Source: Thermodesulfovibrionia bacterium
GTDB taxonomy: Bacteria; Nitrospirota; Thermodesulfovibrionia; UBA6902
NCBI GenBank assembly: GCA_038918635.1
Contig: JBCKZY010000004.1
Span: 1 to 46,452, forward strand
Direction of reading: 5' to 3'
Length of the DNA: 46,452 nt
Positions 1 through 46,452 of the stretch are shown piece after piece. Both the position numbers and the translations under genes were made by a program. Every line of letters starts with the position of its first letter. Positions within the stretch are counted from its first letter, which is position 1. Below the pieces are notes generated by a model that was given only the letters and a program-made list of their open reading frames with translations, was not told where the DNA came from and searched no databases.

Positions 1-918
1 AAGATAGCTCAAGCAGGTGTTTCATCCGTTCTCGTCACTGGAGAAAGCGGAACAGGCAAGGAGATTGTAGCAAGAAATATACATCATATAATGCATACAG
101 GCAAATCAGGTTACACCCCTTTTATATGTATTAATTGTGCGGCTATGCCCGAGACGCTGCTGGAGAGTGAACTGTTCGGTTATATGAAGGGCTCATTCAC
201 GGACGCAAAGTCTGACAAGAAAGGTCTGTTCGAGATGTCAAAGGACGGTTCAATACTCCTTGACGAGATAGGAGATATGCAATCCAGCCTCCAGAGCAAG
301 CTGCTGAGGGTGCTGGAAGAAAGGGGGGTAAGGCGTATCGGGGGAAAAGAGGAGATACCCATACATGTAACCGTGATAGCCACCACCAACAGAAACCTCT
401 CTGAGGCTGTGGGAAAAGGGGAATTCCGGAGCGATCTGTTCTTCAGGCTGAACGCCTTTAACCTGCATATACCGCCTCTCAGGGACAGGGTGGAAGACAT
501 CCCTTTACTCACAGAATATTTCTTGTCCAACTTTGCTATTAGGTATAACAAAAAGGTTATTAAAGGTCTTTCCCCTGAATCTGAAGAGATCATGCTTGCA
601 TATAAATGGCCGGGTAATGTGAGAGAATTGAAGAATGTCGTGGAAAGGATTGTGGTTCTTGAGAATACTGAATTGATACAGCCTGAACATCTGCCCAAGT
701 GGTTTACTGAAACATCAACCGGCACATACCAGTCTTCAGAGAAAAATAATAATAGATTCATCCTCCCTGAATCAGGGATATCCCTTGATGATCTCGAAAA
801 AGACGTTATGATGCAGGCGCTTGAAAGGACAAAGTATAACAGGGCCTCTGCGGCGAAACTGCTGAAAGTGAGCTACGATACTTTCAGGTACCAGATGAAG
901 AAACTCGGGATTAAATAG
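1..918 (+). CDS. Sigma-54-dependent transcriptional activator (NtrC-family AAA+ domain plus C-terminal HTH), 5'-partial
   Basis: The frame is open from base 1 (KIAQAGVSSVLVTGESGTGKEIVAR, Walker A). It shows a GSFTDA loop, Walker B LLDEIGDM, the RxDLFFRLN arginine-finger region, WPGNVRELKN and a Fis-type HTH. The ORF-track start at 91 is internal. Confidence 0.95.
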   Translation, partial: KIAQAGVSSVLVTGESGTGKEIVARNIHHIMHTGKSGYTPFICINCAAMPETLLESELFGYMKGSFTDAKSDKKGLFEMSKDGSILLDEIGDMQSSLQSKLLRVLEERGVRRIGGKEEIPIHVTVIATTNRNLSEAVGKGEFRSDLFFRLNAFNLHIPPLRDRVEDIPLLTEYFLSNFAIRYNKKVIKGLSPESEEIMLAYKWPGNVRELKNVVERIVVLENTELIQPEHLPKWFTETSTGTYQSSEKNNNRFILPESGISLDDLEKDVMMQALERTKYNRASAAKLLKVSYDTFRYQMKKLGIK

Positions 919-939
919 CGTTATATCTCATATTGGTAG

Positions 940-1833
940 CTACTGTGCAGTTATTATTGTATAACCCTTCCCGTCAGTCTTCATAATGATGTCGCCGTTA
1001 ATGTCTGTCCTGTAAACCCTTGAACCTGCGCTGTTAAGACGTCTCAGGACTTCCTGATGTGGCCGCGCGTATTTATTGGCAATTCCGACGGATATTATCG
1101 CTATTTCAGGGCTAAGACTCTTCAGGAAGTCATCAGACGTTGAGTCCATGTCTCCATGGTGTGAGACTTTAAGTATCCGGCTTGATAGATCAGGGAATCT
1201 CTTCAGAAGCTCTCTTTCGCCCTTACTATCCATGTCGCCTGCCATAATTAGATTGATATTACCGTAAATAATTTTCATGACGATAGAATCCCTGTTGTGG
1301 TTGCCGGTGGGAGGCGGTTGCGGATTCAGAACTTCTATGCTTATGTCTCCGAATATTAGAGACGCGCCTGTCCGCAGTATATGGTATATTGAAGGGCCCT
1401 TTTTGATCAGACTGATATATTTTTTGTAGATGTCGCTGTCTGAATTGCTGAAGCCGTTGTCATAAACATTTATCACCTCAAAATCCCGCATTATCTGGAA
1501 TATCCCGCCGATGTGATCGTCATGGGGATGTGTGAAGATAAGATGATCGATCCTGCTGATGCCGAGATCCTTAAGATATCCTGAGACCTTCGGCCCTGCT
1601 GAAGGTTCACCGGCGTCAACCAGTATGATCTCCCCTGAGGGGAGTGATAAGAGCGTGCTGTCACCCTGACCAACGTCCAGAAAATGTATTGTTGCTGTCC
1701 TGTCCGCATTTACCGTTGACTTAGTTGGATATGATGCGCAGGCAGTAATTGCTGACATGAATAAAACCGCTATCAGAAGGGCGGTCTTATTCAGGATATT
1801 ATTAACAGCTTTTATATATACGGTTTTTCTCAT
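940..1833 (-). CDS. ComEC/Rec2-like metallo-beta-lactamase-fold hydrolase, probable lipoprotein nuclease
   Basis: Motifs FLDVGQGDS, THPHDDHIGG, NRDSIV, GDM, LKVSHHG and ISVG..N.YARP. Hydrophobic N-terminus ends in a lipobox-like AITAC. Confidence 0.88.
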   Translation of the reverse strand: MRKTVYIKAVNNILNKTALLIAVLFMSAITACASYPTKSTVNADRTATIHFLDVGQGDSTLLSLPSGEIILVDAGEPSAGPKVSGYLKDLGISRIDHLIFTHPHDDHIGGIFQIMRDFEVINVYDNGFSNSDSDIYKKYISLIKKGPSIYHILRTGASLIFGDISIEVLNPQPPPTGNHNRDSIVMKIIYGNINLIMAGDMDSKGERELLKRFPDLSSRILKVSHHGDMDSTSDDFLKSLSPEIAIISVGIANKYARPHQEVLRRLNSAGSRVYRTDINGDIIMKTDGKGYTIITAQ

Positions 1834-1897
1834 ATTCAGCTGAAAAAAAGCTCTATCGGTTTATGTGTGGAGAATAGCATAACATTCTCCACTGGTT

Positions 1898-2272
1898 GTC
1901 ATTCCCCCGACTTTTCGGGGTCAAGGATCGCTGGAACCACTCCAGTTCTTCCCCGTAACCTGTCATTCCGGCTTGCCCGGAATCAAAGAGGAGTAGGATT
2001 CCGGACAAGCCGGAATGACAGATTTTATGAAGAAATGAACTTGAATACCCCGTTTTGTAAACGGGGATGAAAAGTTCTCCTCTCAAGTCTCCCCCTTTGG
2101 AAAAGGGGGATTAAGGGGGATTTTACGAATAATTTCTTTTAATAATCTCCCCTAGCCCCCTCGCCTCGTGGCGAAGCAACGGGTCTTTGCCAAAGAGGGG
2201 AACAGACTGAATTATCATTAATAATTTTATTTCTTTTTGATGTCCTGCCTACCGGACAGGCAGGCCCGCCTT
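1898..2272. repeat. Cluster of REP-like intergenic palindromes
   Basis: 24-bp arms at 1961-1984 and 1997-2020 (TGTCATTCCGGCTTG(C/T)CCGGAATC, 1 mismatch). Also CCCCGTTT-tgt-AAACGGGG at ~2049-2067, CCCCCTTT..AAAAGGGGG at ~2091-2109, an interrupted CCCCTCTTTGCCAAAGAGGGG at 2156-2200, and CCTGCCTACCGGACAGGCAGG at ~2245-2265. Confidence 0.8.
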
Positions 2273-2401
2273 GTAGGTGGGGAGATTCACTTTGCCCCTC
2301 CTGCAGAAGCTGGCCTGCAGGTTCAGTAAAGACGGAATTTTTGAAATTATATTTCGTTCCCTTTGTGCCTTCCTGTCCCGAGTCTGTTTTCGGGGTGTGC
2401 C

Positions 2402-4681
2402 TTATTTTTCCTTCAGCCCGGCAGCAACGATCTGTCCGAGCGATATACCGCCGTCGTTTGAAGGGACAATCTGGTGCATCAGGGGTATAAACCCCCTTTC
2501 CTTTAGTTTTAAATTTACGTTCTCAAGCAGGATGCTGTTCTGAAATACCCCGCCTGACAATGCGACCCTTACGATACCTGTATCCTTTCTTATAGATTCA
2601 GAGATATTAATAATGATATCTATTACTGTGTTGTGAAATTTCCTGGCTATAATCTCGCCGGGCATGTCATCCCTAAGGTCGTCTGTTATATTCCTGATCA
2701 TCTCCCTGTAGTCGATGATCCCTTCTTCGATTCTGAAGGGGTATGATCCAGTTTCTCCTGACCTCATCGCAGCCTGCTCCAGTAAAACAGCTGCCTGGGC
2801 ATGATAGGAGACCTTATGCTTCAGCCCGATTATTGATGAGATTCCGTCAAAGAGCCTCCCCATCCCCGTTGTAAGGGGTGAGTTGATACTGTTCCTGATC
2901 ATATTAATTAAGAATGCCTTCTCTTTGTCGGTCAAAGGGCTGAAGTCCAACTCCGCCGCCTCATCGCCAAAGGTATCAAAGAGTATTGATAAGGCTGTCC
3001 TGCATGGTTCTTTCACAGCCTTATCTCCACCGGGGAGCCTGAATGGACGGAGGTGGCATACCCTTCGATACCCTTCTTCAGATATAATGAGGACCTCGCT
3101 TCCCCATATCGTCCCGTCAGTTCCATATCCTGTGCCGTCGAAAGCAAATCCTATAACCTCAGTATTTCCGGGTATATCATTATCCGCCATACAGGATAAT
3201 ATATGAGCGAAATGGTGCTGGACCTTTATTAACCTGTCACTGTAATGTTTTTCTCCAAATCTGGTGCTGTAATATCCGGGGTGCATGTCTGAAACAACAA
3301 CCTTTGGTTTGACATCAAAAAATTTCAGGAAGTCTCTGACCGTATCTTCAAAGAATTCCACGGCGAGCGGGTTATCGAGGTCTCCTATATGCTGTGATAT
3401 GAACGCCTTGTTATCTATGCCAAGGGTGATCGTGTTGTTCATTTGCGGTCCTAAAGCCAGGACCGGATTTCTTAGCGTGACAGGAAGTATGACAGGTATG
3501 GGGACAAATCCCCTTGACCGTCTTATCGGGACCTGCTTGCCTGAGATTACGCGGACAACAGAATCATCGCACCTCCTGACTATCTCCCTGTTGTGAGAGA
3601 GTGTGTATTCCGCTATATTCGACAGCCTTTCAAAAGCGTCTTTATCATCTTTTGCGATGGGTTCGTCTGTCATATTGCCGCTTGTTGCAACGACCGGCTG
3701 TCTCAGCTTTTTCAGGATAATATAATGAAGAGGAGTATAAGGGAGAAAGGCGCCTACGGTTCCGTTCTCCGGCGAGACAGCTTCGGCTATTGAGGTACCC
3801 TCTCTCTTCTTCACTATTACAATAGGTTTCTCAACAGAGTTGATGGCACGTTCTTCAAGATGGTTGATCTCTGTTTCCGCTCTGACTGATTCAATGTCCG
3901 GAAACATGACCGCCAGGGGTCTCTCTTCCCTGTTCTTCTTCTCTCTTAATCTCTTAACCGATTCGTCGTTAAGAGCATCGCATATAAGGTGGTATCCCCC
4001 TATACCCTTAACCGCCACTATATGCCCCCTGCGGATCAGATTTACCGCCCTTTCAAAGGCGTCTTCCCTCTGGCATATTAATTTTCCATAATTGTCGTAA
4101 AGACTTAACCATGGACCGCAGACATGACAGGCGTTTGGCTGGGCGTGAAACCTTCTGTCAGCCGGAAGGGCGTATTCAGTGGAGCAGTCAGGGCACATAC
4201 TGAAGTCCTTCATTGAAGTATTCTTTCTGTCGTAGGGGAGTGATTTTATTATCGAAAAGCGTGGTCCACAGTTCGTACAGTTTGTGAAGAGGTAGAGGAA
4301 TCGCCTGTCCCTTGGATCCTTAACCTCATTCAGGCAGTCTTCACAGACGGAGATATCCGGAAGGATAGAAGCCCCTTTAGTCCCGTTAGCCATACTTTGC
4401 CGGATCTCAAACTCCATAAAGCCAGCATCTTCAAGGAACGAGAACTGAAGACCGAAGATTCTGGAATTTCCGGGTTTTTCACTCTCTATTCTGACCAGTA
4501 AATCATTGAGTTTCTCCTCCTCCCCTTCTGCTTCTATAAGAACTCCTGAAGCGTCATTGAGAACGTATCCGTTGAGGCGCAGTTCCTGTGCCAGCCTATA
4601 TATAAAAGGCCTGAAGCCCACACCCTGAACTACTCCTGAGATGCTTGCTCTTAATCTCATTTTTTTGCCACAGACTTTCAC
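2402..4681 (-). CDS. hypF: Carbamoyltransferase HypF ([NiFe]-hydrogenase maturation)
   Basis: Acylphosphatase domain (GVVQGVGFRPF), two CxxC-x18-CxxC zinc fingers, KGIGGYHL, SQHIGDL, HHFAH, DGTGYG and the C-terminal NDGGISLGQ. Confidence 0.97.
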   Translation of the reverse strand: MKVCGKKMRLRASISGVVQGVGFRPFIYRLAQELRLNGYVLNDASGVLIEAEGEEEKLNDLLVRIESEKPGNSRIFGLQFSFLEDAGFMEFEIRQSMANGTKGASILPDISVCEDCLNEVKDPRDRRFLYLFTNCTNCGPRFSIIKSLPYDRKNTSMKDFSMCPDCSTEYALPADRRFHAQPNACHVCGPWLSLYDNYGKLICQREDAFERAVNLIRRGHIVAVKGIGGYHLICDALNDESVKRLREKKNREERPLAVMFPDIESVRAETEINHLEERAINSVEKPIVIVKKREGTSIAEAVSPENGTVGAFLPYTPLHYIILKKLRQPVVATSGNMTDEPIAKDDKDAFERLSNIAEYTLSHNREIVRRCDDSVVRVISGKQVPIRRSRGFVPIPVILPVTLRNPVLALGPQMNNTITLGIDNKAFISQHIGDLDNPLAVEFFEDTVRDFLKFFDVKPKVVVSDMHPGYYSTRFGEKHYSDRLIKVQHHFAHILSCMADNDIPGNTEVIGFAFDGTGYGTDGTIWGSEVLIISEEGYRRVCHLRPFRLPGGDKAVKEPCRTALSILFDTFGDEAAELDFSPLTDKEKAFLINMIRNSINSPLTTGMGRLFDGISSIIGLKHKVSYHAQAAVLLEQAAMRSGETGSYPFRIEEGIIDYREMIRNITDDLRDDMPGEIIARKFHNTVIDIIINISESIRKDTGIVRVALSGGVFQNSILLENVNLKLKERGFIPLMHQIVPSNDGGISLGQIVAAGLKEK

Positions 4682-4826
4682 TGACTAAAATAACTTTGAC
4701 TCAAAAAATAAAGAACTTAAAGACCTATTATTAAGTATAACTATTTTTCAGCCTGTTTTGTGCCTCTAAACCTGCTTTGAGTCTGTGTAAGCTCGCCTCG
4801 CTTCGGCGAAGCGGGTCAGTGGCTAA

Positions 4827-5247
4827 TTAGTTCTTGTTCTTCCGTATCATATTCATCGCCGCGTTGAGCTTCAGGGTGACCTCGCTGGCCTTCTCCTGCA
4901 GTTCCTCCCCGAGGTGACTGACCTTGTCGGGATGTGATTTTGAGACCTTCTCCCTATAGGCCTTCTCCACATCTTCCAACGGGGTGTCTGGGCTTACTCC
5001 CAGTAATCTGTACGCCTCTTCAAGTGTAAGAGAGTCGGGGGGGGCTCTTAGCGTTTCCTCTTTGAGCGTGATCATAGCTTTGAGAGTAGCCCCCTCTTTT
5101 TTTCATACCGCTGTTTTTGTAGAGCATATAGAGTAATACCCCGGAAGCGATCAGGTCATCCAGAATGGAGGGAGTGACAGCATCAAGCGGGCTTAAAATA
5201 TAGATGATCAGTATTATGATCCAGAAATAGTGGAAGAGTTTTGGCAT
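4827..5247 (-). pseudogene. DUF1232-like N-terminal membrane region plus DnaJ domain, split by a +1 frameshift at a G8 tract (5037-5044)
   Basis: The upstream ORF (YILSPLD...LDDL) and the downstream J-domain ORF (AYRLLGV...YREKVSKSHPDK) join into one 139-aa frame if the G8 run is G7. Confidence 0.75.
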
Positions 5248-5340
5248 AGTTTAATAAGAGTCGCGCTACTCATGACGTTTAGTATAAATTTAACCCTTTT
5301 ACAGTTCATATAGCAAGACGATATAATTAATGGATATAAA

Positions 5341-5436
5341 GGTTCCAAGGGGTCGAGCCTGCCTGCTCGCCTCGGCGAAGCGGGCTGGCAGGCAGGGAGT
5401 CAAGGATTCATCCCGAATAATCGGGACAGGTGGGAC
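5341..5436. repeat. Octamer-type array (GGTTCCAA/GGGGTCGA/GGAGTCAA/GGATTCA) with nested palindromes
   Basis: CCTGCCTGC[TCGCCTCGGCGAAGCGGG]CTGGCAGGCAGG at 5358-5396 and TCCCGAATAATCGGGA at 5411-5426. Confidence 0.7.
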
Positions 5437-5549
5437 AGACTGATCACGGTTTTCAACAATTTTATGAATGAACCAGAATTATATGTATCGTATGGAAATA
5501 GACATAATAACTCAATTTATAAAAAATAAATTAACTTTGGAGGTGTGCA

Positions 5550-6059
5550 ATGGATATGCTTGAGCTAATACATACACGCAGAAGCATCAGGAAGTATCAG
5601 GACAGGCCGGTGGAGATGGAGATAATTAAGGAGATAATAGCTGCCGGGACGAGCGCGCCCTCCGCTGGAAACCAGCAGCCATGGCACTTTGTGGTTATCA
5701 CTGACAGGGTACTTCTGACGAAAGTGCCGGATATACACCCTCACGCGCAGATGGCCGGTGAGGCGCCTGCCGCCATACTTGTCTGTGGAGATCCCTCACT
5801 GGAAAAGCATAAGGGCTACTGGGTCCAGGACTGCGCCGCGTGTACTGAGAATATCCTGCTCGCGGTTCATGCCAAAGGACTTGGCGCTGTATGGACAGGT
5901 ATTTATCCCCGGGAGGAGCGGGCTGAAAATTTCAGGAAACTCTTAAATATTCCCGGTGGCGTGATACCTTTTGCCTTTATCCCCTTCGGGTATCCGGCAC
6001 AGGAAGCCGGTCGTGTTGACAGGTACAGCGAGGAAAGGGTGCATTATGACAGGTGGTAG
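5550..6059 (+). CDS. Nitroreductase family protein
   Basis: RRSIRKY, APSAGNQQPWHFVVI, QDCAACTENILLA and GLGAVWTG motifs. GGAGG Shine-Dalgarno upstream. Confidence 0.95.
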   Translation: MDMLELIHTRRSIRKYQDRPVEMEIIKEIIAAGTSAPSAGNQQPWHFVVITDRVLLTKVPDIHPHAQMAGEAPAAILVCGDPSLEKHKGYWVQDCAACTENILLAVHAKGLGAVWTGIYPREERAENFRKLLNIPGGVIPFAFIPFGYPAQEAGRVDRYSEERVHYDRW

Positions 6060-6062
6060 GCA

Positions 6063-7082
6063 ATGATATACAGAGCGATTAAATACCATGTGTTTCTACT
6101 TTTGATGCTTTTGATGTTTTCAATGTCATCTACTTCATCATCTGCTTTGGAGAACTTTGACGAATGGCTCTCTGGCCTTCGGACAGATGCAATTGCCAGA
6201 GGTATATCAGTTGATACTCTTGATGCCGCTCTTAAAGGGCTGAAACCTGTTCCGCGTGTAATTGAACTCGACCGCAGACAGCCGGAATTTACACAGGGCT
6301 TCCGGGAGTACCTCAATGCAAGGGTTTCAGAGAACCGGATAAAGACCGGGCAGCGACTACTCAGGGAACACAGTGACCTTCTTGAAAAGATCAGGGTTAA
6401 ATACGGTGTGCAGCCCCGATTTCTTGTCGCGATATGGGGGCTTGAGACAAATTTCGGCAGTTATACCGGAGGTTTTCAGGTTATCGATTCACTGGCAACT
6501 CTCGCGTATGATGAAAGGCGAAGCAGTTTTTTTCGTAAAGAACTGCTTAACGCGCTTGTTATTCTCGATGAAGGACATATTAACGTACAGGATATGAGCG
6601 GTTCCTGGGCGGGGGCGATGGGGCAGGTTCAGTTTATGCCGTCCTCTTTTGCCCGTTTTGCGGTCGATGCGGATGGTGACGGCCGTAAGGACATATGGAA
6701 CAGTCTTCCCGATATCTTTGAGTCAGCGGCTAACTATCTCGCCGGTTCGGGCTGGAACCGCGGTTATATCTGGGGCAGGGAGGTGAAACTGCCTTCCGAT
6801 TTTAAAGCGGAGACCACAGGGCTGGATACGGAAAAGACGCTTGTCGGGTGGCAGGAATTGGGTATACGCCTCAAAGACGGTAGAGACCTTCCTTCAGAAG
6901 ACATAAAAGCCTCTATAATTATGCCTGCAGGAGATGACGGTCTGGCATTGCTTGTATATAAAAACTACAGGGCCATCATGAAATGGAACAACTCCCACCA
7001 CTATGCTATTTCGGTCTGTCATCTTGCCGACAGGTTGATCGGGAAGGGGCCTTTGCAGGGAAGGGGCGCTTTTTCGGAATAG
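6063..7082 (+). CDS. Lytic murein transglycosylase (MltB/SLT_2-like, family 3)
   Basis: Signal-peptide-like N-terminus, VAIWGLETNFG (catalytic Glu), GSWAGAMGQVQFMPSS, the DADGDGRKD EF-hand-like loop, SAANYL and WNNSHHYA. Confidence 0.93.
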   Translation: MIYRAIKYHVFLLLMLLMFSMSSTSSSALENFDEWLSGLRTDAIARGISVDTLDAALKGLKPVPRVIELDRRQPEFTQGFREYLNARVSENRIKTGQRLLREHSDLLEKIRVKYGVQPRFLVAIWGLETNFGSYTGGFQVIDSLATLAYDERRSSFFRKELLNALVILDEGHINVQDMSGSWAGAMGQVQFMPSSFARFAVDADGDGRKDIWNSLPDIFESAANYLAGSGWNRGYIWGREVKLPSDFKAETTGLDTEKTLVGWQELGIRLKDGRDLPSEDIKASIIMPAGDDGLALLVYKNYRAIMKWNNSHHYAISVCHLADRLIGKGPLQGRGAFSE

Positions 7083-7275
7083 TTCAGGATTTAATTTTTG
7101 GTATGTATGCGCGAATCCATTTTAGCAGGTTTGAGGATTGAGGAAGCACTTTTTGAACAGTCGGAAATACCGGTCAAAAATCCCTCGGTTAATAATAACA
7201 CCTACTTATTAATTATTTTCAGAAGATGAAAAGCTGAGGATTACTGGTTGAAATTTATATTATGAACGATCCGCT

Positions 7276-7527
7276 TCAGCCACTACTCCGGTGGTCGGCT
7301 GCAAGCGATGGTAAGGCGGCACTATCCTGATAAACCACGAAACGATCTGACTTTTTATTTTTATATGTGGCAACCATAAACACGCCTTCACTTTCTTCAA
7401 ATCTGGATAGATAGGAATATTGCGTGTTGTTTTTGTTAATTCTCCCCATTCCCATCACCGTCTGAACGTAGGTGAGTATTTGCTCAAAAGGAAAGTCAGT
7501 CCTATTTTCAATTATGATTTTTTCCAT
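7276..7527 (-). CDS. Hypothetical protein (orphan, 83 aa)
   Basis: ATG-started ORF in an AT-rich spacer, with globular composition and no recognisable motif. Confidence 0.45.
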   Translation of the reverse strand: MEKIIIENRTDFPFEQILTYVQTVMGMGRINKNNTQYSYLSRFEESEGVFMVATYKNKKSDRFVVYQDSAALPSLAADHRSSG

Positions 7528-7711
7528 ATACTTTGTTTACATTCTAGAACGTTGAACCAAAATAGAATGTTTGCCTTGTGGAAAAACGATAAAAGTCTTG
7601 GTCAAGAAAGACATCGCTTTGAAGTATGCCTAATAGTTATTTAACAGTTACCTGATGATATCAGACAGTTTTAAGTCTGTCAAGGAAACAACAAAATACA
7701 TGGGTTAATAA

Positions 7712-7865
7712 TTGATGCACTCGTAAAAAGTCATGGGATGGCTAAGTAAAAATTTCGATATACAAGGCGTAGTCTGTTTTTAAGACCGAGACTATACATA
7801 TAGTATGTCGAGGATTTCAAAATGCGCTACAACGCAGTAGATCGAAATTTTTACGACGCCATCAA
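7712..7865. mobile_element. MITE-like element, 154 bp, with ~21-bp imperfect terminal inverted repeats and a TAA target duplication
   Basis: Left end TTGATGCACTCGTAAAAAGTC; right end reverse-complemented TTGATGGCGTCGTAAAAATTT. TAA at 7709-7711 and 7866-7868. No ORF inside. Confidence 0.75.
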
Positions 7866-7917
7866 TAATTGAAACATTGTATTTTGAGGCAGGATAAAAA
7901 ACAAGAGAAAGAAAGCT

Positions 7918-8958
7918 TCAGTTAGTCTTAAACCAGATATTACATGCCCCTTCTGATGACACCATGCATGGACCTTTGGGTTTTTGTGGACTGCACACCT
8001 TTTTAAAGAGTTTGCATTCAGAGGGGTACGCCTTGCCGAGTACTATATCACCGCATATACATCCCGGGACCTTCTCCTCTTTCACATCTTCAAGCTGGAA
8101 GGCCTTTTTCGCGTCCATACCTGAGAACTCGTCCTTCAATTCAAGCCCTGAACCGGGCACATGCCCAATCCCCCTCCAGTTGACGTCCGAGACCTCAAAA
8201 AACTTGTATATTATTTTTTGAGCCTGTCTGTTGCCTTCCGGCCGGACAACGCTTCTGTAAACATTTCCGGTGCGGGCCTTCCCGTCTTTGAGCTGATTCA
8301 GTATCTCCAGAATTCCCAAAAGAAGATTGTCAGCTTCAAAACCGGCAACGACCGTGGGAATGCCGTATTTTTCAGGGAATATGTCCCATGCGTTTGAGCC
8401 GACGATTGCCGATACATGTCCCGGTGCTATGAAGCCGTCAATGCCTATCTCTTTATCATCAACAAGCAACTCCATTATCCTTGGCGTAAGTCTGTGAGAA
8501 CTGAGTATAAAGAGGTTTTCGGGGATTCCTGTCTCTAATATTGCGGCGGCAGGAGCGGTTGTGGTCTCAAAACCGATTGAGAAGAATACAATCTTTTTTC
8601 CGGGGTTTGATTCTGCGATTCTCACCGCCTCAAACGGTGAGGAGATCATCCTGTAGTTTTTACCATCAGATCTTACAGAGCCGTGCTTTGTAGGCACCCT
8701 GAGCATGTCGCCGTAAGTTAACAGTATTACATCATCTTGTTTTGACAGGTTAATCGCGTTGATAATGTCGCTTTCGGGGCAGACACAGACCGGACAGCCA
8801 GGGCCGGGGATTATCTCAAGGTTCCCGGGCATCAGGCTCCTCATCCCTGAAAAAGCTATGGTGTGCTCATGAGATCCGCAGACGTTCATGATACGAACCT
8901 TACGGTTTGAAGGAACCAACTTTTGAATGAGCGTTACTAGTTCTTTAATTTTTTCCAT
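7918..8958 (-). CDS. hypD: Hydrogenase maturation protein HypD
   Basis: CGSHEH, GPGCPVC, GFETT, PGHVS and the C-terminal Cys cluster (CICG..C.LF..C.P..P.GPCMVSSEGAC). Confidence 0.97.
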   Translation of the reverse strand: MEKIKELVTLIQKLVPSNRKVRIMNVCGSHEHTIAFSGMRSLMPGNLEIIPGPGCPVCVCPESDIINAINLSKQDDVILLTYGDMLRVPTKHGSVRSDGKNYRMISSPFEAVRIAESNPGKKIVFFSIGFETTTAPAAAILETGIPENLFILSSHRLTPRIMELLVDDKEIGIDGFIAPGHVSAIVGSNAWDIFPEKYGIPTVVAGFEADNLLLGILEILNQLKDGKARTGNVYRSVVRPEGNRQAQKIIYKFFEVSDVNWRGIGHVPGSGLELKDEFSGMDAKKAFQLEDVKEEKVPGCICGDIVLGKAYPSECKLFKKVCSPQKPKGPCMVSSEGACNIWFKTN

Positions 8959-8970
8959 TATTTGTGAAAC

Positions 8971-9026
8971 AAGTTACTAAGTTACTAAGTCATTGAGTTA
9001 CTGAGTTGCTAAGTTGTTGAGCTGCT
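8971..9026. repeat. Tandem octamer array (AAGTTACT consensus, 7 units) at the 3' end of the four-helix-bundle gene
   Basis: aagttact aagttact aagtcatt gagttact gagttgct aagttgtt gagctgct. Confidence 0.85.
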
Positions 9027-9389
9027 CTTTTTGAGAGAGGCAATATAGGAATTCAGAATCTTCAAAAGTTCATATGCATCTTTCTTATAATTATTACAAA
9101 TATTTTCATCTATATACTCTTCATCAAAACACTCATTGAAATCATCTATTAATTCAAATAAAGAACCTCTCGATTGTCTGCAATATTGAATATTCTCTTT
9201 ATAATGAAAACGACCATATCCTTCTGCTATATTGTTTGTGAGAGAAAGCTTTGCCCTTCTCATTTGATCTTTTAATCTGAATTTTTCAATTTCCGGCAGT
9301 TGTTTTATCAGTTTACTGATTTTTCTGCTAAATTCTCTTGCTTTTTGATAAACGAATAATTCTTCAACACTTCGTATCTTTTTGTCCAT
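9009..9389 (-). CDS. Four helix bundle protein (23S rRNA intervening-sequence protein / bAvd-like family)
   Basis: L.VYQKA, LPEIEKFRLKDQMRRA..S...NIAEGYGR, YCRQSRGSL.E. Confidence 0.92.
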   Translation of the reverse strand: MDKKIRSVEELFVYQKAREFSRKISKLIKQLPEIEKFRLKDQMRRAKLSLTNNIAEGYGRFHYKENIQYCRQSRGSLFELIDDFNECFDEEYIDENICNNYKKDAYELLKILNSYIASLKKSSSTT

Positions 9390-9400
9390 CTGTTTTCTTT

Positions 9401-9465
9401 AATAACTTAATGACTTAATAACTTTAATAACTTAGTAACTTGATAATTTAATAACTCAGTGACTG
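9401..9465. repeat. Tandem octamer array (AATAACTT consensus, 8 units), inverted relative to the 8971-9026 array
   Basis: aataactt aatgactt aataactt (t) aataactt agtaactt gataattt aataactc agtgactg. Confidence 0.85.
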
Positions 9466-9482
9466 TGTAAGTATATTATGCT

Positions 9483-10475
9483 TCAGCAAATTCTCGGCAG
9501 CATCTCCTCATCAAGCATGTCCAGGGGCCTTAAACCGCCTATCAATGTCTTTAACCTGACACCACTGAACTCTGATGAAATATCGCCTATCAGTGCGGTC
9601 TTCTCCCCTAAAGGATGCTCACGCAGGATTCCCATAACCTCTTCAGCGGCCTCCCCTGAGGTTATGATGAGCGCTTTGCCTTCGTTTGCAATGTAGAGAG
9701 GGTCATAACCTAGCATGTCGGAGATAAAACGGACATCCTCCCTGACCGGAATGCTATTTTCACGTATCTCAACTCCCAGACCGGAACTCTCCGCGAGTTC
9801 GGCAAGAACAGTTGCTACCCCCCCGCGGGTGGGGTCCCTCATCCATCTGACGCCTTTAATATCAAACAGGGGCATAAGCAGTTCTTTAAGTGACGCGCAA
9901 TCACTCTTCACTTCGGCATCAATCTCAAAACCGTCTCTTGACAGGGCTATCGCGGTGCCGTGATCTCCGATATCACCCGTAACGATCACTCTATCACCAG
10001 CGGAGACATCTTTTATGAGGAGCGGCCTTACGACTCTGCCGACGCCTGTTGTATTGATATATATACCGTCGCATTTACCCCTCTCGACAACTTTTGTATC
10101 GCCTGCCACTATTCTGACGGAAGCCTCACGCGATGCTTTTCCCATGCTTGATATGATCTCCTCAAGGCTTTCAATTGAAAAACCCTCTTCGATTACAAGT
10201 CCGACGGTGAGGTATTCAGGAACAGCTCCGCTGACTGCAAGGTCGTTTATTGTGCCGCAGACAGAGAGCTTGCCTATATCACCGCCCGGGAAGAAGAGGG
10301 GACGTATTACATAGGAGTCAGTGGTTATGGCTGTTTCAGCGCCATTGAGTTTAATGTATGATGCGTCTTCAAGGGGGCTTAATTCATCTGAGACAAGGTG
10401 TTTCAGGATGATGTCCCTGATTAGTTCCCTTGTGAGACTTCCTCCGCTTCCGTGTCCGATGCCTATTGTTTTCAT
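9483..10475 (-). CDS. hypE: Carbamoyl dehydratase HypE
   Basis: HGSGG, TTDSYV, GGDIGKLSVCGTINDLAVSGA, GDTKVV, MRDPTRGG and the diagnostic C-terminal PRIC. Confidence 0.97.
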   Translation of the reverse strand: MKTIGIGHGSGGSLTRELIRDIILKHLVSDELSPLEDASYIKLNGAETAITTDSYVIRPLFFPGGDIGKLSVCGTINDLAVSGAVPEYLTVGLVIEEGFSIESLEEIISSMGKASREASVRIVAGDTKVVERGKCDGIYINTTGVGRVVRPLLIKDVSAGDRVIVTGDIGDHGTAIALSRDGFEIDAEVKSDCASLKELLMPLFDIKGVRWMRDPTRGGVATVLAELAESSGLGVEIRENSIPVREDVRFISDMLGYDPLYIANEGKALIITSGEAAEEVMGILREHPLGEKTALIGDISSEFSGVRLKTLIGGLRPLDMLDEEMLPRIC

Positions 10476-10485
10476 ATAAGTTTTT

Positions 10486-10866
10486 TAGCCACGAATTTAC
10501 ACGAATAATATATATATTTCCAGTGCTGTCCAAAATAATATAAGTTTCTAAAACTGATTCTTACAACAAAAGGCATTTGGATGTGTTAATCCACAATATC
10601 AAAATGAGGTTACCCCCTATGTCTCGTTTGATGTTCATTATGCTGTCCAGGATAATCATATCACATGATGAATAAACAATTATCTTAAAATCCCCCTTTC
10701 TCCCCCTCGGAACGAGCCTACTCGGCTTTTTCTCCGCACTCAGGCGGATTTGCCGAGGCGAAAAAGGGGGGCGAGCCGGAATGACAGAATAAAGGAAATA
10801 TCAGTAAGAATCTCCAGATATTAATACAAATTACTTTTCGTGAATATTCGTGCACATTCGTGGCTA
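10486..10866. mobile_element. 381-bp non-coding insert bracketed by 22-bp inverted repeats, with internal nested hairpins
   Basis: TAGCCACGAATTTACACGAATA (10486-10507) versus the reverse complement of 10845-10866, TAGCCACGAATGTGCACGAATA (2 mismatches). GC-rich hairpin block at ~10690-10787. Confidence 0.55.
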
Positions 10867-10879
10867 ATTACCGAGTTCA

Positions 10880-11590
10880 TTAGTGGCTGATTAAATTCTT
10901 TTTTAATAACTCAAACCACTCTTCCATCCCTTCACCTTTTGTTGCCGATGTTACCAATATTTCAAGGTTAGGATTTAGCGCCAGCGCGTCTTTCTTTATC
11001 TTCTCAATATCGAAATCGAAATATTGAAGAAGGTCGGATTTAGATATGATGAGCACCTGTGAAGTTATGATAGCCTTAGGATATTTAACAGGCTTATCAT
11101 GCCCTTCGGGAACGGATATCAGGACTACTCTGATATGCTCGCCAAGGTCAAAAAATGAAGGACAGACAAGATTGCCGACATTTTCTATAAAGAGGATGTC
11201 GAGTTTTTTGCCGTTCAGCTGTTGTTCCAGTTTATGAAATCCCTTGTGTATAAGTCTGGACTCAAGATGACATGCTCCCCCGGTAGTTAACTGAACAGCA
11301 GGCGCCCCTTTCTCCCTGATCCTTTCAGCGTCAAGCTCAGTCTCTATATCACCTTCCAGCACGCCGATTGATATATCATTTCCTAAAATCTCGATGGTCT
11401 TCTCCAGCAGAGTTGTTTTGCCGGAGCCGGGTGAGCTTATAAGGTTTATCGCGAGAATACCCTTTTCATTGAAGTGCTTTCTGTTGCTGGCGGCTTCTTC
11501 TTTATTTGCTTTAAGCAGACTCTGATTAACTTCAACAGTCTTCTTCTCTCTAATGGTCTTTGTATCGTCACATCCGCAAGAGTCGCACAT
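10880..11590 (-). CDS. hypB: Hydrogenase nickel incorporation GTPase HypB
   Basis: N-terminal MCDSCGC (start at 11590, GGAG upstream; the ORF track extends to 11608). Also SSPGSGKTTLLE, TGGACH, ENVGNLVCP and SKSD. Confidence 0.97.
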   Translation of the reverse strand: MCDSCGCDDTKTIREKKTVEVNQSLLKANKEEAASNRKHFNEKGILAINLISSPGSGKTTLLEKTIEILGNDISIGVLEGDIETELDAERIREKGAPAVQLTTGGACHLESRLIHKGFHKLEQQLNGKKLDILFIENVGNLVCPSFFDLGEHIRVVLISVPEGHDKPVKYPKAIITSQVLIISKSDLLQYFDFDIEKIKKDALALNPNLEILVTSATKGEGMEEWFELLKKNLISH

Positions 11591-11606
11591 CCCTGAGCTC
11601 CATATC

Positions 11607-11699
11607 AAAAATTAAAAATAAAAGATCAAAGATAAGGTGTTTATTTTTATATAAAACCTTCCATGATTTTGATTTTTAATCTTTGATGTTTTATATTTT
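11607..11699. repeat. Short A-rich / T-rich degenerate arrays in inverted arrangement with no gene between them
   Basis: AAAATTAAAAATAAAAGATCAAAGA ... ATTTTGATTTTTAATCTTTGATGTTTT between hypA and hypB. Confidence 0.45.
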
Positions 11700-11701
11700 C
11701 T

Positions 11702-12058
11702 TTATACTTCCAATTCCATCTTTGCTATATCCACCTCTTCTCCGGAGAGGAGGTTCAGGTTAAACGATTTACAGTCAGGACATGGAGGGAAAAAAATGTC
11801 ATCTGTTTCAAATTTCTTTTTGCAATCATTACATTCGTATATTAATGGGATTTCCTCTATTAACAGTTCTGCTGAAGAGAGAAGCGGATACTCAAGCTTA
11901 ACCGCGTCAAACGCGAATTTCATGGAGTCTATGACGATACCTGATTTCCTGCCGATCTTCAGGTTAAGAGAAGTAACCTTCAAGGCATTATTCTCACCGG
12001 CAATCCGGGTTGCTTCGTTGACCATGCCCATGACTATTGAGAATTCATGCACGCTCAT
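11702..12058 (-). CDS. hypA: Hydrogenase nickel metallochaperone HypA
   Basis: N-terminal HEFSI, two CxxC zinc motifs (CNDC, CPDC) and C-terminal SGEE...MELE. Confidence 0.95.
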   Translation of the reverse strand: MSVHEFSIVMGMVNEATRIAGENNALKVTSLNLKIGRKSGIVIDSMKFAFDAVKLEYPLLSSAELLIEEIPLIYECNDCKKKFETDDIFFPPCPDCKSFNLNLLSGEEVDIAKMELEV

Positions 12059-12290
12059 CCTCCTCGTCCATGAGCCTCAGCAGTTCATCAAACCCTTCCC
12101 ATATTTCATCGGCCCTTATCTTGTCCAGCTTTTCTATGGCAAATCCTACATGAACGACCACGTAATCACCTATCCTCACATCACTTTCCTGTAGGAGTTG
12201 CAGACCTATATTTCTGGTAACACCCCTTGCTTCAGCCACACCTGATGGGTAGTTGATTTCAACTAACTGCATTGGAACGCCTACGCACAT
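12045..12290 (-). CDS. hypC: Hydrogenase assembly chaperone HypC
   Basis: MCVGVP N-terminus and GDYVVVHVGFAI. Overlaps the hypA start. Confidence 0.97.
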   Translation of the reverse strand: MCVGVPMQLVEINYPSGVAEARGVTRNIGLQLLQESDVRIGDYVVVHVGFAIEKLDKIRADEIWEGFDELLRLMDEEDERA

Positions 12291-12350
12291 ATATTATCTC
12301 CGAATATTTATTAATACTTATTAGACTTTTCCGGCTTATGTATGGGGAAC

Positions 12351-12427
12351 CCTCCCCTAACCCCTCCCTTGTCGAAGCGACCCTTTGCGGAGACCCGCTT
12401 CGGGAGGGGAGGGGTTAGGGGAGGGTG
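12351..12427. repeat. GC-rich palindromic repeat (CCCTCCCC..GGGGAGGG type) with an inner CGAAGCG..CGCTTCG insert; left flank of the DUF559 cassette
   Basis: 12366-12409 is the reverse complement of 13039-13082 (44 bp, 1 mismatch). Confidence 0.8.
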
Positions 12428-12447
12428 ACTCAAACAATTTCCTCGTA

Positions 12448-13007
12448 TCACCTTTCTAATACGCCTTCCATATTAGTCAGCACCTCATTATTCCAGAACC
12501 TTAAGACCTTAACCCGCATATTGCATGAAGGATTCGGGTTCAGAGTGAATTTCGCACAGCAGGTTGCGTGATCGTCCGCGGAAGCATAGCCATAGCTATG
12601 GTTCAAGAGGGATCGTGCAAGATGCACAGCGAGATTTGCTTTGAAACCGGATAGGCACAAAGTGTAATCTCCCCTGCAACGTGCTTAGCCTGCATTTTGT
12701 CTTATTATCATGAAAATAACAGTTAGTCTATCTGCCGCCTTTATGCAATATGCGGGTTAAAGCCCTCCGAAGTGAGCCATGCGTCTCTTTCTTTGTCTTT
12801 AGTATTGTATGCGTGCTGCCCGCCGTCCGCCTCTATCACCAATGATTTCTCAAGACATATAAAATCAACAACATAATTGCCAATTGGCTGCTGCCTCCTG
12901 AATTTGAGTCCCTCCATCTGTTTTGCCCTTAAATGTCTCCATATCAGTTTTTCAGCATCTGTTTGACTTTTTCTAAGGGCCTTGGCTGTATTGACCAGCT
13001 TTTTCAT
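12448..13007 (-). pseudogene. DUF559 (Vsr-like / PD-(D/E)xK) endonuclease, interrupted by a 244-bp MITE
   Basis: AKALRKSQTDAEKLIW, KFRRQQPIGNYVVDF, EADGGQH and ERDAWL. Removing 12513-12760 restores EGF-KVLRFWNNEVLTNMEGVLE. A further likely frameshift lies near 12450. Confidence 0.9.
12513..12756. mobile_element. Non-autonomous MITE, 244 bp, 19-bp TIRs, TTAA target-site duplication (possibly IS1380-family derived)
   Basis: CCCGCATATTGCATGAAGG versus right end reverse-complemented CCCGCATATTGCATAAAGG. TTAA at 12509-12512 and 12757-12760. The empty site rebuilds the DUF559 frame. Confidence 0.88.
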
Positions 13008-13020
13008 TAATTCTGATACA

Positions 13021-13142
13021 CCCCCACCCTAACCCTCCCCCCTCCCGAAGCGGGTCTCCGCGAAGGGTCGCTTCGACAAGGGGGAGGGAACTTTTATATC
13101 ACTACCCTCGCACCTCAAAGGGGAGGGAACTTTTATATCACT
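13021..13142. repeat. Right palindromic flank of the DUF559 cassette plus a 23-bp direct repeat
   Basis: Inverted copy of the 12351-12427 unit. GGGGAGGGAACTTTTATATCACT occurs at 13081-13103 and 13120-13142. Confidence 0.8.
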
Positions 13143-13719
13143 TCAAGGTTCCACACAAAACCCGGATGAGCCATTAATATGAAAGTGGGGTTTCACCCCA
13201 CACCCCGAAAATATTTTTTTGTTCATTATTGCGTGCCATGAACCGTATGGTACACGGCGTGCCCAATAACAAACAATGGGGATATCGGAAAATGAAACCC
13301 TGAAGCCCCGTTTCGCGTGCGGGGCTGCAGGGTCGTAACAGCCTGAATTTTACAACCGTATTACTACAGGGCCTCTTCGCCCTTTTCTCCTGTCCTGATT
13401 CGTAACTTGTTGTATTTAAATGTAACTTATTACAATCTAACCATATTATTTTGTAGTTATTCTACATTATTGTAGCTTCATCTGTGTTTATTGATTATTA
13501 TACCGGGTTATTATTCAGGCAGGAATGGGGGGTAATTATATTAACCCCAGAATACAAAGAGAGCACGTTTGCAGGTATAAATATGAAAGGTTATATTATG
13601 CGGTTTTCTGAATATACTTTATAAGCCGCATGCACCCTCCCCCTTCAATGCAATTAGCTGGTATAATTATCCATTCGTCAAAACTCCTTAATTGAGCAGT
13701 TTATAAAAGGCAAACGCGT

Positions 13720-14799
13720 ATGTTAATTCACAGGTCGGTATTTAAGGAACTCTTAATAAACAGTCTGGTGATCATCCTGTCTATGTCGGTGCTGCTGTTT
13801 ATGGAAAAGTTTGTCCGGCTCACGAGGGTGTTGATGGGTAAGGGCTCTGAGTTTACCGATGTCATGAAGGTGTTCTTTTATCTTCAGCCATCACTTTTGC
13901 TGTTGTCGATACCTATGGCGGTGCTTGTAGCCATATTCCTGACATACGGCAGGATGGCCGCTGACAGCGAACTGGTTATACTGAAAGGGAGCGGAATGAG
14001 CTTCCCCGTCATATCAAAGTCGGCTATCGCTATCTCGGTTTACGGTTTTTTCATCCTGCTCTTCATTAGCCTTTATCTTAATCCACTAAGCATAAGCCAT
14101 TATAAACAGACACTGCATGAATCAATTACAAAGAAGGCATCCATGATCCTTGAGGAAGAGACTTTCCTTGATGTGTTTAAGAATACCGTTATATATGTCA
14201 AGGAAATCTCGTCAAAGAACAGCTTCAGGGGTATATTTATTTACAGGGAAAAAGACTCACGCGTAAAAGATCCACTGGTGATCATCGCTGAGGATGGAGA
14301 AATTACATCAAACTATAAAGAAGGATTGATAAAGCTCCTGCTGCGTAATGGAGTAATCCACACAGCAGGGCAAAATGGCTCATCAGAGATATCATTTTCA
14401 GAGTATGATTTTATTCTCACGTCAGGGATAGAGGTATCGCTGAATACAAAACTTCATGAGATACCTTTTATGGACCTCTGGAGAGACCGCAAGGAAAAGA
14501 TTTTATGGCAAATAGAGCTTAACAAACGGTTTGCAATGCCATTTGCATGTCTTATCTTCGGCATTTTAGGCCCCGCAATCTCAAGCAGAATGGGCAGGAT
14601 AGGACGCCTGGGCGGATTCTCATTTAGCCTGTCTCTGATCATTATTTACTACGGGATGCTCATCATGGGAGAGGGTCTTGCCAAAGCAGAGAAAGTATCA
14701 CCACATATCGGGGTATGGATGCCAAACCTGTTTTTTGGAACTATAGCAATTATTATCTTCTACATAGCTTCTAAAGATGCGCCGGCAAAAAAACTTTAA
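13720..14799 (+). CDS. lptF: LPS export ABC transporter permease LptF
   Basis: YjgP/YjgQ layout (3 TM, periplasmic beta-jellyroll, 3 TM), with GRMAADSELVILKGSG, ELNKRFAMPF and GVWMPN. Confidence 0.88.
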   Translation: MLIHRSVFKELLINSLVIILSMSVLLFMEKFVRLTRVLMGKGSEFTDVMKVFFYLQPSLLLLSIPMAVLVAIFLTYGRMAADSELVILKGSGMSFPVISKSAIAISVYGFFILLFISLYLNPLSISHYKQTLHESITKKASMILEEETFLDVFKNTVIYVKEISSKNSFRGIFIYREKDSRVKDPLVIIAEDGEITSNYKEGLIKLLLRNGVIHTAGQNGSSEISFSEYDFILTSGIEVSLNTKLHEIPFMDLWRDRKEKILWQIELNKRFAMPFACLIFGILGPAISSRMGRIGRLGGFSFSLSLIIIYYGMLIMGEGLAKAEKVSPHIGVWMPNLFFGTIAIIIFYIASKDAPAKKL

Positions 14800-14814
14800 G
14801 GACCTGAAATAACA

Positions 14815-15885
14815 ATGAAGATTCTGTTGAGATATTTTTTTAAAGAGTTTTTCAAGCTCTTCATGATAGTTTTACTCAGCATGACCGCCATGATGGTCAT
14901 TGCAGAGTTTTTCGACAAAATTGATATGTTCTATTCAAAAAAAGCGCCTGCATCCATTATGCTTCAGTATTTTGTGCTCCTCTCCCCCAAATACATACTT
15001 TACTCGGCCCCAATAGCCTCATTACTGGCCATACTGGTCACAATAGGAAGGGCCTCAAAATGGAAAGAGACAGTGGCCATAAAGGCATCAGGAGGAAGCC
15101 TGAAGAGAATTTTTTCAGCATTTCTCATACTCGGGGTTCTTATAAGCTTTATTGCCCTGCTTTTCGGTGAAATCGTTGTTCCCGCAGCAGTAAGAAAAGC
15201 CATATGGGTAAAGGATACAAAGATACTGAAACAGTCACGGAAAATATCCTTCAGAAGAAAAGCCCTGTGGCTCAAAGGAATCGACGGCAGCCTTATACGT
15301 ATCAGGAGCTTTGTGGAGAACGAGAACAAGGTGATTGGGGTTGGCATATATGTCTTCAACCCGTCTTTCGATATTGAGAAGAGGATTGAGGCGGAAGAGG
15401 CAGAATGGGTAGACGGCATATGGAGACTCAAGAATGTGACGGTATTTGATTTCAGTAACGATACCATATCAAAACACGATTCACTAACTTCACATGCCAT
15501 TGAAGAACCTGAGATATTCAGGGAAGAGATGAAAAAACCTGAAGAGATGAACTTCATGGAACTTCACAGATATTACAGCAGGCTTGAGAAGGCAGGTTTC
15601 AGGAACGTAAAGTATGTAATGCGACTATATGAAAAACTCTCCTACCCAACGGTCAATTTTGTTATGATCCTGTTCGGGCTTACTCTCTCCCTTAATGCAA
15701 GATGGGGAGGAGGTATCAGGTCTGCCGGGCTCGGGATCGCCATAAGCGTAATATACTGGCTTATTTATTCAATGAGCATATCCCTTGGCAATACAGGCAT
15801 GGTCCCCCCGTGGTTTGCACCATGGATCAGCCCTTTAATCTTCGGAATTGCGGGAAGTGTTATGTATATAAGGATAAAAGAGTGA
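14815..15885 (+). CDS. lptG: LPS export ABC transporter permease LptG
   Basis: Second YjgP/YjgQ paralogue directly after lptF, with ETVAIKASGGS, A..A.WVDG.W, KLSYP and APWISP. Confidence 0.88.
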   Translation: MKILLRYFFKEFFKLFMIVLLSMTAMMVIAEFFDKIDMFYSKKAPASIMLQYFVLLSPKYILYSAPIASLLAILVTIGRASKWKETVAIKASGGSLKRIFSAFLILGVLISFIALLFGEIVVPAAVRKAIWVKDTKILKQSRKISFRRKALWLKGIDGSLIRIRSFVENENKVIGVGIYVFNPSFDIEKRIEAEEAEWVDGIWRLKNVTVFDFSNDTISKHDSLTSHAIEEPEIFREEMKKPEEMNFMELHRYYSRLEKAGFRNVKYVMRLYEKLSYPTVNFVMILFGLTLSLNARWGGGIRSAGLGIAISVIYWLIYSMSISLGNTGMVPPWFAPWISPLIFGIAGSVMYIRIKE

Positions 15886-15956
15886 TACATAGAGGGTTCA
15901 AGGATTCGAGGGTTCCAGGGTTCTTCGCCTCAGCGAATCCCGATACATCGGGAAAT

Positions 15957-16166
15957 GGTTCAAGTGTTTGTACTCTTTAGATTCAACTAAAAACTTAAGC
16001 ATCCTCTCCACTATTCTTATATCTTTTTGAAGAACTTTCAACGTCTTGCTTTCATTATGAGTACACAGGTCACTGCTTTGGAGAATCCCTTTGCTCTTTT
16101 ACAAATCTCTAGACATAACTGGTAAGTCTTTTGCCAAACTTTTAAGTCCTCGCAATTCTTAAGCCT
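15957..16166 (-). pseudogene. Degenerate, internally deleted four helix bundle gene flanked by inverted octamer arrays
   Basis: With frameshifts the minus strand reads LKNCEDLK-VWQKTYQLCLEICKRAKGFSK ... LKVLQKDIRIVERMLKFLVESKEYKHLN. These match the two ends of this family, with the middle missing. GGGTTCRA/GGATTCRA arrays at 15892-15924 and inverse arrays at 16169-16196. Confidence 0.65.
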
Positions 16167-16272
16167 TTCACTAGAACCCCAGACCCCTTGAATCCTAATG
16201 CTCATTACAACTTCTATGACAGATAACGATAAACGCTGAATCTGATTTTAATCACCTATTGGACTTCAGAGA

Positions 16273-16932
16273 TTAGCCTATCTCTTCCATTATCCGAACC
16301 CCTGAACTGGTACCTATACGTGTTGCGCCTGCTTTGACAAAGGCTTTAACATCTTTAAGACTCTTTATGCCGCCAGACGCCTTTATACCCACCGCGCCCT
16401 TTGTTGCAGATCTTATAAGTTCAACGTCTTTCACAACCGCCCCTGAAGGAGCAAAACCGGTTGATGTCTTTACAAATTCACCTCCCGCATTCATTACAGC
16501 TAAAGAAGCCCTTACCTTTTCATCATCTTTAAGATAAGCGGTCTCGATAATTATCTTGTGCGTTACCCCCGGGGTGGCCGCTATAACAAGTGCTATCTCT
16601 TTTTCCACGGCTTCCCATTTATTTGCCCTTGCCAATCCTGGATTAATGACGATGTCAAGTTCATCAGCGCCATTGAGAACAGACTCAATCGCCTCGTAAA
16701 CCTTGACCTTTGTAAGTGACGTTCCAAGTGGAAAACCTATTACCGTTGCGACCTTAACGCCGGTTTTCGATAGCACCTCCGCTGCTTTTTCAACAAAAGA
16801 AGGATTAATGCAGACAGAGAAAAATCCATATTTTTTCGCCTCCTCACATAGCATTACTATTTCTTCTTCGGTAGCATCCGCCCTGAGAAGCGTATGGTCT
16901 ATCAGTCCGGCAATTTCGAGTCTGTTCTTCAT
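16273..16932 (-). CDS. deoC: Deoxyribose-phosphate aldolase
   Basis: IDHTLL, VCINP, TVIGFPLG, GADELDIV, KIIIET, FVKTSTGF, IKASGGI and RIGTSSG. Confidence 0.97.
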   Translation of the reverse strand: MKNRLEIAGLIDHTLLRADATEEEIVMLCEEAKKYGFFSVCINPSFVEKAAEVLSKTGVKVATVIGFPLGTSLTKVKVYEAIESVLNGADELDIVINPGLARANKWEAVEKEIALVIAATPGVTHKIIIETAYLKDDEKVRASLAVMNAGGEFVKTSTGFAPSGAVVKDVELIRSATKGAVGIKASGGIKSLKDVKAFVKAGATRIGTSSGVRIMEEIG

Positions 16933-16951
16933 ATTTTCAGTTGTCGTGTTG

Positions 16952-17085
16952 CCTGTTCCTTATCACCTATTACCAATAACCTATGACCTGTTTTATATTA
17001 CCTGTTTTTGTTACCTGTTCCTTATCACCCATAACCTATTACCTCTGACCTGTTTTTTATCCCCCATTACCCATAACCAATAACC
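16952..17085. repeat. Heptamer tandem arrays (CTATTAC/CCATAAC/CAATAAC) in two ~43-bp blocks plus a partial third
   Basis: CCTGTTCCTTATCACCTATTACCAATAACCTATGACCTGTTTT (16952-16994) and its near copy at 17014-17056. The third block overlaps the aminotransferase C-terminus. Confidence 0.75.
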
Positions 17086-17944
17086 TGGTTTTATTTATAT
17101 ATTCCCTGACCTTCTTTTTATAAGCCTTATGAATAACACCTGTCAACTTATCTGCTTCTGTTTTTATCTTAACATCATCCACTTCTGAAACCGGCATGAC
17201 CTCCATAGTTGTATTGGATATAAAGACCTCATCCGCATGATAAATATCATCCCTTTTGAAACGTCCCTGCCTGACCTTAATCCCCAGGTCAGATGCGATC
17301 TCTATAATTATCCTCCTGGTTATTCCATCCAGGATCCCGACGCCAACCGAAGGGGTACAGAGCACCTTATCCTTTAAAAAGAAGATATTGCTGATAGTGC
17401 CCTCAGCAACATACCCACTGTAATTCAGCATAACCGCCTCATAAGCCCCTCTCTCTATCGCCTCTCTCTTTGCAAGTATATTGTTTAGAAAATTAAGGGA
17501 CTTTATCCGGGGATCAAGAGCCCCCTTGAAGTTCCGTCTCGTATTGACGATTGCAATCTTTACCCCCTTTTTGTAATAACTTTCGGGATACTTCCTGAAA
17601 GGGTTTGAGATAATCACAAACGTGGGTCTTGAGCATAATGAAGGGTCCAGTCCAAGCGGGCCCGCCCCCCTTGATACGCTTATCCTAACATACGCCTCTT
17701 TCTGCCGGTTAGCCCTTATCGTCCGGTATATCGCATTATTGATTTCATTAGGGGTCTTGCGAATTTCAAGTCCTATCAATGACGCTGAGCGAAAAAGCCT
17801 CTTAATGTGCTCATCAGCCATAAATACCACACCGTCGTAAACCCTAAGTGTCTCGTAAATCCCGTCTCCATACAGGAAACCGTGGTCAAAGACCGAAATG
17901 AGCGCCCTGTCCTTTGTGACAAGCCTGCTGTTAAGATAAATCAT
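17057..17944 (-). CDS. Class IV PLP aminotransferase (branched-chain aminotransferase IlvE / D-amino-acid aminotransferase / ADC lyase family)
   Basis: DHGFLYGDGIYETLR, HIKRL, KSLNFLNNIL (PLP lysine), EGTISNIF, GILDGITR and DEVFISNT. Confidence 0.93.
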   Translation of the reverse strand: MIYLNSRLVTKDRALISVFDHGFLYGDGIYETLRVYDGVVFMADEHIKRLFRSASLIGLEIRKTPNEINNAIYRTIRANRQKEAYVRISVSRGAGPLGLDPSLCSRPTFVIISNPFRKYPESYYKKGVKIAIVNTRRNFKGALDPRIKSLNFLNNILAKREAIERGAYEAVMLNYSGYVAEGTISNIFFLKDKVLCTPSVGVGILDGITRRIIIEIASDLGIKVRQGRFKRDDIYHADEVFISNTTMEVMPVSEVDDVKIKTEADKLTGVIHKAYKKKVREYINKTRLLVMGNGG

Positions 17945-18000
17945 TGCATCAGTTTATCACGGCAAAGACGTATTTTCCACTCACAAAAATATTAAATGGC

Positions 18001-18215
18001 TCTTCCGGCCTGTCCTGCCTGTCGTAGCTATGCGGAGATCCCGATTCCTCGGGGTCTTGTCGGGGGAACTATGTGGGTATTAATGTGTAATAATACGCTA
18101 TCCCCGAATTATCCCCGAGGAATCGGGACAGGCGGGACAGGCCCGAGGTTTTTATCGGGAATCCAGTATTATTAAAAATCAACGGCTTCTGGATACCCGT
18201 TTCCACGGGTATGAC
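18001..18215. repeat. Nested inverted-repeat structure inside a REP-like element
   Basis: Outer arms at 18007-18023 and 18127-18143 (1 mismatch). Inner arms at 18039-18054 and 18113-18128 (perfect). Followed by GGGAATCCAG and the hairpin GGATACCCGTTTCCACGGGTATGAC. Confidence 0.75.
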
Positions 18216-18353
18216 AACAATAGCGATACTCTTCATATTTTTGTATGAGACCCATTAACTGGTTTTTTATAATTTAAATCGCTCAACTTAGGTTAATGTT
18301 ATAATAATTTTTATGTGTTGATATCCGGTACAATTTTTTCTTAAGAATATAAA

Positions 18354-19130
18354 ATGAGATGGCTCAATAAAAAATTAATTCTCGAGTTTGTCAAGAGAGA
18401 CTTTGAAGAGAGGTTTGCCGGCTCTGTGCTGGGAAGGTTATGGTCTTTCATCGGTCCTCTTGTAAATATATTAATTTATACAATAATATTCTCAAATCTT
18501 ATGAGCGCGAGACTTTCAGGTGTTGATAGTAAATTTTCCTATAGCATATATCTCATTGCGGCATTGCTCCCCTGGATTGCCTTTTCTACCACAATATTAA
18601 GATCCACGACAGTGCTTATAGACAAAAAACACCTGATATCAAAGATAAACATAGCCTTTCCTTCCATGCCGTTATATATAAATCTTTCAGAGACTGTTAC
18701 GCTGTTTATATCTGTTACAATCTTTTCCGGCTTTTTAATAATATTCGGACACCCTTTTTCAGAATATTCCATATTGATTCCTTTTATATTCATACTTCAG
18801 CAGCTCCTGGCATATGCTATCGGATTGACACTCGCTGTCCTGACAGTCTTTATAAGGGACCTGAAAGAGGTGGTAGGGATAGTTTTACAGGTATGGTTCT
18901 GGTTTACCCCTATAGTTTATGTCAAAGAGATCCTTCCTGAGTTTGTAAAAAAGATCATTATTTTTAACCCTTTCTTTATCCTTGCCGACAGCTACCAGAG
19001 CATCTTTCTATGGAATAGACTGCCCGATATACAGCATCTTGTAATTCTTACTGTAATTACCTTTATACTCCTGATCTCTTCGTATCTTATATATATGAAG
19101 CTCGAGTCTGATGTGAGGGATTTTCTATGA
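18354..19130 (+). CDS. wzm: Polysaccharide ABC transporter permease Wzm
   Basis: RDFEERFAGSVLGRLWSFIGPL, RDLKEVVGIVLQVWFWFTPIVY and NPF, with six hydrophobic segments. Confidence 0.95.
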   Translation: MRWLNKKLILEFVKRDFEERFAGSVLGRLWSFIGPLVNILIYTIIFSNLMSARLSGVDSKFSYSIYLIAALLPWIAFSTTILRSTTVLIDKKHLISKINIAFPSMPLYINLSETVTLFISVTIFSGFLIIFGHPFSEYSILIPFIFILQQLLAYAIGLTLAVLTVFIRDLKEVVGIVLQVWFWFTPIVYVKEILPEFVKKIIIFNPFFILADSYQSIFLWNRLPDIQHLVILTVITFILLISSYLIYMKLESDVRDFL

Positions 19131-19363
19131 TCTATCTCTTCTTATCTATAGCGGTCATATTACTTGTTTATCTTCTGTTTATGTTTTTTGTTATGAAGAG
19201 AGTCATAGCCTGGGGATACAAGTCTCTTATTTACGGTCTGCTCACATTTATCATGCTTGTCGGCATATTCCTGACCTTTGCCTGGTATGAAAAAAACTGG
19301 AAAGATGCCGGTCCCCTGAATAAAGAACCAGCTATTGGGAGTTTTTTAGATGATAAAAGTTGA
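19127..19363 (+). CDS. Small two-TM membrane protein between wzm and wzt
   Basis: 78-aa ORF. Its ATG overlaps the wzm stop (ATGA) and its 3' end overlaps the wzt start. Two clear hydrophobic helices. Confidence 0.7.
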   Translation: MIYLFLSIAVILLVYLLFMFFVMKRVIAWGYKSLIYGLLTFIMLVGIFLTFAWYEKNWKDAGPLNKEPAIGSFLDDKS

Positions 19364-20555
19364 TAATCTGTATAAAGTCTTCAAGCTGTATCATGACCCA
19401 AAAGACCGGCTGAAAGAGATATTCCTGAGAAGGAAATACTCAAGAGAATTTACAGTCCTGAAAGATGTGACCTTTAAAGTGGAAGAAGGCGAAACCCTCG
19501 GCATCATAGGTGAAAACGGGGCCGGTAAATCGACACTGCTGAAGATACTTACCGGCATTCTCCTTCCTACTGGGGGTAATGTTCATGTTGACGGCAGCAT
19601 TACCGGTCTTCTTGAACTGGGGACCGGCTTCAACCCCGAGTTCACAGGCCTGAAGAATATTTACATGAACGGCCTGTTAATAGGGATGAGCAGGGAAGAG
19701 TTGGACAGTAAAGTTAACGACATTATCGCATTCACTGAGCTTGGGAAGTTTATTGAAGAGCCTGTAAAAACATATTCTTCCGGGATGGTTATGAGGCTCG
19801 CTTTCTCCATTGCAATACATGCTGAGCCGAGGGCGTTTGTTATTGATGAGGCGCTCTCTGTAGGGGATGCATATTTTCAGCAGAAGTGCATGAAGAGGAT
19901 CAGGGAGTTCAGAGAAAAAGGCGGATCTATCGTGTTTGTGTCGCATGACCTGAATTCTGTAAAGGTTCTCTGTGACAAAGCATTGCTTTTAAGCCATGGA
20001 GAAGTTGTTGAAGAAGGGGCGCCTGAAAAGGTCATCAATACATATAACTTTCTTATTGCCAAAAAGAGCAAGGGGGAGGAGATAAGGGTTGAAGGTGCCG
20101 GAGATAAGAAATCTTACGGTAATTTCAGGGTAGAGATCGCGAAAGTCGAGTTTCTCAACGAACATGGAATAAGTTCACAGGTCTTTGTCTCCGGTGAAAT
20201 GGTGAAGATAAGAGCCCATCTTAAGGCAAATGAGGATGTAGACAGTGTAGTTGCAGGCATCCTGATAAGAGACCGGTTCGGTCAGGATATATTCGGCACC
20301 AACACCTATCACCTGAATAAGGTCATATCTCTTAAGGCAGGAGAGACCCCTGTATATGAATTTGATTTTAATCTGAATATAGGCGCTGGAAAATACACAT
20401 TAACAACCGCCACTCATAAAGATGATACACATATTGATGAAAGTTACCACTGGCATGATAATATTCTGAGATTTGAAGTGCTTGGTACAAAAGAGAGGAT
20501 GTTTATAGGCTTATCAAAACTGGATGTCGGGCTTGATATCATAAAAAACCCCTGA
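19350..20555 (+). CDS. wzt: Polysaccharide ABC transporter ATPase Wzt with C-terminal carbohydrate-binding domain
   Basis: GENGAGKSTLLK, YSSGM signature, IDEALSVGDAYFQQKC and VSHD, plus a ~150-aa Wzt_C-like extension (IRDRFGQDIFGTNT). Confidence 0.96.
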   Translation: MIKVDNLYKVFKLYHDPKDRLKEIFLRRKYSREFTVLKDVTFKVEEGETLGIIGENGAGKSTLLKILTGILLPTGGNVHVDGSITGLLELGTGFNPEFTGLKNIYMNGLLIGMSREELDSKVNDIIAFTELGKFIEEPVKTYSSGMVMRLAFSIAIHAEPRAFVIDEALSVGDAYFQQKCMKRIREFREKGGSIVFVSHDLNSVKVLCDKALLLSHGEVVEEGAPEKVINTYNFLIAKKSKGEEIRVEGAGDKKSYGNFRVEIAKVEFLNEHGISSQVFVSGEMVKIRAHLKANEDVDSVVAGILIRDRFGQDIFGTNTYHLNKVISLKAGETPVYEFDFNLNIGAGKYTLTTATHKDDTHIDESYHWHDNILRFEVLGTKERMFIGLSKLDVGLDIIKNP

Positions 20556-20620
20556 CGCTTTATGTCTCTATCCAGTTTTTTAGGCCACTTTTCTTTAACG
20601 AAAACTTTAACTTAGAATAA

Positions 20621-20649
20621 TTGACTCAAAATTTTTATTATGCTACTTT
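20621..20649 (+). promoter_or_regulatory. Putative sigma-70 promoter of the first TA module
   Basis: TTGACT (20621-26), 17-bp spacer, TGn-extended TACTTT (20644-49), then an AAGGAG Shine-Dalgarno. Confidence 0.55.
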
Positions 20650-20666
20650 AAAACAAAGGAGCTACT

Positions 20667-20861
20667 ATGAACGTCAAGGAAAAATATCTTATTGATGAAA
20701 AAGGAAATAAAAAGGCTGTTGTTCTAGGTCTCAAGGAATATAGAAACATAATGGAACTAATCGAAGACCTCGAAGACACTAATGATCTCCTCAAAGCAGA
20801 ACGGAAAGCAACCGGTTTTACTCCATACGAAAAATTCCGCAAGACCTGGCTGAAAGATTGA
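20667..20861 (+). CDS. Putative type II antitoxin (RelB/Phd-like)
   Basis: 64 aa with an IDEKGNKKAVVL..EY...ELIEDLED pattern. Overlaps the downstream toxin start. Confidence 0.7.
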   Translation: MNVKEKYLIDEKGNKKAVVLGLKEYRNIMELIEDLEDTNDLLKAERKATGFTPYEKFRKTWLKD

Positions 20862-21118
20862 ATTACAGAATCATAATAGAAAGACGGGCAGAAAAAGAAG
20901 CAAAGAAGATTCCGGCAAAATATCGAGCTGCAATTGACAGAGAGATCCTTTCCCTTGTAAACAATCCAAGACCTTATAATTCCAAAAAGCTTACCGAAAA
21001 AGACGGCTATCGTATTCGCATAGGCAATTATCGTGTGCTTTATACAATAGATAATAAGGCAAACGTTGTTGTTATTTATAGGATAAAAAGCAGAAGCGAG
21101 TCCACTTATATTCGATAA
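20858..21118 (+). CDS. RelE/ParE-family toxin
   Basis: Basic 86-aa protein with NPRP..KKL...YRIRIGNYRVLY.ID. TTG start coupled to the antitoxin stop. Confidence 0.88.
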   Translation: MNYRIIIERRAEKEAKKIPAKYRAAIDREILSLVNNPRPYNSKKLTEKDGYRIRIGNYRVLYTIDNKANVVVIYRIKSRSESTYIR

Positions 21119-21530
21119 TCCACTAAAAGCATTTGTCGTTGAATTTAGCTAATTTCTGTTGCGGAAACCTTCTTGAATAAGAATGTTTTCGAAATATTGT
21201 TATTTCGACCCTGCCTGCGGGCAGGCATGCAACAGCAGAAATCTTTTTGTTGACAGTTTTTTCGAGTGTCAATCACTTTTAGCAGCATTAAATAGTTAAG
21301 TTACACACCCCGCGTCTATGACCTCCTGCACCCAGAACTGAAACTCCACTGAGTCCACAAAGCACTGAAGCACTACTTCTCTTGTAAGAATTATGCCAGG
21401 TCTTCATCAACGGAACCTCCGCAGTCATTGTCTATGAAGAGAGATCGGGAAAATCGGGATTCGGAATCATTCCCCTTTCTTTAAGAAAGATTCCCGCCCT
21501 TGGCGGAAAAACCCTACGGGGCCAATAGTA

Positions 21531-21586
21531 TTGAATATTACCTTTGGTTTCCGATATACTTAAAGTAAGAAAGTAAGGAGGTAAGC
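21531..21586 (+). promoter_or_regulatory. Putative promoter and tandem operator of the second TA module
   Basis: TTGAAT-N18-TATACT, followed by three (A/G)(A/G)GTAAG repeats overlapping the AGGAGG Shine-Dalgarno. Confidence 0.4.
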
Positions 21587-21588
21587 AT

Positions 21589-21867
21589 ATGTCTGCTATA
21601 AAGATAGGGCCTAAACACCAGATTACCATACCAAAGGAAGTGTTTAATTCACTCAGGCTTGAGGTCGGTGACTTCCTCGAGACGCGCGTAGAAGACAACG
21701 CCATAGTCCTGATCCCCAAGAAACTGGTCTCCAAAGACCAGGAATGGTTCTGGTCTAAGGAGTGGCAGGAGAATGAACGGGAGGCGGATGAGGCGATCTC
21801 CAAAGGTGAAGTCTCAGGGCCGTTCTCAAAAGCTTCTGACGCCCTGAAGGCGCTGAAGAAGGGATGA
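21589..21867 (+). CDS. AbrB/MazE/SpoVT-family antitoxin
   Basis: KIGPKHQITIPKEV...L.VGD.LE...AIVLIPK swapped-hairpin motif and a QEWFWSKEWQ..EREAD C-terminus. Confidence 0.9.
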   Translation: MSAIKIGPKHQITIPKEVFNSLRLEVGDFLETRVEDNAIVLIPKKLVSKDQEWFWSKEWQENEREADEAISKGEVSGPFSKASDALKALKKG

Positions 21868-22121
21868 AGGTTGCCTTTTCCAAGCCCTTTCAGAAAGATT
21901 ATAAGAGACTACCAAATAAGATTCAAAAACAGATAGATGAACAGATAACGCATCTTCTGGATAACCCGAAACATCCTTCCCTCCGGATGAAAAAGATGGA
22001 GGGGCATCCTTCCGTCTGGGAGGCAAGAATTACCCATGGATACCGAATGACCCTTGAGATTCATGATGACATTTATCTCCTCAGAAGAGCCGGAACACAT
22101 GACATTCTAAAAAGGCCGTAA
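21864..22121 (+). CDS. RelE-superfamily toxin (YafQ/YoeB-like)
   Basis: FSKPFQKDYKRL, NPKHPSLR.KK, WEARIT..YRMT and GTHDIL. ATGA overlap with the antitoxin. Confidence 0.85.
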   Translation: MKVAFSKPFQKDYKRLPNKIQKQIDEQITHLLDNPKHPSLRMKKMEGHPSVWEARITHGYRMTLEIHDDIYLLRRAGTHDILKRP

Positions 22122-22279
22122 CCGGTAACTTATTGCATTTGAAATGCCCCCTTTGTTGGGCGGGGGACATGATGCATACTTTTATTTCAGTAGAAAAGTG
22201 CATATAATAAAACCTTCCTTAACTGATTAAATACATTGTATTGGTACATTTAATTAAATCTTAAAATCAAGGAGATAAG

Positions 22280-23767
22280 ATGTCAGATAATTTCAGAGAG
22301 ACAAACTACCCTGAGGTTGATATAGACAAAATCATGGAGCAGATCAGGGAAGAAGTGACTCGAAGACGCGGTGAAAGAAATAAGTCTTCTCATAATGATG
22401 AGCCCGTCAGGCATGAAAAGGCTTTTATCGACGCTTCTGAAATCATGACCATAATATCCTCTGCTGAATCAATTGCCGATATAAGTTTGATGACACCCAA
22501 AATGCTCCAGTTCAGTGGGTTGACCAGAAGACTGGCTGTCTTTACAGGCAAAAAGATACTGTACTTATCAACCTTCATAACTGCCAAGCAAAGAAGTTTC
22601 AATATAACCATCATCCATGCATTAAGGACGATAACTGATACCCTGACAAGATTAGGCAATGATATCTTCTTAAGGATTAAGAATGAAACAGATGACAATA
22701 TTGAACCCCTGAAAAAAGATATAGGATCAATAAATACCCGGCAGACAGATATGAGCTCCACCCTTGAAGGCCTTACAGGAAGCCAGGCCGAAACTGCGGC
22801 CCTTCTGAAGCTCCTCAAAAACGGACAGGCTGAAACCGGGAATATTCTGCAAAATCTCATGAACGAGCAGGCTGAGACCGCCTCCTCGCTGGGGAGCATC
22901 AGGAAGGAGCAGGCAGAAACCGGGAATATTCTGCAAAATCTCATGAACGAGCAGGCTGAGACTTCCTCTGCACTGGGGAGCATCAGGAAGGAGCAGGCAG
23001 AAACCATCTCCTCTATTGAAGGACTCAGAAAAGAGCAACATACACAGCTGGAAGAGATTGGGAAGAACATGGAACAGATAAAAAGTATCGTCAATAATGA
23101 CGATGGATCTCTTGAGGCCCTGTACGTCTCATTTGAGGAGAAGTTCAGGGGCTCAAGGGAAAACATTAAAGAGAGAGTTAAAGAATATCTCCCATACATA
23201 AAAGAGGTGAATGCCGGAACCAGTGATTTACCGGTACTTGATATAGGCTGTGGCCGGGGTGAATGGCTTGAGCTGCTCAAGGATGAAGGGTTAATCGCAC
23301 GTGGTGTTGATAAAAATAGCATCTTTGTAAGTCAGTGTAGTGAACTGGGTCTTGATGTCACCAATGAAGATATATTCGTTTATATTAATAAACTGCCTGA
23401 TAAGAGCCTTGGAGCAGTTACAGGATTTCATATCATTGAACATCTTCCTTTTGTTCAATGGATTAAACTGCTGGATGAGACCGTGAGGGTTCTCAATGTG
23501 GGAGGAGTCGCAATATTTGAGACCCCTAACCCTCAAAATGTTTCTGTAGGCAGCTACAGCTTCTATATGGACCCGACCCACAGAAAACCCCTGCCCAGCC
23601 AGATGATAAAATTCATCGCCGAGGCCAGAGGTCTCTCGAGTGTTAAAATACTGGAGCTTCATCCCAACCCAGAAGCAGGAAATAAGTCCGGCTCAGATAC
23701 TGACAAGCGATTTAATGAACATTTCTACGGTCCTCAGGATTATGCTGTTATCGGATATAAGAGATGA
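22280..23767 (+). CDS. Class I SAM-dependent methyltransferase with a long N-terminal coiled coil (glycan-capping methyltransferase candidate)
   Basis: FEEKFRGS, VLDIGCGRGEWL, FHIIEHL, IFETPNP, FYMDPTH and GPQDYAVIG. 14-aa QAET repeats precede the catalytic domain. Confidence 0.9.
   Translation: MSDNFRETNYPEVDIDKIMEQIREEVTRRRGERNKSSHNDEPVRHEKAFIDASEIMTIISSAESIADISLMTPKMLQFSGLTRRLAVFTGKKILYLSTFITAKQRSFNITIIHALRTITDTLTRLGNDIFLRIKNETDDNIEPLKKDIGSINTRQTDMSSTLEGLTGSQAETAALLKLLKNGQAETGNILQNLMNEQAETASSLGSIRKEQAETGNILQNLMNEQAETSSALGSIRKEQAETISSIEGLRKEQHTQLEEIGKNMEQIKSIVNNDDGSLEALYVSFEEKFRGSRENIKERVKEYLPYIKEVNAGTSDLPVLDIGCGRGEWLELLKDEGLIARGVDKNSIFVSQCSELGLDVTNEDIFVYINKLPDKSLGAVTGFHIIEHLPFVQWIKLLDETVRVLNVGGVAIFETPNPQNVSVGSYSFYMDPTHRKPLPSQMIKFIAEARGLSSVKILELHPNPEAGNKSGSDTDKRFNEHFYGPQDYAVIGYKR
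22742..23077 (+). repeat. Intragenic 42-bp (14-codon) tandem repeat, 8 units, including a near-identical 84-bp duplication
   Basis: Gln codons at 22742, 22784, 22826, 22868, 22910, 22952, 22994 and 23036. 22826-22909 closely matches 22910-22993. Confidence 0.92.
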
Positions 23768-24792
23768 TACGGAGAGTGGCTGTTATAGCTGTTAAGCCGG
23801 CCAGAGGAGAAAAGGGAGGGGCAGAGAGGCTTTATGAAGGTCTGGTTTCTTCGTTACACTCAGACGGTGTTACGGCTGACTTAATAAATATTGTCAGTGA
23901 TGAATCATCCTTTGAAGCTATTGAGGAGACATACCTGCGTGTTTATGATCTTGACCTTTCTTCCTATGATGGTGTGATATCTACAAAGGCACCTTCTTAC
24001 CTCATAAGGCATACTAACCATATCTGCTATCTCATACATACGATGAGGGTGTTTTACGATATGTTTGATAATGAATTTCCCCAGCCAACAAAAGAGCTTA
24101 TGAAACAACGTGAACTCATACTAAACCTGGATTCAGCGGCATTAAGTTACCCAAGGACAAAAAAGATATTTGTGATTGGGAACGAGGTAAAAAACCGCCT
24201 TTTGAAATATAACCAATTGGAATCGAAGGTACTTTACCCTGCCCTGCCATCAGACAATTTCAGACGAGGCTCATTTCAATATATCTTTACTTTAAGCAGA
24301 CTGCATCGCTGGAAACGGGTAGACCTCATAATCAAGGCGATGAAATATGTGGACAGGCCTTTGACATTAAAGATCGCAGGTACCGGGGAAGATGAGACAT
24401 GGTTCCGTGAACTCGCAGACGGGGACAAAAGGATCACCTTTCTTGGGCATGTCTCTGATGAAGATCTCATTGACCTGTACGCAAATGCTTTAGTTGTCCC
24501 TTTCGTTCCCAAAATGGAAGATTTCGGCTATATTACTATCGAAGCTTTCCGCAGCTGTAAGCCTGTAATAACATGTACCGATTCAGGAGAACCTGCGTAC
24601 ATTGTTCGTGAAGGGGAGAGCGGTTTTATCTGTCCGCCGGAACCTGAAGCAATAGCCTCAAAGATTGAATACCTTTATGATAATCAGGAAAGAGCGAAAA
24701 AGATGGGAATACAGGCTAAAGAGTCAATAAATCACATAACGTGGGAGAATGTCTCTGAAAAATTACTCTCAGCATTAGGAGCAAACCGATAG
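23764..24792 (+). CDS. Glycosyltransferase family 4 (GT-B)
   Basis: GGAERL, SRLHRWKRVDL, EDFGYITIEAF (EX7E-like), KPVIT and GESGF. Confidence 0.92.
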   Translation: MIRRVAVIAVKPARGEKGGAERLYEGLVSSLHSDGVTADLINIVSDESSFEAIEETYLRVYDLDLSSYDGVISTKAPSYLIRHTNHICYLIHTMRVFYDMFDNEFPQPTKELMKQRELILNLDSAALSYPRTKKIFVIGNEVKNRLLKYNQLESKVLYPALPSDNFRRGSFQYIFTLSRLHRWKRVDLIIKAMKYVDRPLTLKIAGTGEDETWFRELADGDKRITFLGHVSDEDLIDLYANALVVPFVPKMEDFGYITIEAFRSCKPVITCTDSGEPAYIVREGESGFICPPEPEAIASKIEYLYDNQERAKKMGIQAKESINHITWENVSEKLLSALGANR

Positions 24793-27283
24793 ATGGGTAA
24801 AGATTCAGATAAACGTGTAAAGGTTGTTGTTCTGGATATGCAGCCAATTGACCCGCCTGTTGGTGGGGGAAGGATCAGACTTTTAGGGCTCTATCATGGA
24901 CTGGGAGCAGATCTTCCTACAACCTATGTTGGGACCTATGACTGGCCCGGTGAAAAATTCCGTAAACATCGATTAAGTGACACCCTTGAAGAAGTCGATA
25001 TCCCCTTAACCAATGAGCACTTCAGGGAGTCTGAAAAGTGGCAGGCTAAAGCAGGGGGGAAGACTATCATTGATACATCGTTCCACCAGCTTGCTCACCT
25101 CTCACCACAATTTGTTGAATACGCAAAGAACGAAGTATTAAAGGCCGATATTGTCATATTTTCACACCCATGGGTCTATCCGCTTATGAAAAAAGAACTA
25201 AAACAGAATAAACAACTCATTGTTTATGATTCTCAAAATATGGAAGGCTTGCTCCGTACAGAGTTATTAGATGACGGCGCCTTTGGTACAGAAATTGTAA
25301 AAGAAGCGGTAAAGGTAGAGTATGAACTCTGCCATACAGCGGATATTACACTGGCATGCTCTCATGAAGACAGGGAGATGTTTCATAAGATGTATCAGGT
25401 GCCATTTAAAAAGATAAGGATTGTACCAAACGGCGTATTTACAGAAAACATTTTGCCTGCAGACAGAAAAAAGAGAGAGAACGCTAAGAAAAAACTGGGT
25501 CTTGAAGGTAAAATTTTATCCATCTTTATCGGCAGTGCATACGCGCCGAATATTGAGGCCGCGAACGTTATCTGTCAGACACTGGCACCCGAACTCCCGC
25601 AAATAACTTTTGCGATATGCGGCGGGGTCGGAAACTCACTGGATAAAAAGCTGCTCGATAATGAAAAAGGTTCTAATGTAATAGTGACAGGCCTTATGGA
25701 TGAAACAGAAAAACTCCAATACCTCGCGGCAGCAGATATCGCCCTGAATCCGATGTCTTCCGGCTCAGGCACCAACATCAAGATGTTTGATTTTATGGCC
25801 GCTGGAATCCCTGTAGTAACAACACCTGTTGGAGCAAGGGGGATTGAGAACGGCACAAACTCTGCTTTCAGAGTATCTTCCCTTAAGGACTTTATCCCCG
25901 AAATCAATAAAGTAATGAATGATGAAAACCTGAAAACCGATTTATCGAACAACGCGCGGGTTTTGGTTGAGGGAAAATACTCGTGGGAACGGATATCGCC
26001 TAACCTTGGTTGCATACTCAAAAAAGCTTTAATTGAGAAACGACAAAGCCCCCGAGTCATCAATAAAATTGCTAATGTTTATGTAGAATCATCATTAATT
26101 TATACGAAATGTGAATCTGTAAAAGCTGATTCTTTTAATATAAGTAAAGGTACTCAACCAAATACCTTTGCCGAGACAAAAATACAAATAGCTTTATTGA
26201 CACCTTGGGGTATCCCTTGTGGAATAGCGGAACATTCTAAATACCTAGTGGACTCATTGAATCGACATAACGTAAAGTGTCTGATTCTATCTAATATAAA
26301 TAGAGATTCAAAACATTGTGGGCCAAAAAATAAAATGTCTTCCTCTATAGCTATTGAAGAAATATGGCAATATGGAAACATTAAAGCAAAAGATGTGGTT
26401 AATATTTGTAGAAACGCTTCTATTAACAAGCTTAATATTCAATATAATGCTGCTTTTTTTCAACGAAGAATCACTTATCGATATTGTGAACGAATGTATA
26501 AAGGCAGGTATTGATTTAATTGTTACCTTACACAACACCAAAAATATGGAAGTAGTATCTTTGCTGAAAATTGGGAATATGGGTGCATTGTTAATCGTTC
26601 ATAACATTGATGAACTAAAAAGACTTTCAAGTTTAGGTGTTAAAGGCTTGTCCCATATTCCTCTTGGTATTTTGGAAATCCCTGATGAACCAGCCATGGC
26701 CTTGCGAGAAAAATTTGGCATATCTTCTTCTCCCGTTATTGGGTCTTTTGGATTTCTTCGACCTCATAAGGGGCTAATTGAGCTTATAAAGGCTACTTCT
26801 ATATTGCTTAAGCTGTTTCCCAACATAGCTCTCTTTGCCATGAATGCACTATACCCAAGTGAGGATTCAAAAGAATATTTAATTGAATGTTATGATTGTA
26901 TAAATAGTTTAGGTCTCACCAATCATATTCGACTTGATACGCAATTCCTGGAAATTGAAGATCTCATCAGGAAGCTACATGTATGTGATCTTATTGTTCT
27001 GCCCTATCACTATAGTAATGAAGGGGCAAGTGCTTCAGTTAATATGGCCATTGCTGCTAAAAGGCCTGTGCTTACCACCCGTGAAGAGATATTTAAAGAG
27101 TGTAGTGATGCAATTTATCAGGTTGAAGGAAATGCCCCTCATATATTGTCAGCAGGTATCGCAAAAGTCCTTTTAAGCCCAATGTTATTACGGTCTTTAA
27201 AAATAAAAACTGAAAAATATATAGAAACTAATTCATGGAATTCTGTAGCAGATAAATATTTAAAACTAATATTAAAACAGTAA
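24793..27283 (+). pseudogene. Two-domain GT4 glycosyltransferase split by a +1 frameshift at a T7 tract (26454-26460)
   Basis: ORF 24793-26514 (GT4: SGSGTNIKMFDFMAAG; then PWGIPCGIAEHS) and ORF 26354-27283 (GSFGFLRPHKG, EGASASVNMA) join as ...YNAAFFNEESL... if T7 is T6, giving 829 aa. Confidence 0.8.
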
Positions 27284-27467
27284 TGACTTATTTCAACTAA
27301 TAAATATTTATCCATATAATTTAGATGAATTCTATAACAACCCTAAGTTATGATGGCAATACGAAAGTAGTAGTCCATATTATTTGGAGTATGTATCATT
27401 CTTGATCTTATAACAGTTTTATGCTTATTATTAACATCAATTAACCCCTAAAAAGGACTGTTACGCA

Positions 27468-28172
27468 ATGAAAGTTTCAATTGTAATACCATGTTTTAAT
27501 GAAGTAGAGTCTATCGGAAAGATCTTAGAGATAGTAATGCGTGTCCAGATAGTGGCAGATAAAGAAATTATAATTGTTGATGATTTCTCGACAGACGGGA
27601 CAAGAAAATACCTGAATTCCTTAGAGAAAGAAGATAGCTCCGTTAAAGTTATTTACCATGACAAAAATATGGGAAAAGGCGCAACCTTAAGGACCGGTTT
27701 TAAGGCAGTTACCGGTGATGTGGTGATAATTCAGGATGCTGACCTTGAATATGATCCTAATGATTACATCAGACTCTTAAAACCAATTGTTGAGGATAAG
27801 GCTGATGTGGTTTATGGTTCGCGTTTTGTGGGCGGTGAAGCACATCGCATCCTCTTCTTCTGGCATTCAATCGGAAATAAATTATTAACACTGTTTTCCA
27901 ATCTTTTTACAAACCTGAACCTTACAGACATGGAGGTATGTTATAAGGTTTTTAGAAGGGAAATATTGGATAAGATAGAGCTGAAGGAAGACAGGTTCGG
28001 TTTTGAGCCGGAATTTACCATTAAGATAAGTAAGCTAAAGTGCAGGATTTACGAGGTGGGTATCTCATATTCAGGACGGAGCAAGGGCGATATATGTCAT
28101 TCTGAAATACAGAATATTAAGATAGCCTCTCTGAGTTACATTGCCCTTCTTTTGCATCCCTGTTATATATAA
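27468..28172 (+). pseudogene. GT2 polyprenol-phosphate glycosyltransferase (DPM1-like) with a C-terminal deletion and frameshift
   Basis: SIVIPCFNE, DDFSTDGT, NMGKGA, QDADLEYDP, VYGSRF, LTDMEVCYK and FGFEPE. The native-looking tail ARAIYVILKYRILR* lies in another frame (28081-28125). Confidence 0.75.
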
Positions 28173-28226
28173 CTAGACTTCTTCCATTATCTTTCTAAGG
28201 AAAGCAAAGGCCTCCAAATACTTGTA

Positions 28227-30773
28227 TTGAGTTATATGGATAATACTAAATCAAGACGGAATGAAATGAATAATCATCTTCTAAGACCAAACTCATTATA
28301 TGGAATAACTGTAGTACTTATTCTGCTTTGCATTGGCCTGTACTGTGTTCCCTTTTCCATAATGGGTAATGACCTTGCATATATTCCTGGTGACATCGGT
28401 GATGCAGGGCTAACTTATTACTTACTTGAGCATGGATTTCAATGGCTTTCTGGGAGTCAGGAAAGCTTCTGGAATGCCCCCTTTTTCTATCCCGAACCAA
28501 TGGTCGTTACCTTTGCTGATAGTTTATCAGGAACCTTACCCCTCTACTCTGTATTTCGCCTGTTTGGTCTTGATAGAGAGACATCATTTCAGTGGTGGAT
28601 CATTACTATATTTATTCTGAACTATATCTCCTGCGTCTGGGTTCTGAGAAAGTTTTCAATCAGTCTGCCGGGTGCTGCCGCCGGTGCGTTTATTTTTACG
28701 TTCTCACTTCCTGTGATTGCACGTCTCGGTCATATTCATCTAACAACCCGATTCATGGTTCCTTTGGCATTCTACTTCACATGGAGTTACCTCAAGAAAC
28801 CTGATCTTAAATCTCTGACCGGTTTATGCCTAAGCATCGCCTGGCAATTTTACTGCGCAATATATATTGGGTTTTTCCTAGTTCTTTCAATTGTGGCTTT
28901 CATATTATCTTCTGCGATCATAAATCCGAAGCATTATAAATGGCGGGAGATATTCTGGGGCTCAGTCTCTAAGTTTGCATGTAGAACAGCAGTAATTTCC
29001 GCCTCAGGTCTAATCTTGCTGCCTCTGCTTCTTCCTTACTTCATAACTTCCCTGGATTATGGCTTAAGAGAATGGAGTCAGATATCTACCATGTTACCAA
29101 GAATTCAGAGCCTCGTTATGCCCGTACATGGAAGTCTTTTATGGAACTGGCTCAGGCCTCTAGGTCATAACCTGCCGATGCCATGGGAACACATAATGTT
29201 TATTGGTGTTCTGCCATGGATTGCGGTAATTTATGTTATCTTCAGTTTCAGAATAAATAATAATTATGACTTATCAGTCATTGGAAAGGCTGCCGCACTT
29301 TCTATTGTATTGATAATCCTGATTGTTCTTTACTGGGATGGTTTTTCGTTTTATAAATATATCTCTTTTATTCCGGGAGTCAAGGCTTTTAGGGCGGTTT
29401 CCAGAATTATATTAGTACTCTCATTTTTGTTTGCAATCTCTGTAGGTGTGCTTTTTACAAGATTAGAAGGTCACAAGATTAATAAGAGCTCTAATATGAC
29501 GTTATCCGTCTTTATATTTATTCTTTTAGGTGTATTGGTAGCCGATCAGTATGTTTTCCCTAATTCACAGAATCGCTTTTCGAAATCGTCTGTCCAGTTT
29601 CAATCTCAGAGCTTAGCTGCTGAGGTCCTGAAGAAGAACCCTTCTGCAAAGGTGTTTGCCTATATGCCGTCAAAATCTTCTGACCCACTTCATGTTATAC
29701 ACATGTACGCAATGTTGGCCTCTCAGATTATTCATATCCCGACTATCAATGGCTACAGCGGAAGCGTACCAAGAAACTATGATCTTTGTCTTAATTATAA
29801 TAAACATTGGGCCTTGAAACAGTGGATTACACTCAATAAAGCAAAATATGGCAAATATTACAATTCAACTGATAATTCATTTGACGGTCTGGTTATCGTG
29901 GGGGCACCAGAAAATAATACTGACAGTCATCCCATCTCAATCGCACATGAGGCATTGCCAAATGAAGGATTCAAGGCAGCTATATCACCTTCTTATGAAA
30001 AGATAACAGCAAAAATTAATGCCATAACCTTTTTACCTGTAAAAGTAACAAATAAGAGCGATTTGACTTGGCCAGCTATAGGAGGTTTTGATGGTAAAAA
30101 TAAAATCAGTCTTTCATACCGGTGGTTAACCTTAAGTGGGGAACAAATTGAGGGTTATACTCCGAGATTTCCATTACATTATGATTTAGCTCCCGGTGAG
30201 AGCATTACATTAGATGTAGAAATAAAAGCTCCTTCAGCCCCGGGAATATATATTGCAGAATTTGATATGGTTCAGGAGCATGTATCATGGTTTGCAAATA
30301 AGGGGTCTGAAACCGCACGCATAGGAATAAAAGTGGGTGCTCCCGAGGAACCTCTTGATATTTCTTTCACAATCGCCCATGAAGCATTGCCAGACGAAGG
30401 TTTCCGGGCAGAGATATCACCTGCTTATGAAAAGATAACAGCAAAAATTAATGCCACAACCGTTTTACCTGTAAAAGTAACAAATAAGAGCAACTTGACA
30501 TGGCCGTACAAGGGAAATTTTGATGGCAAAAGCAGAATTAGTCTTTCATACCGGTGGTTAACCTTAAGTGGGGAACAAATTGAGGGTTATACTCCGAGAT
30601 TTCCATTACATTATGATTTAGCTCCCGGTGAGAGCATTACATTAGATGTAGAAATAAAAGCTCCTTCAGCCCCGGGAAGATATATTGCAGAATTTGATAT
30701 GGTGCAGGAGCTCGTTGCATGGTTTGCAAATAAAGGATCTAAAACAGCACGTATAGAAGTAAAATCTGAATAA
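28227..30773 (+). CDS. Polytopic membrane protein, GT-C/YfhO-like, with two tandem C-terminal Ig-like (NBR1-FW-like) domains
   Basis: PGDIGD..YLLEH...FWNAPFFYP N-terminal loop, ~12 TM segments, RAVSR and TINGYSG. Duplicated 144-aa domain (LAPGESITL.V.I.APS.PG.Y..EFDMVQE...WF). True start may be an ATG at ~28237-28266. Confidence 0.75.
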   Translation: MSYMDNTKSRRNEMNNHLLRPNSLYGITVVLILLCIGLYCVPFSIMGNDLAYIPGDIGDAGLTYYLLEHGFQWLSGSQESFWNAPFFYPEPMVVTFADSLSGTLPLYSVFRLFGLDRETSFQWWIITIFILNYISCVWVLRKFSISLPGAAAGAFIFTFSLPVIARLGHIHLTTRFMVPLAFYFTWSYLKKPDLKSLTGLCLSIAWQFYCAIYIGFFLVLSIVAFILSSAIINPKHYKWREIFWGSVSKFACRTAVISASGLILLPLLLPYFITSLDYGLREWSQISTMLPRIQSLVMPVHGSLLWNWLRPLGHNLPMPWEHIMFIGVLPWIAVIYVIFSFRINNNYDLSVIGKAAALSIVLIILIVLYWDGFSFYKYISFIPGVKAFRAVSRIILVLSFLFAISVGVLFTRLEGHKINKSSNMTLSVFIFILLGVLVADQYVFPNSQNRFSKSSVQFQSQSLAAEVLKKNPSAKVFAYMPSKSSDPLHVIHMYAMLASQIIHIPTINGYSGSVPRNYDLCLNYNKHWALKQWITLNKAKYGKYYNSTDNSFDGLVIVGAPENNTDSHPISIAHEALPNEGFKAAISPSYEKITAKINAITFLPVKVTNKSDLTWPAIGGFDGKNKISLSYRWLTLSGEQIEGYTPRFPLHYDLAPGESITLDVEIKAPSAPGIYIAEFDMVQEHVSWFANKGSETARIGIKVGAPEEPLDISFTIAHEALPDEGFRAEISPAYEKITAKINATTVLPVKVTNKSNLTWPYKGNFDGKSRISLSYRWLTLSGEQIEGYTPRFPLHYDLAPGESITLDVEIKAPSAPGRYIAEFDMVQELVAWFANKGSKTARIEVKSE
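29940..30770 (+). repeat. 432-bp intragenic domain duplication
   Basis: Copies start at 29940 and 30372. 30108-30246 and 30540-30678 are identical over 139 bp. Confidence 0.9.
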
Positions 30774-30801
30774 TATTTTATCAAGAGTTCACAGGTATTA
30801 C

Positions 30802-31878
30802 TTGAAATTAAAACTCATACTCATTAACGGCCGCTTCATGTCACAACCTGTTTCAGGTGTCCAGCGATTTGCCCGTGAGGTAATAGGTGAGTTAGCAAAA
30901 ATAGAAAAAAGCGGGTTCAAATTCATTATCGCCCTCCCGGGAGATAATGTCACAATACCTCTTCAGGATATAGAGAGCTATAACGATAATTCTATTCTCC
31001 CAACTTCCTTATGGCAGCAGTTAAGGCTTCCGATTCTTATGAAAAAGCTGAAGGCCGACCTGCTCTGGAGCCCATGCAATATTGGGCCAATTTTTACAGG
31101 AAACCATGTCATATCAATACACGACACAACCCCCTTTGCAGGACCGGAATGGTTCTCTTTCCCATTCAGGACATATTACAGATTCATCTTCCCTTTATTG
31201 GGACAGAGAGCTATAAGGGTCATTACACCAAGCACTTTTTCAAAACAAGATATCGTCAGGTATGGTATTGCGCAAGAGGGAAATATCAAAGTTATCTACG
31301 GCGGTGTAAGCTCTAAATTTACGCATCAAGAACCCTCGCCCTATGATCATCCCTATATCCTTACCGTCGGCTCAATAAACCCGAGAAAGAATATATCAAA
31401 TCTGATAACGTCGTGGGGACGTATCCCCGCTAATGTCAAAGACGGCAGAAGATTGGTGATTGCAGGAGGTGAAGAAAACTGTTATGCCTCGGAAAATTTT
31501 GGGGATATACCTGATGACATAACATTCACAGGGTATATCCCTGACGAAGATCTGCCTTCACTCTACTCAGGAGCGGATGCGTTTATATTCCCTTCACTTT
31601 ACGAGGGCTTCGGCCTCCCGCCCCTTGAGGCCATGGCCAGCGGGTGCCCTGTTATCACTTCAAATCTCTCAAGTATGCCGGAGGTTTGCGGTGATGCCGC
31701 TTATTACATAGACCCGGAGAGCACTGAAAGCATTACAGATGGGATAATAAAAGTCCTGACCGATAGGGACCTGAGGGAAGGTCTTATTCGAAAAGGGCTT
31801 GAAAGGGCAAAGTTGCTCACATGGGAGAGATCGGCAGAGGAACATATAAAGGTTTTTGAAGGGATTTTGAATTATTAG
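30802..31878 (+). CDS. Glycosyltransferase family 4 (mannosyltransferase-like)
   Basis: INGRF..Q..SGVQRFA, SIHD, GSINPRKNI and FPSLYEGFGLPPLEAMASGCPVI. TTG start. Confidence 0.95.
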   Translation: MKLKLILINGRFMSQPVSGVQRFAREVIGELAKIEKSGFKFIIALPGDNVTIPLQDIESYNDNSILPTSLWQQLRLPILMKKLKADLLWSPCNIGPIFTGNHVISIHDTTPFAGPEWFSFPFRTYYRFIFPLLGQRAIRVITPSTFSKQDIVRYGIAQEGNIKVIYGGVSSKFTHQEPSPYDHPYILTVGSINPRKNISNLITSWGRIPANVKDGRRLVIAGGEENCYASENFGDIPDDITFTGYIPDEDLPSLYSGADAFIFPSLYEGFGLPPLEAMASGCPVITSNLSSMPEVCGDAAYYIDPESTESITDGIIKVLTDRDLREGLIRKGLERAKLLTWERSAEEHIKVFEGILNY

Positions 31879-31913
31879 TCGATCTTCAAGACTAACAAAA
31901 AAGGAGCATTATA

Positions 31914-34178
31914 TTGAAACCATCGCATGTTCTAGGAAATATTGCTGAAAAATCAACCCCATGGTGCCTGTTCTTTATAGCATTTTCAATTATCCTCCAT
32001 ACAAGGCAGTACCTCTTCAACAGGTCTTTATGGTTTGATGAGACTATGAACGCCTTCAGTATAGTTGGTAAATCCTACTCTGATCTTCTGGGTAAATTAG
32101 CCTACAGTCAGGGAATACCGTCTGGATTTTTATTTATAGAAAAATTCATTGTTGATACTTTTAATAGCAGTGAATATGCTCTCAGGCTGTTTCCGTTTAT
32201 TTGCGGTATTCTCTCAGTTGTTCTGTTTTATAAACTGATAAAAAATTACTTAAACTCTTCAATAATAATTATTGCTGTTTTACTGTTTTCAATCTCTGAC
32301 TCCCTTATTTATTATTCGTCTGAAGTAAAACCTTATTCAAGTGATGTATGTATTGCCATACTTATATTGCTTGTAGTGTTTTATTTTGATTCAAGAAGGT
32401 CCCGTATCGCGTTCATTACCTGTGCTGTTACCGGAGCATTGGCGGTATGGATCTCATATCCATCTGTTTTTGTATTATCAGGGGCAGGGATTACCTTAAT
32501 AATCTCATATGCTTATAAACGTAATTTTAAAAAATTATTTCAATTCACATCCATATGTGCTATCTGGCTGTCAAGCTTCCTTGCGCTTTATCATCTCTCA
32601 ATAAAGAATCAAATCAGCACAGATCTGGTTCAGGATTGGGCAACCAATTTCACCCCATTTGCACCATTCCCTCCCCTAAACGCTTCTGATTTTAAATGGT
32701 ATATGAATGCATTCTTTAATGTTTTTACTGATCCGTTGTCTTTTAAATATAAATATTTAGCCGGTATCATTTATCTCATAGGTTGCATTGCTGTCTTTTT
32801 TAGGAATAAGAAGACATTTTTTTTGCTTACCGCCCCTGTACTTATGACTTTAATAGCATCTGGACTTGAAAGATACCCTTTTTCACAGCGTATGCTCTTA
32901 TTCCTTATCCCGTTTCTTTTATATTTTATATCCGAAGGGGTTCTCTGGGTCTACAAGAGGTCTGTTCTTGTGAGCATCCTGTTGGCTGGTATAATCACTT
33001 TTTCTCCTCTGAATAATACTATTCAATATCTTGTTACACCACGAACACACGAGGAGATAAAACCTCTCATGATGGATATCAGGGATCACTGGAAAGAGGG
33101 AGATAAGATTTATATTGATACATGGATAACATCGCTCCAGTTCAGGTATTATCAGAAGCAGTTTGGTTTTAATGATAATGAATATAAAGTCACAGGCCTA
33201 TATTCATTTTACATGCTGCCTAGGGAAGAGAACATCTGGTTTCTTACTTCTCATCGCTTTAAAGATGAAATTGATGCAATTTCACGATATTTCGAGCTTT
33301 CCGGAGAAAAAATGTATTCCAGGATTGCTCCTAAAACCTATACGAAGATGGGTGGGCATGCCGCTGTATTTCATTATAATCTTAATAAAAGCAAAGACAA
33401 ACCGTACTTTCTGCCTGGAATTGGTAAATGGCAGGGCATGTACAACGATTCATGGACCAACGGGAACGCGTTTGTTGAAGGTATAAATTATTCTCTTAAC
33501 AATTCGTACCGTTTCCTCGTTTTAGCTTTAAAGGGATATCATCCATTTAAACCGGAAGTGGATGAGATCGGTTTAAAAGTTTTCATAAATGGTGAAAGTA
33601 TCCATTTTTCACATAAATCTGAGAATAAATACTTTTACAGAATAAAACCTCCCTTGAAAATTATTAAGGATATCCGGATTCAGTCAAAAACGTTTGTTCC
33701 GGAAGAGCTTAATATAAATACGGACCGGCGCAAACTTGGCGTTAACATTGATTATATAATGTTGAGCAATACAGAATATTTCTTTTATCAATGGGAGACG
33801 TATAACGGCATTATCCCCGGATTTCCAGAAAATACTGCTGTCAAGTTTCGTTGGAGTCAGATTCGGTCTTCCATGAGTGTTAGTGAATTTCTCAATAATA
33901 ACAGTGAAAAAGAGCTTTTCTTAAAATGTGACCATCCTGATATTGAGGAGAGACCTGTGAATATCAGCCTCCTTGCTGATGACGAGGTAATTAAAGAAAT
34001 TTTATTAGATAATAAGCAGTGGCAAAACATATCTCTTAAAACAGTGGATCTCGAGAATAAATCAACTCTTACTTTTCAGGTCAGCAGAACCTGGAGTCCG
34101 GAATCTTTTGGGATATCCGATGATAGTCGTGATTTAGGCGTTGCGGTAGCGATCCCCGGTAGTGAGCACAGGCAATAA
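31914..34178 (+). CDS. GT-C membrane glycosyltransferase (GT39/ArnT-PMT-like) with two C-terminal beta-rich domains
   Basis: NRSLWFDE acidic loop, EYALRLFP, YYSSEVKPYSSD and RYPF..RM.LF. The soluble tail has DRRKLGV and DSRDLGV motifs. Confidence 0.8.
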   Translation: MKPSHVLGNIAEKSTPWCLFFIAFSIILHTRQYLFNRSLWFDETMNAFSIVGKSYSDLLGKLAYSQGIPSGFLFIEKFIVDTFNSSEYALRLFPFICGILSVVLFYKLIKNYLNSSIIIIAVLLFSISDSLIYYSSEVKPYSSDVCIAILILLVVFYFDSRRSRIAFITCAVTGALAVWISYPSVFVLSGAGITLIISYAYKRNFKKLFQFTSICAIWLSSFLALYHLSIKNQISTDLVQDWATNFTPFAPFPPLNASDFKWYMNAFFNVFTDPLSFKYKYLAGIIYLIGCIAVFFRNKKTFFLLTAPVLMTLIASGLERYPFSQRMLLFLIPFLLYFISEGVLWVYKRSVLVSILLAGIITFSPLNNTIQYLVTPRTHEEIKPLMMDIRDHWKEGDKIYIDTWITSLQFRYYQKQFGFNDNEYKVTGLYSFYMLPREENIWFLTSHRFKDEIDAISRYFELSGEKMYSRIAPKTYTKMGGHAAVFHYNLNKSKDKPYFLPGIGKWQGMYNDSWTNGNAFVEGINYSLNNSYRFLVLALKGYHPFKPEVDEIGLKVFINGESIHFSHKSENKYFYRIKPPLKIIKDIRIQSKTFVPEELNINTDRRKLGVNIDYIMLSNTEYFFYQWETYNGIIPGFPENTAVKFRWSQIRSSMSVSEFLNNNSEKELFLKCDHPDIEERPVNISLLADDEVIKEILLDNKQWQNISLKTVDLENKSTLTFQVSRTWSPESFGISDDSRDLGVAVAIPGSEHRQ

Positions 34179-34424
34179 AATTAAGGCTCTTCAGATAAAT
34201 TTGTGGGTAAATAAATTAAAAACTACAATATAACATATTGATATATAAACGTTTTATTGTACTGGCAGACTCCCGTTTTTCGGTAGTTAGATACGTTTGC
34301 CAATTCTGAAGGTTTCCCACAGGGCCCACATGACGGTTAATCGCAGCAAGTAGGCTGCTTATTCCATGTGGACTTGTGGAAAACCTCCAGCAGATCACCC
34401 ATAAATTATTCTGACGAGGCAAAA

Positions 34425-34581
34425 TTGACAAGCTCGTAAAAAGTCTTGTTTCCCCTCCCCTGGTGGGAGGGGATTAAGGGGAGGGGGATATAAACATTTG
34501 AAATAAAACCTTTTTCACCCTCACCCCAACCCTCTCCCGTCAAGGGAGAGGGGGTTTTTGGACTTTTTACGAGTCCATCAA
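34425..34581. mobile_element. MITE-like element, 157 bp, same TIR family as 7712-7865 but with a different interior
   Basis: Left end TTGACAAGCTCGTAAAAAGTC; right end reverse-complemented TTGATGGACTCGTAAAAAGTC. The interior has two CCCTCCC..GGGAGGG / CCCTCTCCC..GGGAGAGGG hairpins. Confidence 0.72.
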
Positions 34582-34592
34582 AATTAATTTAT

Positions 34593-37166
34593 ATGATAAA
34601 AAATGCTCTCACAAGCACGGTTGTCGCTTTTTATTTAATTATTAATATATTAATTAGATTAGATGTCTTTACCCACAGTCTATTTCATACAATCCTGTTT
34701 ATATCTGCGATAATGTGCTGTATACTCGTTATCTTATACCCTAAAAACCTTAAGGCTTTATTATTTATTTTTGGTGGAAGTTTTATCTTTTACGGGTTTC
34801 ATTCCAATTCAATATACAGCCATACATTCGAACTTCTGCTCACCCTCATTACGCTAACATTTCTTATTTTAAACTTAAAAGAGAATTCCTCTGGAAGGAA
34901 TAACAGACAACTCGTATCTTTACTCTTTCTTTATGTAACGCTATCAACACTCTCATTATTTATACTGCCGCTGGAGTATATAACCAAAACTTATTCACTT
35001 TTAGGGCTAAAGAGCTTTGCAACCTCATTAACTCATGCAGGTGCAGGTTCGTATCTTTACCCGATTGCAGGTGTTAACAGATTGATTCTCTTTTTCCTCT
35101 TTATCACTCAGATGTCAAGTCTTTCCGATTGCAAGGATACTTACAAGTCACTTTTTACAGGAATACTTTACGGTGCCGTTATTTCAGTGATATTGGGTTT
35201 ACTGGATTATTATTCTATTATATCTTTGTCAGGTTTCAGGACTTTAGACCCCAATGTAAATCCGTTAGGAATCCAGCTGCGCCTGCAATCTACTTTTGGA
35301 CATCCGGGCTGGTTTGCTGAATTTATAATTATCTCCATCCCTTTTCTCCTGATAGGTTTTTCAGGTGCAAAGAAAACATCTTCATGGAAGTTACTTCTAC
35401 TCGCTGTTTTATTCTTATGTGAGGTTGCTTTGATTCTCAGTAAATCAAGAGTAGTCTGGATCGCCTTTCCACCTACAGTATTCTTCTTCTGGCTGCTTTT
35501 TTATAAGTCAATGACCGATAAGCCAATATACTTTAAGATAAATCTAAAGGGTTTTATCAAAATAATGATTTCTGTATCAGTCACCATAGCGGCCGGTCTC
35601 ATCACCGCTTACCTGGTACTGGGGATAAAAGGCTTACCAGCACAGGACGTAGCAGCATATACTAATAAAAATATAATTACATTAGAAAAAGACAAGGGAG
35701 GCAAATTATCCGGGGAGCAAAAATCTGAAAGCTTTATGATAAGAAAAATTCCAAATCCTTTTAAATCAAATGACTTAGTAAGGCTCAACAGTTTAGTTAT
35801 GAAAAGGCAGAATATTTTGGAAAGCCTGAATTCTCGTGCAGGTGTAATATGGATGCAGGGGATAGATGTCGGAACTGAAAGCCCTTTTTTTGGATCAGGG
35901 TATGAATCTTATCGCTGGCATACAAACATTCTCAGCAGAATACCTGAATTTGTATCTGCCAGAGAAATTCGTCAAACACTGGATACCCCTCACAGTTTCT
36001 TTATTCAACTTTTTGTAAGCGGTGGCTTAGTTGGCCTTTTCCTGTGGATTATTATCATGGCTTATGTCGTTATGTTACTGCTGAAAGACTTTAAACAGGA
36101 AAAGACGTATATAAATATTATAGTGATACTTTCAATTGTAAGCTTTCATCTTTATGGCATATTTCAAAGTATGCAGTACATACCGGTAATCTGGCTGCTC
36201 ATATTTCTGAATATCGGTTACGCAATGACGATAAGTAATGAAACTCTGTCTGCCAGACAAAGAAGGTTTTGGAGAATAATTATTAAGATATGCATAGTAA
36301 TGATAATTATAAGCGGATTTGTATATGTTATGTACCCGGCCTCTGAAAAGATAAGCAGTAAATACGGCTTAAAGACATACGCGGTAGAACAGGACCGTTA
36401 TAACTATATTGGCTTTTTCAGACCTGAGAAATGGAATACAGGGATATACAGATGGGGAAGGAAGGAAGGTATTGTAGTCCTCAACAGACACGGTATTGTT
36501 GAACTCTCGTTTCATGCCAGCCACCCTGATATTAAAGAAAACCCTGTTATATTAAATATTCTCTTAAATAAAGAACCATTAGATAAGGTGACTTTTACAA
36601 AGCCGGGAACTATTACAAAGAAATACTTTATACCAGATTCATCCAGCAATATACAGGAGCTGTTCTTCGAAGTCTCAAGAACATGGAATCCCTACAAAAA
36701 TGGAATGAGTAATGATAATCGCGATCTGGGAATCGCGGTAAGTGAAATTAAATTCCTTGATGAAATGCCAGCAGATGGCATAGGGTTTTATCACTGGGAA
36801 ACATGGGGTGGGGGGGTCCCGGGATGGTCTGATAACCTGCCGGTAAAGTTCCGCTGGTCCGGGATGCGTGCTTCAATAAGTATAGAAAGCAGATTGAAAG
36901 AAGATTTTATTCTATTTCTATTATCCTCTCACCCGGATATTAATAAAAATCCGGTAAAAATCAAAATATTCGGTAATGATAGACTAATACGGGAAGCGGT
37001 ATTTACAGAAAGCATATGGAAAAAGGTTGTCCTTAAAAGAGATGAGATAAAAGACTCAAAAGTGTTAACTATTCAGGCGGACAGGACATGGAATCCAAGT
37101 TCAGCCGGCATCTCCGGGGATAACAGAGACCTTGGCGTCATTGTTGCCATACCTGAAACGCGGTAG
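34593..37166 (+). CDS. O-antigen ligase (WaaL/Wzy_C)-family membrane protein with two C-terminal beta-rich domains
   Basis: RLQSTFGHPGWFAEF, SKSRVVW, FFGSGYESY and TPHSFFIQLFVSGGLVG. Many TM segments and two DNRDLG-ending domains. Confidence 0.82.
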   Translation: MIKNALTSTVVAFYLIINILIRLDVFTHSLFHTILFISAIMCCILVILYPKNLKALLFIFGGSFIFYGFHSNSIYSHTFELLLTLITLTFLILNLKENSSGRNNRQLVSLLFLYVTLSTLSLFILPLEYITKTYSLLGLKSFATSLTHAGAGSYLYPIAGVNRLILFFLFITQMSSLSDCKDTYKSLFTGILYGAVISVILGLLDYYSIISLSGFRTLDPNVNPLGIQLRLQSTFGHPGWFAEFIIISIPFLLIGFSGAKKTSSWKLLLLAVLFLCEVALILSKSRVVWIAFPPTVFFFWLLFYKSMTDKPIYFKINLKGFIKIMISVSVTIAAGLITAYLVLGIKGLPAQDVAAYTNKNIITLEKDKGGKLSGEQKSESFMIRKIPNPFKSNDLVRLNSLVMKRQNILESLNSRAGVIWMQGIDVGTESPFFGSGYESYRWHTNILSRIPEFVSAREIRQTLDTPHSFFIQLFVSGGLVGLFLWIIIMAYVVMLLLKDFKQEKTYINIIVILSIVSFHLYGIFQSMQYIPVIWLLIFLNIGYAMTISNETLSARQRRFWRIIIKICIVMIIISGFVYVMYPASEKISSKYGLKTYAVEQDRYNYIGFFRPEKWNTGIYRWGRKEGIVVLNRHGIVELSFHASHPDIKENPVILNILLNKEPLDKVTFTKPGTITKKYFIPDSSSNIQELFFEVSRTWNPYKNGMSNDNRDLGIAVSEIKFLDEMPADGIGFYHWETWGGGVPGWSDNLPVKFRWSGMRASISIESRLKEDFILFLLSSHPDINKNPVKIKIFGNDRLIREAVFTESIWKKVVLKRDEIKDSKVLTIQADRTWNPSSAGISGDNRDLGVIVAIPETR

Positions 37167-37193
37167 GCGGTATATATAAACTTGTTCAAAAAT

Positions 37194-37366
37194 GGTCCGA
37201 GGGGTCTATGGGTCTAAGGAATTAATATTATTAAATAATCCTTGAATCCTCGAATCTCTGCCTCTACCTTAGGTTTACGACTCATTGAGCAGACAGGTGC
37301 CGACAAGTTTGATCATTTATTTTTTTTTGCTTATACCACTTGGACCCTTGAATCCTCGAATCCTTG
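37194..37366. repeat. Inverted octamer arrays (GGGTCYRA / TYGAATCC type) with no cargo gene
   Basis: GGTCCGA GGGGTCTA TGGGTCTA (37194-37217) faces CCTTGAAT CCTCGAAT (37240-37255). A further CTTGGAC CCTTGAAT CCTCGAAT lies at ~37339-37361. Confidence 0.6.
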
Positions 37367-37410
37367 TCGGAATCGACTCGTACCGAGAACCCTCTTCAAA
37401 TGAACTTATA

Positions 37411-37776
37411 TTACACCCCAATCAGTTTCTCAAGCGCCTTGAGCTGTTTTCTCTCGCCCATTGCGATAAGGGTGTCACCTTTTTTTATTTCGCTTGTTGA
37501 GGTTGGATTAAACTTCATATCCCCGGACGCTCTTTTTATCGCAACTATTATAATTCCAAGCTCTTTTCGTATGCCGCATTCATGCAGGCTTCGGCCTATA
37601 AGGTCGGATTTATCCTTTACCCTGATCTCTTCAATCTGCAGTTCAAGATTCGTGCTCTTTGTGGCAAACTCGATGAAATCAACGACCGCCGGCTTCAAGA
37701 TCGTATGCGCGATCCTTAATCCACCAATGTTATAGGGAGATATAACATTGTCAGCCCCGGCCCTGAGGATCTTCTT
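37411..37776 (-). pseudogene. 5'-truncated TrkA/potassium-channel gene (end of the RCK_N domain plus RCK_C/TrkA_C)
   Basis: The frame is open from the rpoC stop: KKILRAGADNVISPYNIGGLRIAHTILKPAVVDFIE...LIGRSL....IRKELGIIIVAIKR.SG...FNP....I..GD.LI.MG. The TM and NAD-binding parts are absent. Confidence 0.8.
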
Positions 37777-40700
37777 TTATTCTTCCTTCAACTTCACAAA
37801 TGTATCCTGGTACCTGGCCATGCCCGTACCTGCCGGTATAAGTCTACCCATAATGACGTTCTCTTTAAGCCCCCTGAGATTGTCCTGGGCACCGTTAATA
37901 GCCGCCTCTGTAAGGACCCTCGTGGTCTCCTGAAATGACGCCGCGGATATGAAGCTCTCGGTCGTCAGTGAAGCCTTGGTAATCCCCAGAAGTATAGGTT
38001 GCGCCTGAGCAGGCTTCCCTTTCTGTTTGTTTACCCTGTTGTTCTCTCTCTCAAAAACGAGCTTATCAATATTTTCACCGACCAGGAAGGTAGTATCCCC
38101 CGCGTCTTCAATCTTTACCTTCTTCATCATCTGCCTTACGATAACCTCGATATGTTTGTCGTTAATCGAAACCCCCTGGAGCCTGTAGACTTTCTGGACT
38201 TCATCCACAAGATATCTCTCCAGCTCTTTCGGACCAAGTATATCAAGTATGCTGTGCGGATTAATAGATCCGTCCATTAACGCCTCACCTGCCCTTACAA
38301 TATCATCCTCATGAACATTCAGATGTTTGCCCTTGGGTATAAGATATTCTCTTGAATCGGTCGCGCCCTTTACAACGACAACCCTCATCCCCTTACGAAA
38401 ACCCCTAAATTCAACAGTGCCGTCTATTTCACTTGCGATCGCCTGTTCCTTTGGCTTCCTCGCTTCGAACAGTTCAGCTACGCGTGGAAGTCCGCCGGTG
38501 ATATCCTTTGTCTTTGTAGTCTCTCTCGGAATCTTTGCTATTATGTCCCCGGGGTGTACAATAGCGCCTTTATCAACAAGCACATGAGAACCGGACGGCA
38601 GCAAATAACGGGCACGCTGGTTTGTGCTTGGAGACCTCAGAGTGGCTTTGCCGTGTTCGTCCTTTATCGAAACTCTGGGCCTCAGGTTCCCCGGATACTC
38701 TATTATGACCTTATGGGAAAGGCCTGTTACCTCATCAACTTCCTCCTTAATGGATACACCCTCGACCATGTCCCCAAGTGCTATCCTGCCTCCAACCTCG
38801 GTTACAATTGGGAAAGAATACGGGTCCCACTCGATCAATCGCTGCCCTGCCTCCACCTTCTGCCCGTTTTTAACCTTAAGCTTTGCTCCGTATATAACCA
38901 TGTATTTCTCTTTCTCTCTTCCCTTTGCGTCAACAATCGCTATACTGCCGTTACGCTTCATAACAACAAGAGAACCCTCTTTGTCCTTAACGGTTGGGAG
39001 ATCCATAAACTTGACCGAACCCTTGTTCTTTGCATCAAGGACGGATTGCACTGCCCACCTTGTAGCGGTTCCGCCAATATGGAAGGTTCTCATCGTAAGC
39101 TGCGTCCCCGGTTCTCCGATTGACTGGGCGGCTATTATCCCGACGGCCGCACCTATTTCAACCGGTTCCCCTCTTCCGAGATCCCTGCCGTAACAGTTCC
39201 GGCATACACCGTATTTTGATTCACACGTTAGAACCGACCGGATCTTAACACTGTCAATCCCAGCGCTTATTATCTCCTGTGACAGATCGTCATTTATCTC
39301 CTCTCCCTTTGAAACAAGCGTCTTATTAGTGATCGGATCCTTAATATTAACAGCGGCGATCCTTCCAAAAATCCTCTCTTCAAGCGGCTCTATGATCTCC
39401 CCGCTCTCAACGAGATTATTCACACTAATACCTTCATCAGTTCCACAATCTTCTTCCCTTATAATCACATCCTGAGTGACATCAACAAGCCTTCTGGTAA
39501 GATAACCGGAATTGGCTGTCTTTAATGCCGTATCCGCCAGTCCCTTACGTGCCCCATGAGTAGAGATAAAATACTGGAGCGGGGTCAGCCCTTCCCTGAA
39601 GTTTGCGGTAATCGGTGTCTCTATTATCTCTCCGGAAGGCTTTGCCATAAGGCCTCTCATCCCGGCAAGCTGTCTGATCTGTGCTGTAGAGCCCCTTGCC
39701 CCTGAATCGGCCATCATGAAAACATTATTAAAAGACCGGCGCTCAAGCAGCTCATCCTCCGTAATTTTATCAATATTCTCCAGTCCTTCAGCACCGAGTT
39801 CCTTCATCATCTCATCAGCGACATTCTCCGTAACCTGTGCCCATATGTCGACAACCTTGTTATACCTCTCACCGTTTGTAATAAGGCCCTCTGAGTACTG
39901 TTTCTGTACGTCAAGCACCTCGCGTTCGGCATCTCTTATCATCATATTCTTCTTTGCCGGTATGTGCATGTCATCTATACATATAGATGTGCCGGAGATT
40001 GTTGCGTATTCAAACCCGAGTTTCTCAAGATTATCAAGGAAAATAACTGTCGCTTTTTTCCCGATCTTCTTATAACAGTATTCCACGAGTTTTCCAACTA
40101 CTTTCTTGGTCATAATCTTATTTAGCATCGAAAACGGAAAGCCCTCAGGCGCCGCCTCGGCAAATATGATTCGTCCGGCTGTTGTATCAACATATGAGCC
40201 GTTAATCTTTACCTTTATAGCAGCGTGGACGTCCATATGACCGTTATCGTAGGCTACTCTCACAGACTCAGAGTTCTCATATCTCCCATTCAGACTTGCT
40301 AGTAGTCTCTTTTTGCCGTCTTTTATCTTTTCGAGTTCATCCTCGGATATCGCAGCACCCATGGCATTCTTCTTCTCTTTTGTCAGGTAGTAGAGACCAA
40401 GTATCATATCCTGCGTAGGGATCGCAACAGGTTTACCGCTGGCAGGATTAAGTATGTTATTTACGGACATCATAAGCACTCTCGCCTCTACCTGGGCCTC
40501 AATAGAAAGCGGCACATGGACCGCCATCTGATCCCCGTCAAAGTCCGCGTTAAATGCGGTACATACAAGTGGGTGAAGCCTTATGGCCTTGCCTTCAATA
40601 AGTACCGGGTCAAACGCCTGTATTCCCAGACGATGCAGGGTCGGTGCCCTGTTTAGCAGTACAGGATGTTCTTTGATTACTTCATCGAGACAATCCCAGA

Positions 40701-41922
40701 TCTCATCATCGCCGCGTTCAACCATCTTTTTAGCGGCCTTTATGGTTGTGACATAACCCTTCTCCTCAAGTTTGTTAAATACAAACGGCTTAAAGAGTTC
40801 GAGAGTCATGATTTTGGGAAGTCCGCACTGGTGAAGTTTCAGTTCCGGTCCGACAACAACCACTGAACGTCCTGAGTAATCAACCCTCTTACCAAGAAGG
40901 TTCTGCCTGAACCTGCCCTGTTTGCCTTTTATCATGTCGCTTAAAGATTTAAGCGGCCTTTTTGTAGCGGCTTTAAGGACCTTGCTTCTTCTGCCATTAT
41001 CAAAAAGGGCATCAACAGCCTCCTGGAGCATCCTCTTTTCATTGCGAATGATAACGCTGGGAGCCTTAAGTTCCATCAGCCTCTTTAGTCGGTAATTCCT
41101 GTTTATCACCCTTCTGTAGAGGTCATTCAGGTCCGAAGTGGCGAACCTTCCTCCCTCAAGCGGAACCAGAGGACGAAGGTCAGGAGGGAGAACAGGTAAA
41201 ACATCCAGTATCATCCATTCCGGTTTGTTCCCTGATTTTCTAAAGGCCTCCACAACTCTCAGTCTCTTTGTAAGCTTTCTCTTTACAGCAAGAGACGATG
41301 ACGCGTGGATCTTCGCCCTTAAGCTTTTGGCAGTCGAATCAAGGTCTAACTCCCTGAGGAGTTCCCTTACAGCCTCAGCCCCGATCCCGGCCTTAAAGCT
41401 GTCTCCATACTCCTGTGTATACTTCCTGTACTCTTCTTCACTCAAAAGCTCTGTCTTTTTAAGCTTCGTATCGCCGGGGTCAACCACAACATAGCTCTCA
41501 AAATAGAGCACCCTCTCAAGCTGACGCATCGTCATCTCAATAAGTGTCCCTATTCTTGACGGAATACCTTTAAGAAACCATATATGCGCGACAGGAGTAG
41601 CAAGTTCGATATGCCCCAGTCTTTCACGCCTTGCCTTAGACTGTATAACCTCAACACCACACTTATCACAAACCACTCCCCTGTGCTTCATCCTTTTGTA
41701 TTTACCGCAGATACACTCCCAGTCCTTGACCGGTCCGAATATTTTGGCGCAGAAAAGCCCGTCCCGTTCGGGTTTAAATGTCCTGTAATTAATCGTCTCG
41801 GGCTTCTTAACCTCACCGTAAGACCACGCCCTTATCTTTTCCGGAGAAGCAATTTTTATCCTTATTGCTTCATACTCCGTTGGATTTTTTGGTCTTTCAA
41901 AAATCGAATAAATATCTTCCAC
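37777..41922 (-). CDS. rpoC: DNA-directed RNA polymerase subunit beta'
   Basis: Zinc-binding CxCGKY..Cxx[21 protein letters not shown] catalytic loop, GARKG and QLTMRTFH. 1381 aa, GTG start after AGGGGG. Confidence 0.99.
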
Positions 41923-42043
41923 TTATGTCGTCCCCCTATTAGAGTCGGTTTTCGATCTGAACTGATCAGGGTATAAACCCTGATCCAAGCATTCATTGTA
42001 CTTATTATTTATCATATAACTGAATCGGCCTTAACAGTGTTTA

Positions 42044-45000
42044 TTATTTTCTACCGGCCCCGCTTTTTACAGGAGACTTCTCCTCTATAAGTTCGACATC
42101 AAGCCCCAGGCTCTGAAGTTCTTTAATCAACACATGAAATGACTCAGGCACCCCGGGGGTAAGGTTCGCCTCACCCTTAATGATAGCCTCGTATACCCAG
42201 GCCCTGCCGGCTACATCGTCACTCTTGACCGTAAGAAATTCCTGCAATGTATTTGCAGCTCCGTAAGCCTCAAGAGCCCAGACCTCCATCTCTCCCAACC
42301 TCTGGCCGCCAAATTGTGCTTTTCCTCCAAGCGGCTGCTGTGTAACAAGCGAATAAGGCCCGATGGAACGGGCATGTATCTTATCCTCAACCAGATGGTG
42401 CAGTTTCAAAACATACATATATCCAACTGTGACCGGTTTATTGAAAGGCAATCCGGTCTTGCCGTTATGCAGGGTTATCTGTCCGCTTAACGGCAGGTTT
42501 GCCTCCTTCAGTAAATCCTTGATCTCAGCCTCTTTTGCGCCCTCAAATACAGGGGTTGAAACATGGATACCGAGCGTCTTTGCGGCCCATCCAAGATGTA
42601 TCTCAAGTATCTGGCCAACGTTCATTCTTGAAGGTACGCCAAGCGGGTTAAGGACTACATCAACAGGAGTTCCATCAGGCATATAGGGCATATCTTCTTC
42701 CGGTACAACGATAGATATAACACCTTTATTACCGTGTCTTCCCGCCATCTTATCTCCAACCTGGACCTTCCTCTTCATGGCGACATATACCTTTACAACC
42801 TTAAACACGCCGGGGGGCAGATCATCGCCCTTCTTTAATTTATCCTTCTTTTCATCATAGTAACTCCGAAGCTCCTTAACACGTTCAGCCTCTTCATTAT
42901 CTATCTGCTTAAGCTTTTCCTTCGCCTTTGAATCAGCTATCTTAATCTTGTTAAGTAATGAGTCAGGTATGCGGTCAAGTATAGCAGCCGTAATCTTCTT
43001 CTCTTTTTTACAGATAACCTCCCTGGTTTCGGGAAGCTTTATCGCGTCCGCTGCCTTCTTTTTAAGAATGATGTTTCTGATTTTCAGGAAACTGCTTTTC
43101 TTTATTATCTTTACTTTATCTTCAAAGTTCTTCTCAAGACGATTCAACTCATCATCTTTTATACTCTGTGTTCTCTTATCCTTGTTAACCCCTCTCCTTG
43201 CAAAAACCTTTGCATCCAGAACGGTTCCCTCAATACCTGGCGGAACATAGAGGCAATTCTCTCTAACCTCCTCAGCCTTCTCTCCAAATATTGCTCTCAG
43301 GAGTTTCTCTTCAGGGGTCAGCTGTGTTTCACTCTTAGGTGTTACCTTGCCAACAAGAATATCTCCGGGCTTGACATTTGCCCCGATCCTGATAATGCCG
43401 CTCTCATCCAGATCAGCTAAAGCCTCTTCACCTATGTTAGGGATATCTCTTGTGATATCCTCAGGGCCAAGTTTGGTTTCACGGGCCTCGATCATAAATT
43501 CCTCAATATGTATCGAAGTGAAAACATCATCCTTAACAAGACGCTCACTTATAACGATAGCGTCCTCAAAATTGTATCCTCCCCATGGCATGAAGGCAAC
43601 AAGGACATTTTTGCCAAGCGCGAGTTCTCCTTTATCCGTTGAAGTTCCATCAGCAATAACCTGTCCTTTCTTCACCTTTTCACCAACTTCTACCATAGGT
43701 TTCTGATTTATACAGGTCGCCTGATTGGATCTGTAGAATTTTATAAGATTATATAAATCCACCCCTCCATCGTCACACCCGACTATTATCCTGGATGAGT
43801 CAACTGACTCAACCACACCGGATCTCTTCGCCGTTATAATTACACCAGAGTCTCTCGCGGTAACAACCTCCATCCCGGTCCCTACAATCGGTGCCTCGGC
43901 ATTTAATAACGGGACCGCCTGTCTCTGCATATCAGAGCCCATTAATGCCCTGTTGGCATCATCATTTTCAAGAAACGGTATAAGGGAAGCTGAAAGGCTC
44001 ACTATCTGTTTTGGTGAAACATCTATATATTCAACTTCATCAGGGCTAACCATCCTGAAATCACCTTTTACCCTGACGGAAATAGCTTCCCCGGTGAGAT
44101 TTCCATTCTTATCAACAGGTGAAGTCGCCTCTGCAATTACCTTGCCCTCTCCGTCAATAGCTGAAAGGTGCTCTATCTCATCCGTAACTTTACCTTTTTT
44201 CACCTTTCTATAGGGTGTTTCAATAAAACCAAAATCATTAACCCTTGCGTACGTCGCGAGAGATGTTATTAGTCCAATGTTAGGTCCCTCCGGGGTTTCA
44301 ACAGGGCAGATACGGCCATAGTGGGTGGGGTGAACATCCCTGACCTCAAATCCAGCCCTCTCTCTTGTAAGGCCTCCGGGACCAAGAGCGCTAAGCCTCC
44401 TCTTGTGGGTTATCTCAGATAGTGGATTCGTCTGGTCCATAAACTGGCTTAACTGGCTTGAGCCGAAAAACTCTTTTATTACAGCGATAACGGGCTTTGC
44501 ATTGATAATCTCATGAGGCACCGCTGTCTCCAGTTCCGCCAGAGTCATCTTTTCTTTAATGGCCCGCTCCATTCTGACAAGTCCGATCCTGAACTGATTT
44601 TCAAGAAGTTCTCCGACGGTTCTTACCCTTCTGTTCCCGAGATGGTCAATGTCATCAACATCTCCTTTGCCTGATCTCAGGTCAAGGAGGTAACGGATTA
44701 TCTCAATAATATCCCTGTCTGTTAAAACCCTGGTCTCAAGGGGTACGTCAAGTCCAAGCCTTTTATTCAGCTTGAGCCTTCCCACGGTTGACAGGTCATA
44801 TCTCTTACTATCAAAGAATAGCCCCTCAAAAAGTTTCTTTGCATCAGCGATTGAAGGCGGTTCTCCAGGCCTGAGTTTCCTGTAAATCTCAACATAAGCC
44901 TCCTCCGCGTTAACGGCCTTATCCATAAGAAGCGTATCCCTCAGAGCAGGGAGGTACCTGACACCATCAATAAAAAGCAGTTGAATAGATGTCGATTTTA

Positions 45001-45970
45001 TGGACATTATCTTCTCTGCAATCTCCTCAGTAATACTTTCTTTGTTCTCCAGCAAAACCTCGCCGGTTTCCGGATCGATCAGATCAGCAAGCACTACCCT
45101 GCCAACAAGTTCCTCTTTATCTATAAAAATCTCCTTTATACCCGCTGCCTCCATCTTTTTAAGGGCTACCCTGGTGATTTTTGATCCTTCCTTTACTAGC
45201 TGCTCCTTTGTTTTTGTGTTAAAAATCCCTTTCAAAGCTTTTATACCGGCCAGCACACTACTTACGCCCCTGGTTGCTGTCCCCTTATTTATCTTTATCT
45301 CCTCAATAGGATAATAAAGCTTCAGGATCTGCTCATCTGAATATCCGAGGGCCTTAAGAATTATTGTTGCAGGCAACTTTTTTCTACGGTCAATGCGGAC
45401 AAAGAGCGCGTTTTTGGTATCAAACTCAAAATCAAACCATGACCCTCTGGCAGGAATTATTCGAGCGGAAAAAATGGCCTTACCCTTTTCGTGGCTAAAG
45501 AATACTCCAGGAGATCGATGAAGCTGGCTTACAACCACCCTCTCGGTACCGTTAATAACAAATGTGCCGGTATCGGTCATCAGCGGAAGCTCGCCCAGGT
45601 AGACCTCCTGCTCTCTGGATTCCTTTAATATCTTTCCCCCGGAATCACTCTTTTCCCACAAGTTAAGCTTCACTCTAATCTTGAGAGGAACCGCATAGTT
45701 GATGCCCTTTTCAAGACACTCCCTTATCTCATATTTGGGGGTCCCGAACATGTACTCCACAAACTCAAGAGATGAGGTCTCATTATAGTCGGTAACGGGG
45801 AAGACTGTTTTGAAAGCAGCCTGTAAGCCCCTGTCCTCTCTCTTCGCAGACAGGACATCCCTCTGCAGAAAACGATCATAAGAGTGTTTCTGAATCTCAA
45901 TCAGGTAAGGCACCTCAACTACAACAGGGGCCTTGCCAAAACTTCTTCTCTTTATTAATCTTCTCGCCAT
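42044..45970 (-). CDS. rpoB: DNA-directed RNA polymerase subunit beta
   Basis: [48 protein letters not shown] and [11 protein letters not shown]. Likely start is ATG 45970 (AGGGAG upstream) rather than 45991. Confidence 0.99.
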
Positions 45971-46058
45971 AACACTCCCTGTCCAGAACATAGAGACCGG
46001 ACTTCAAAGTACCATCCATTTAAAAAATCCCTTCCCCATGTTCTAATATCTAAATTAT

Positions 46059-46439
46059 TTACTTTAATTCTACAGTTGCTCCCTGTTCCTCGAGTTTAGC
46101 CTTCATCGATTCAGCCTCTTCCTTTGATACTCCTGTTTTAACAGCCTGCGGAGCGCCGTCAACAAGCTCTTTGGCTTCCTTAAGGCCAAGACTGGTCAAC
46201 TCCCTGACAGCCTTGATAACCTGTATCTTTTTGTCACCAATAGCTGAGAGTACGACATCAAAACTTGTCTTCTCTTCTACAGCCGCGGCACCTGCTGCGG
46301 CCGGAGCTGCTGCGGCAACTGCCATCGGAGCTGACGCGGTCACATCATACCTCACCTCAAAATCCTTGATAAACTCTGACATCTCAAGGATAGTCATCTT
46401 ATCAATAAACTCAAAAATCTGTTCCTTTGTAATAGACAT
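46059..46439 (-). CDS. rplL: 50S ribosomal protein L7/L12
   Basis: Ala-rich hinge, [17 protein letters not shown] and [18 protein letters not shown] Shine-Dalgarno. Confidence 0.99.
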
Positions 46440-46452
46440 CTTTTCCTCCTTA

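Follow-up and report, generated by a model that had tools for sequence, protein, structure and literature searches.

We found that a short DNA sequence, here called U, is a discrete 24-nt unit inserted into other small repeats of the Nitrospirota genome G000 (an assembly of 1.93 Mb in 174 contigs, 43% G+C). The window, that is, the whole 46,452-nt stretch analysed here, is contig C4 of this assembly. The pattern TCGCCTCG-N0-8-GCGAAGC matches the window at 2161, 4793 and 5367, always on the plus strand, and has no match in 100 dinucleotide-preserving shuffles of the window. A tolerant pattern finds 89 copies of U genome-wide, 74 of them with a length of exactly 24 nt, as against no match in G000 for the reversed control pattern. 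We consider it probable, at roughly 0.6, that U, canonically 24 nt long, is a non-autonomous mobile DNA micro-element, which is moved in trans and has spread between phyla.

The ends of U are sharply defined. All 89 copies start with CTCG and finish with GGG (CCCG...CGAG in the reverse complement), and the base preceding TCGCC is C in 111 of the 113 cross-phylum copies among the matches listed. The right flank of hosts b, e and d (host repeats described below) begins with T, so that U can only be CTCGCC...GCGGG, and these forced boundaries define the three window copies as given in Table 1. The initial annotation had recognised a real micro-element at all three places, but had given it a size of 18–23 nt and starts at 2161, 4793 and 5367; the canonical unit is 24 nt, one base longer at its 5′ end, and the true starts are 2160, 4792 and 5366. 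Type 1 of U, CTCGCCTCG-[A/C]TTCG-GCGAAGCGGG, has about 27 copies in G000, and type 2, CTCGCCTCG-GG-GCG[A/G]AGC-AAC-[G/T]GG, has about 46. Variants of 19, 21 and 22 nt are deletion forms, the 19-nt form being present in nine copies.

By itself, U is predicted to fold weakly (−4 to −7 kcal/mol, z −0.4 to −2.1) and not better than shuffled sequences, either as TCGCC/GGCGA with a bulged purine or, in the CTTC variant, as a blunt 9-bp imperfect hairpin; with predicted folds that vary by variant, no single conserved secondary structure was established for U. The composites of U and host arms are strongly structured (z −2.6 to −4.3), and that of host a in the window folds at −15.3 kcal/mol (z −2.6). 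U is also free of stop codons in all six frames, a property that we dropped as a signal because its estimated chance probability is about 0.5 for so GC-rich a 24-mer.

Table 1. Copies of U, their host repeats and other features of the window (^, insertion point of U; empty and filled, host copies without and with U).
Feature	Position	Strand	Remarks
Pair of dRS3/NTS-like hairpins, GTCATTCCGGCTTG[CT]CCGGAATC	1957..2024	.	Empty form of host c; host c split site GTCATTCCGG^CTTGTCCGGAAT, about 8 empty arms and 3 filled copies
Host e, AT-rich repeat of about 110 nt with hairpin CCCCTCTTT-GCC-AAAGAGGGG	2109..2225	+	Split by U after CCCC; split site CCCCTAACCCC^TCTTTGCCAAAGAGGGG, 4–5 empty and about 12 filled copies
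U, 24 nt, type 2, CTCGCCTCGTGGCGAAGCAACGGG	2160..2183	+	Inside host e; 4 empty paralogues align with a gap of 24 columns
Empty PAL20-like palindrome, CCTGCCTACCGGACAGGCAGG	2244..2264	.	
Host b, direct-repeat motif GTCTGTGTAAG^TCAGTGGC carrying U	4781..4823	+	Not a palindrome; split site GTCTGTGTRAG^TCWGTGGC, at least 15 empty and 10 filled copies in G000
U, 24 nt, type 1 with CTTC loop, CTCGCCTCGCTTCGGCGAAGCGGG	4792..4815	+	
Host a, PAL20-like palindrome CCTGCCTG^CTGGCAGGCAGG	5358..5396	+	U lies 2 nt left of the dyad; host a/PAL20 split site CCTGCCTG^CCGGCAGGCAGG, 3–4 empty and about 15 filled copies
U, 19-nt short form, CTCGCCTCGGCGAAGCGGG	5366..5384	+	
DUF559 gene	12741..13007	-	65-nt inverted repeats at 12361-12425 and 13023-13087, unrelated to U
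TTCGCCTCAGCGAA hairpin module, not U	15924..15940	+	Recurs beside PAL20+U elsewhere (C54, L113)

Filled and empty sites within and between genomes

U occurs in at least six unrelated host motifs in G000, and four of them (hosts a, b, c and e) are also found empty, with a difference between the filled and empty forms of exactly 24 nt. Excision of 2160–2183 restores CCCC^TCTTTGCCAAAGAGGGG of the host-e hairpin, as it stands in four empty paralogous copies in which the gap is exactly 24 columns. Excision of 5366–5384 leaves CCTGCCTG^CTGGCAGGCAGG, which is one mismatch away from the perfect 20-nt palindrome PAL20, CCTGCCTGCCGGCAGGCAGG, and PAL20 itself occurs empty at C1:12753, C21:20941 and C32:3843. 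Both restorations had been seen in the initial annotation and are borne out here. Host c, which is empty in the window, holds U elsewhere after CATTCCGG.

The second genome of the same genus, G001, carries 34 copies of U and has a coding identity to G000 of about 90%, and three orthologous pairs of the two genomes differ by exactly 24 nt within conserved flanks. At C1:44468, U is present in G000 and missing in G001, the flanks are identical and the difference is exactly 24 nt. The site at C34:14114 is filled in G000, and G001 has an empty host b beside the same gene start. At C2:48631, both genomes carry PAL20 with a type-1 U, and G001 has an additional 24-nt type-2 unit nested between the CTCG and the CCTCG of the resident U, with a junction microhomology of about 1 nt. 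No target-site duplication was found in any filled/empty pair, paralogous or orthologous. Empty-site alleles in relatives had been set beforehand as the decisive test of the earlier claim that U is a tiny insertion into existing repeats without target-site duplication, and the claim holds in paralogues and orthologues alike, although the indel comparison by itself cannot tell insertion from precise excision. For the three U sites of the window, G001 offers no clean orthologous empty allele, as the composite is absent or the contig ends; the composite of host b and U at 4781–4823 is entirely absent from the aligned orthologous site. At two other loci, G001 has an orthologous host b that is empty.

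Not all differences between the two genomes concern U alone. Elsewhere, whole composites of 145–190 nt have been gained or lost. One orthologous U has been kept in both genomes and has decayed by substitutions in G000 (L145 versus C12), so some copies predate the species split and evolve neutrally. At C2:13218, G000 has PAL20 with U, and the PAL20 of G001 is empty and displaced by 8 nt; both follow immediately on G[C/T]GCC, a configuration in which PAL20 appears to insert on its own.

The variants of U are associated with particular hosts: the CTTC loop is confined to host b, and GGGGCGGAGC is found in host e. This association suggests that most copies arose either as a carrier repeat multiplied or when U was copied from one member of a host family to another, and the latter is favoured because two orthologous host-b sites have been filled independently. 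Many copies have thus probably multiplied with their host repeat or by same-host copying, rather than by independent insertion.

Other resemblances to U that had been proposed within the window did not hold up. The supposed relative at about 15925 is a different small hairpin module (TTCGCCTCAGCGAA; Table 1), that at about 10748–10762 is at best a degenerate fragment without GCGAAGCGGG, and the CGAAGCGGG core in the DUF559 flanks (13048–13058) is a 9–11-nt resemblance inside another palindrome.

Insertion sites, polarity and self-insertion

The base before U is G in 63% and A in 19% of cases (82% purine), and the base after it is C in 77% and T in 19% (96% pyrimidine), so the junction is mostly purine^pyrimidine. 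No longer target word is conserved, and the left words vary widely (TAAG, CCTG, CCGG, CCCC, CTCG, GATA and GTAA). In palindromic hosts, the orientation of U is coupled to its position on the 5′ side of the dyad: 35 of the 36 copies inside PAL20 lie at 8|12 when read in the orientation of U, and in host c, U is found where the 5′ stem meets the loop. Such coupling suggests that one step is strand-specific, although many of the copies behind the 35:1 count may descend from one PAL20+U composite.

U is also found inside U. Multi-unit loci consist of n CTCG words followed by n bodies of 20 nt (CCTCG...GGG), which are often different variants, with 3+3 arrays at C173 and C71 and 2+2 arrays at C9, C18, C155, C19, C39, C15, C1:7434 and C2:69467. 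Equal numbers of words and bodies are expected if a new U lands at CTCG^CCTCG of a resident unit, and precisely such a nesting is seen in the orthologous pair at C2:48631. Deviating loci (C38, C19:14349 and C76) indicate that slippage and deletion also occur, and complete head-to-tail units are present in other phyla (L036, L064 and L100, among the matches listed).

Among the matches listed, U interrupts tandem repeats in four cases (L083/L091, L098, L076 and L087), and excising exactly 24 nt restores the period of (AAAATAC)n, (AACTTTC)n, (ATCAGAT)n and (CNTTCGTAA)n. Protein-coding DNA is entered as well. A test for in-frame insertions in genes had been proposed in the initial annotation, and 34 of the 113 cross-phylum copies listed lie within the open frame of long ORFs, including those of ValS, RecG-like helicases, PBP2 and IlvD, where the length of 24 nt preserves the reading frame and U encodes SPRFGEAG, RLDSAKR, PASPNRGE or PLRRIEA. 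The ValS of L038 has a 16-residue insert relative to structure 1gax exactly at U; for the insertion in the IlvD of L017, comparison with solved structures showed no clean gap. PAL20+U interrupts two IS91-like transposase genes, which indicates that U also enters other mobile elements. The earlier view that U targets palindromes and repeats is therefore right as far as it goes but not exclusively so, since direct repeats, tandem repeats, coding DNA and U itself are also entered.

Distribution across bacteria and candidate enzymes

A scan for the exact sequence TCGCCTCGNTTCGGCGAAGCGGG in one genome per GTDB species returned at least 110 stretches, with 113 copies among the matches listed. These matches lie in MAGs labelled Patescibacteria (many lineages), Planctomycetota, Ignavibacteria/Melioribacter, Bacteroidota, Omnitrophota, Zixibacteria, Raymondbacteria, Bdellovibrionales, Nitrospirota and 'Gammaproteobacteria'. 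The match across phyla is a letter-identical 23–24-mer, and the flanks of the 113 copies listed are unrelated except in a few pairs of related genomes. The unit is thus, as had been proposed, independent and not part of one longer repeat. In some cases the host is shared as well: PAL20+U is the same 44-mer in several phyla among the matches listed, and host g with U is common to G000 and G036.

Copy numbers are 1–13 per genome outside Nitrospirota and 29–89 in three Nitrospirota genomes. A scan of 40 relatives of G000 found 34 copies of U in the same genus g1 and 29, 11 and 4 copies in three genomes belonging to another family, and none in the remaining 23 genera of family f1, to which G000 belongs. 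Of 300 random Patescibacteria, 10 match a loose U pattern, as against 3 for the reversed control, and 3–4 carry the exact type 1, which gives a carriage of about 1–3%. Neither type 1 nor type 2 has any match in the 2.9 million IMG/VR viral contigs, which rules out a phage vector for U on these data. PAL20 is present in 35 of the viral contigs and U in none, so we regard U and PAL20 as different entities.

No mobilising enzyme for U was found among the candidates examined (DUF559, GIY-YIG and Y1/RAYT-like genes), either in G000 or at U loci elsewhere, which agrees with the initial annotation. Its suggestion of a co-occurrence with DUF559 or GIY-YIG genes fared less well. DUF559 has eight copies in G000 and is also present in many U-free relatives, and it was ruled out as a partner because G036, with 29 units in an assembly that is 91% complete, and G038 have no DUF559. 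GIY-YIG genes are present in all 41 relatives, including U-free ones, and small GIY-YIG genes occur in 4 of 110 U loci among the matches listed, all more than 3 kb away and with no enrichment near U. Small GIY-YIG genes are wedged in G000 tRNA genes (C159, C87, C38 and C2), and the flanks of these cassettes are TCCCGA...TCGGGA hairpins, not U. The small GIY-YIG protein at C85:3-317, for which the Pfam profile gives only a generic GIY-YIG domain, is presumably Ssn-like; its gene lies at a contig edge, and no U was found within its 450-nt downstream flank.

G000 has three RAYT-like Y1 genes (C49, C23 and C172), which are flanked by 25-nt inverted repeats of the AATGTCAATAGTCAAGCCTGACCCC type and not by U. 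The Y1 family PF01797 is present in 28 of 33 U-bearing genomes and also in 30 of 33 U-free relatives. In Patescibacteria, 15 of 18 U-bearing genomes carry PF01797, compared with 54 of 120 random ones (Fisher p=0.004), an enrichment that is the sole positive statistical signal among the candidates but may be confounded by clade or general repeat richness, and the Y1 genes of U-bearing CPR genomes do not adjoin U, lying on different contigs or more than 10 kb apart. Y1, GIY-YIG and DUF559 genes are equally common in U-free relatives and do not co-vary with U. A search for genes flanked on both sides by U gave only housekeeping matches (tgt, argS, htpX, polA and a cysK-like gene).

Mechanism, rival readings and known repeats

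In the reading we favour, that of a mobile micro-element moved in trans, U enters, and perhaps precisely leaves, DNA as one discrete unit without target-site duplication, landing in small repeats, tandem repeats, coding DNA and its own copies at CTCG^CCTCG. The coupling of orientation to position suggests a strand-specific step, and the substrate would most likely be single-stranded DNA in which host and U are folded as hairpins. The enzyme would act in trans, an HUH/Y1 (RAYT-like) protein being slightly favoured over a small GIY-YIG/Ssn-like nuclease; U sits poorly with known mechanisms in two respects, as it has no conserved target tetranucleotide of the IS200/IS605 kind and, on its own, folds weakly and in ways that differ by variant. 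Within a genome, most copies would be secondary, arising as a U-carrying host repeat multiplies or as U is copied between hosts of the same family, and between phyla U would spread horizontally.

The main rival to a trans-acting enzyme, which we judge rather unlikely, dispenses with a dedicated enzyme altogether. During replication or repair, hairpin-forming repeats would exchange sequence by template switching or short-homology gene conversion, an empty copy being templated by a filled one, and new genomes would be seeded by rare horizontal entry, e.g., by natural transformation. Variants keep strictly to their hosts (host b alone for CTTC, host e for GGGGCGGAGC), a pattern that copying from one homologous host to another explains at least as well as transposition out of a single source, and two orthologous host-b sites were nevertheless filled independently in the G000 lineage; the fast turnover of modules in intergenic regions and the fact that no enzyme gene co-varies with U point the same way. 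However, the copies in coding genes and in tandem repeats of foreign phyla lack any homologous filled site that could have served as template, unrelated hosts show the same boundaries down to the single base, the junctions share just about 1 nt of microhomology, and a generic process would not keep yielding one fixed 24-mer across phyla. It would be improbable, by comparison, that U is an integral segment of longer composites (PAL20+U, host e, host g or GTCATTCC...GGAATGAC) that become empty by internal deletion. Whole 145–190-nt composites are indeed present or absent between G000 and G001 (L146, L156 and C37), and both the 44-mer shared between phyla and the shared host g with U are what such a history would leave. 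Yet the orthologous 24-nt indels have already largely refuted it: the identical 24 nt are missing in four unrelated hosts and at three orthologous sites, there are no flanking direct repeats to drive precise deletion, U stands alone in tandem repeats and genes, the flanks of the 113 listed copies are unrelated, and the viral contigs, 35 of which hold PAL20, contain no U.

Letter-identity across phyla and the potential to form hairpins, especially with host arms, might also be expected of a conserved functional site, i.e., a protein-binding hairpin, terminator or RNA motif kept by selection and not by mobility. We regard this as very improbable. U shows no orientation bias relative to neighbouring genes (22 co-oriented and 14 opposite) and lies between divergent and between convergent genes as well as within coding sequence; 23 of the 24 genera in its family and about 97% of Patescibacteria lack it, and an orthologous copy decays neutrally. 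A terminator or RNA function in particular was rejected on the lack of orientation bias and of any match of U in Rfam, which returned only sub-threshold miRNA-like matches on the neighbouring long palindrome. Finally, all of the public matches listed (at least 110) are MAGs and none is an isolate genome, as would be the case for an assembly or sequencing artefact peculiar to MAGs. That U is such an artefact is hardly credible, given that it is found with different assemblers and in long-read closed MAGs (as judged by record names), that orthologous copies in two independent MAGs carry point substitutions, that its 24 nt preserve the reading frame and the ValS insert is a clean gap against a solved structure, and that the reversed control pattern has no matches.

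Full-text literature searches, with the sequence itself and with related concepts, returned no published description of U. In its behaviour, U appears closest to the small dispersed repeats (SDRs) of heterocystous cyanobacteria, which Elhai et al. in 2008 (Genome Res 18:1484, a title cited in PMC3116915 and PMC2884548) reportedly described as mobile-like units of about 20–27 nt within one cyanobacterial group. SDRs are units of about 21–27 nt nested in repeats or hairpins, single or in tandem, and with no obvious transposase. Filled and empty paralogues and orthologues of the SDR type are found for U as well, the likeness being one of behaviour and not of sequence comparison. Unlike SDRs, U is letter-identical across many phyla, lies in frame in essential genes and inserts into itself at CTCG^CCTCG.

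U lacks the defining features of the other bacterial elements with which we compared it (REPs, IS200/IS605 derivatives, MITEs and NTS/SRM repeats). REP/REPIN sequences are portrayed in two accounts (PMC3116915, PMC3733652) as short GC-rich imperfect palindromes that are intergenic and oriented, and are thought to be handled as single-stranded DNA hairpins by a trans-acting Y1 protein (RAYT) without target-site duplication; one of them takes as the mark of a REP that its palindrome has, at one end, a conserved tetranucleotide, GTAG or CGTC (PMC3733652). The RAYT-like genes of G000 recall this system but are flanked by another repeat, none of the 89 copies of U has a GTAG/CGTC tag, and there are no REPIN doublets. 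Each REP family is confined to a lineage, whereas U crosses phyla and is found within genes as well. PATEs derived from IS200/IS605 have two subterminal hairpins (LE/RE) and a fixed tetra-/pentanucleotide 5′ of the insertion, compared with the single hairpin and variable left words of U. MITEs have terminal inverted repeats, a target-site duplication and a length of about 50–500 bp; U is 24 nt long and has no duplication at any pair.

The NTS/SRM system shares some of its ground with U. Ssn, a tiny GIY-YIG nuclease, recognises oriented, cross-phylum NTS/SRM hairpin repeats as single-stranded DNA (Chenal et al. 2025, PMC11893778), cuts a few nucleotides 5′ of the hairpin, and has been shown to cut but not to move DNA (PMC11893778). 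G000 is rich in GTCATTCC...GGAATGAC repeats, some of which host U, and hosts c and d match the NTS/SRM type. NTS/SRM repeats flank the ssn gene, which is of the cd10448 GIY-YIG type. In the flanks covered, with the gene at C85 lying at a contig edge, no Ssn or GIY-YIG gene is flanked by U, and in a direct comparison U does not match the NTS consensus CGTCATTCCCGCGMAVGCGGGAATCYRG, with its ATTCCC-N8-GGGAAT core and oriented flanks (PMC11893778). Rickettsia palindromic elements are in-frame palindromic insertions that add a peptide loop to proteins and are about 100–150 nt long and found only in Rickettsia (PMC10969869). U shares their in-frame position in protein-coding genes but is 24 nt long and cross-phylum, and since size and taxon do not fit, the comparison is an analogy only. 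The GC clusters of yeast mitochondria (e.g., GC42) are GC-rich palindromic mini-elements of 30–60 nt in AT-rich DNA (PMC4478555), which proliferate, merge or nest and transfer between species by a mechanism that is unknown and with a putative target duplication (PMC4478555). GC clusters are organellar, in contrast to U, which is bacterial, 24 nt long and free of duplication.

More tentatively, U may be one member of a cross-phylum 'micro-mobilome' of hairpin units of 18–36 nt, other members of which might be PAL20 (CCTGCCTGCCGGCAGGCAGG), the TCCCGA...TCGGGA units and a 20-nt CTGTCTCGCCAGTAGCGGAC module that nests inside U. A still-unrecognised activity of tiny nucleases or HUH enzymes could write such units into single-stranded DNA hairpins where the 5′ stem meets the loop, with no duplication of the target, and the units could be exchanged between phyla in groundwater and sediment independently of phages, possibly through DNA uptake. 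If this is true, they would be smaller than any transposable unit known so far. It is usual to define mobile DNA by the enzyme that it encodes or borrows. U behaves as a mobile 24-nt unit in many phyla without an identifiable partner, leaves the target site without a footprint and lengthens essential proteins by eight residues. How very small repeats such as SDRs, REPs and GC clusters move has been an open question since the 1980s, and U offers a concrete, orientable and easily synthesised substrate with which to address it. U also draws attention to one origin of false ORFs and loop insertions in annotated MAGs, and it may serve as a marker of DNA exchange among unrelated organisms of subsurface communities.

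PAL20 and nesting within the unit

The 20-nt palindrome PAL20 (CCTGCCTGCCGGCAGGCAGG), a frequent host of the 24-nt mobile-like unit U, stands without U in the same-genus genome G001 (C120, locus L205 ~1339-1400), whereas the source genome G000 carries PAL20 with U at C2:13218-13265. The two positions lie 8 nt apart and each palindrome is immediately preceded by G[C/T]GCC, so PAL20 seems to insert on its own. At least 35 viral contigs of IMG/VR contain PAL20, whereas none contains U.

Some type-2 units of G000 are interrupted between CCTCGGGGC and GAAGCAACGGG by a second module of ~20 nt, CTGTCTCGCCAGTAGCGGAC, a bulged hairpin in its own right and one further level of nesting.

An element that can carry the unit, and a possible larger one

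The ~70-nt element TTTGCCCG...GGTCTGTAAAGGCGGAA is common to two families of the order, represented by G000 and G036. U forms its inner hairpin, except in the window copy, where another filler, CTCCTGCAGAAGCTGGCCTGCAGG, takes that place. In a locus labelled Bdellovibrionales (L034) and two labelled Parcubacteria/Moranbacteria (L080/L120), the likeness extends beyond U: the right flanks are 84-85% identical over ~55 nt (GAATTCGCC|U|CTGCGGC...). This may mean either that the shared element is somewhat larger than U or that bins were mislabelled.

Genes and other repeats

Two IS91-family transposase genes are split by PAL20 with U, and one of these insertions falls at a putative HUH motif (HPH|...|VHAIVTDG). 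The RAYT-like Y1 genes are bracketed by inverted copies of AATGTCAATAGTCAAGCCTGACCCC, which has five genomic copies. The tiny GIY-YIG genes lodged in tRNA genes at C159 and C87 are followed downstream by a second copy of the tRNA 3' part, and their junctions carry TCCCGA...TCGGGA-type hairpins. G000 has eight DUF559 matches, several of them fragments; GGGGAGGGG words are abundant in the 65-nt inverted repeats that lie on both sides of the window gene (within 12339-12436 and at 13023-13087). The ~100-150-nt repeat has terminal inverted repeats and includes GATGGCGTCGTAAAAAGTCCGATCTACTGCGTTGCAGCG, and the tandem array has an inverted partner ~400 nt off, the two flanking an ORF at 9009-9389.

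Coordinates of elements and genes in the window and in G000 and G036
Feature	Location	Detail
~70-nt element	window 2290-2345; G000 C2:66880-66960, C26:13330-13400; G036 C2:4920-5020, 6210-6310	
CTGTCTCGCCAGTAGCGGAC module in type-2 U	G000 C93:6985-7005, C3:58520-58540, C2:14040-14062, C153:~940, C2:70991, C51:5363	
Split IS91-family genes	G000 C26:10093-10728, C1:15380-15480	Zn_Tnp_IS91
RAYT-like Y1 proteins	G000 C49:9182-10300, C23:18000-18700, C172:1-1000	~290-320 aa, long C-terminal extension
GIY-YIG genes inside tRNA genes	G000 C159:150-1000, C87:6100-7050	tiny, 89-91 aa
DUF559 gene	window 12741-13007	- strand
~100-150-nt repeat	window 7700-7880 (one copy)	~45 copies in G000
Tandem array TTAATAACT...	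window 9398-9478, 8971-9000	AT-rich, 8-9-nt period

Follow-up and report, generated by a model that had tools for sequence, protein, structure and literature searches.

Here, we report a gene cassette between hypE and hypD in a Thermodesulfovibrionia bacterium MAG (GCA_038918635.1; 1.93 Mb, 174 contigs, 68% complete), composed of a PF05635 four-helix-bundle gene and two inverted arms of tandem 8-nt units. Cassettes of this build recur in the same genome and across phyla, gene and arms are inherited as one unit, and their mobility, present or past, is well supported by comparison of occupied, swapped and empty junctions. A literature search turned up no account of PF05635 genes flanked by inverted arrays other than in rRNA, and the array-armed family is widespread and, as it seems, undescribed. 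On balance, we lean towards reading the cassette as a promoter-less palindromic mobile cassette of the intervening-sequence (IVS) type, with arms that would be processed by RNase III and units that would be read by a sequence-specific factor. The window (the whole stretch of DNA analyzed, 46,452 nt of contig JBCKZY010000004.1) offers a clean case, with intact, decayed, and gene-less copies within a few kilobases and with relatives that supply empty, swapped, and remnant alleles.

Results

The 126-aa gene, with its 8 upstream and 7 inverted downstream units and its arm-encoded last residues, lies between hypE and hypD as an earlier note on this DNA had placed it, correct to the base (Table 1). 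In gene sense, units 1 to 4 of the 5′ arm read CAGTCACT, GAGTTATT, AAATTATC, and AAGTTACT, and units 5 to 8 read AAGTTATT, AAAGTTATT, AAGTCATT, and AAGTTATT; the 7 units of the 3′ arm read AGCAGCTC, AACAACTT, AGCAACTC, AGTAACTC, AATGACTT, AGTAACTT, and AGTAACTT. The last five codons of the gene and its stop codon fall inside the 3′ arm, which encodes S-S-S-T-T-stop. The arms are inverted copies of each other (45 nt, 73% complementarity; best stretch, 19 nt at 95%), forming terminal inverted repeats that enclose the ORF and are able to fold into a long stem. Their predicted RNA duplex on the sense strand reached −37.2 kcal/mol, compared with −14.0 ± 3.1 in 200 shuffles (z = −7.6), and the antisense duplex was stronger still (−47.6). 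The left border is probably part of the element, because it is conserved in a deletion remnant at the same junction of a relative (G030).

Table 1. Positions in the window of the hypE|hypD cassette, its host genes, and related elements
Feature	Coordinates	Strand	Description
Four-helix-bundle gene	9009..9389	-	126 aa, PF05635 / TIGR02436; Q-x2-R-x3-S-x3-NIAEG motif intact
5′ arm (upstream in gene sense)	9397..9465	-	8 AAGTTATT-type units, one of 9 nt; TRF period 8, 7.1 copies
3′ arm	8971..9026	-	7 AGTAACTT-type units, reverse complement of the 5′ arm units
Left border AGCATAATATACTTACA (gene sense)	9466..9482	-	Between hypE stop codon and 5′ arm; kept in G030 remnant
Right border GTTTCACAAATA (gene sense)	8959..8970	-	Between 3′ arm and hypD ATG; kept in G030 and G036 remnants
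hypE, upstream host gene	9483..10475	-	AIRS/AIRS_C domains; same strand as cassette gene
hypD, downstream host gene	7918..8958	-	PF01924, E 5e-133; same strand as cassette gene
Decayed cassette	15892..16196	-	GGGTTCAA-type arms at 15892-15923 and ~16168-16196; gene internally deleted
Gene-less array hairpin	11602..11699	.	Inverted AAAAATC/AAAGATC heptamers at hypA|hypB junction
Gene-less element	10490..10880	.	hypB|hypE junction; arms AGCCACGAAT-GTGCACGAAT-ATTCACGAA and inverse ...TTCGTGTAAATTCGTGGCT, ~10-nt units
One-sided tandem arms	16952..17092	.	3-4 copies, CACCTAT/TACCAAT/AACCTAT..., each with ACCTGTTTT end; inverted partner absent
Gene-less hairpin with extra arm	37194..37366	.	GGGTCTA/GGATTCAA-type hairpin at 37194-37264; same-family arm at 37340-37366

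In the hypE|hypD cassette, promoter signals did not exceed chance, and no terminator was found. No transposase lies inside it, as the earlier note had said in calling it a transposase-less unit, and PADLOC returned no defense-system match. No Rfam family covered the arms, and no rRNA family was matched in positions 8500-17500; the site of the cassette is the hypE|hypD junction and not helix 9, 25, or 45 of 23S rRNA.

The encoded protein matched PF05635 23S_rRNA_IVP in a profile search (E 1.9e-28; 99.2 bits, cut-off 33.8) and TIGR02436 (94.6 bits, cut-off 24). Residues Q42, R45, S49, N53, I54, A55, E56, and G57 are invariant in the six paralogues of the genome and 39 relatives; the family motif has been given as G/Q-x2-R-x3-S-x3-N-x2-E (PMC3936711). 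An AlphaFold monomer model (pLDDT, 94.1) placed helices at residues 12-30, 39-58, 63-89, and 95-125. The best fold match was 2GSC (XCC0516; TM 0.83/0.92, rmsd 1.7), followed by 2RLD (BT_0352; TM 0.76/0.87), with Avd (4DWL/8UB7) more distant at TM 0.71-0.74. Profile scores and fold matches together bear out the earlier assignment to a four-helix bundle of the 23S-IVS/Avd kind, and the DGR Avd equivalog NF033474 scored 22.3 bits, below its cut-off of 80. The two nearest folds, XCC0516 and BT_0352, are pentamers, and Avd contacts RNA in the DGR ribonucleoprotein. Genes of PF05635 have been seen within cas loci (PMC3936711), and the family is homologous to Avd (PMC10053308). Substitution rates show purifying selection on the ORF (pN 0.14-0.26, pS 0.57-0.97). 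Exact-sequence look-ups with the cassette protein and HypD returned no second contig, and a scan of viral contigs found no relatives of the cassette protein.

Six PF05635 genes are present in the genome (mutual identity, 31-34%), and all six are flanked by inverted arrays of 7- to 8-nt units, the unit differing from gene to gene; in the windows used, the arm duplexes of two cassettes (C143 and C2) were weak. Their neighbor genes (hyp, his, tRNA, and nusG-like) are unrelated in function. At least four decayed four-helix-bundle genes lie between matching arms (C4:15892-16196, C155, C22, and C16). The first of these, which the earlier note had recognized as a decayed copy, indeed holds an internally deleted gene between GGGTTCAA-type arms and is 77% identical over 104 nt to an intact copy (C107). 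One of its arms carries a small nested insert (TTCGCCTCAGCGAATCCCGA...).

All junctions of the hyp operon in the window are occupied, and the interior of the element at hypB|hypE contains a nested G/C-rich palindrome. Two of the loci earlier proposed as gene-less versions were recovered as such, one as an inverted array hairpin (proposed at 11607-11699) and one as a hairpin plus an extra arm (37194-37366). The third (proposed at 16952-17085) is not an inverted version; it comprises tandem copies of a single arm type on a single strand. Across the genome, 137 strict arrays of period 7, 8, or 9 were counted, compared with 1 in a locally shuffled genome, which excludes a chance origin. The arrays group into unit families, 96 of the 137 lie outside long ORFs, and for 103 a partner arm was undetectable. 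The GGGTTCAA family numbers at least 35 arms, about 12 of which make MITE-like gene-less elements of 150-250 bp with conserved inner borders (AGTG...CACT). The GTTCACG, ACAGGATTA 9-mer, GCGCTAT, and AAAAATC families are without an intact cognate gene in this 68%-complete assembly. Composite arrays, in which two unit families abut, also occur. Spacers that hold arrays lie between co-directional genes in 55 cases, convergent genes in 21, and divergent genes in 2.

The series of intact, decayed, and gene-less copies described in the earlier note is thus present in the genome. Arrays without genes, which that note had named as a refutation, do occur (137 strict arrays, 6 genes); they do not contradict the cassette reading, as their unit families are shared with it. 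Because the same unit families appear in gene-bearing and decayed copies, the gene-less arrays have the look of non-autonomous derivatives, comparable to MITEs or REPINs.

A total of 80 relatives of the cassette protein (43-88% identical) were collected from Nitrospirota, Bacteroidota, Ignavibacteria, Planctomycetota, Cloacimonadota, and others, with 76 loci usable. Inverted flanks were found in 88% of these 76 loci (complementarity above the 95th percentile of a control of 145 ordinary genes of the cassette's own genome). The architecture is present in 80 independent assemblies, the isolates Fulvivirga imtechensis AK7, Algoriphagus litoralis, and Splendidivirga among them. Both neighbors lie on the strand of the cassette gene in 69 of 79 loci and both on the opposite strand in 1 of 79. 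Cassette gene and neighbors are separated by median gaps of 59 and 58 nt, which the arms fill. The cassettes look like promoter-less inserts that would ride on host transcripts, like the rRNA IVS.

The hypE|hypD junction was compared in 24 relatives. Empty alleles, which the earlier note had suggested looking for, were found: the junction is empty or near-empty in 4 of the 24 (0, 13, 20, and 31 nt), one of them with a stop/start overlap. In at least 10 of the 24, it holds array hairpins that carry no gene and represent at least six unit families, and in 1 it holds a gene-less hairpin of the AAGTTATT family. Two of the 24, from another taxonomic family, hold deletion remnants of the window cassette, borders included. 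The remnant is ~88% identical to the window cassette, compared with 65% for the flanking hypE DNA and 72% for the flanking hypD DNA, and in the remnant-bearing relative the flank identity does not rise towards the junction. The occupant is therefore younger than the divergence of its hosts, or it has been refreshed by conversion. In a same-genus relative, the junction holds a different occupant of 404 nt with arms of 9-nt units. Another Nitrospirales genome carries an 88%-identical, frameshifted gene with the same AAGTTATT arms at an unrelated locus, next to NTPase-like and deacetylase-like genes.

The second junction examined was hisA|hisF, the site of another cassette of the same genome (C102). 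Here, the stop and start codons abut cleanly in 17 relatives. One cassette lineage is found in 6 genomes, the cassette's own included (1 copy internally deleted and 1 truncated); a second PF05635 lineage, with different, GCAATTA-type arms, occurs in 2 relatives, GCAATTA-type arms surround a non-coding interior in 1, and solo arrays are present in 3. In a same-genus genome, HisA and HisF are 96% identical, yet the junction holds a solo array without a gene; taking both junctions together, the same-genus relative has other occupants at each, with flanking proteins 91-96% identical. The hisA|hisF cassettes have diverged as much as their flanks, so long vertical residence fits this lineage as well as mobility does.

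Presence/absence polymorphism and multiple dispersed copies are thus both found. No target-site duplication, catalytic protein, or mobilization intermediate was identified among these relatives, which are too distant to give an exact empty site, and no transposase was linked to the arrays. Site-specific homing is not needed to explain why the same junctions are repeatedly occupied: with 137 strict arrays in 1.9 Mb, array density is so high that tolerated stop/start junctions can be expected to take several hits independently.

What is conserved in the arms goes beyond pairing. Arm complementarity is position-specific: in 88% of 33 cassettes, the arms were more complementary in their native unit order than after the units had been shuffled (Wilcoxon p = 3e-6). 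The co-variation of protein clade and repeat unit proposed in the earlier note was borne out when unit class and period (7, 8, or 9) were mapped on the protein tree, where they cluster with 17 changes, compared with 33 when shuffled (0 of 200 shuffles as low). The 8-mer unit of the window is common to the nearest clade (L031-L034; support, 99), in which synonymous sites are saturated, and orthologous hisA|hisF cassettes have kept a GTAAYG-type heptamer core with synonymous sites near saturation. A stem under selection for pairing only could drift; motif and period kept per protein clade, beyond complementarity, therefore point to a sequence-specific reader. On this pattern, a factor that recognizes the unit sequence probably exists, and the cassette's own protein is a plausible candidate for it.

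The arms also show a polarity, with G in excess in the 5′ arm and C in the 3′ arm; where G and C counts differ, this holds for 31 of 32 paired arrays in the genome and for 98 of 103 arms in relatives. Across unit families, ACAG is found more often at the outer edge of the 5′ arm (46) than at its inner edge (22). Among arm mismatches, there was no excess of sense-strand G·U wobbles (51 vs 43). T/C differences between the arms of the hypE|hypD cassette, considered as a mark of selection on sense RNA, were dropped on that count, and the antisense duplex of this cassette is the more stable one; these two results mean that sense RNA is not singled out over DNA or antisense RNA.

Discussion

The explanation we lean towards runs as follows. 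The cassette, a PF05635 gene and two inverted arms of tandem 8-nt units, sense-oriented and fitted exactly from stop to start, would be, or have been, mobile DNA inserting at tolerated stop/start junctions. It would be transcribed with the host operon, and its arms would pair in the operon transcript into an imperfect stem of 45-60 bp, to be cleaved by RNase III as in the rRNA IVS. The stem is probably an RNase III substrate, which is an argument by analogy because its sole experimental anchor is the Coxiella IVS; an RNase III gene (rnc) is present in the genome. For the sequence-specific reader, the encoded protein, putatively pentameric, is the most economical candidate; its targets would be the arms of its own cassette and, possibly, the gene-less copies. 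Gene-bearing, internally deleted, and gene-less copies would then relate to one another much as an autonomous element does to derivatives of the MITE or REPIN kind. A broader version, in which PF05635 pentamers in general read 7- to 9-nt tandem units sequence-specifically and each protein lineage and its inverted arrays form a transposase-free, self-propagating system analogous to REPIN-RAYT, with gene-less hairpins and solo arrays at operon junctions as non-autonomous offspring, is a tentative proposal that we find rather doubtful.

The cassette might instead be a domesticated, essentially immobile operon spacer, its stem regulating the processing, stability, or translational uncoupling of hypE/hypD and its protein being a host RNA-binding regulator. 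We think this unlikely, even though it would account for purifying selection on the ORF, for the sense-only orientation and snug stop-to-start fit, and for a hisA|hisF cassette lineage that is common to two families, has diverged as its flanking genes have, and has maintained its arms over that time. An immobile spacer does not agree with finding the same cassette type at unrelated loci in related genomes, nor with the exchange of occupants at both junctions of the same-genus relative between such similar flanking proteins. Each of the 17 clean hisA|hisF alleles would need its own precise loss, the same families include many decayed and gene-less copies, and the neighbor genes share no function. 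For old lineages such as that at hisA|hisF, domestication is possible.

The arrays could also be an independent repeat class that slippage or a different enzyme (e.g., Y1/RAYT) has spread, with a purely positional link to four-helix-bundle genes, which would have inserted into them or been carried along between them. Arrays outnumber genes by more than 20:1 and are mostly solo, two families may abut in one array, and the genome has three Y1_Tnp genes, all of which suit such a view. The Y1 genes, however, are flanked by an inverted repeat of their own (GGGGTCAGG...TTGACAT) and not by the arrays, and RAYT was rejected as the mobilizer for carrying this different repeat. Independent repeats would also have to be squared with unit type and period that track the protein clade, with gene and arms that move together to new loci, with matched arms around every one of the genome's own paralogues and most relatives, and with an ORF whose stop codon and C terminus are built from the arm; we consider them improbable. 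Still less probable, to the point of being remote, is a retroelement accessory, in which the protein would partner a reverse transcriptase as Avd does and the arrays would be its products or templates. The Avd-like fold and the weak match to the DGR Avd model are in its favor, but that match falls far short of the equivalog cut-off (22 bits vs 80), the assembly (68% complete) has no RVT_1 match, and all six copies lack a reverse transcriptase gene or a template/variable repeat pair in their vicinity. Chance similarity or an assembly artifact at low-complexity DNA we hold to be hardly credible: although the MAG is fragmented and repeats can misassemble, the cassette lies within a 46-kb contig with its flanking genes intact, array counts and duplex strength stand far from their shuffled controls, and the independent assemblies with the same architecture include isolate genomes.

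Under the mobile-cassette reading, a large orphan protein family (S23p/IVS) would be joined to an unexplained tandem-repeat class, which is why the cassette is of interest. If the broader version is true, the ORFs of rRNA IVSs would gain a function and STRR-type heptamer repeats across bacteria an origin. The cassettes also place stems predicted to form dsRNA in ordinary operons (hyp and his), where they may affect expression and confuse gene calling.

Among known systems, the 23S rRNA IVS (Coxiella and Leptospira) resembles the cassette in having a long inverted-repeat stem whose loop contains a PF05635 ORF, sense-oriented within the host transcript, and has long been suspected of mobility, for which its ORF would serve. 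The earlier note knew of no described mechanism, and a precedent does exist: in Coxiella burnetii, tandem GACAGAT heptamers (3-4 copies, number strain-variable) lie directly upstream of the S23p ORF of the 23S IVS, the first of them being the site of RNase III cutting (PMC4990558). The cassette differs in that its host transcript is a protein-coding operon, both of its arms consist wholly of 8-nt tandem units, and it has many gene-less relatives in the same genome; its ORF is under purifying selection, whereas that of Coxiella is decaying. Avd shares the fold family and is a pentamer contacting nucleic acid in the DGR ribonucleoprotein, but the cassette is without reverse transcriptase, template, or variable repeat and has inverted arrays as flanks.

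On the repeat side, the STRR of cyanobacteria and the TAACTGA repeats of Beggiatoaceae are intergenic arrays of ~7-nt units, in many copies, near start codons and patchily distributed across phyla; they were described as direct repeats, with neither inverted pairing nor a partner protein, and four-helix-bundle genes go unmentioned in the paper (PMC4679880). REPIN-RAYT systems are alike in that a single gene is flanked by inverted short repeats that are also scattered as gene-less intergenic hairpins, in that the repeat family tracks the protein clade, and in their long vertical persistence. RAYT, however, is a catalytic HUH/Y1 transposase, whereas the cassette encodes a four-helix-bundle protein without a known catalytic site, and the repeats here are tandem arrays of 7- to 9-nt units in place of single palindromes. 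From MITEs, the cassettes differ in the absence of a transposase, in a target-site duplication that is not demonstrable, and in arms that are tandem arrays; they resemble them in that the gene-bearing copy is the rarer form and has the same terminal inverted arms as the gene-less and internally deleted copies.

The polarity of the cassette arms is nearly invariant. In the genome to which the window belongs, the 5' arm (upstream of the four-helix-bundle gene in gene sense) was rich in G and poor in C, with the reverse in the 3' arm, by 31:1, and the identical polarity was found by 98:5 at the loci of relatives (L031-L110); both ratios exclude arrays in which G and C were equally frequent. Because the inverted repeat is identical on both strands, this polarity is a property of the element, not of gene orientation.

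The arm edges also carried a short motif. Of 129 arrays in the own genome, 46 had ACAG at the outer edge of the 5' arm and 22 had it at the inner edge; the corresponding numbers for the control, CTGT, were 11 and 14. Outer-edge ACAG occurred across several unrelated unit families, often preceded by an A-run, and its mirror, CTGT(TTT), ended the 3' arms. The motif may represent a common terminal signal or a target-site preference.

Within the window, an array-armed palindromic element was present at each internal hyp operon junction examined (hypA|hypB, hypB|hypE, and hypE|hypD), with a nested G/C-rich palindrome inside the hypB|hypE interior. Entire arms were also found in tandem repetition, on contig C107 and in the window. 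Composite arrays, made up of a 5'-type arm from one unit family lying directly next to a 3'-type arm from another, were observed in the own genome and suggest element nesting or recombination between elements. The 46-nt duplication in the hisA|hisF cassette gene displaces its likely start codon.

Coordinates of repeat features and associated genes (C-prefixed names, contigs of the own genome)
Feature	Location	Details
hypE|hypD array-armed palindromic element	window 8959-9482	
hypB|hypE element	window 10476-10879	units of ~10 nt (CACGAATNNN); interior, 330 nt
hypA|hypB array-armed palindromic element	window 11602-11699	
Long G/C-rich palindrome	window 12342-12433	GGGGAACCCTCCCCTAACCCCTCCC ... 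GGGAGGGGAGGGGTTAGGGGAGGG
~30-nt element, window copies	15924-15953; 37367-37395	TTCGCCTCAGCGAATCC type
~30-nt element, other own-genome copies	C29:8730-8765; C9:32335-32375; C58:7835-7870	TTCGCCTCAGCGAATCC type
Successive 3'-type arms	window 16952-17092	3-4 arms
Three successive 5' arms	C107:2150-2390	each from ACAGGGTTC start to GAGTGAAAAGC end; upstream of C107 four-helix-bundle gene
5' arms with outer-edge ACAG (examples)	C50:7773; C107:3700; C1:67608; C14:7897; C49:11212	
Composite arrays	C70:6729-6819; C44:5864-5926; C27:15986-16055	
Internal tandem duplication, 46 nt	C102:4700-4790	ATAGAACTCATAAAGATTTGGATGTCTGGAATAAGTCT x2; hisA|hisF cassette gene, near 5' end
Four-helix-bundle cassette	C143:243-1077	TAGCTNA-type arms; between two tRNA genes
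Y1 (IS200/RAYT-like) transposase genes	C49:9280-10210; C23:17700-18570	~290-320 aa

The long G/C-rich palindrome of the window is a distinct, REP-like repeat class, also present at hypE|hypD in three relatives (L008, L021, and L028); miRNA-precursor models matched the window copy weakly, as a generic long hairpin. The Y1 transposase genes have an inverted repeat of their own (GGGGTCAGGCTTGACTATTGACAT / ATGTCAATAGTCAAGCCTGACCCC) on either side, with which they form a separate REPtron-like (REPIN-RAYT) system within the genome.

At several loci, GGGTTCAA arms contained or directly adjoined a hairpin-forming element of ~30 nt (TTCGCCTCAGCGAATCC-CGA...TCGGGA type). This element has the look of a micro-insertion targeting arrays and resembles the very small nested repeats of cyanobacteria. 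The C143 cassette, being flanked by two tRNA genes, lies within a stable-RNA transcription unit, as do the intervening sequences of rRNA.

Follow-up and report, generated by a model that had tools for sequence, protein, structure and literature searches.

Can a helix that is built from tandem DNA repeats set the length of a glycan? This question is raised by a gene in a 46,452-nucleotide (nt) stretch of Thermodesulfovibrionia DNA, here referred to as the window, in which a methyltransferase is preceded by a row of 14-amino-acid (aa) units. The ruler concept is reportedly known from the Whitfield laboratory, and coiled-coil rulers have been demonstrated in a small number of enterobacterial proteins with the aid of engineered insertions and deletions. 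They are established in WbdD and WbbB, in which the terminator is always distal and the length of the coil sets the chain length (PMC11231755, PMC5082667), and a ruler is the textbook reading for coiled coils in such terminators (PMC11231755). The original prediction, made from the letters of the window, held that the units form a recently expanded coiled coil in a glycan-capping methyltransferase and that their copy number tunes glycan length, giving a contingency locus for surface variation. Here, we examined the architecture of the protein, its gene neighbourhood, the repeat number among its relatives and the wider family to which it belongs.

RESULTS

Eight two-heptad units precede a class I methyltransferase

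The 495-aa product of the gene consists of three parts, namely, a conserved basic N-terminal module, a long predicted helix and a C-terminal class I S-adenosylmethionine (SAM) methyltransferase (Table 1). The translation confirmed, at exactly the coordinates originally given, that residues 155 to 266 are filled by eight in-register units of 14 aa, or two heptads, of which units 1 and 8 are degenerate. Tandem Repeats Finder (TRF) placed an array with a period of 84 at 22826-23005 (score of 318; 2.1 copies, 93% matches), inside which period-42 rows are nested. The proposed 84-bp duplication of units 3-4 as units 5-6 was likewise borne out, as the two copies are identical at 78 of 84 positions; five of the six differences fall in codons 200 to 203, and the longest perfect stretch at an offset of 84 is 47 nt. 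Two antisense open reading frames (ORFs) across this region, 22390-23322 and 22727-23041, were regarded as by-products of the repeat and were not counted as genes.

Table 1. Position of the features of the methyltransferase gene and its locus within the window
Feature	Position	Strand	Evidence or detail
lptF/lptG	13720-15885		Pfam scan of locus ORFs
wzm, ABC-2 permease of glycan exporter	18354..19130	+	Pfam ABC2_membrane 8e-14; weak NCBIfam matches to Wzm/KpsM
wzt, ABC ATPase with C-terminal cap-binding Wzt_C	19350..20555	+	ABC_tran 1.4e-20; Wzt_C 2.2e-37, residues 253-389
Stalked methyltransferase, predicted chain-terminating capping enzyme	22280..23767	+	ORF; homologue family
Conserved N-terminal module, residues 50-125, with invariant Q104 and N108	22427..22654	+	Alignments A1 and A2
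Basic hydrophobic helix start, residues 81-135; proposed membrane- or partner-binding base	22520..22684	+	Composition
Eight-unit helical array, acidic spacer	22742..23077	+	Residues 155-266; TRF, AF2 helix
Units 1 to 8 of the array, in order			QTDMSSTLEGLTGS, QAETAALLKLLKNG, QAETGNILQNLMNE, QAETASSLGSIRKE, QAETGNILQNLMNE, QAETSSALGSIRKE, QAETISSIEGLRKE, QHTQLEEIGKNMEQ
84-bp copy 1, units 3-4, types A and B (QAETGNILQNLMNE-QAETASSLGSIRKE)	22826..22909	+	78/84 nt same as copy 2
84-bp copy 2, units 5-6, types A and B (QAETGNILQNLMNE-QAETSSALGSIRKE)	22910..22993	+	78/84 nt same as copy 1
Class I SAM methyltransferase domain, residues 277-495, C-terminal	23108..23764	+	Pfam, PDB 3dli, Foldseek, AF2
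GT4 glycosyltransferase, candidate polymerase component; overlaps methyltransferase stop	23764..24792	+	Glycos_transf_1 2.5e-27
Second GT4 glycosyltransferase	24793..26514	+	Glyco_trans_1_4 3.7e-15
WaaL-like O-antigen ligase (Wzy_C)	34593..37166	+	Pfam Wzy_C 5.3e-13

The methyltransferase domain lies, as predicted, behind the repeats. Residues 297 to 454 match the Pfam family Methyltransf_23 (45.4 bits against a cutoff of 27), and a phmmer search of all PDB chains aligned residues 280 to 494 with 3dli (E value of 2e-36, 37% identity), to which Foldseek assigned a TM score of 0.84 when normalised to the target. This closest solved relative of the catalytic domain is an uncharacterised SAM-dependent methyltransferase of Archaeoglobus fulgidus, which differs in comprising only 240 aa, with neither the N-terminal module nor a stalk. 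The next structural matches in Foldseek were small-molecule methyltransferases such as UbiG. Since the columns D321-x-G323-x-G325 of the glycine-rich SAM loop are invariant in the alignment and the modelled fold is Rossmann-like, the catalytic domain is, by sequence and model, a class I SAM-dependent methyltransferase. The N-terminal module (residues 50 to 125), for its part, matched no Pfam family.

The AlphaFold2 (AF2) model, computed from a 69-sequence alignment (mean pLDDT of 77.7), contains one uninterrupted helix that spans residues 81 to 271 (191 residues, or ~28 nm at 1.48 Å per residue), as well as short helices at residues 15 to 30 and 53 to 66. The pLDDT ranges from 80 to 89 across the repeats and exceeds 90 in the methyltransferase domain. 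The first part of the long helix, residues 81 to 135, carries 10 K/R against 2 D/E (net charge of +8) and 40% LIVFMYW with a hydrophobic periodicity of ~3.7, in contrast to the repeat part of the stalk, which is acidic. Beyond this basic base, the stalk (residues 136 to 271) measures ~20 nm. Within the repeats, heptad position a alternates between Q and L/I and position d between T and L/I, and shuffled sequences show less power at period 3.5. Against the PDB chains, the family profile gave weak matches to solved coiled coils, many of them trimeric. The coil prediction was thus upheld as far as one long modelled helix with a heptad a/d pattern is concerned, and a coiled coil in the stalk is plausible; however, its stability is uncertain because polar residues (Q at a, T at d) occupy half of the core layers and glycine occurs often. 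The order of the domains, with the helix at residues 81 to 271 and the methyltransferase at residues 277 to 495, is the reverse of that in WbdD, as had been noted originally.

The gene lies in a predicted O-antigen locus

In the window, the methyltransferase gene follows lptF, lptG, an aminotransferase gene, wzm, wzt (with Wzt_C) and two toxin-antitoxin pairs, and it precedes genes for two GT4 glycosyltransferases, a GT2 polyprenyl-phosphate glycosyltransferase, a GT-C protein (PMT_2) and a WaaL-like Wzy_C protein. It is therefore encoded beside wzm and a wzt that bears a carbohydrate-binding module (CBM), together with polymerising glycosyltransferases. Judged by this gene content, the locus is of the O-antigen type and is predicted to use the ABC-transporter pathway. 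The scanned ORFs of the locus (18354-37166) contained no second methyltransferase, which leaves the gene at 22280-23767 as the sole identified candidate for the cap that is read by Wzt_C. Its homologues are named 'O-antigen chain-terminating methyltransferase' by JGI.

The order wzm-wzt(Wzt_C)-methyltransferase-GT4 recurs in the loci L001/L002, L003 and L004, in a Nitrospirae metagenome-assembled genome (MAG; L011), in Nostoc NIES-2111 (L012), in a deltaproteobacterial MAG (L013) and on a JGI contig. Wzt_C was present in 8 of the 9 loci examined and a downstream GT4 in all 9, so the order with Wzm and Wzt(Wzt_C) upstream and GT4 downstream is kept in 8 of the 9, in support of the glycan context of the original prediction. 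A GT4 of 341 to 342 aa occupies the equivalent position in L001 and in the Nostoc locus, and a locus from Bacteroidota (L014) has retained the GT4 genes without a nearby Wzt. On a broader scale, Wzt_C was detected within 4 kb in at least 37 of 80 species loci, a lower bound obtained with a crude home-made HMM, and in 35 of these it lay upstream on the same strand. Some related loci also contain extra methyltransferases that have no stalk.

Repeat number varies among relatives of the gene

The window is the entire contig C4 of a short-read metagenome MAG (1.93 Mb, 174 contigs, 68% complete). Among the Logan contigs of the best-matching public run, exact unitigs cover 22723-22861, 22892-22945 and 22916-23005, whereas the contigs break at the repeat and 22862-22891 has no coverage; hence, the assembled copy number is not fully and directly confirmed by reads. 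The short-read origin of the MAG and this break would both fit the view that the 84-bp duplication is an artefact of assembly and that the real allele has fewer units. Nevertheless, the two copies can be told apart at 6 positions, and exact unitigs bridge both the B-to-A2 junction and the A2-B2-C stretch. Furthermore, the A-B-A-B layout is also found in L001 and L002, which are two independent assemblies of one relative, and this makes an artefact unlikely. We regard that explanation as extremely improbable.

Only three close relatives were found among 5.8 billion clusters, namely, P0002 (479 aa), P0003 (448 aa) and P0004 (423 aa). In the alignment of their N-terminal module and methyltransferase, the only gap is one 2-aa indel, and the remaining length differences all lie inside the array, which comprises about 7, 5 and 3 units, respectively, versus 8 in the window. 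With its 3 units, P0004 yielded an AF2 model that is alike except for the helix, which comprises 122 residues (79 to 200) versus 191. Among the 61 genomes of the same taxonomic family, 5 encode a homologue and only one (G014) encodes the full architecture.

The A-B-A-B arrangement is shared by P0002, whose own copies match each other at 78 of 84 positions. Comparison of copies across the two lineages gave 73 to 77 matches of 84, and the remaining gene is 84 to 88% identical. All three informative sites group the copies within a lineage and none groups the orthologues, which indicates that the duplication, or conversion between the copies, postdates the split. The claim of a recent expansion is overstated: the sites do favour an event after the split, but the copies differ at 6 of 84 positions and a relative with 84 to 88% identity has the same A-B-A-B arrangement. 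With copies that have diverged by 7%, the duplication is not recent in the population sense.

Length variants were also seen in public contigs. One of 151 nt, from a sister sample (X2), runs from position 22775 straight on to 22865 with 5 new bases in between. On balance, it lacks 84 nt, and unit 1 is followed immediately by a B-type unit; this contig carries 9 mismatches and therefore represents another strain. Another contig, from X1, departs from the window sequence after 22810. As the length-variant contigs carry 6 to 14 further mismatches, they stem from other strains and are not products of slippage. Collectively, the units of the relatives (~8, 7, 5 and 3) and the contig with the net 84-nt deletion revealed that copy number is not invariant, and that the array is where indels concentrate in this gene when related strains are compared.

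Phased repeats recur across a large family

A HMMER search of 1.84 billion representatives retrieved 4,275 clusters at an E value of ≤1e-30, and a scan of GTDB species genomes yielded at least 589 confirmed species loci. The family occurs in Nitrospirota, many Cyanobacteria, Acidobacteriota, Desulfobacterota, Bacteroidota/Ignavibacteria, Proteobacteria, Firmicutes, Verrucomicrobia and one archaeal MAG, and NCBIfam contains no model specific to it. In 255 members, the methyltransferase forms the extreme C terminus (median tail of 1 aa) and is preceded by an extension of 26 to 761 aa; a home-made HMM found the N-terminal module in 139 of them. The polarity of charge is shared as well, with family means of +4.3 for the basic helix and −3.6 for the spacer. 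When residues 1 to 135 were used alone, they retrieved only 5 close relatives, in a search whose word index restricts the candidates; the occurrence of the module on other enzymes was looked for within that scope. Long members carry N-terminal fusions to a sulfotransferase, a second methyltransferase or DUF4214 and never to a glycosyltransferase, so that the fusions do not fix the orientation of the stalk.

Between the N-terminal module and the methyltransferase, 88 homologues have a spacer of 55 to 272 aa, the total length of which shows no overall mod-7 bias; only the repeat offsets are quantised. Internal repeats were detected in 144 of 254 members, 29 of which have a perfect 21-aa duplicate, and in 65 of 149 representatives less than 50% identical to each other. 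In these 65, the offset is a multiple of 7 in 29 (p=4e-9) and fits 7n or 7n+4 in 42 (p=2e-9). Overall, ~40% of the members have in-frame tandem repeats, for the most part in multiples of 7 aa. At the DNA level, 30 of 78 species loci contain tandem repeats, the periods of which are divisible by 3 in all 30 cases and by 21 in 17, the commonest being 42 nt. Near-perfect arrays include 13 units of 14 aa with the sequence HLQTVDTQLQTTHE in Anabaenopsis elenkinii (97% nt identity), 7 units in Nostoc sp. JL33 (94%) and 3.4 units of 22 aa in Microcystis (98%). Since the repeat sequences are wholly different between lineages, expansion that keeps the phase is recurrent and independent, and by its sequence the array of the window is a modest example of this family-wide, helix-phased expansion.

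DISCUSSION

On the strength of these data, we hold it moderately probable that the product of the gene is a methyltransferase that terminates chains in an O-antigen pathway dependent on an ABC transporter, that its layout mirrors that of WbdD, and that the length of its stalk sets the modal chain length. In the mechanism that we propose, the basic, hydrophobic N-terminal module (residues ~50 to 135) would hold the protein at the membrane and/or at the GT4 polymerase; it is from charge and hydrophobicity only that we infer which end of the protein is proximal to the membrane. The acidic helical stalk (residues ~136 to 271, including the eight units) would project from this base, probably as an oligomeric coiled coil, and would carry the SAM methyltransferase at its far end. 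A methyl cap would then be placed only on chains that reach the methyltransferase and would be terminal, not internal. The cap would halt growth and be read by the Wzt_C domain for export, and the modal chain length would follow from the length of the stalk, which would gain ~2.1 nm per 14-aa unit and ~4.1 nm per 84-bp duplication. Throughout the family, stalk length would shift as units are gained or lost in frame, with the heptad phase preserved. In the lineage of the window, the tempo of such shifts would be evolutionary, on the scale of a few per cent of nt divergence, rather than that of a rapid switch.

The nearest functional counterpart is WbdD, the chain-terminating methyltransferase or kinase-methyltransferase of Escherichia coli O8/O9a and Klebsiella pneumoniae O5/O3 with a coiled-coil ruler. 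Both proteins combine a class I SAM methyltransferase with a Wzm/Wzt(CBM) pathway and GT4-type polymerases, the terminator role being a prediction for the protein of the window, and each has a long helical spacer between its catalytic domain and an end segment that is basic and hydrophobic. The predicted stalk of ~20 nm (residues 136 to 271) also compares with the ~20 nm reported for WbdD (PMC5082667). In WbdD, however, the catalytic domain or domains are N-terminal, with a kinase in O9a/O3, and the coiled coil and membrane-binding helix are C-terminal, whereas here the anchor-like module is N-terminal, the methyltransferase forms the extreme C terminus and there is no kinase. Moreover, the stalk consists here of tandem 14-aa repeats whose core layers alternate between polar (Q/T) and hydrophobic. 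WbdD was not among the matches listed in the phmmer search of the PDB (2 at an E value of ≤0.01) or with the family profile (best 60 of 195), and it was absent from the top 50 of Foldseek; the two PDB searches gave 3dli and generic methyltransferases. Membership of the WbdD family was thus rejected, given the lack of any sequence or fold match beyond the class I fold among the matches listed, the reversed order and the missing kinase. The protein would instead be a functional analogue of WbdD, a reading that fits the published rule that the terminator is distal on the coil, and a WbdD-like ruler function of the stalk is plausible. The proposed distal position and the ABC-transporter-dependent assembly are also features of WbbB (K. 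pneumoniae O12), ORF6-O7 and ORF7-O4, whose modules are variably split among polypeptides (PMC11231755). In these proteins the terminator is N-terminal and some have C-terminal glycosyltransferase modules, unlike the arrangement found here, in which the polymerase glycosyltransferases are polypeptides of their own and the terminator lies at the C terminus.

The helix might alternatively be a mere stalk for oligomerisation or tethering, with weakly constrained length, neutral gain and loss of repeats and no effect on chain length. A roughly five-fold variation of the spacer with no overall mod-7 bias would be expected from such a stalk, as would repeat sequences that are completely different between lineages and core layers of which half are polar. 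The repeat offsets are, however, strongly enriched for heptad-compatible lengths, which suggests that the phase of the helix is under selection; both ends of the protein are highly conserved and the spacer alone changes, and the equivalent segment of WbdD does set the chain length (PMC5082667). We therefore consider a purely structural stalk unlikely. A different doubt concerns the substrate, as the methyltransferase could act on internal sugars or on a non-glycan such as a lipid or protein, with Wzt_C reading another feature. The uncharacterised status of 3dli, the small-molecule enzymes such as UbiG that follow it among the structural matches and the additional stalk-less methyltransferases of related loci are all compatible with this. 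The synteny with Wzt_C and GT4 is nevertheless tight and conserved across phyla, no other methyltransferase was present among the scanned ORFs of the locus, and a stalk would make little sense on a soluble small-molecule enzyme, so that another substrate seems quite improbable.

As for the tempo, the original prediction envisaged a contingency locus in which slippage or recombination frequently changes the copy number within a population and thereby causes rapid surface variation. Several observations could be read in this way, including the 47-nt perfect repeat at an offset of 84 nt, the three of three informative sites whose pattern fits a duplication or conversion more recent than the split from L001, the net 84-nt deletion in the sister-sample contig and the near-perfect arrays of other family members. 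In the window itself, there are merely two copies, which are only 93% identical, A-B-A-B persists in a relative whose gene has diverged by 12 to 16%, and all the variants seen, with their 6 to 14 extra mismatches, come from diverged strains. We therefore do not retain this part of the prediction, which we judge very improbable for this locus, and prefer the terminator with a slowly evolving stalk.

While the ruler concept was already known, the reversed order of its parts in a family that is both very large and uncurated is new, and so is the sequence evidence suggesting that stalk length evolves through heptad-phased tandem repeats. Within the literature available to us, no relevant account of tandem repeats in such rulers was found. 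The family constitutes a natural allelic series with near-identical ends and whole-unit steps of the stalk (8, 7, 5 and 3 units, and up to 13 elsewhere), which makes natural tuning of glycan length directly testable. It is conceivable, though doubtful, that the stalk acts across the whole reverse-polarity terminator family as a coding minisatellite whose in-frame, heptad-phased units (typically 14 aa, ~2 nm) generally retune the modal length of O-antigen or exopolysaccharide (EPS), and that near-perfect arrays such as that of Anabaenopsis could change fast enough to produce variants within populations. The architecture defined here, an N-terminal module followed by a repeat stalk and a C-terminal methyltransferase, is widespread and uncurated, and it could help to better annotate loci for O-antigen and EPS in groups such as cyanobacteria, Acidobacteriota and Nitrospirota.

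In Synechocystis, deletion of the methyltransferase gene slr1610 phenocopies the deletions of wzm and wzt (slr0977 and slr0982) (PMC3769361). The likeness to the gene of the window lies in a methyltransferase that is linked by genetics with a Wzm/Wzt exporter, and the phylum is rich in members of the family. In contrast to the O-antigen role proposed here, the deletion of slr1610 altered EPS and not O-antigen (PMC3769361).

Family variants and the repeat region

Within a gene on the chromosome of Anabaenopsis elenkinii CCIBt3563, the site homologous to the stalk is occupied by 13.1 copies of a 42-nt unit (gene nucleotides 395 to 943; 97% identity), which code for HLQTVDTQLQTTHE repeats. If copy number varies actively anywhere in the family, this array is a far stronger candidate for it than that of the window. 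Another family member, the 743-aa protein P0137, carries a Sulfotransfer_1 domain (residues 16 to 241) fused N-terminally to a full-length homologue of the stalked methyltransferase. The antisense ORFs overlapping the window's repeat region (see the table) are most likely by-products of stop-poor, repetitive sequence.

Organization of the glycan operon

In the window, wzt and the stalked methyltransferase gene are separated by two type II toxin-antitoxin pairs. Since the corresponding gap is just 7 to 44 nt in the related loci L001, L003, and L004, the approximately 1.7-kb segment harboring both pairs is an insertion within the glycan operon. Relatives retain the small hydrophobic ORF that overlaps both wzm and wzt, with 43 to 71% identity and 19 invariant residues. 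This ORF probably encodes a genuine microprotein belonging to the exporter operon.

In loci L003, L011, and L014, an ORF of 164 to 168 aa, matching no Pfam family and having no counterpart in the window, is flanked by the stalked methyltransferase and an approximately 950-aa dual-GT4 (WbdA-like) protein. The window's GT2 and GT-C/PMT_2 genes share their locus with large unannotated proteins, and together (27468-34178) they resemble the "three-component" extracytoplasmic glycan side-branching systems (PMC11127046).

Positions of features in the window and related loci
Feature	Locus	Position	Remark
Small hydrophobic ORF	window	19127-19363	overlaps wzm and wzt
Its counterparts	L003	61-288	
	L011	2863-3033	
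RelB-like/ParE pair	window	20667-21118	
MazE-AbrB-like/ParE pair	window	21589-22121	
Antisense ORF	window	22390-23322	(-), 310 aa
Antisense ORF	window	22727-23041	(-), 104 aa
GT2 polyprenyl-phosphate glycosyltransferase	window	27468-28172	
GT-C/PMT_2 protein	window	31914-34178	
164-168-aa ORF	L003	2969-3475	
	L011	9376-9882	
	L014	8880-9374
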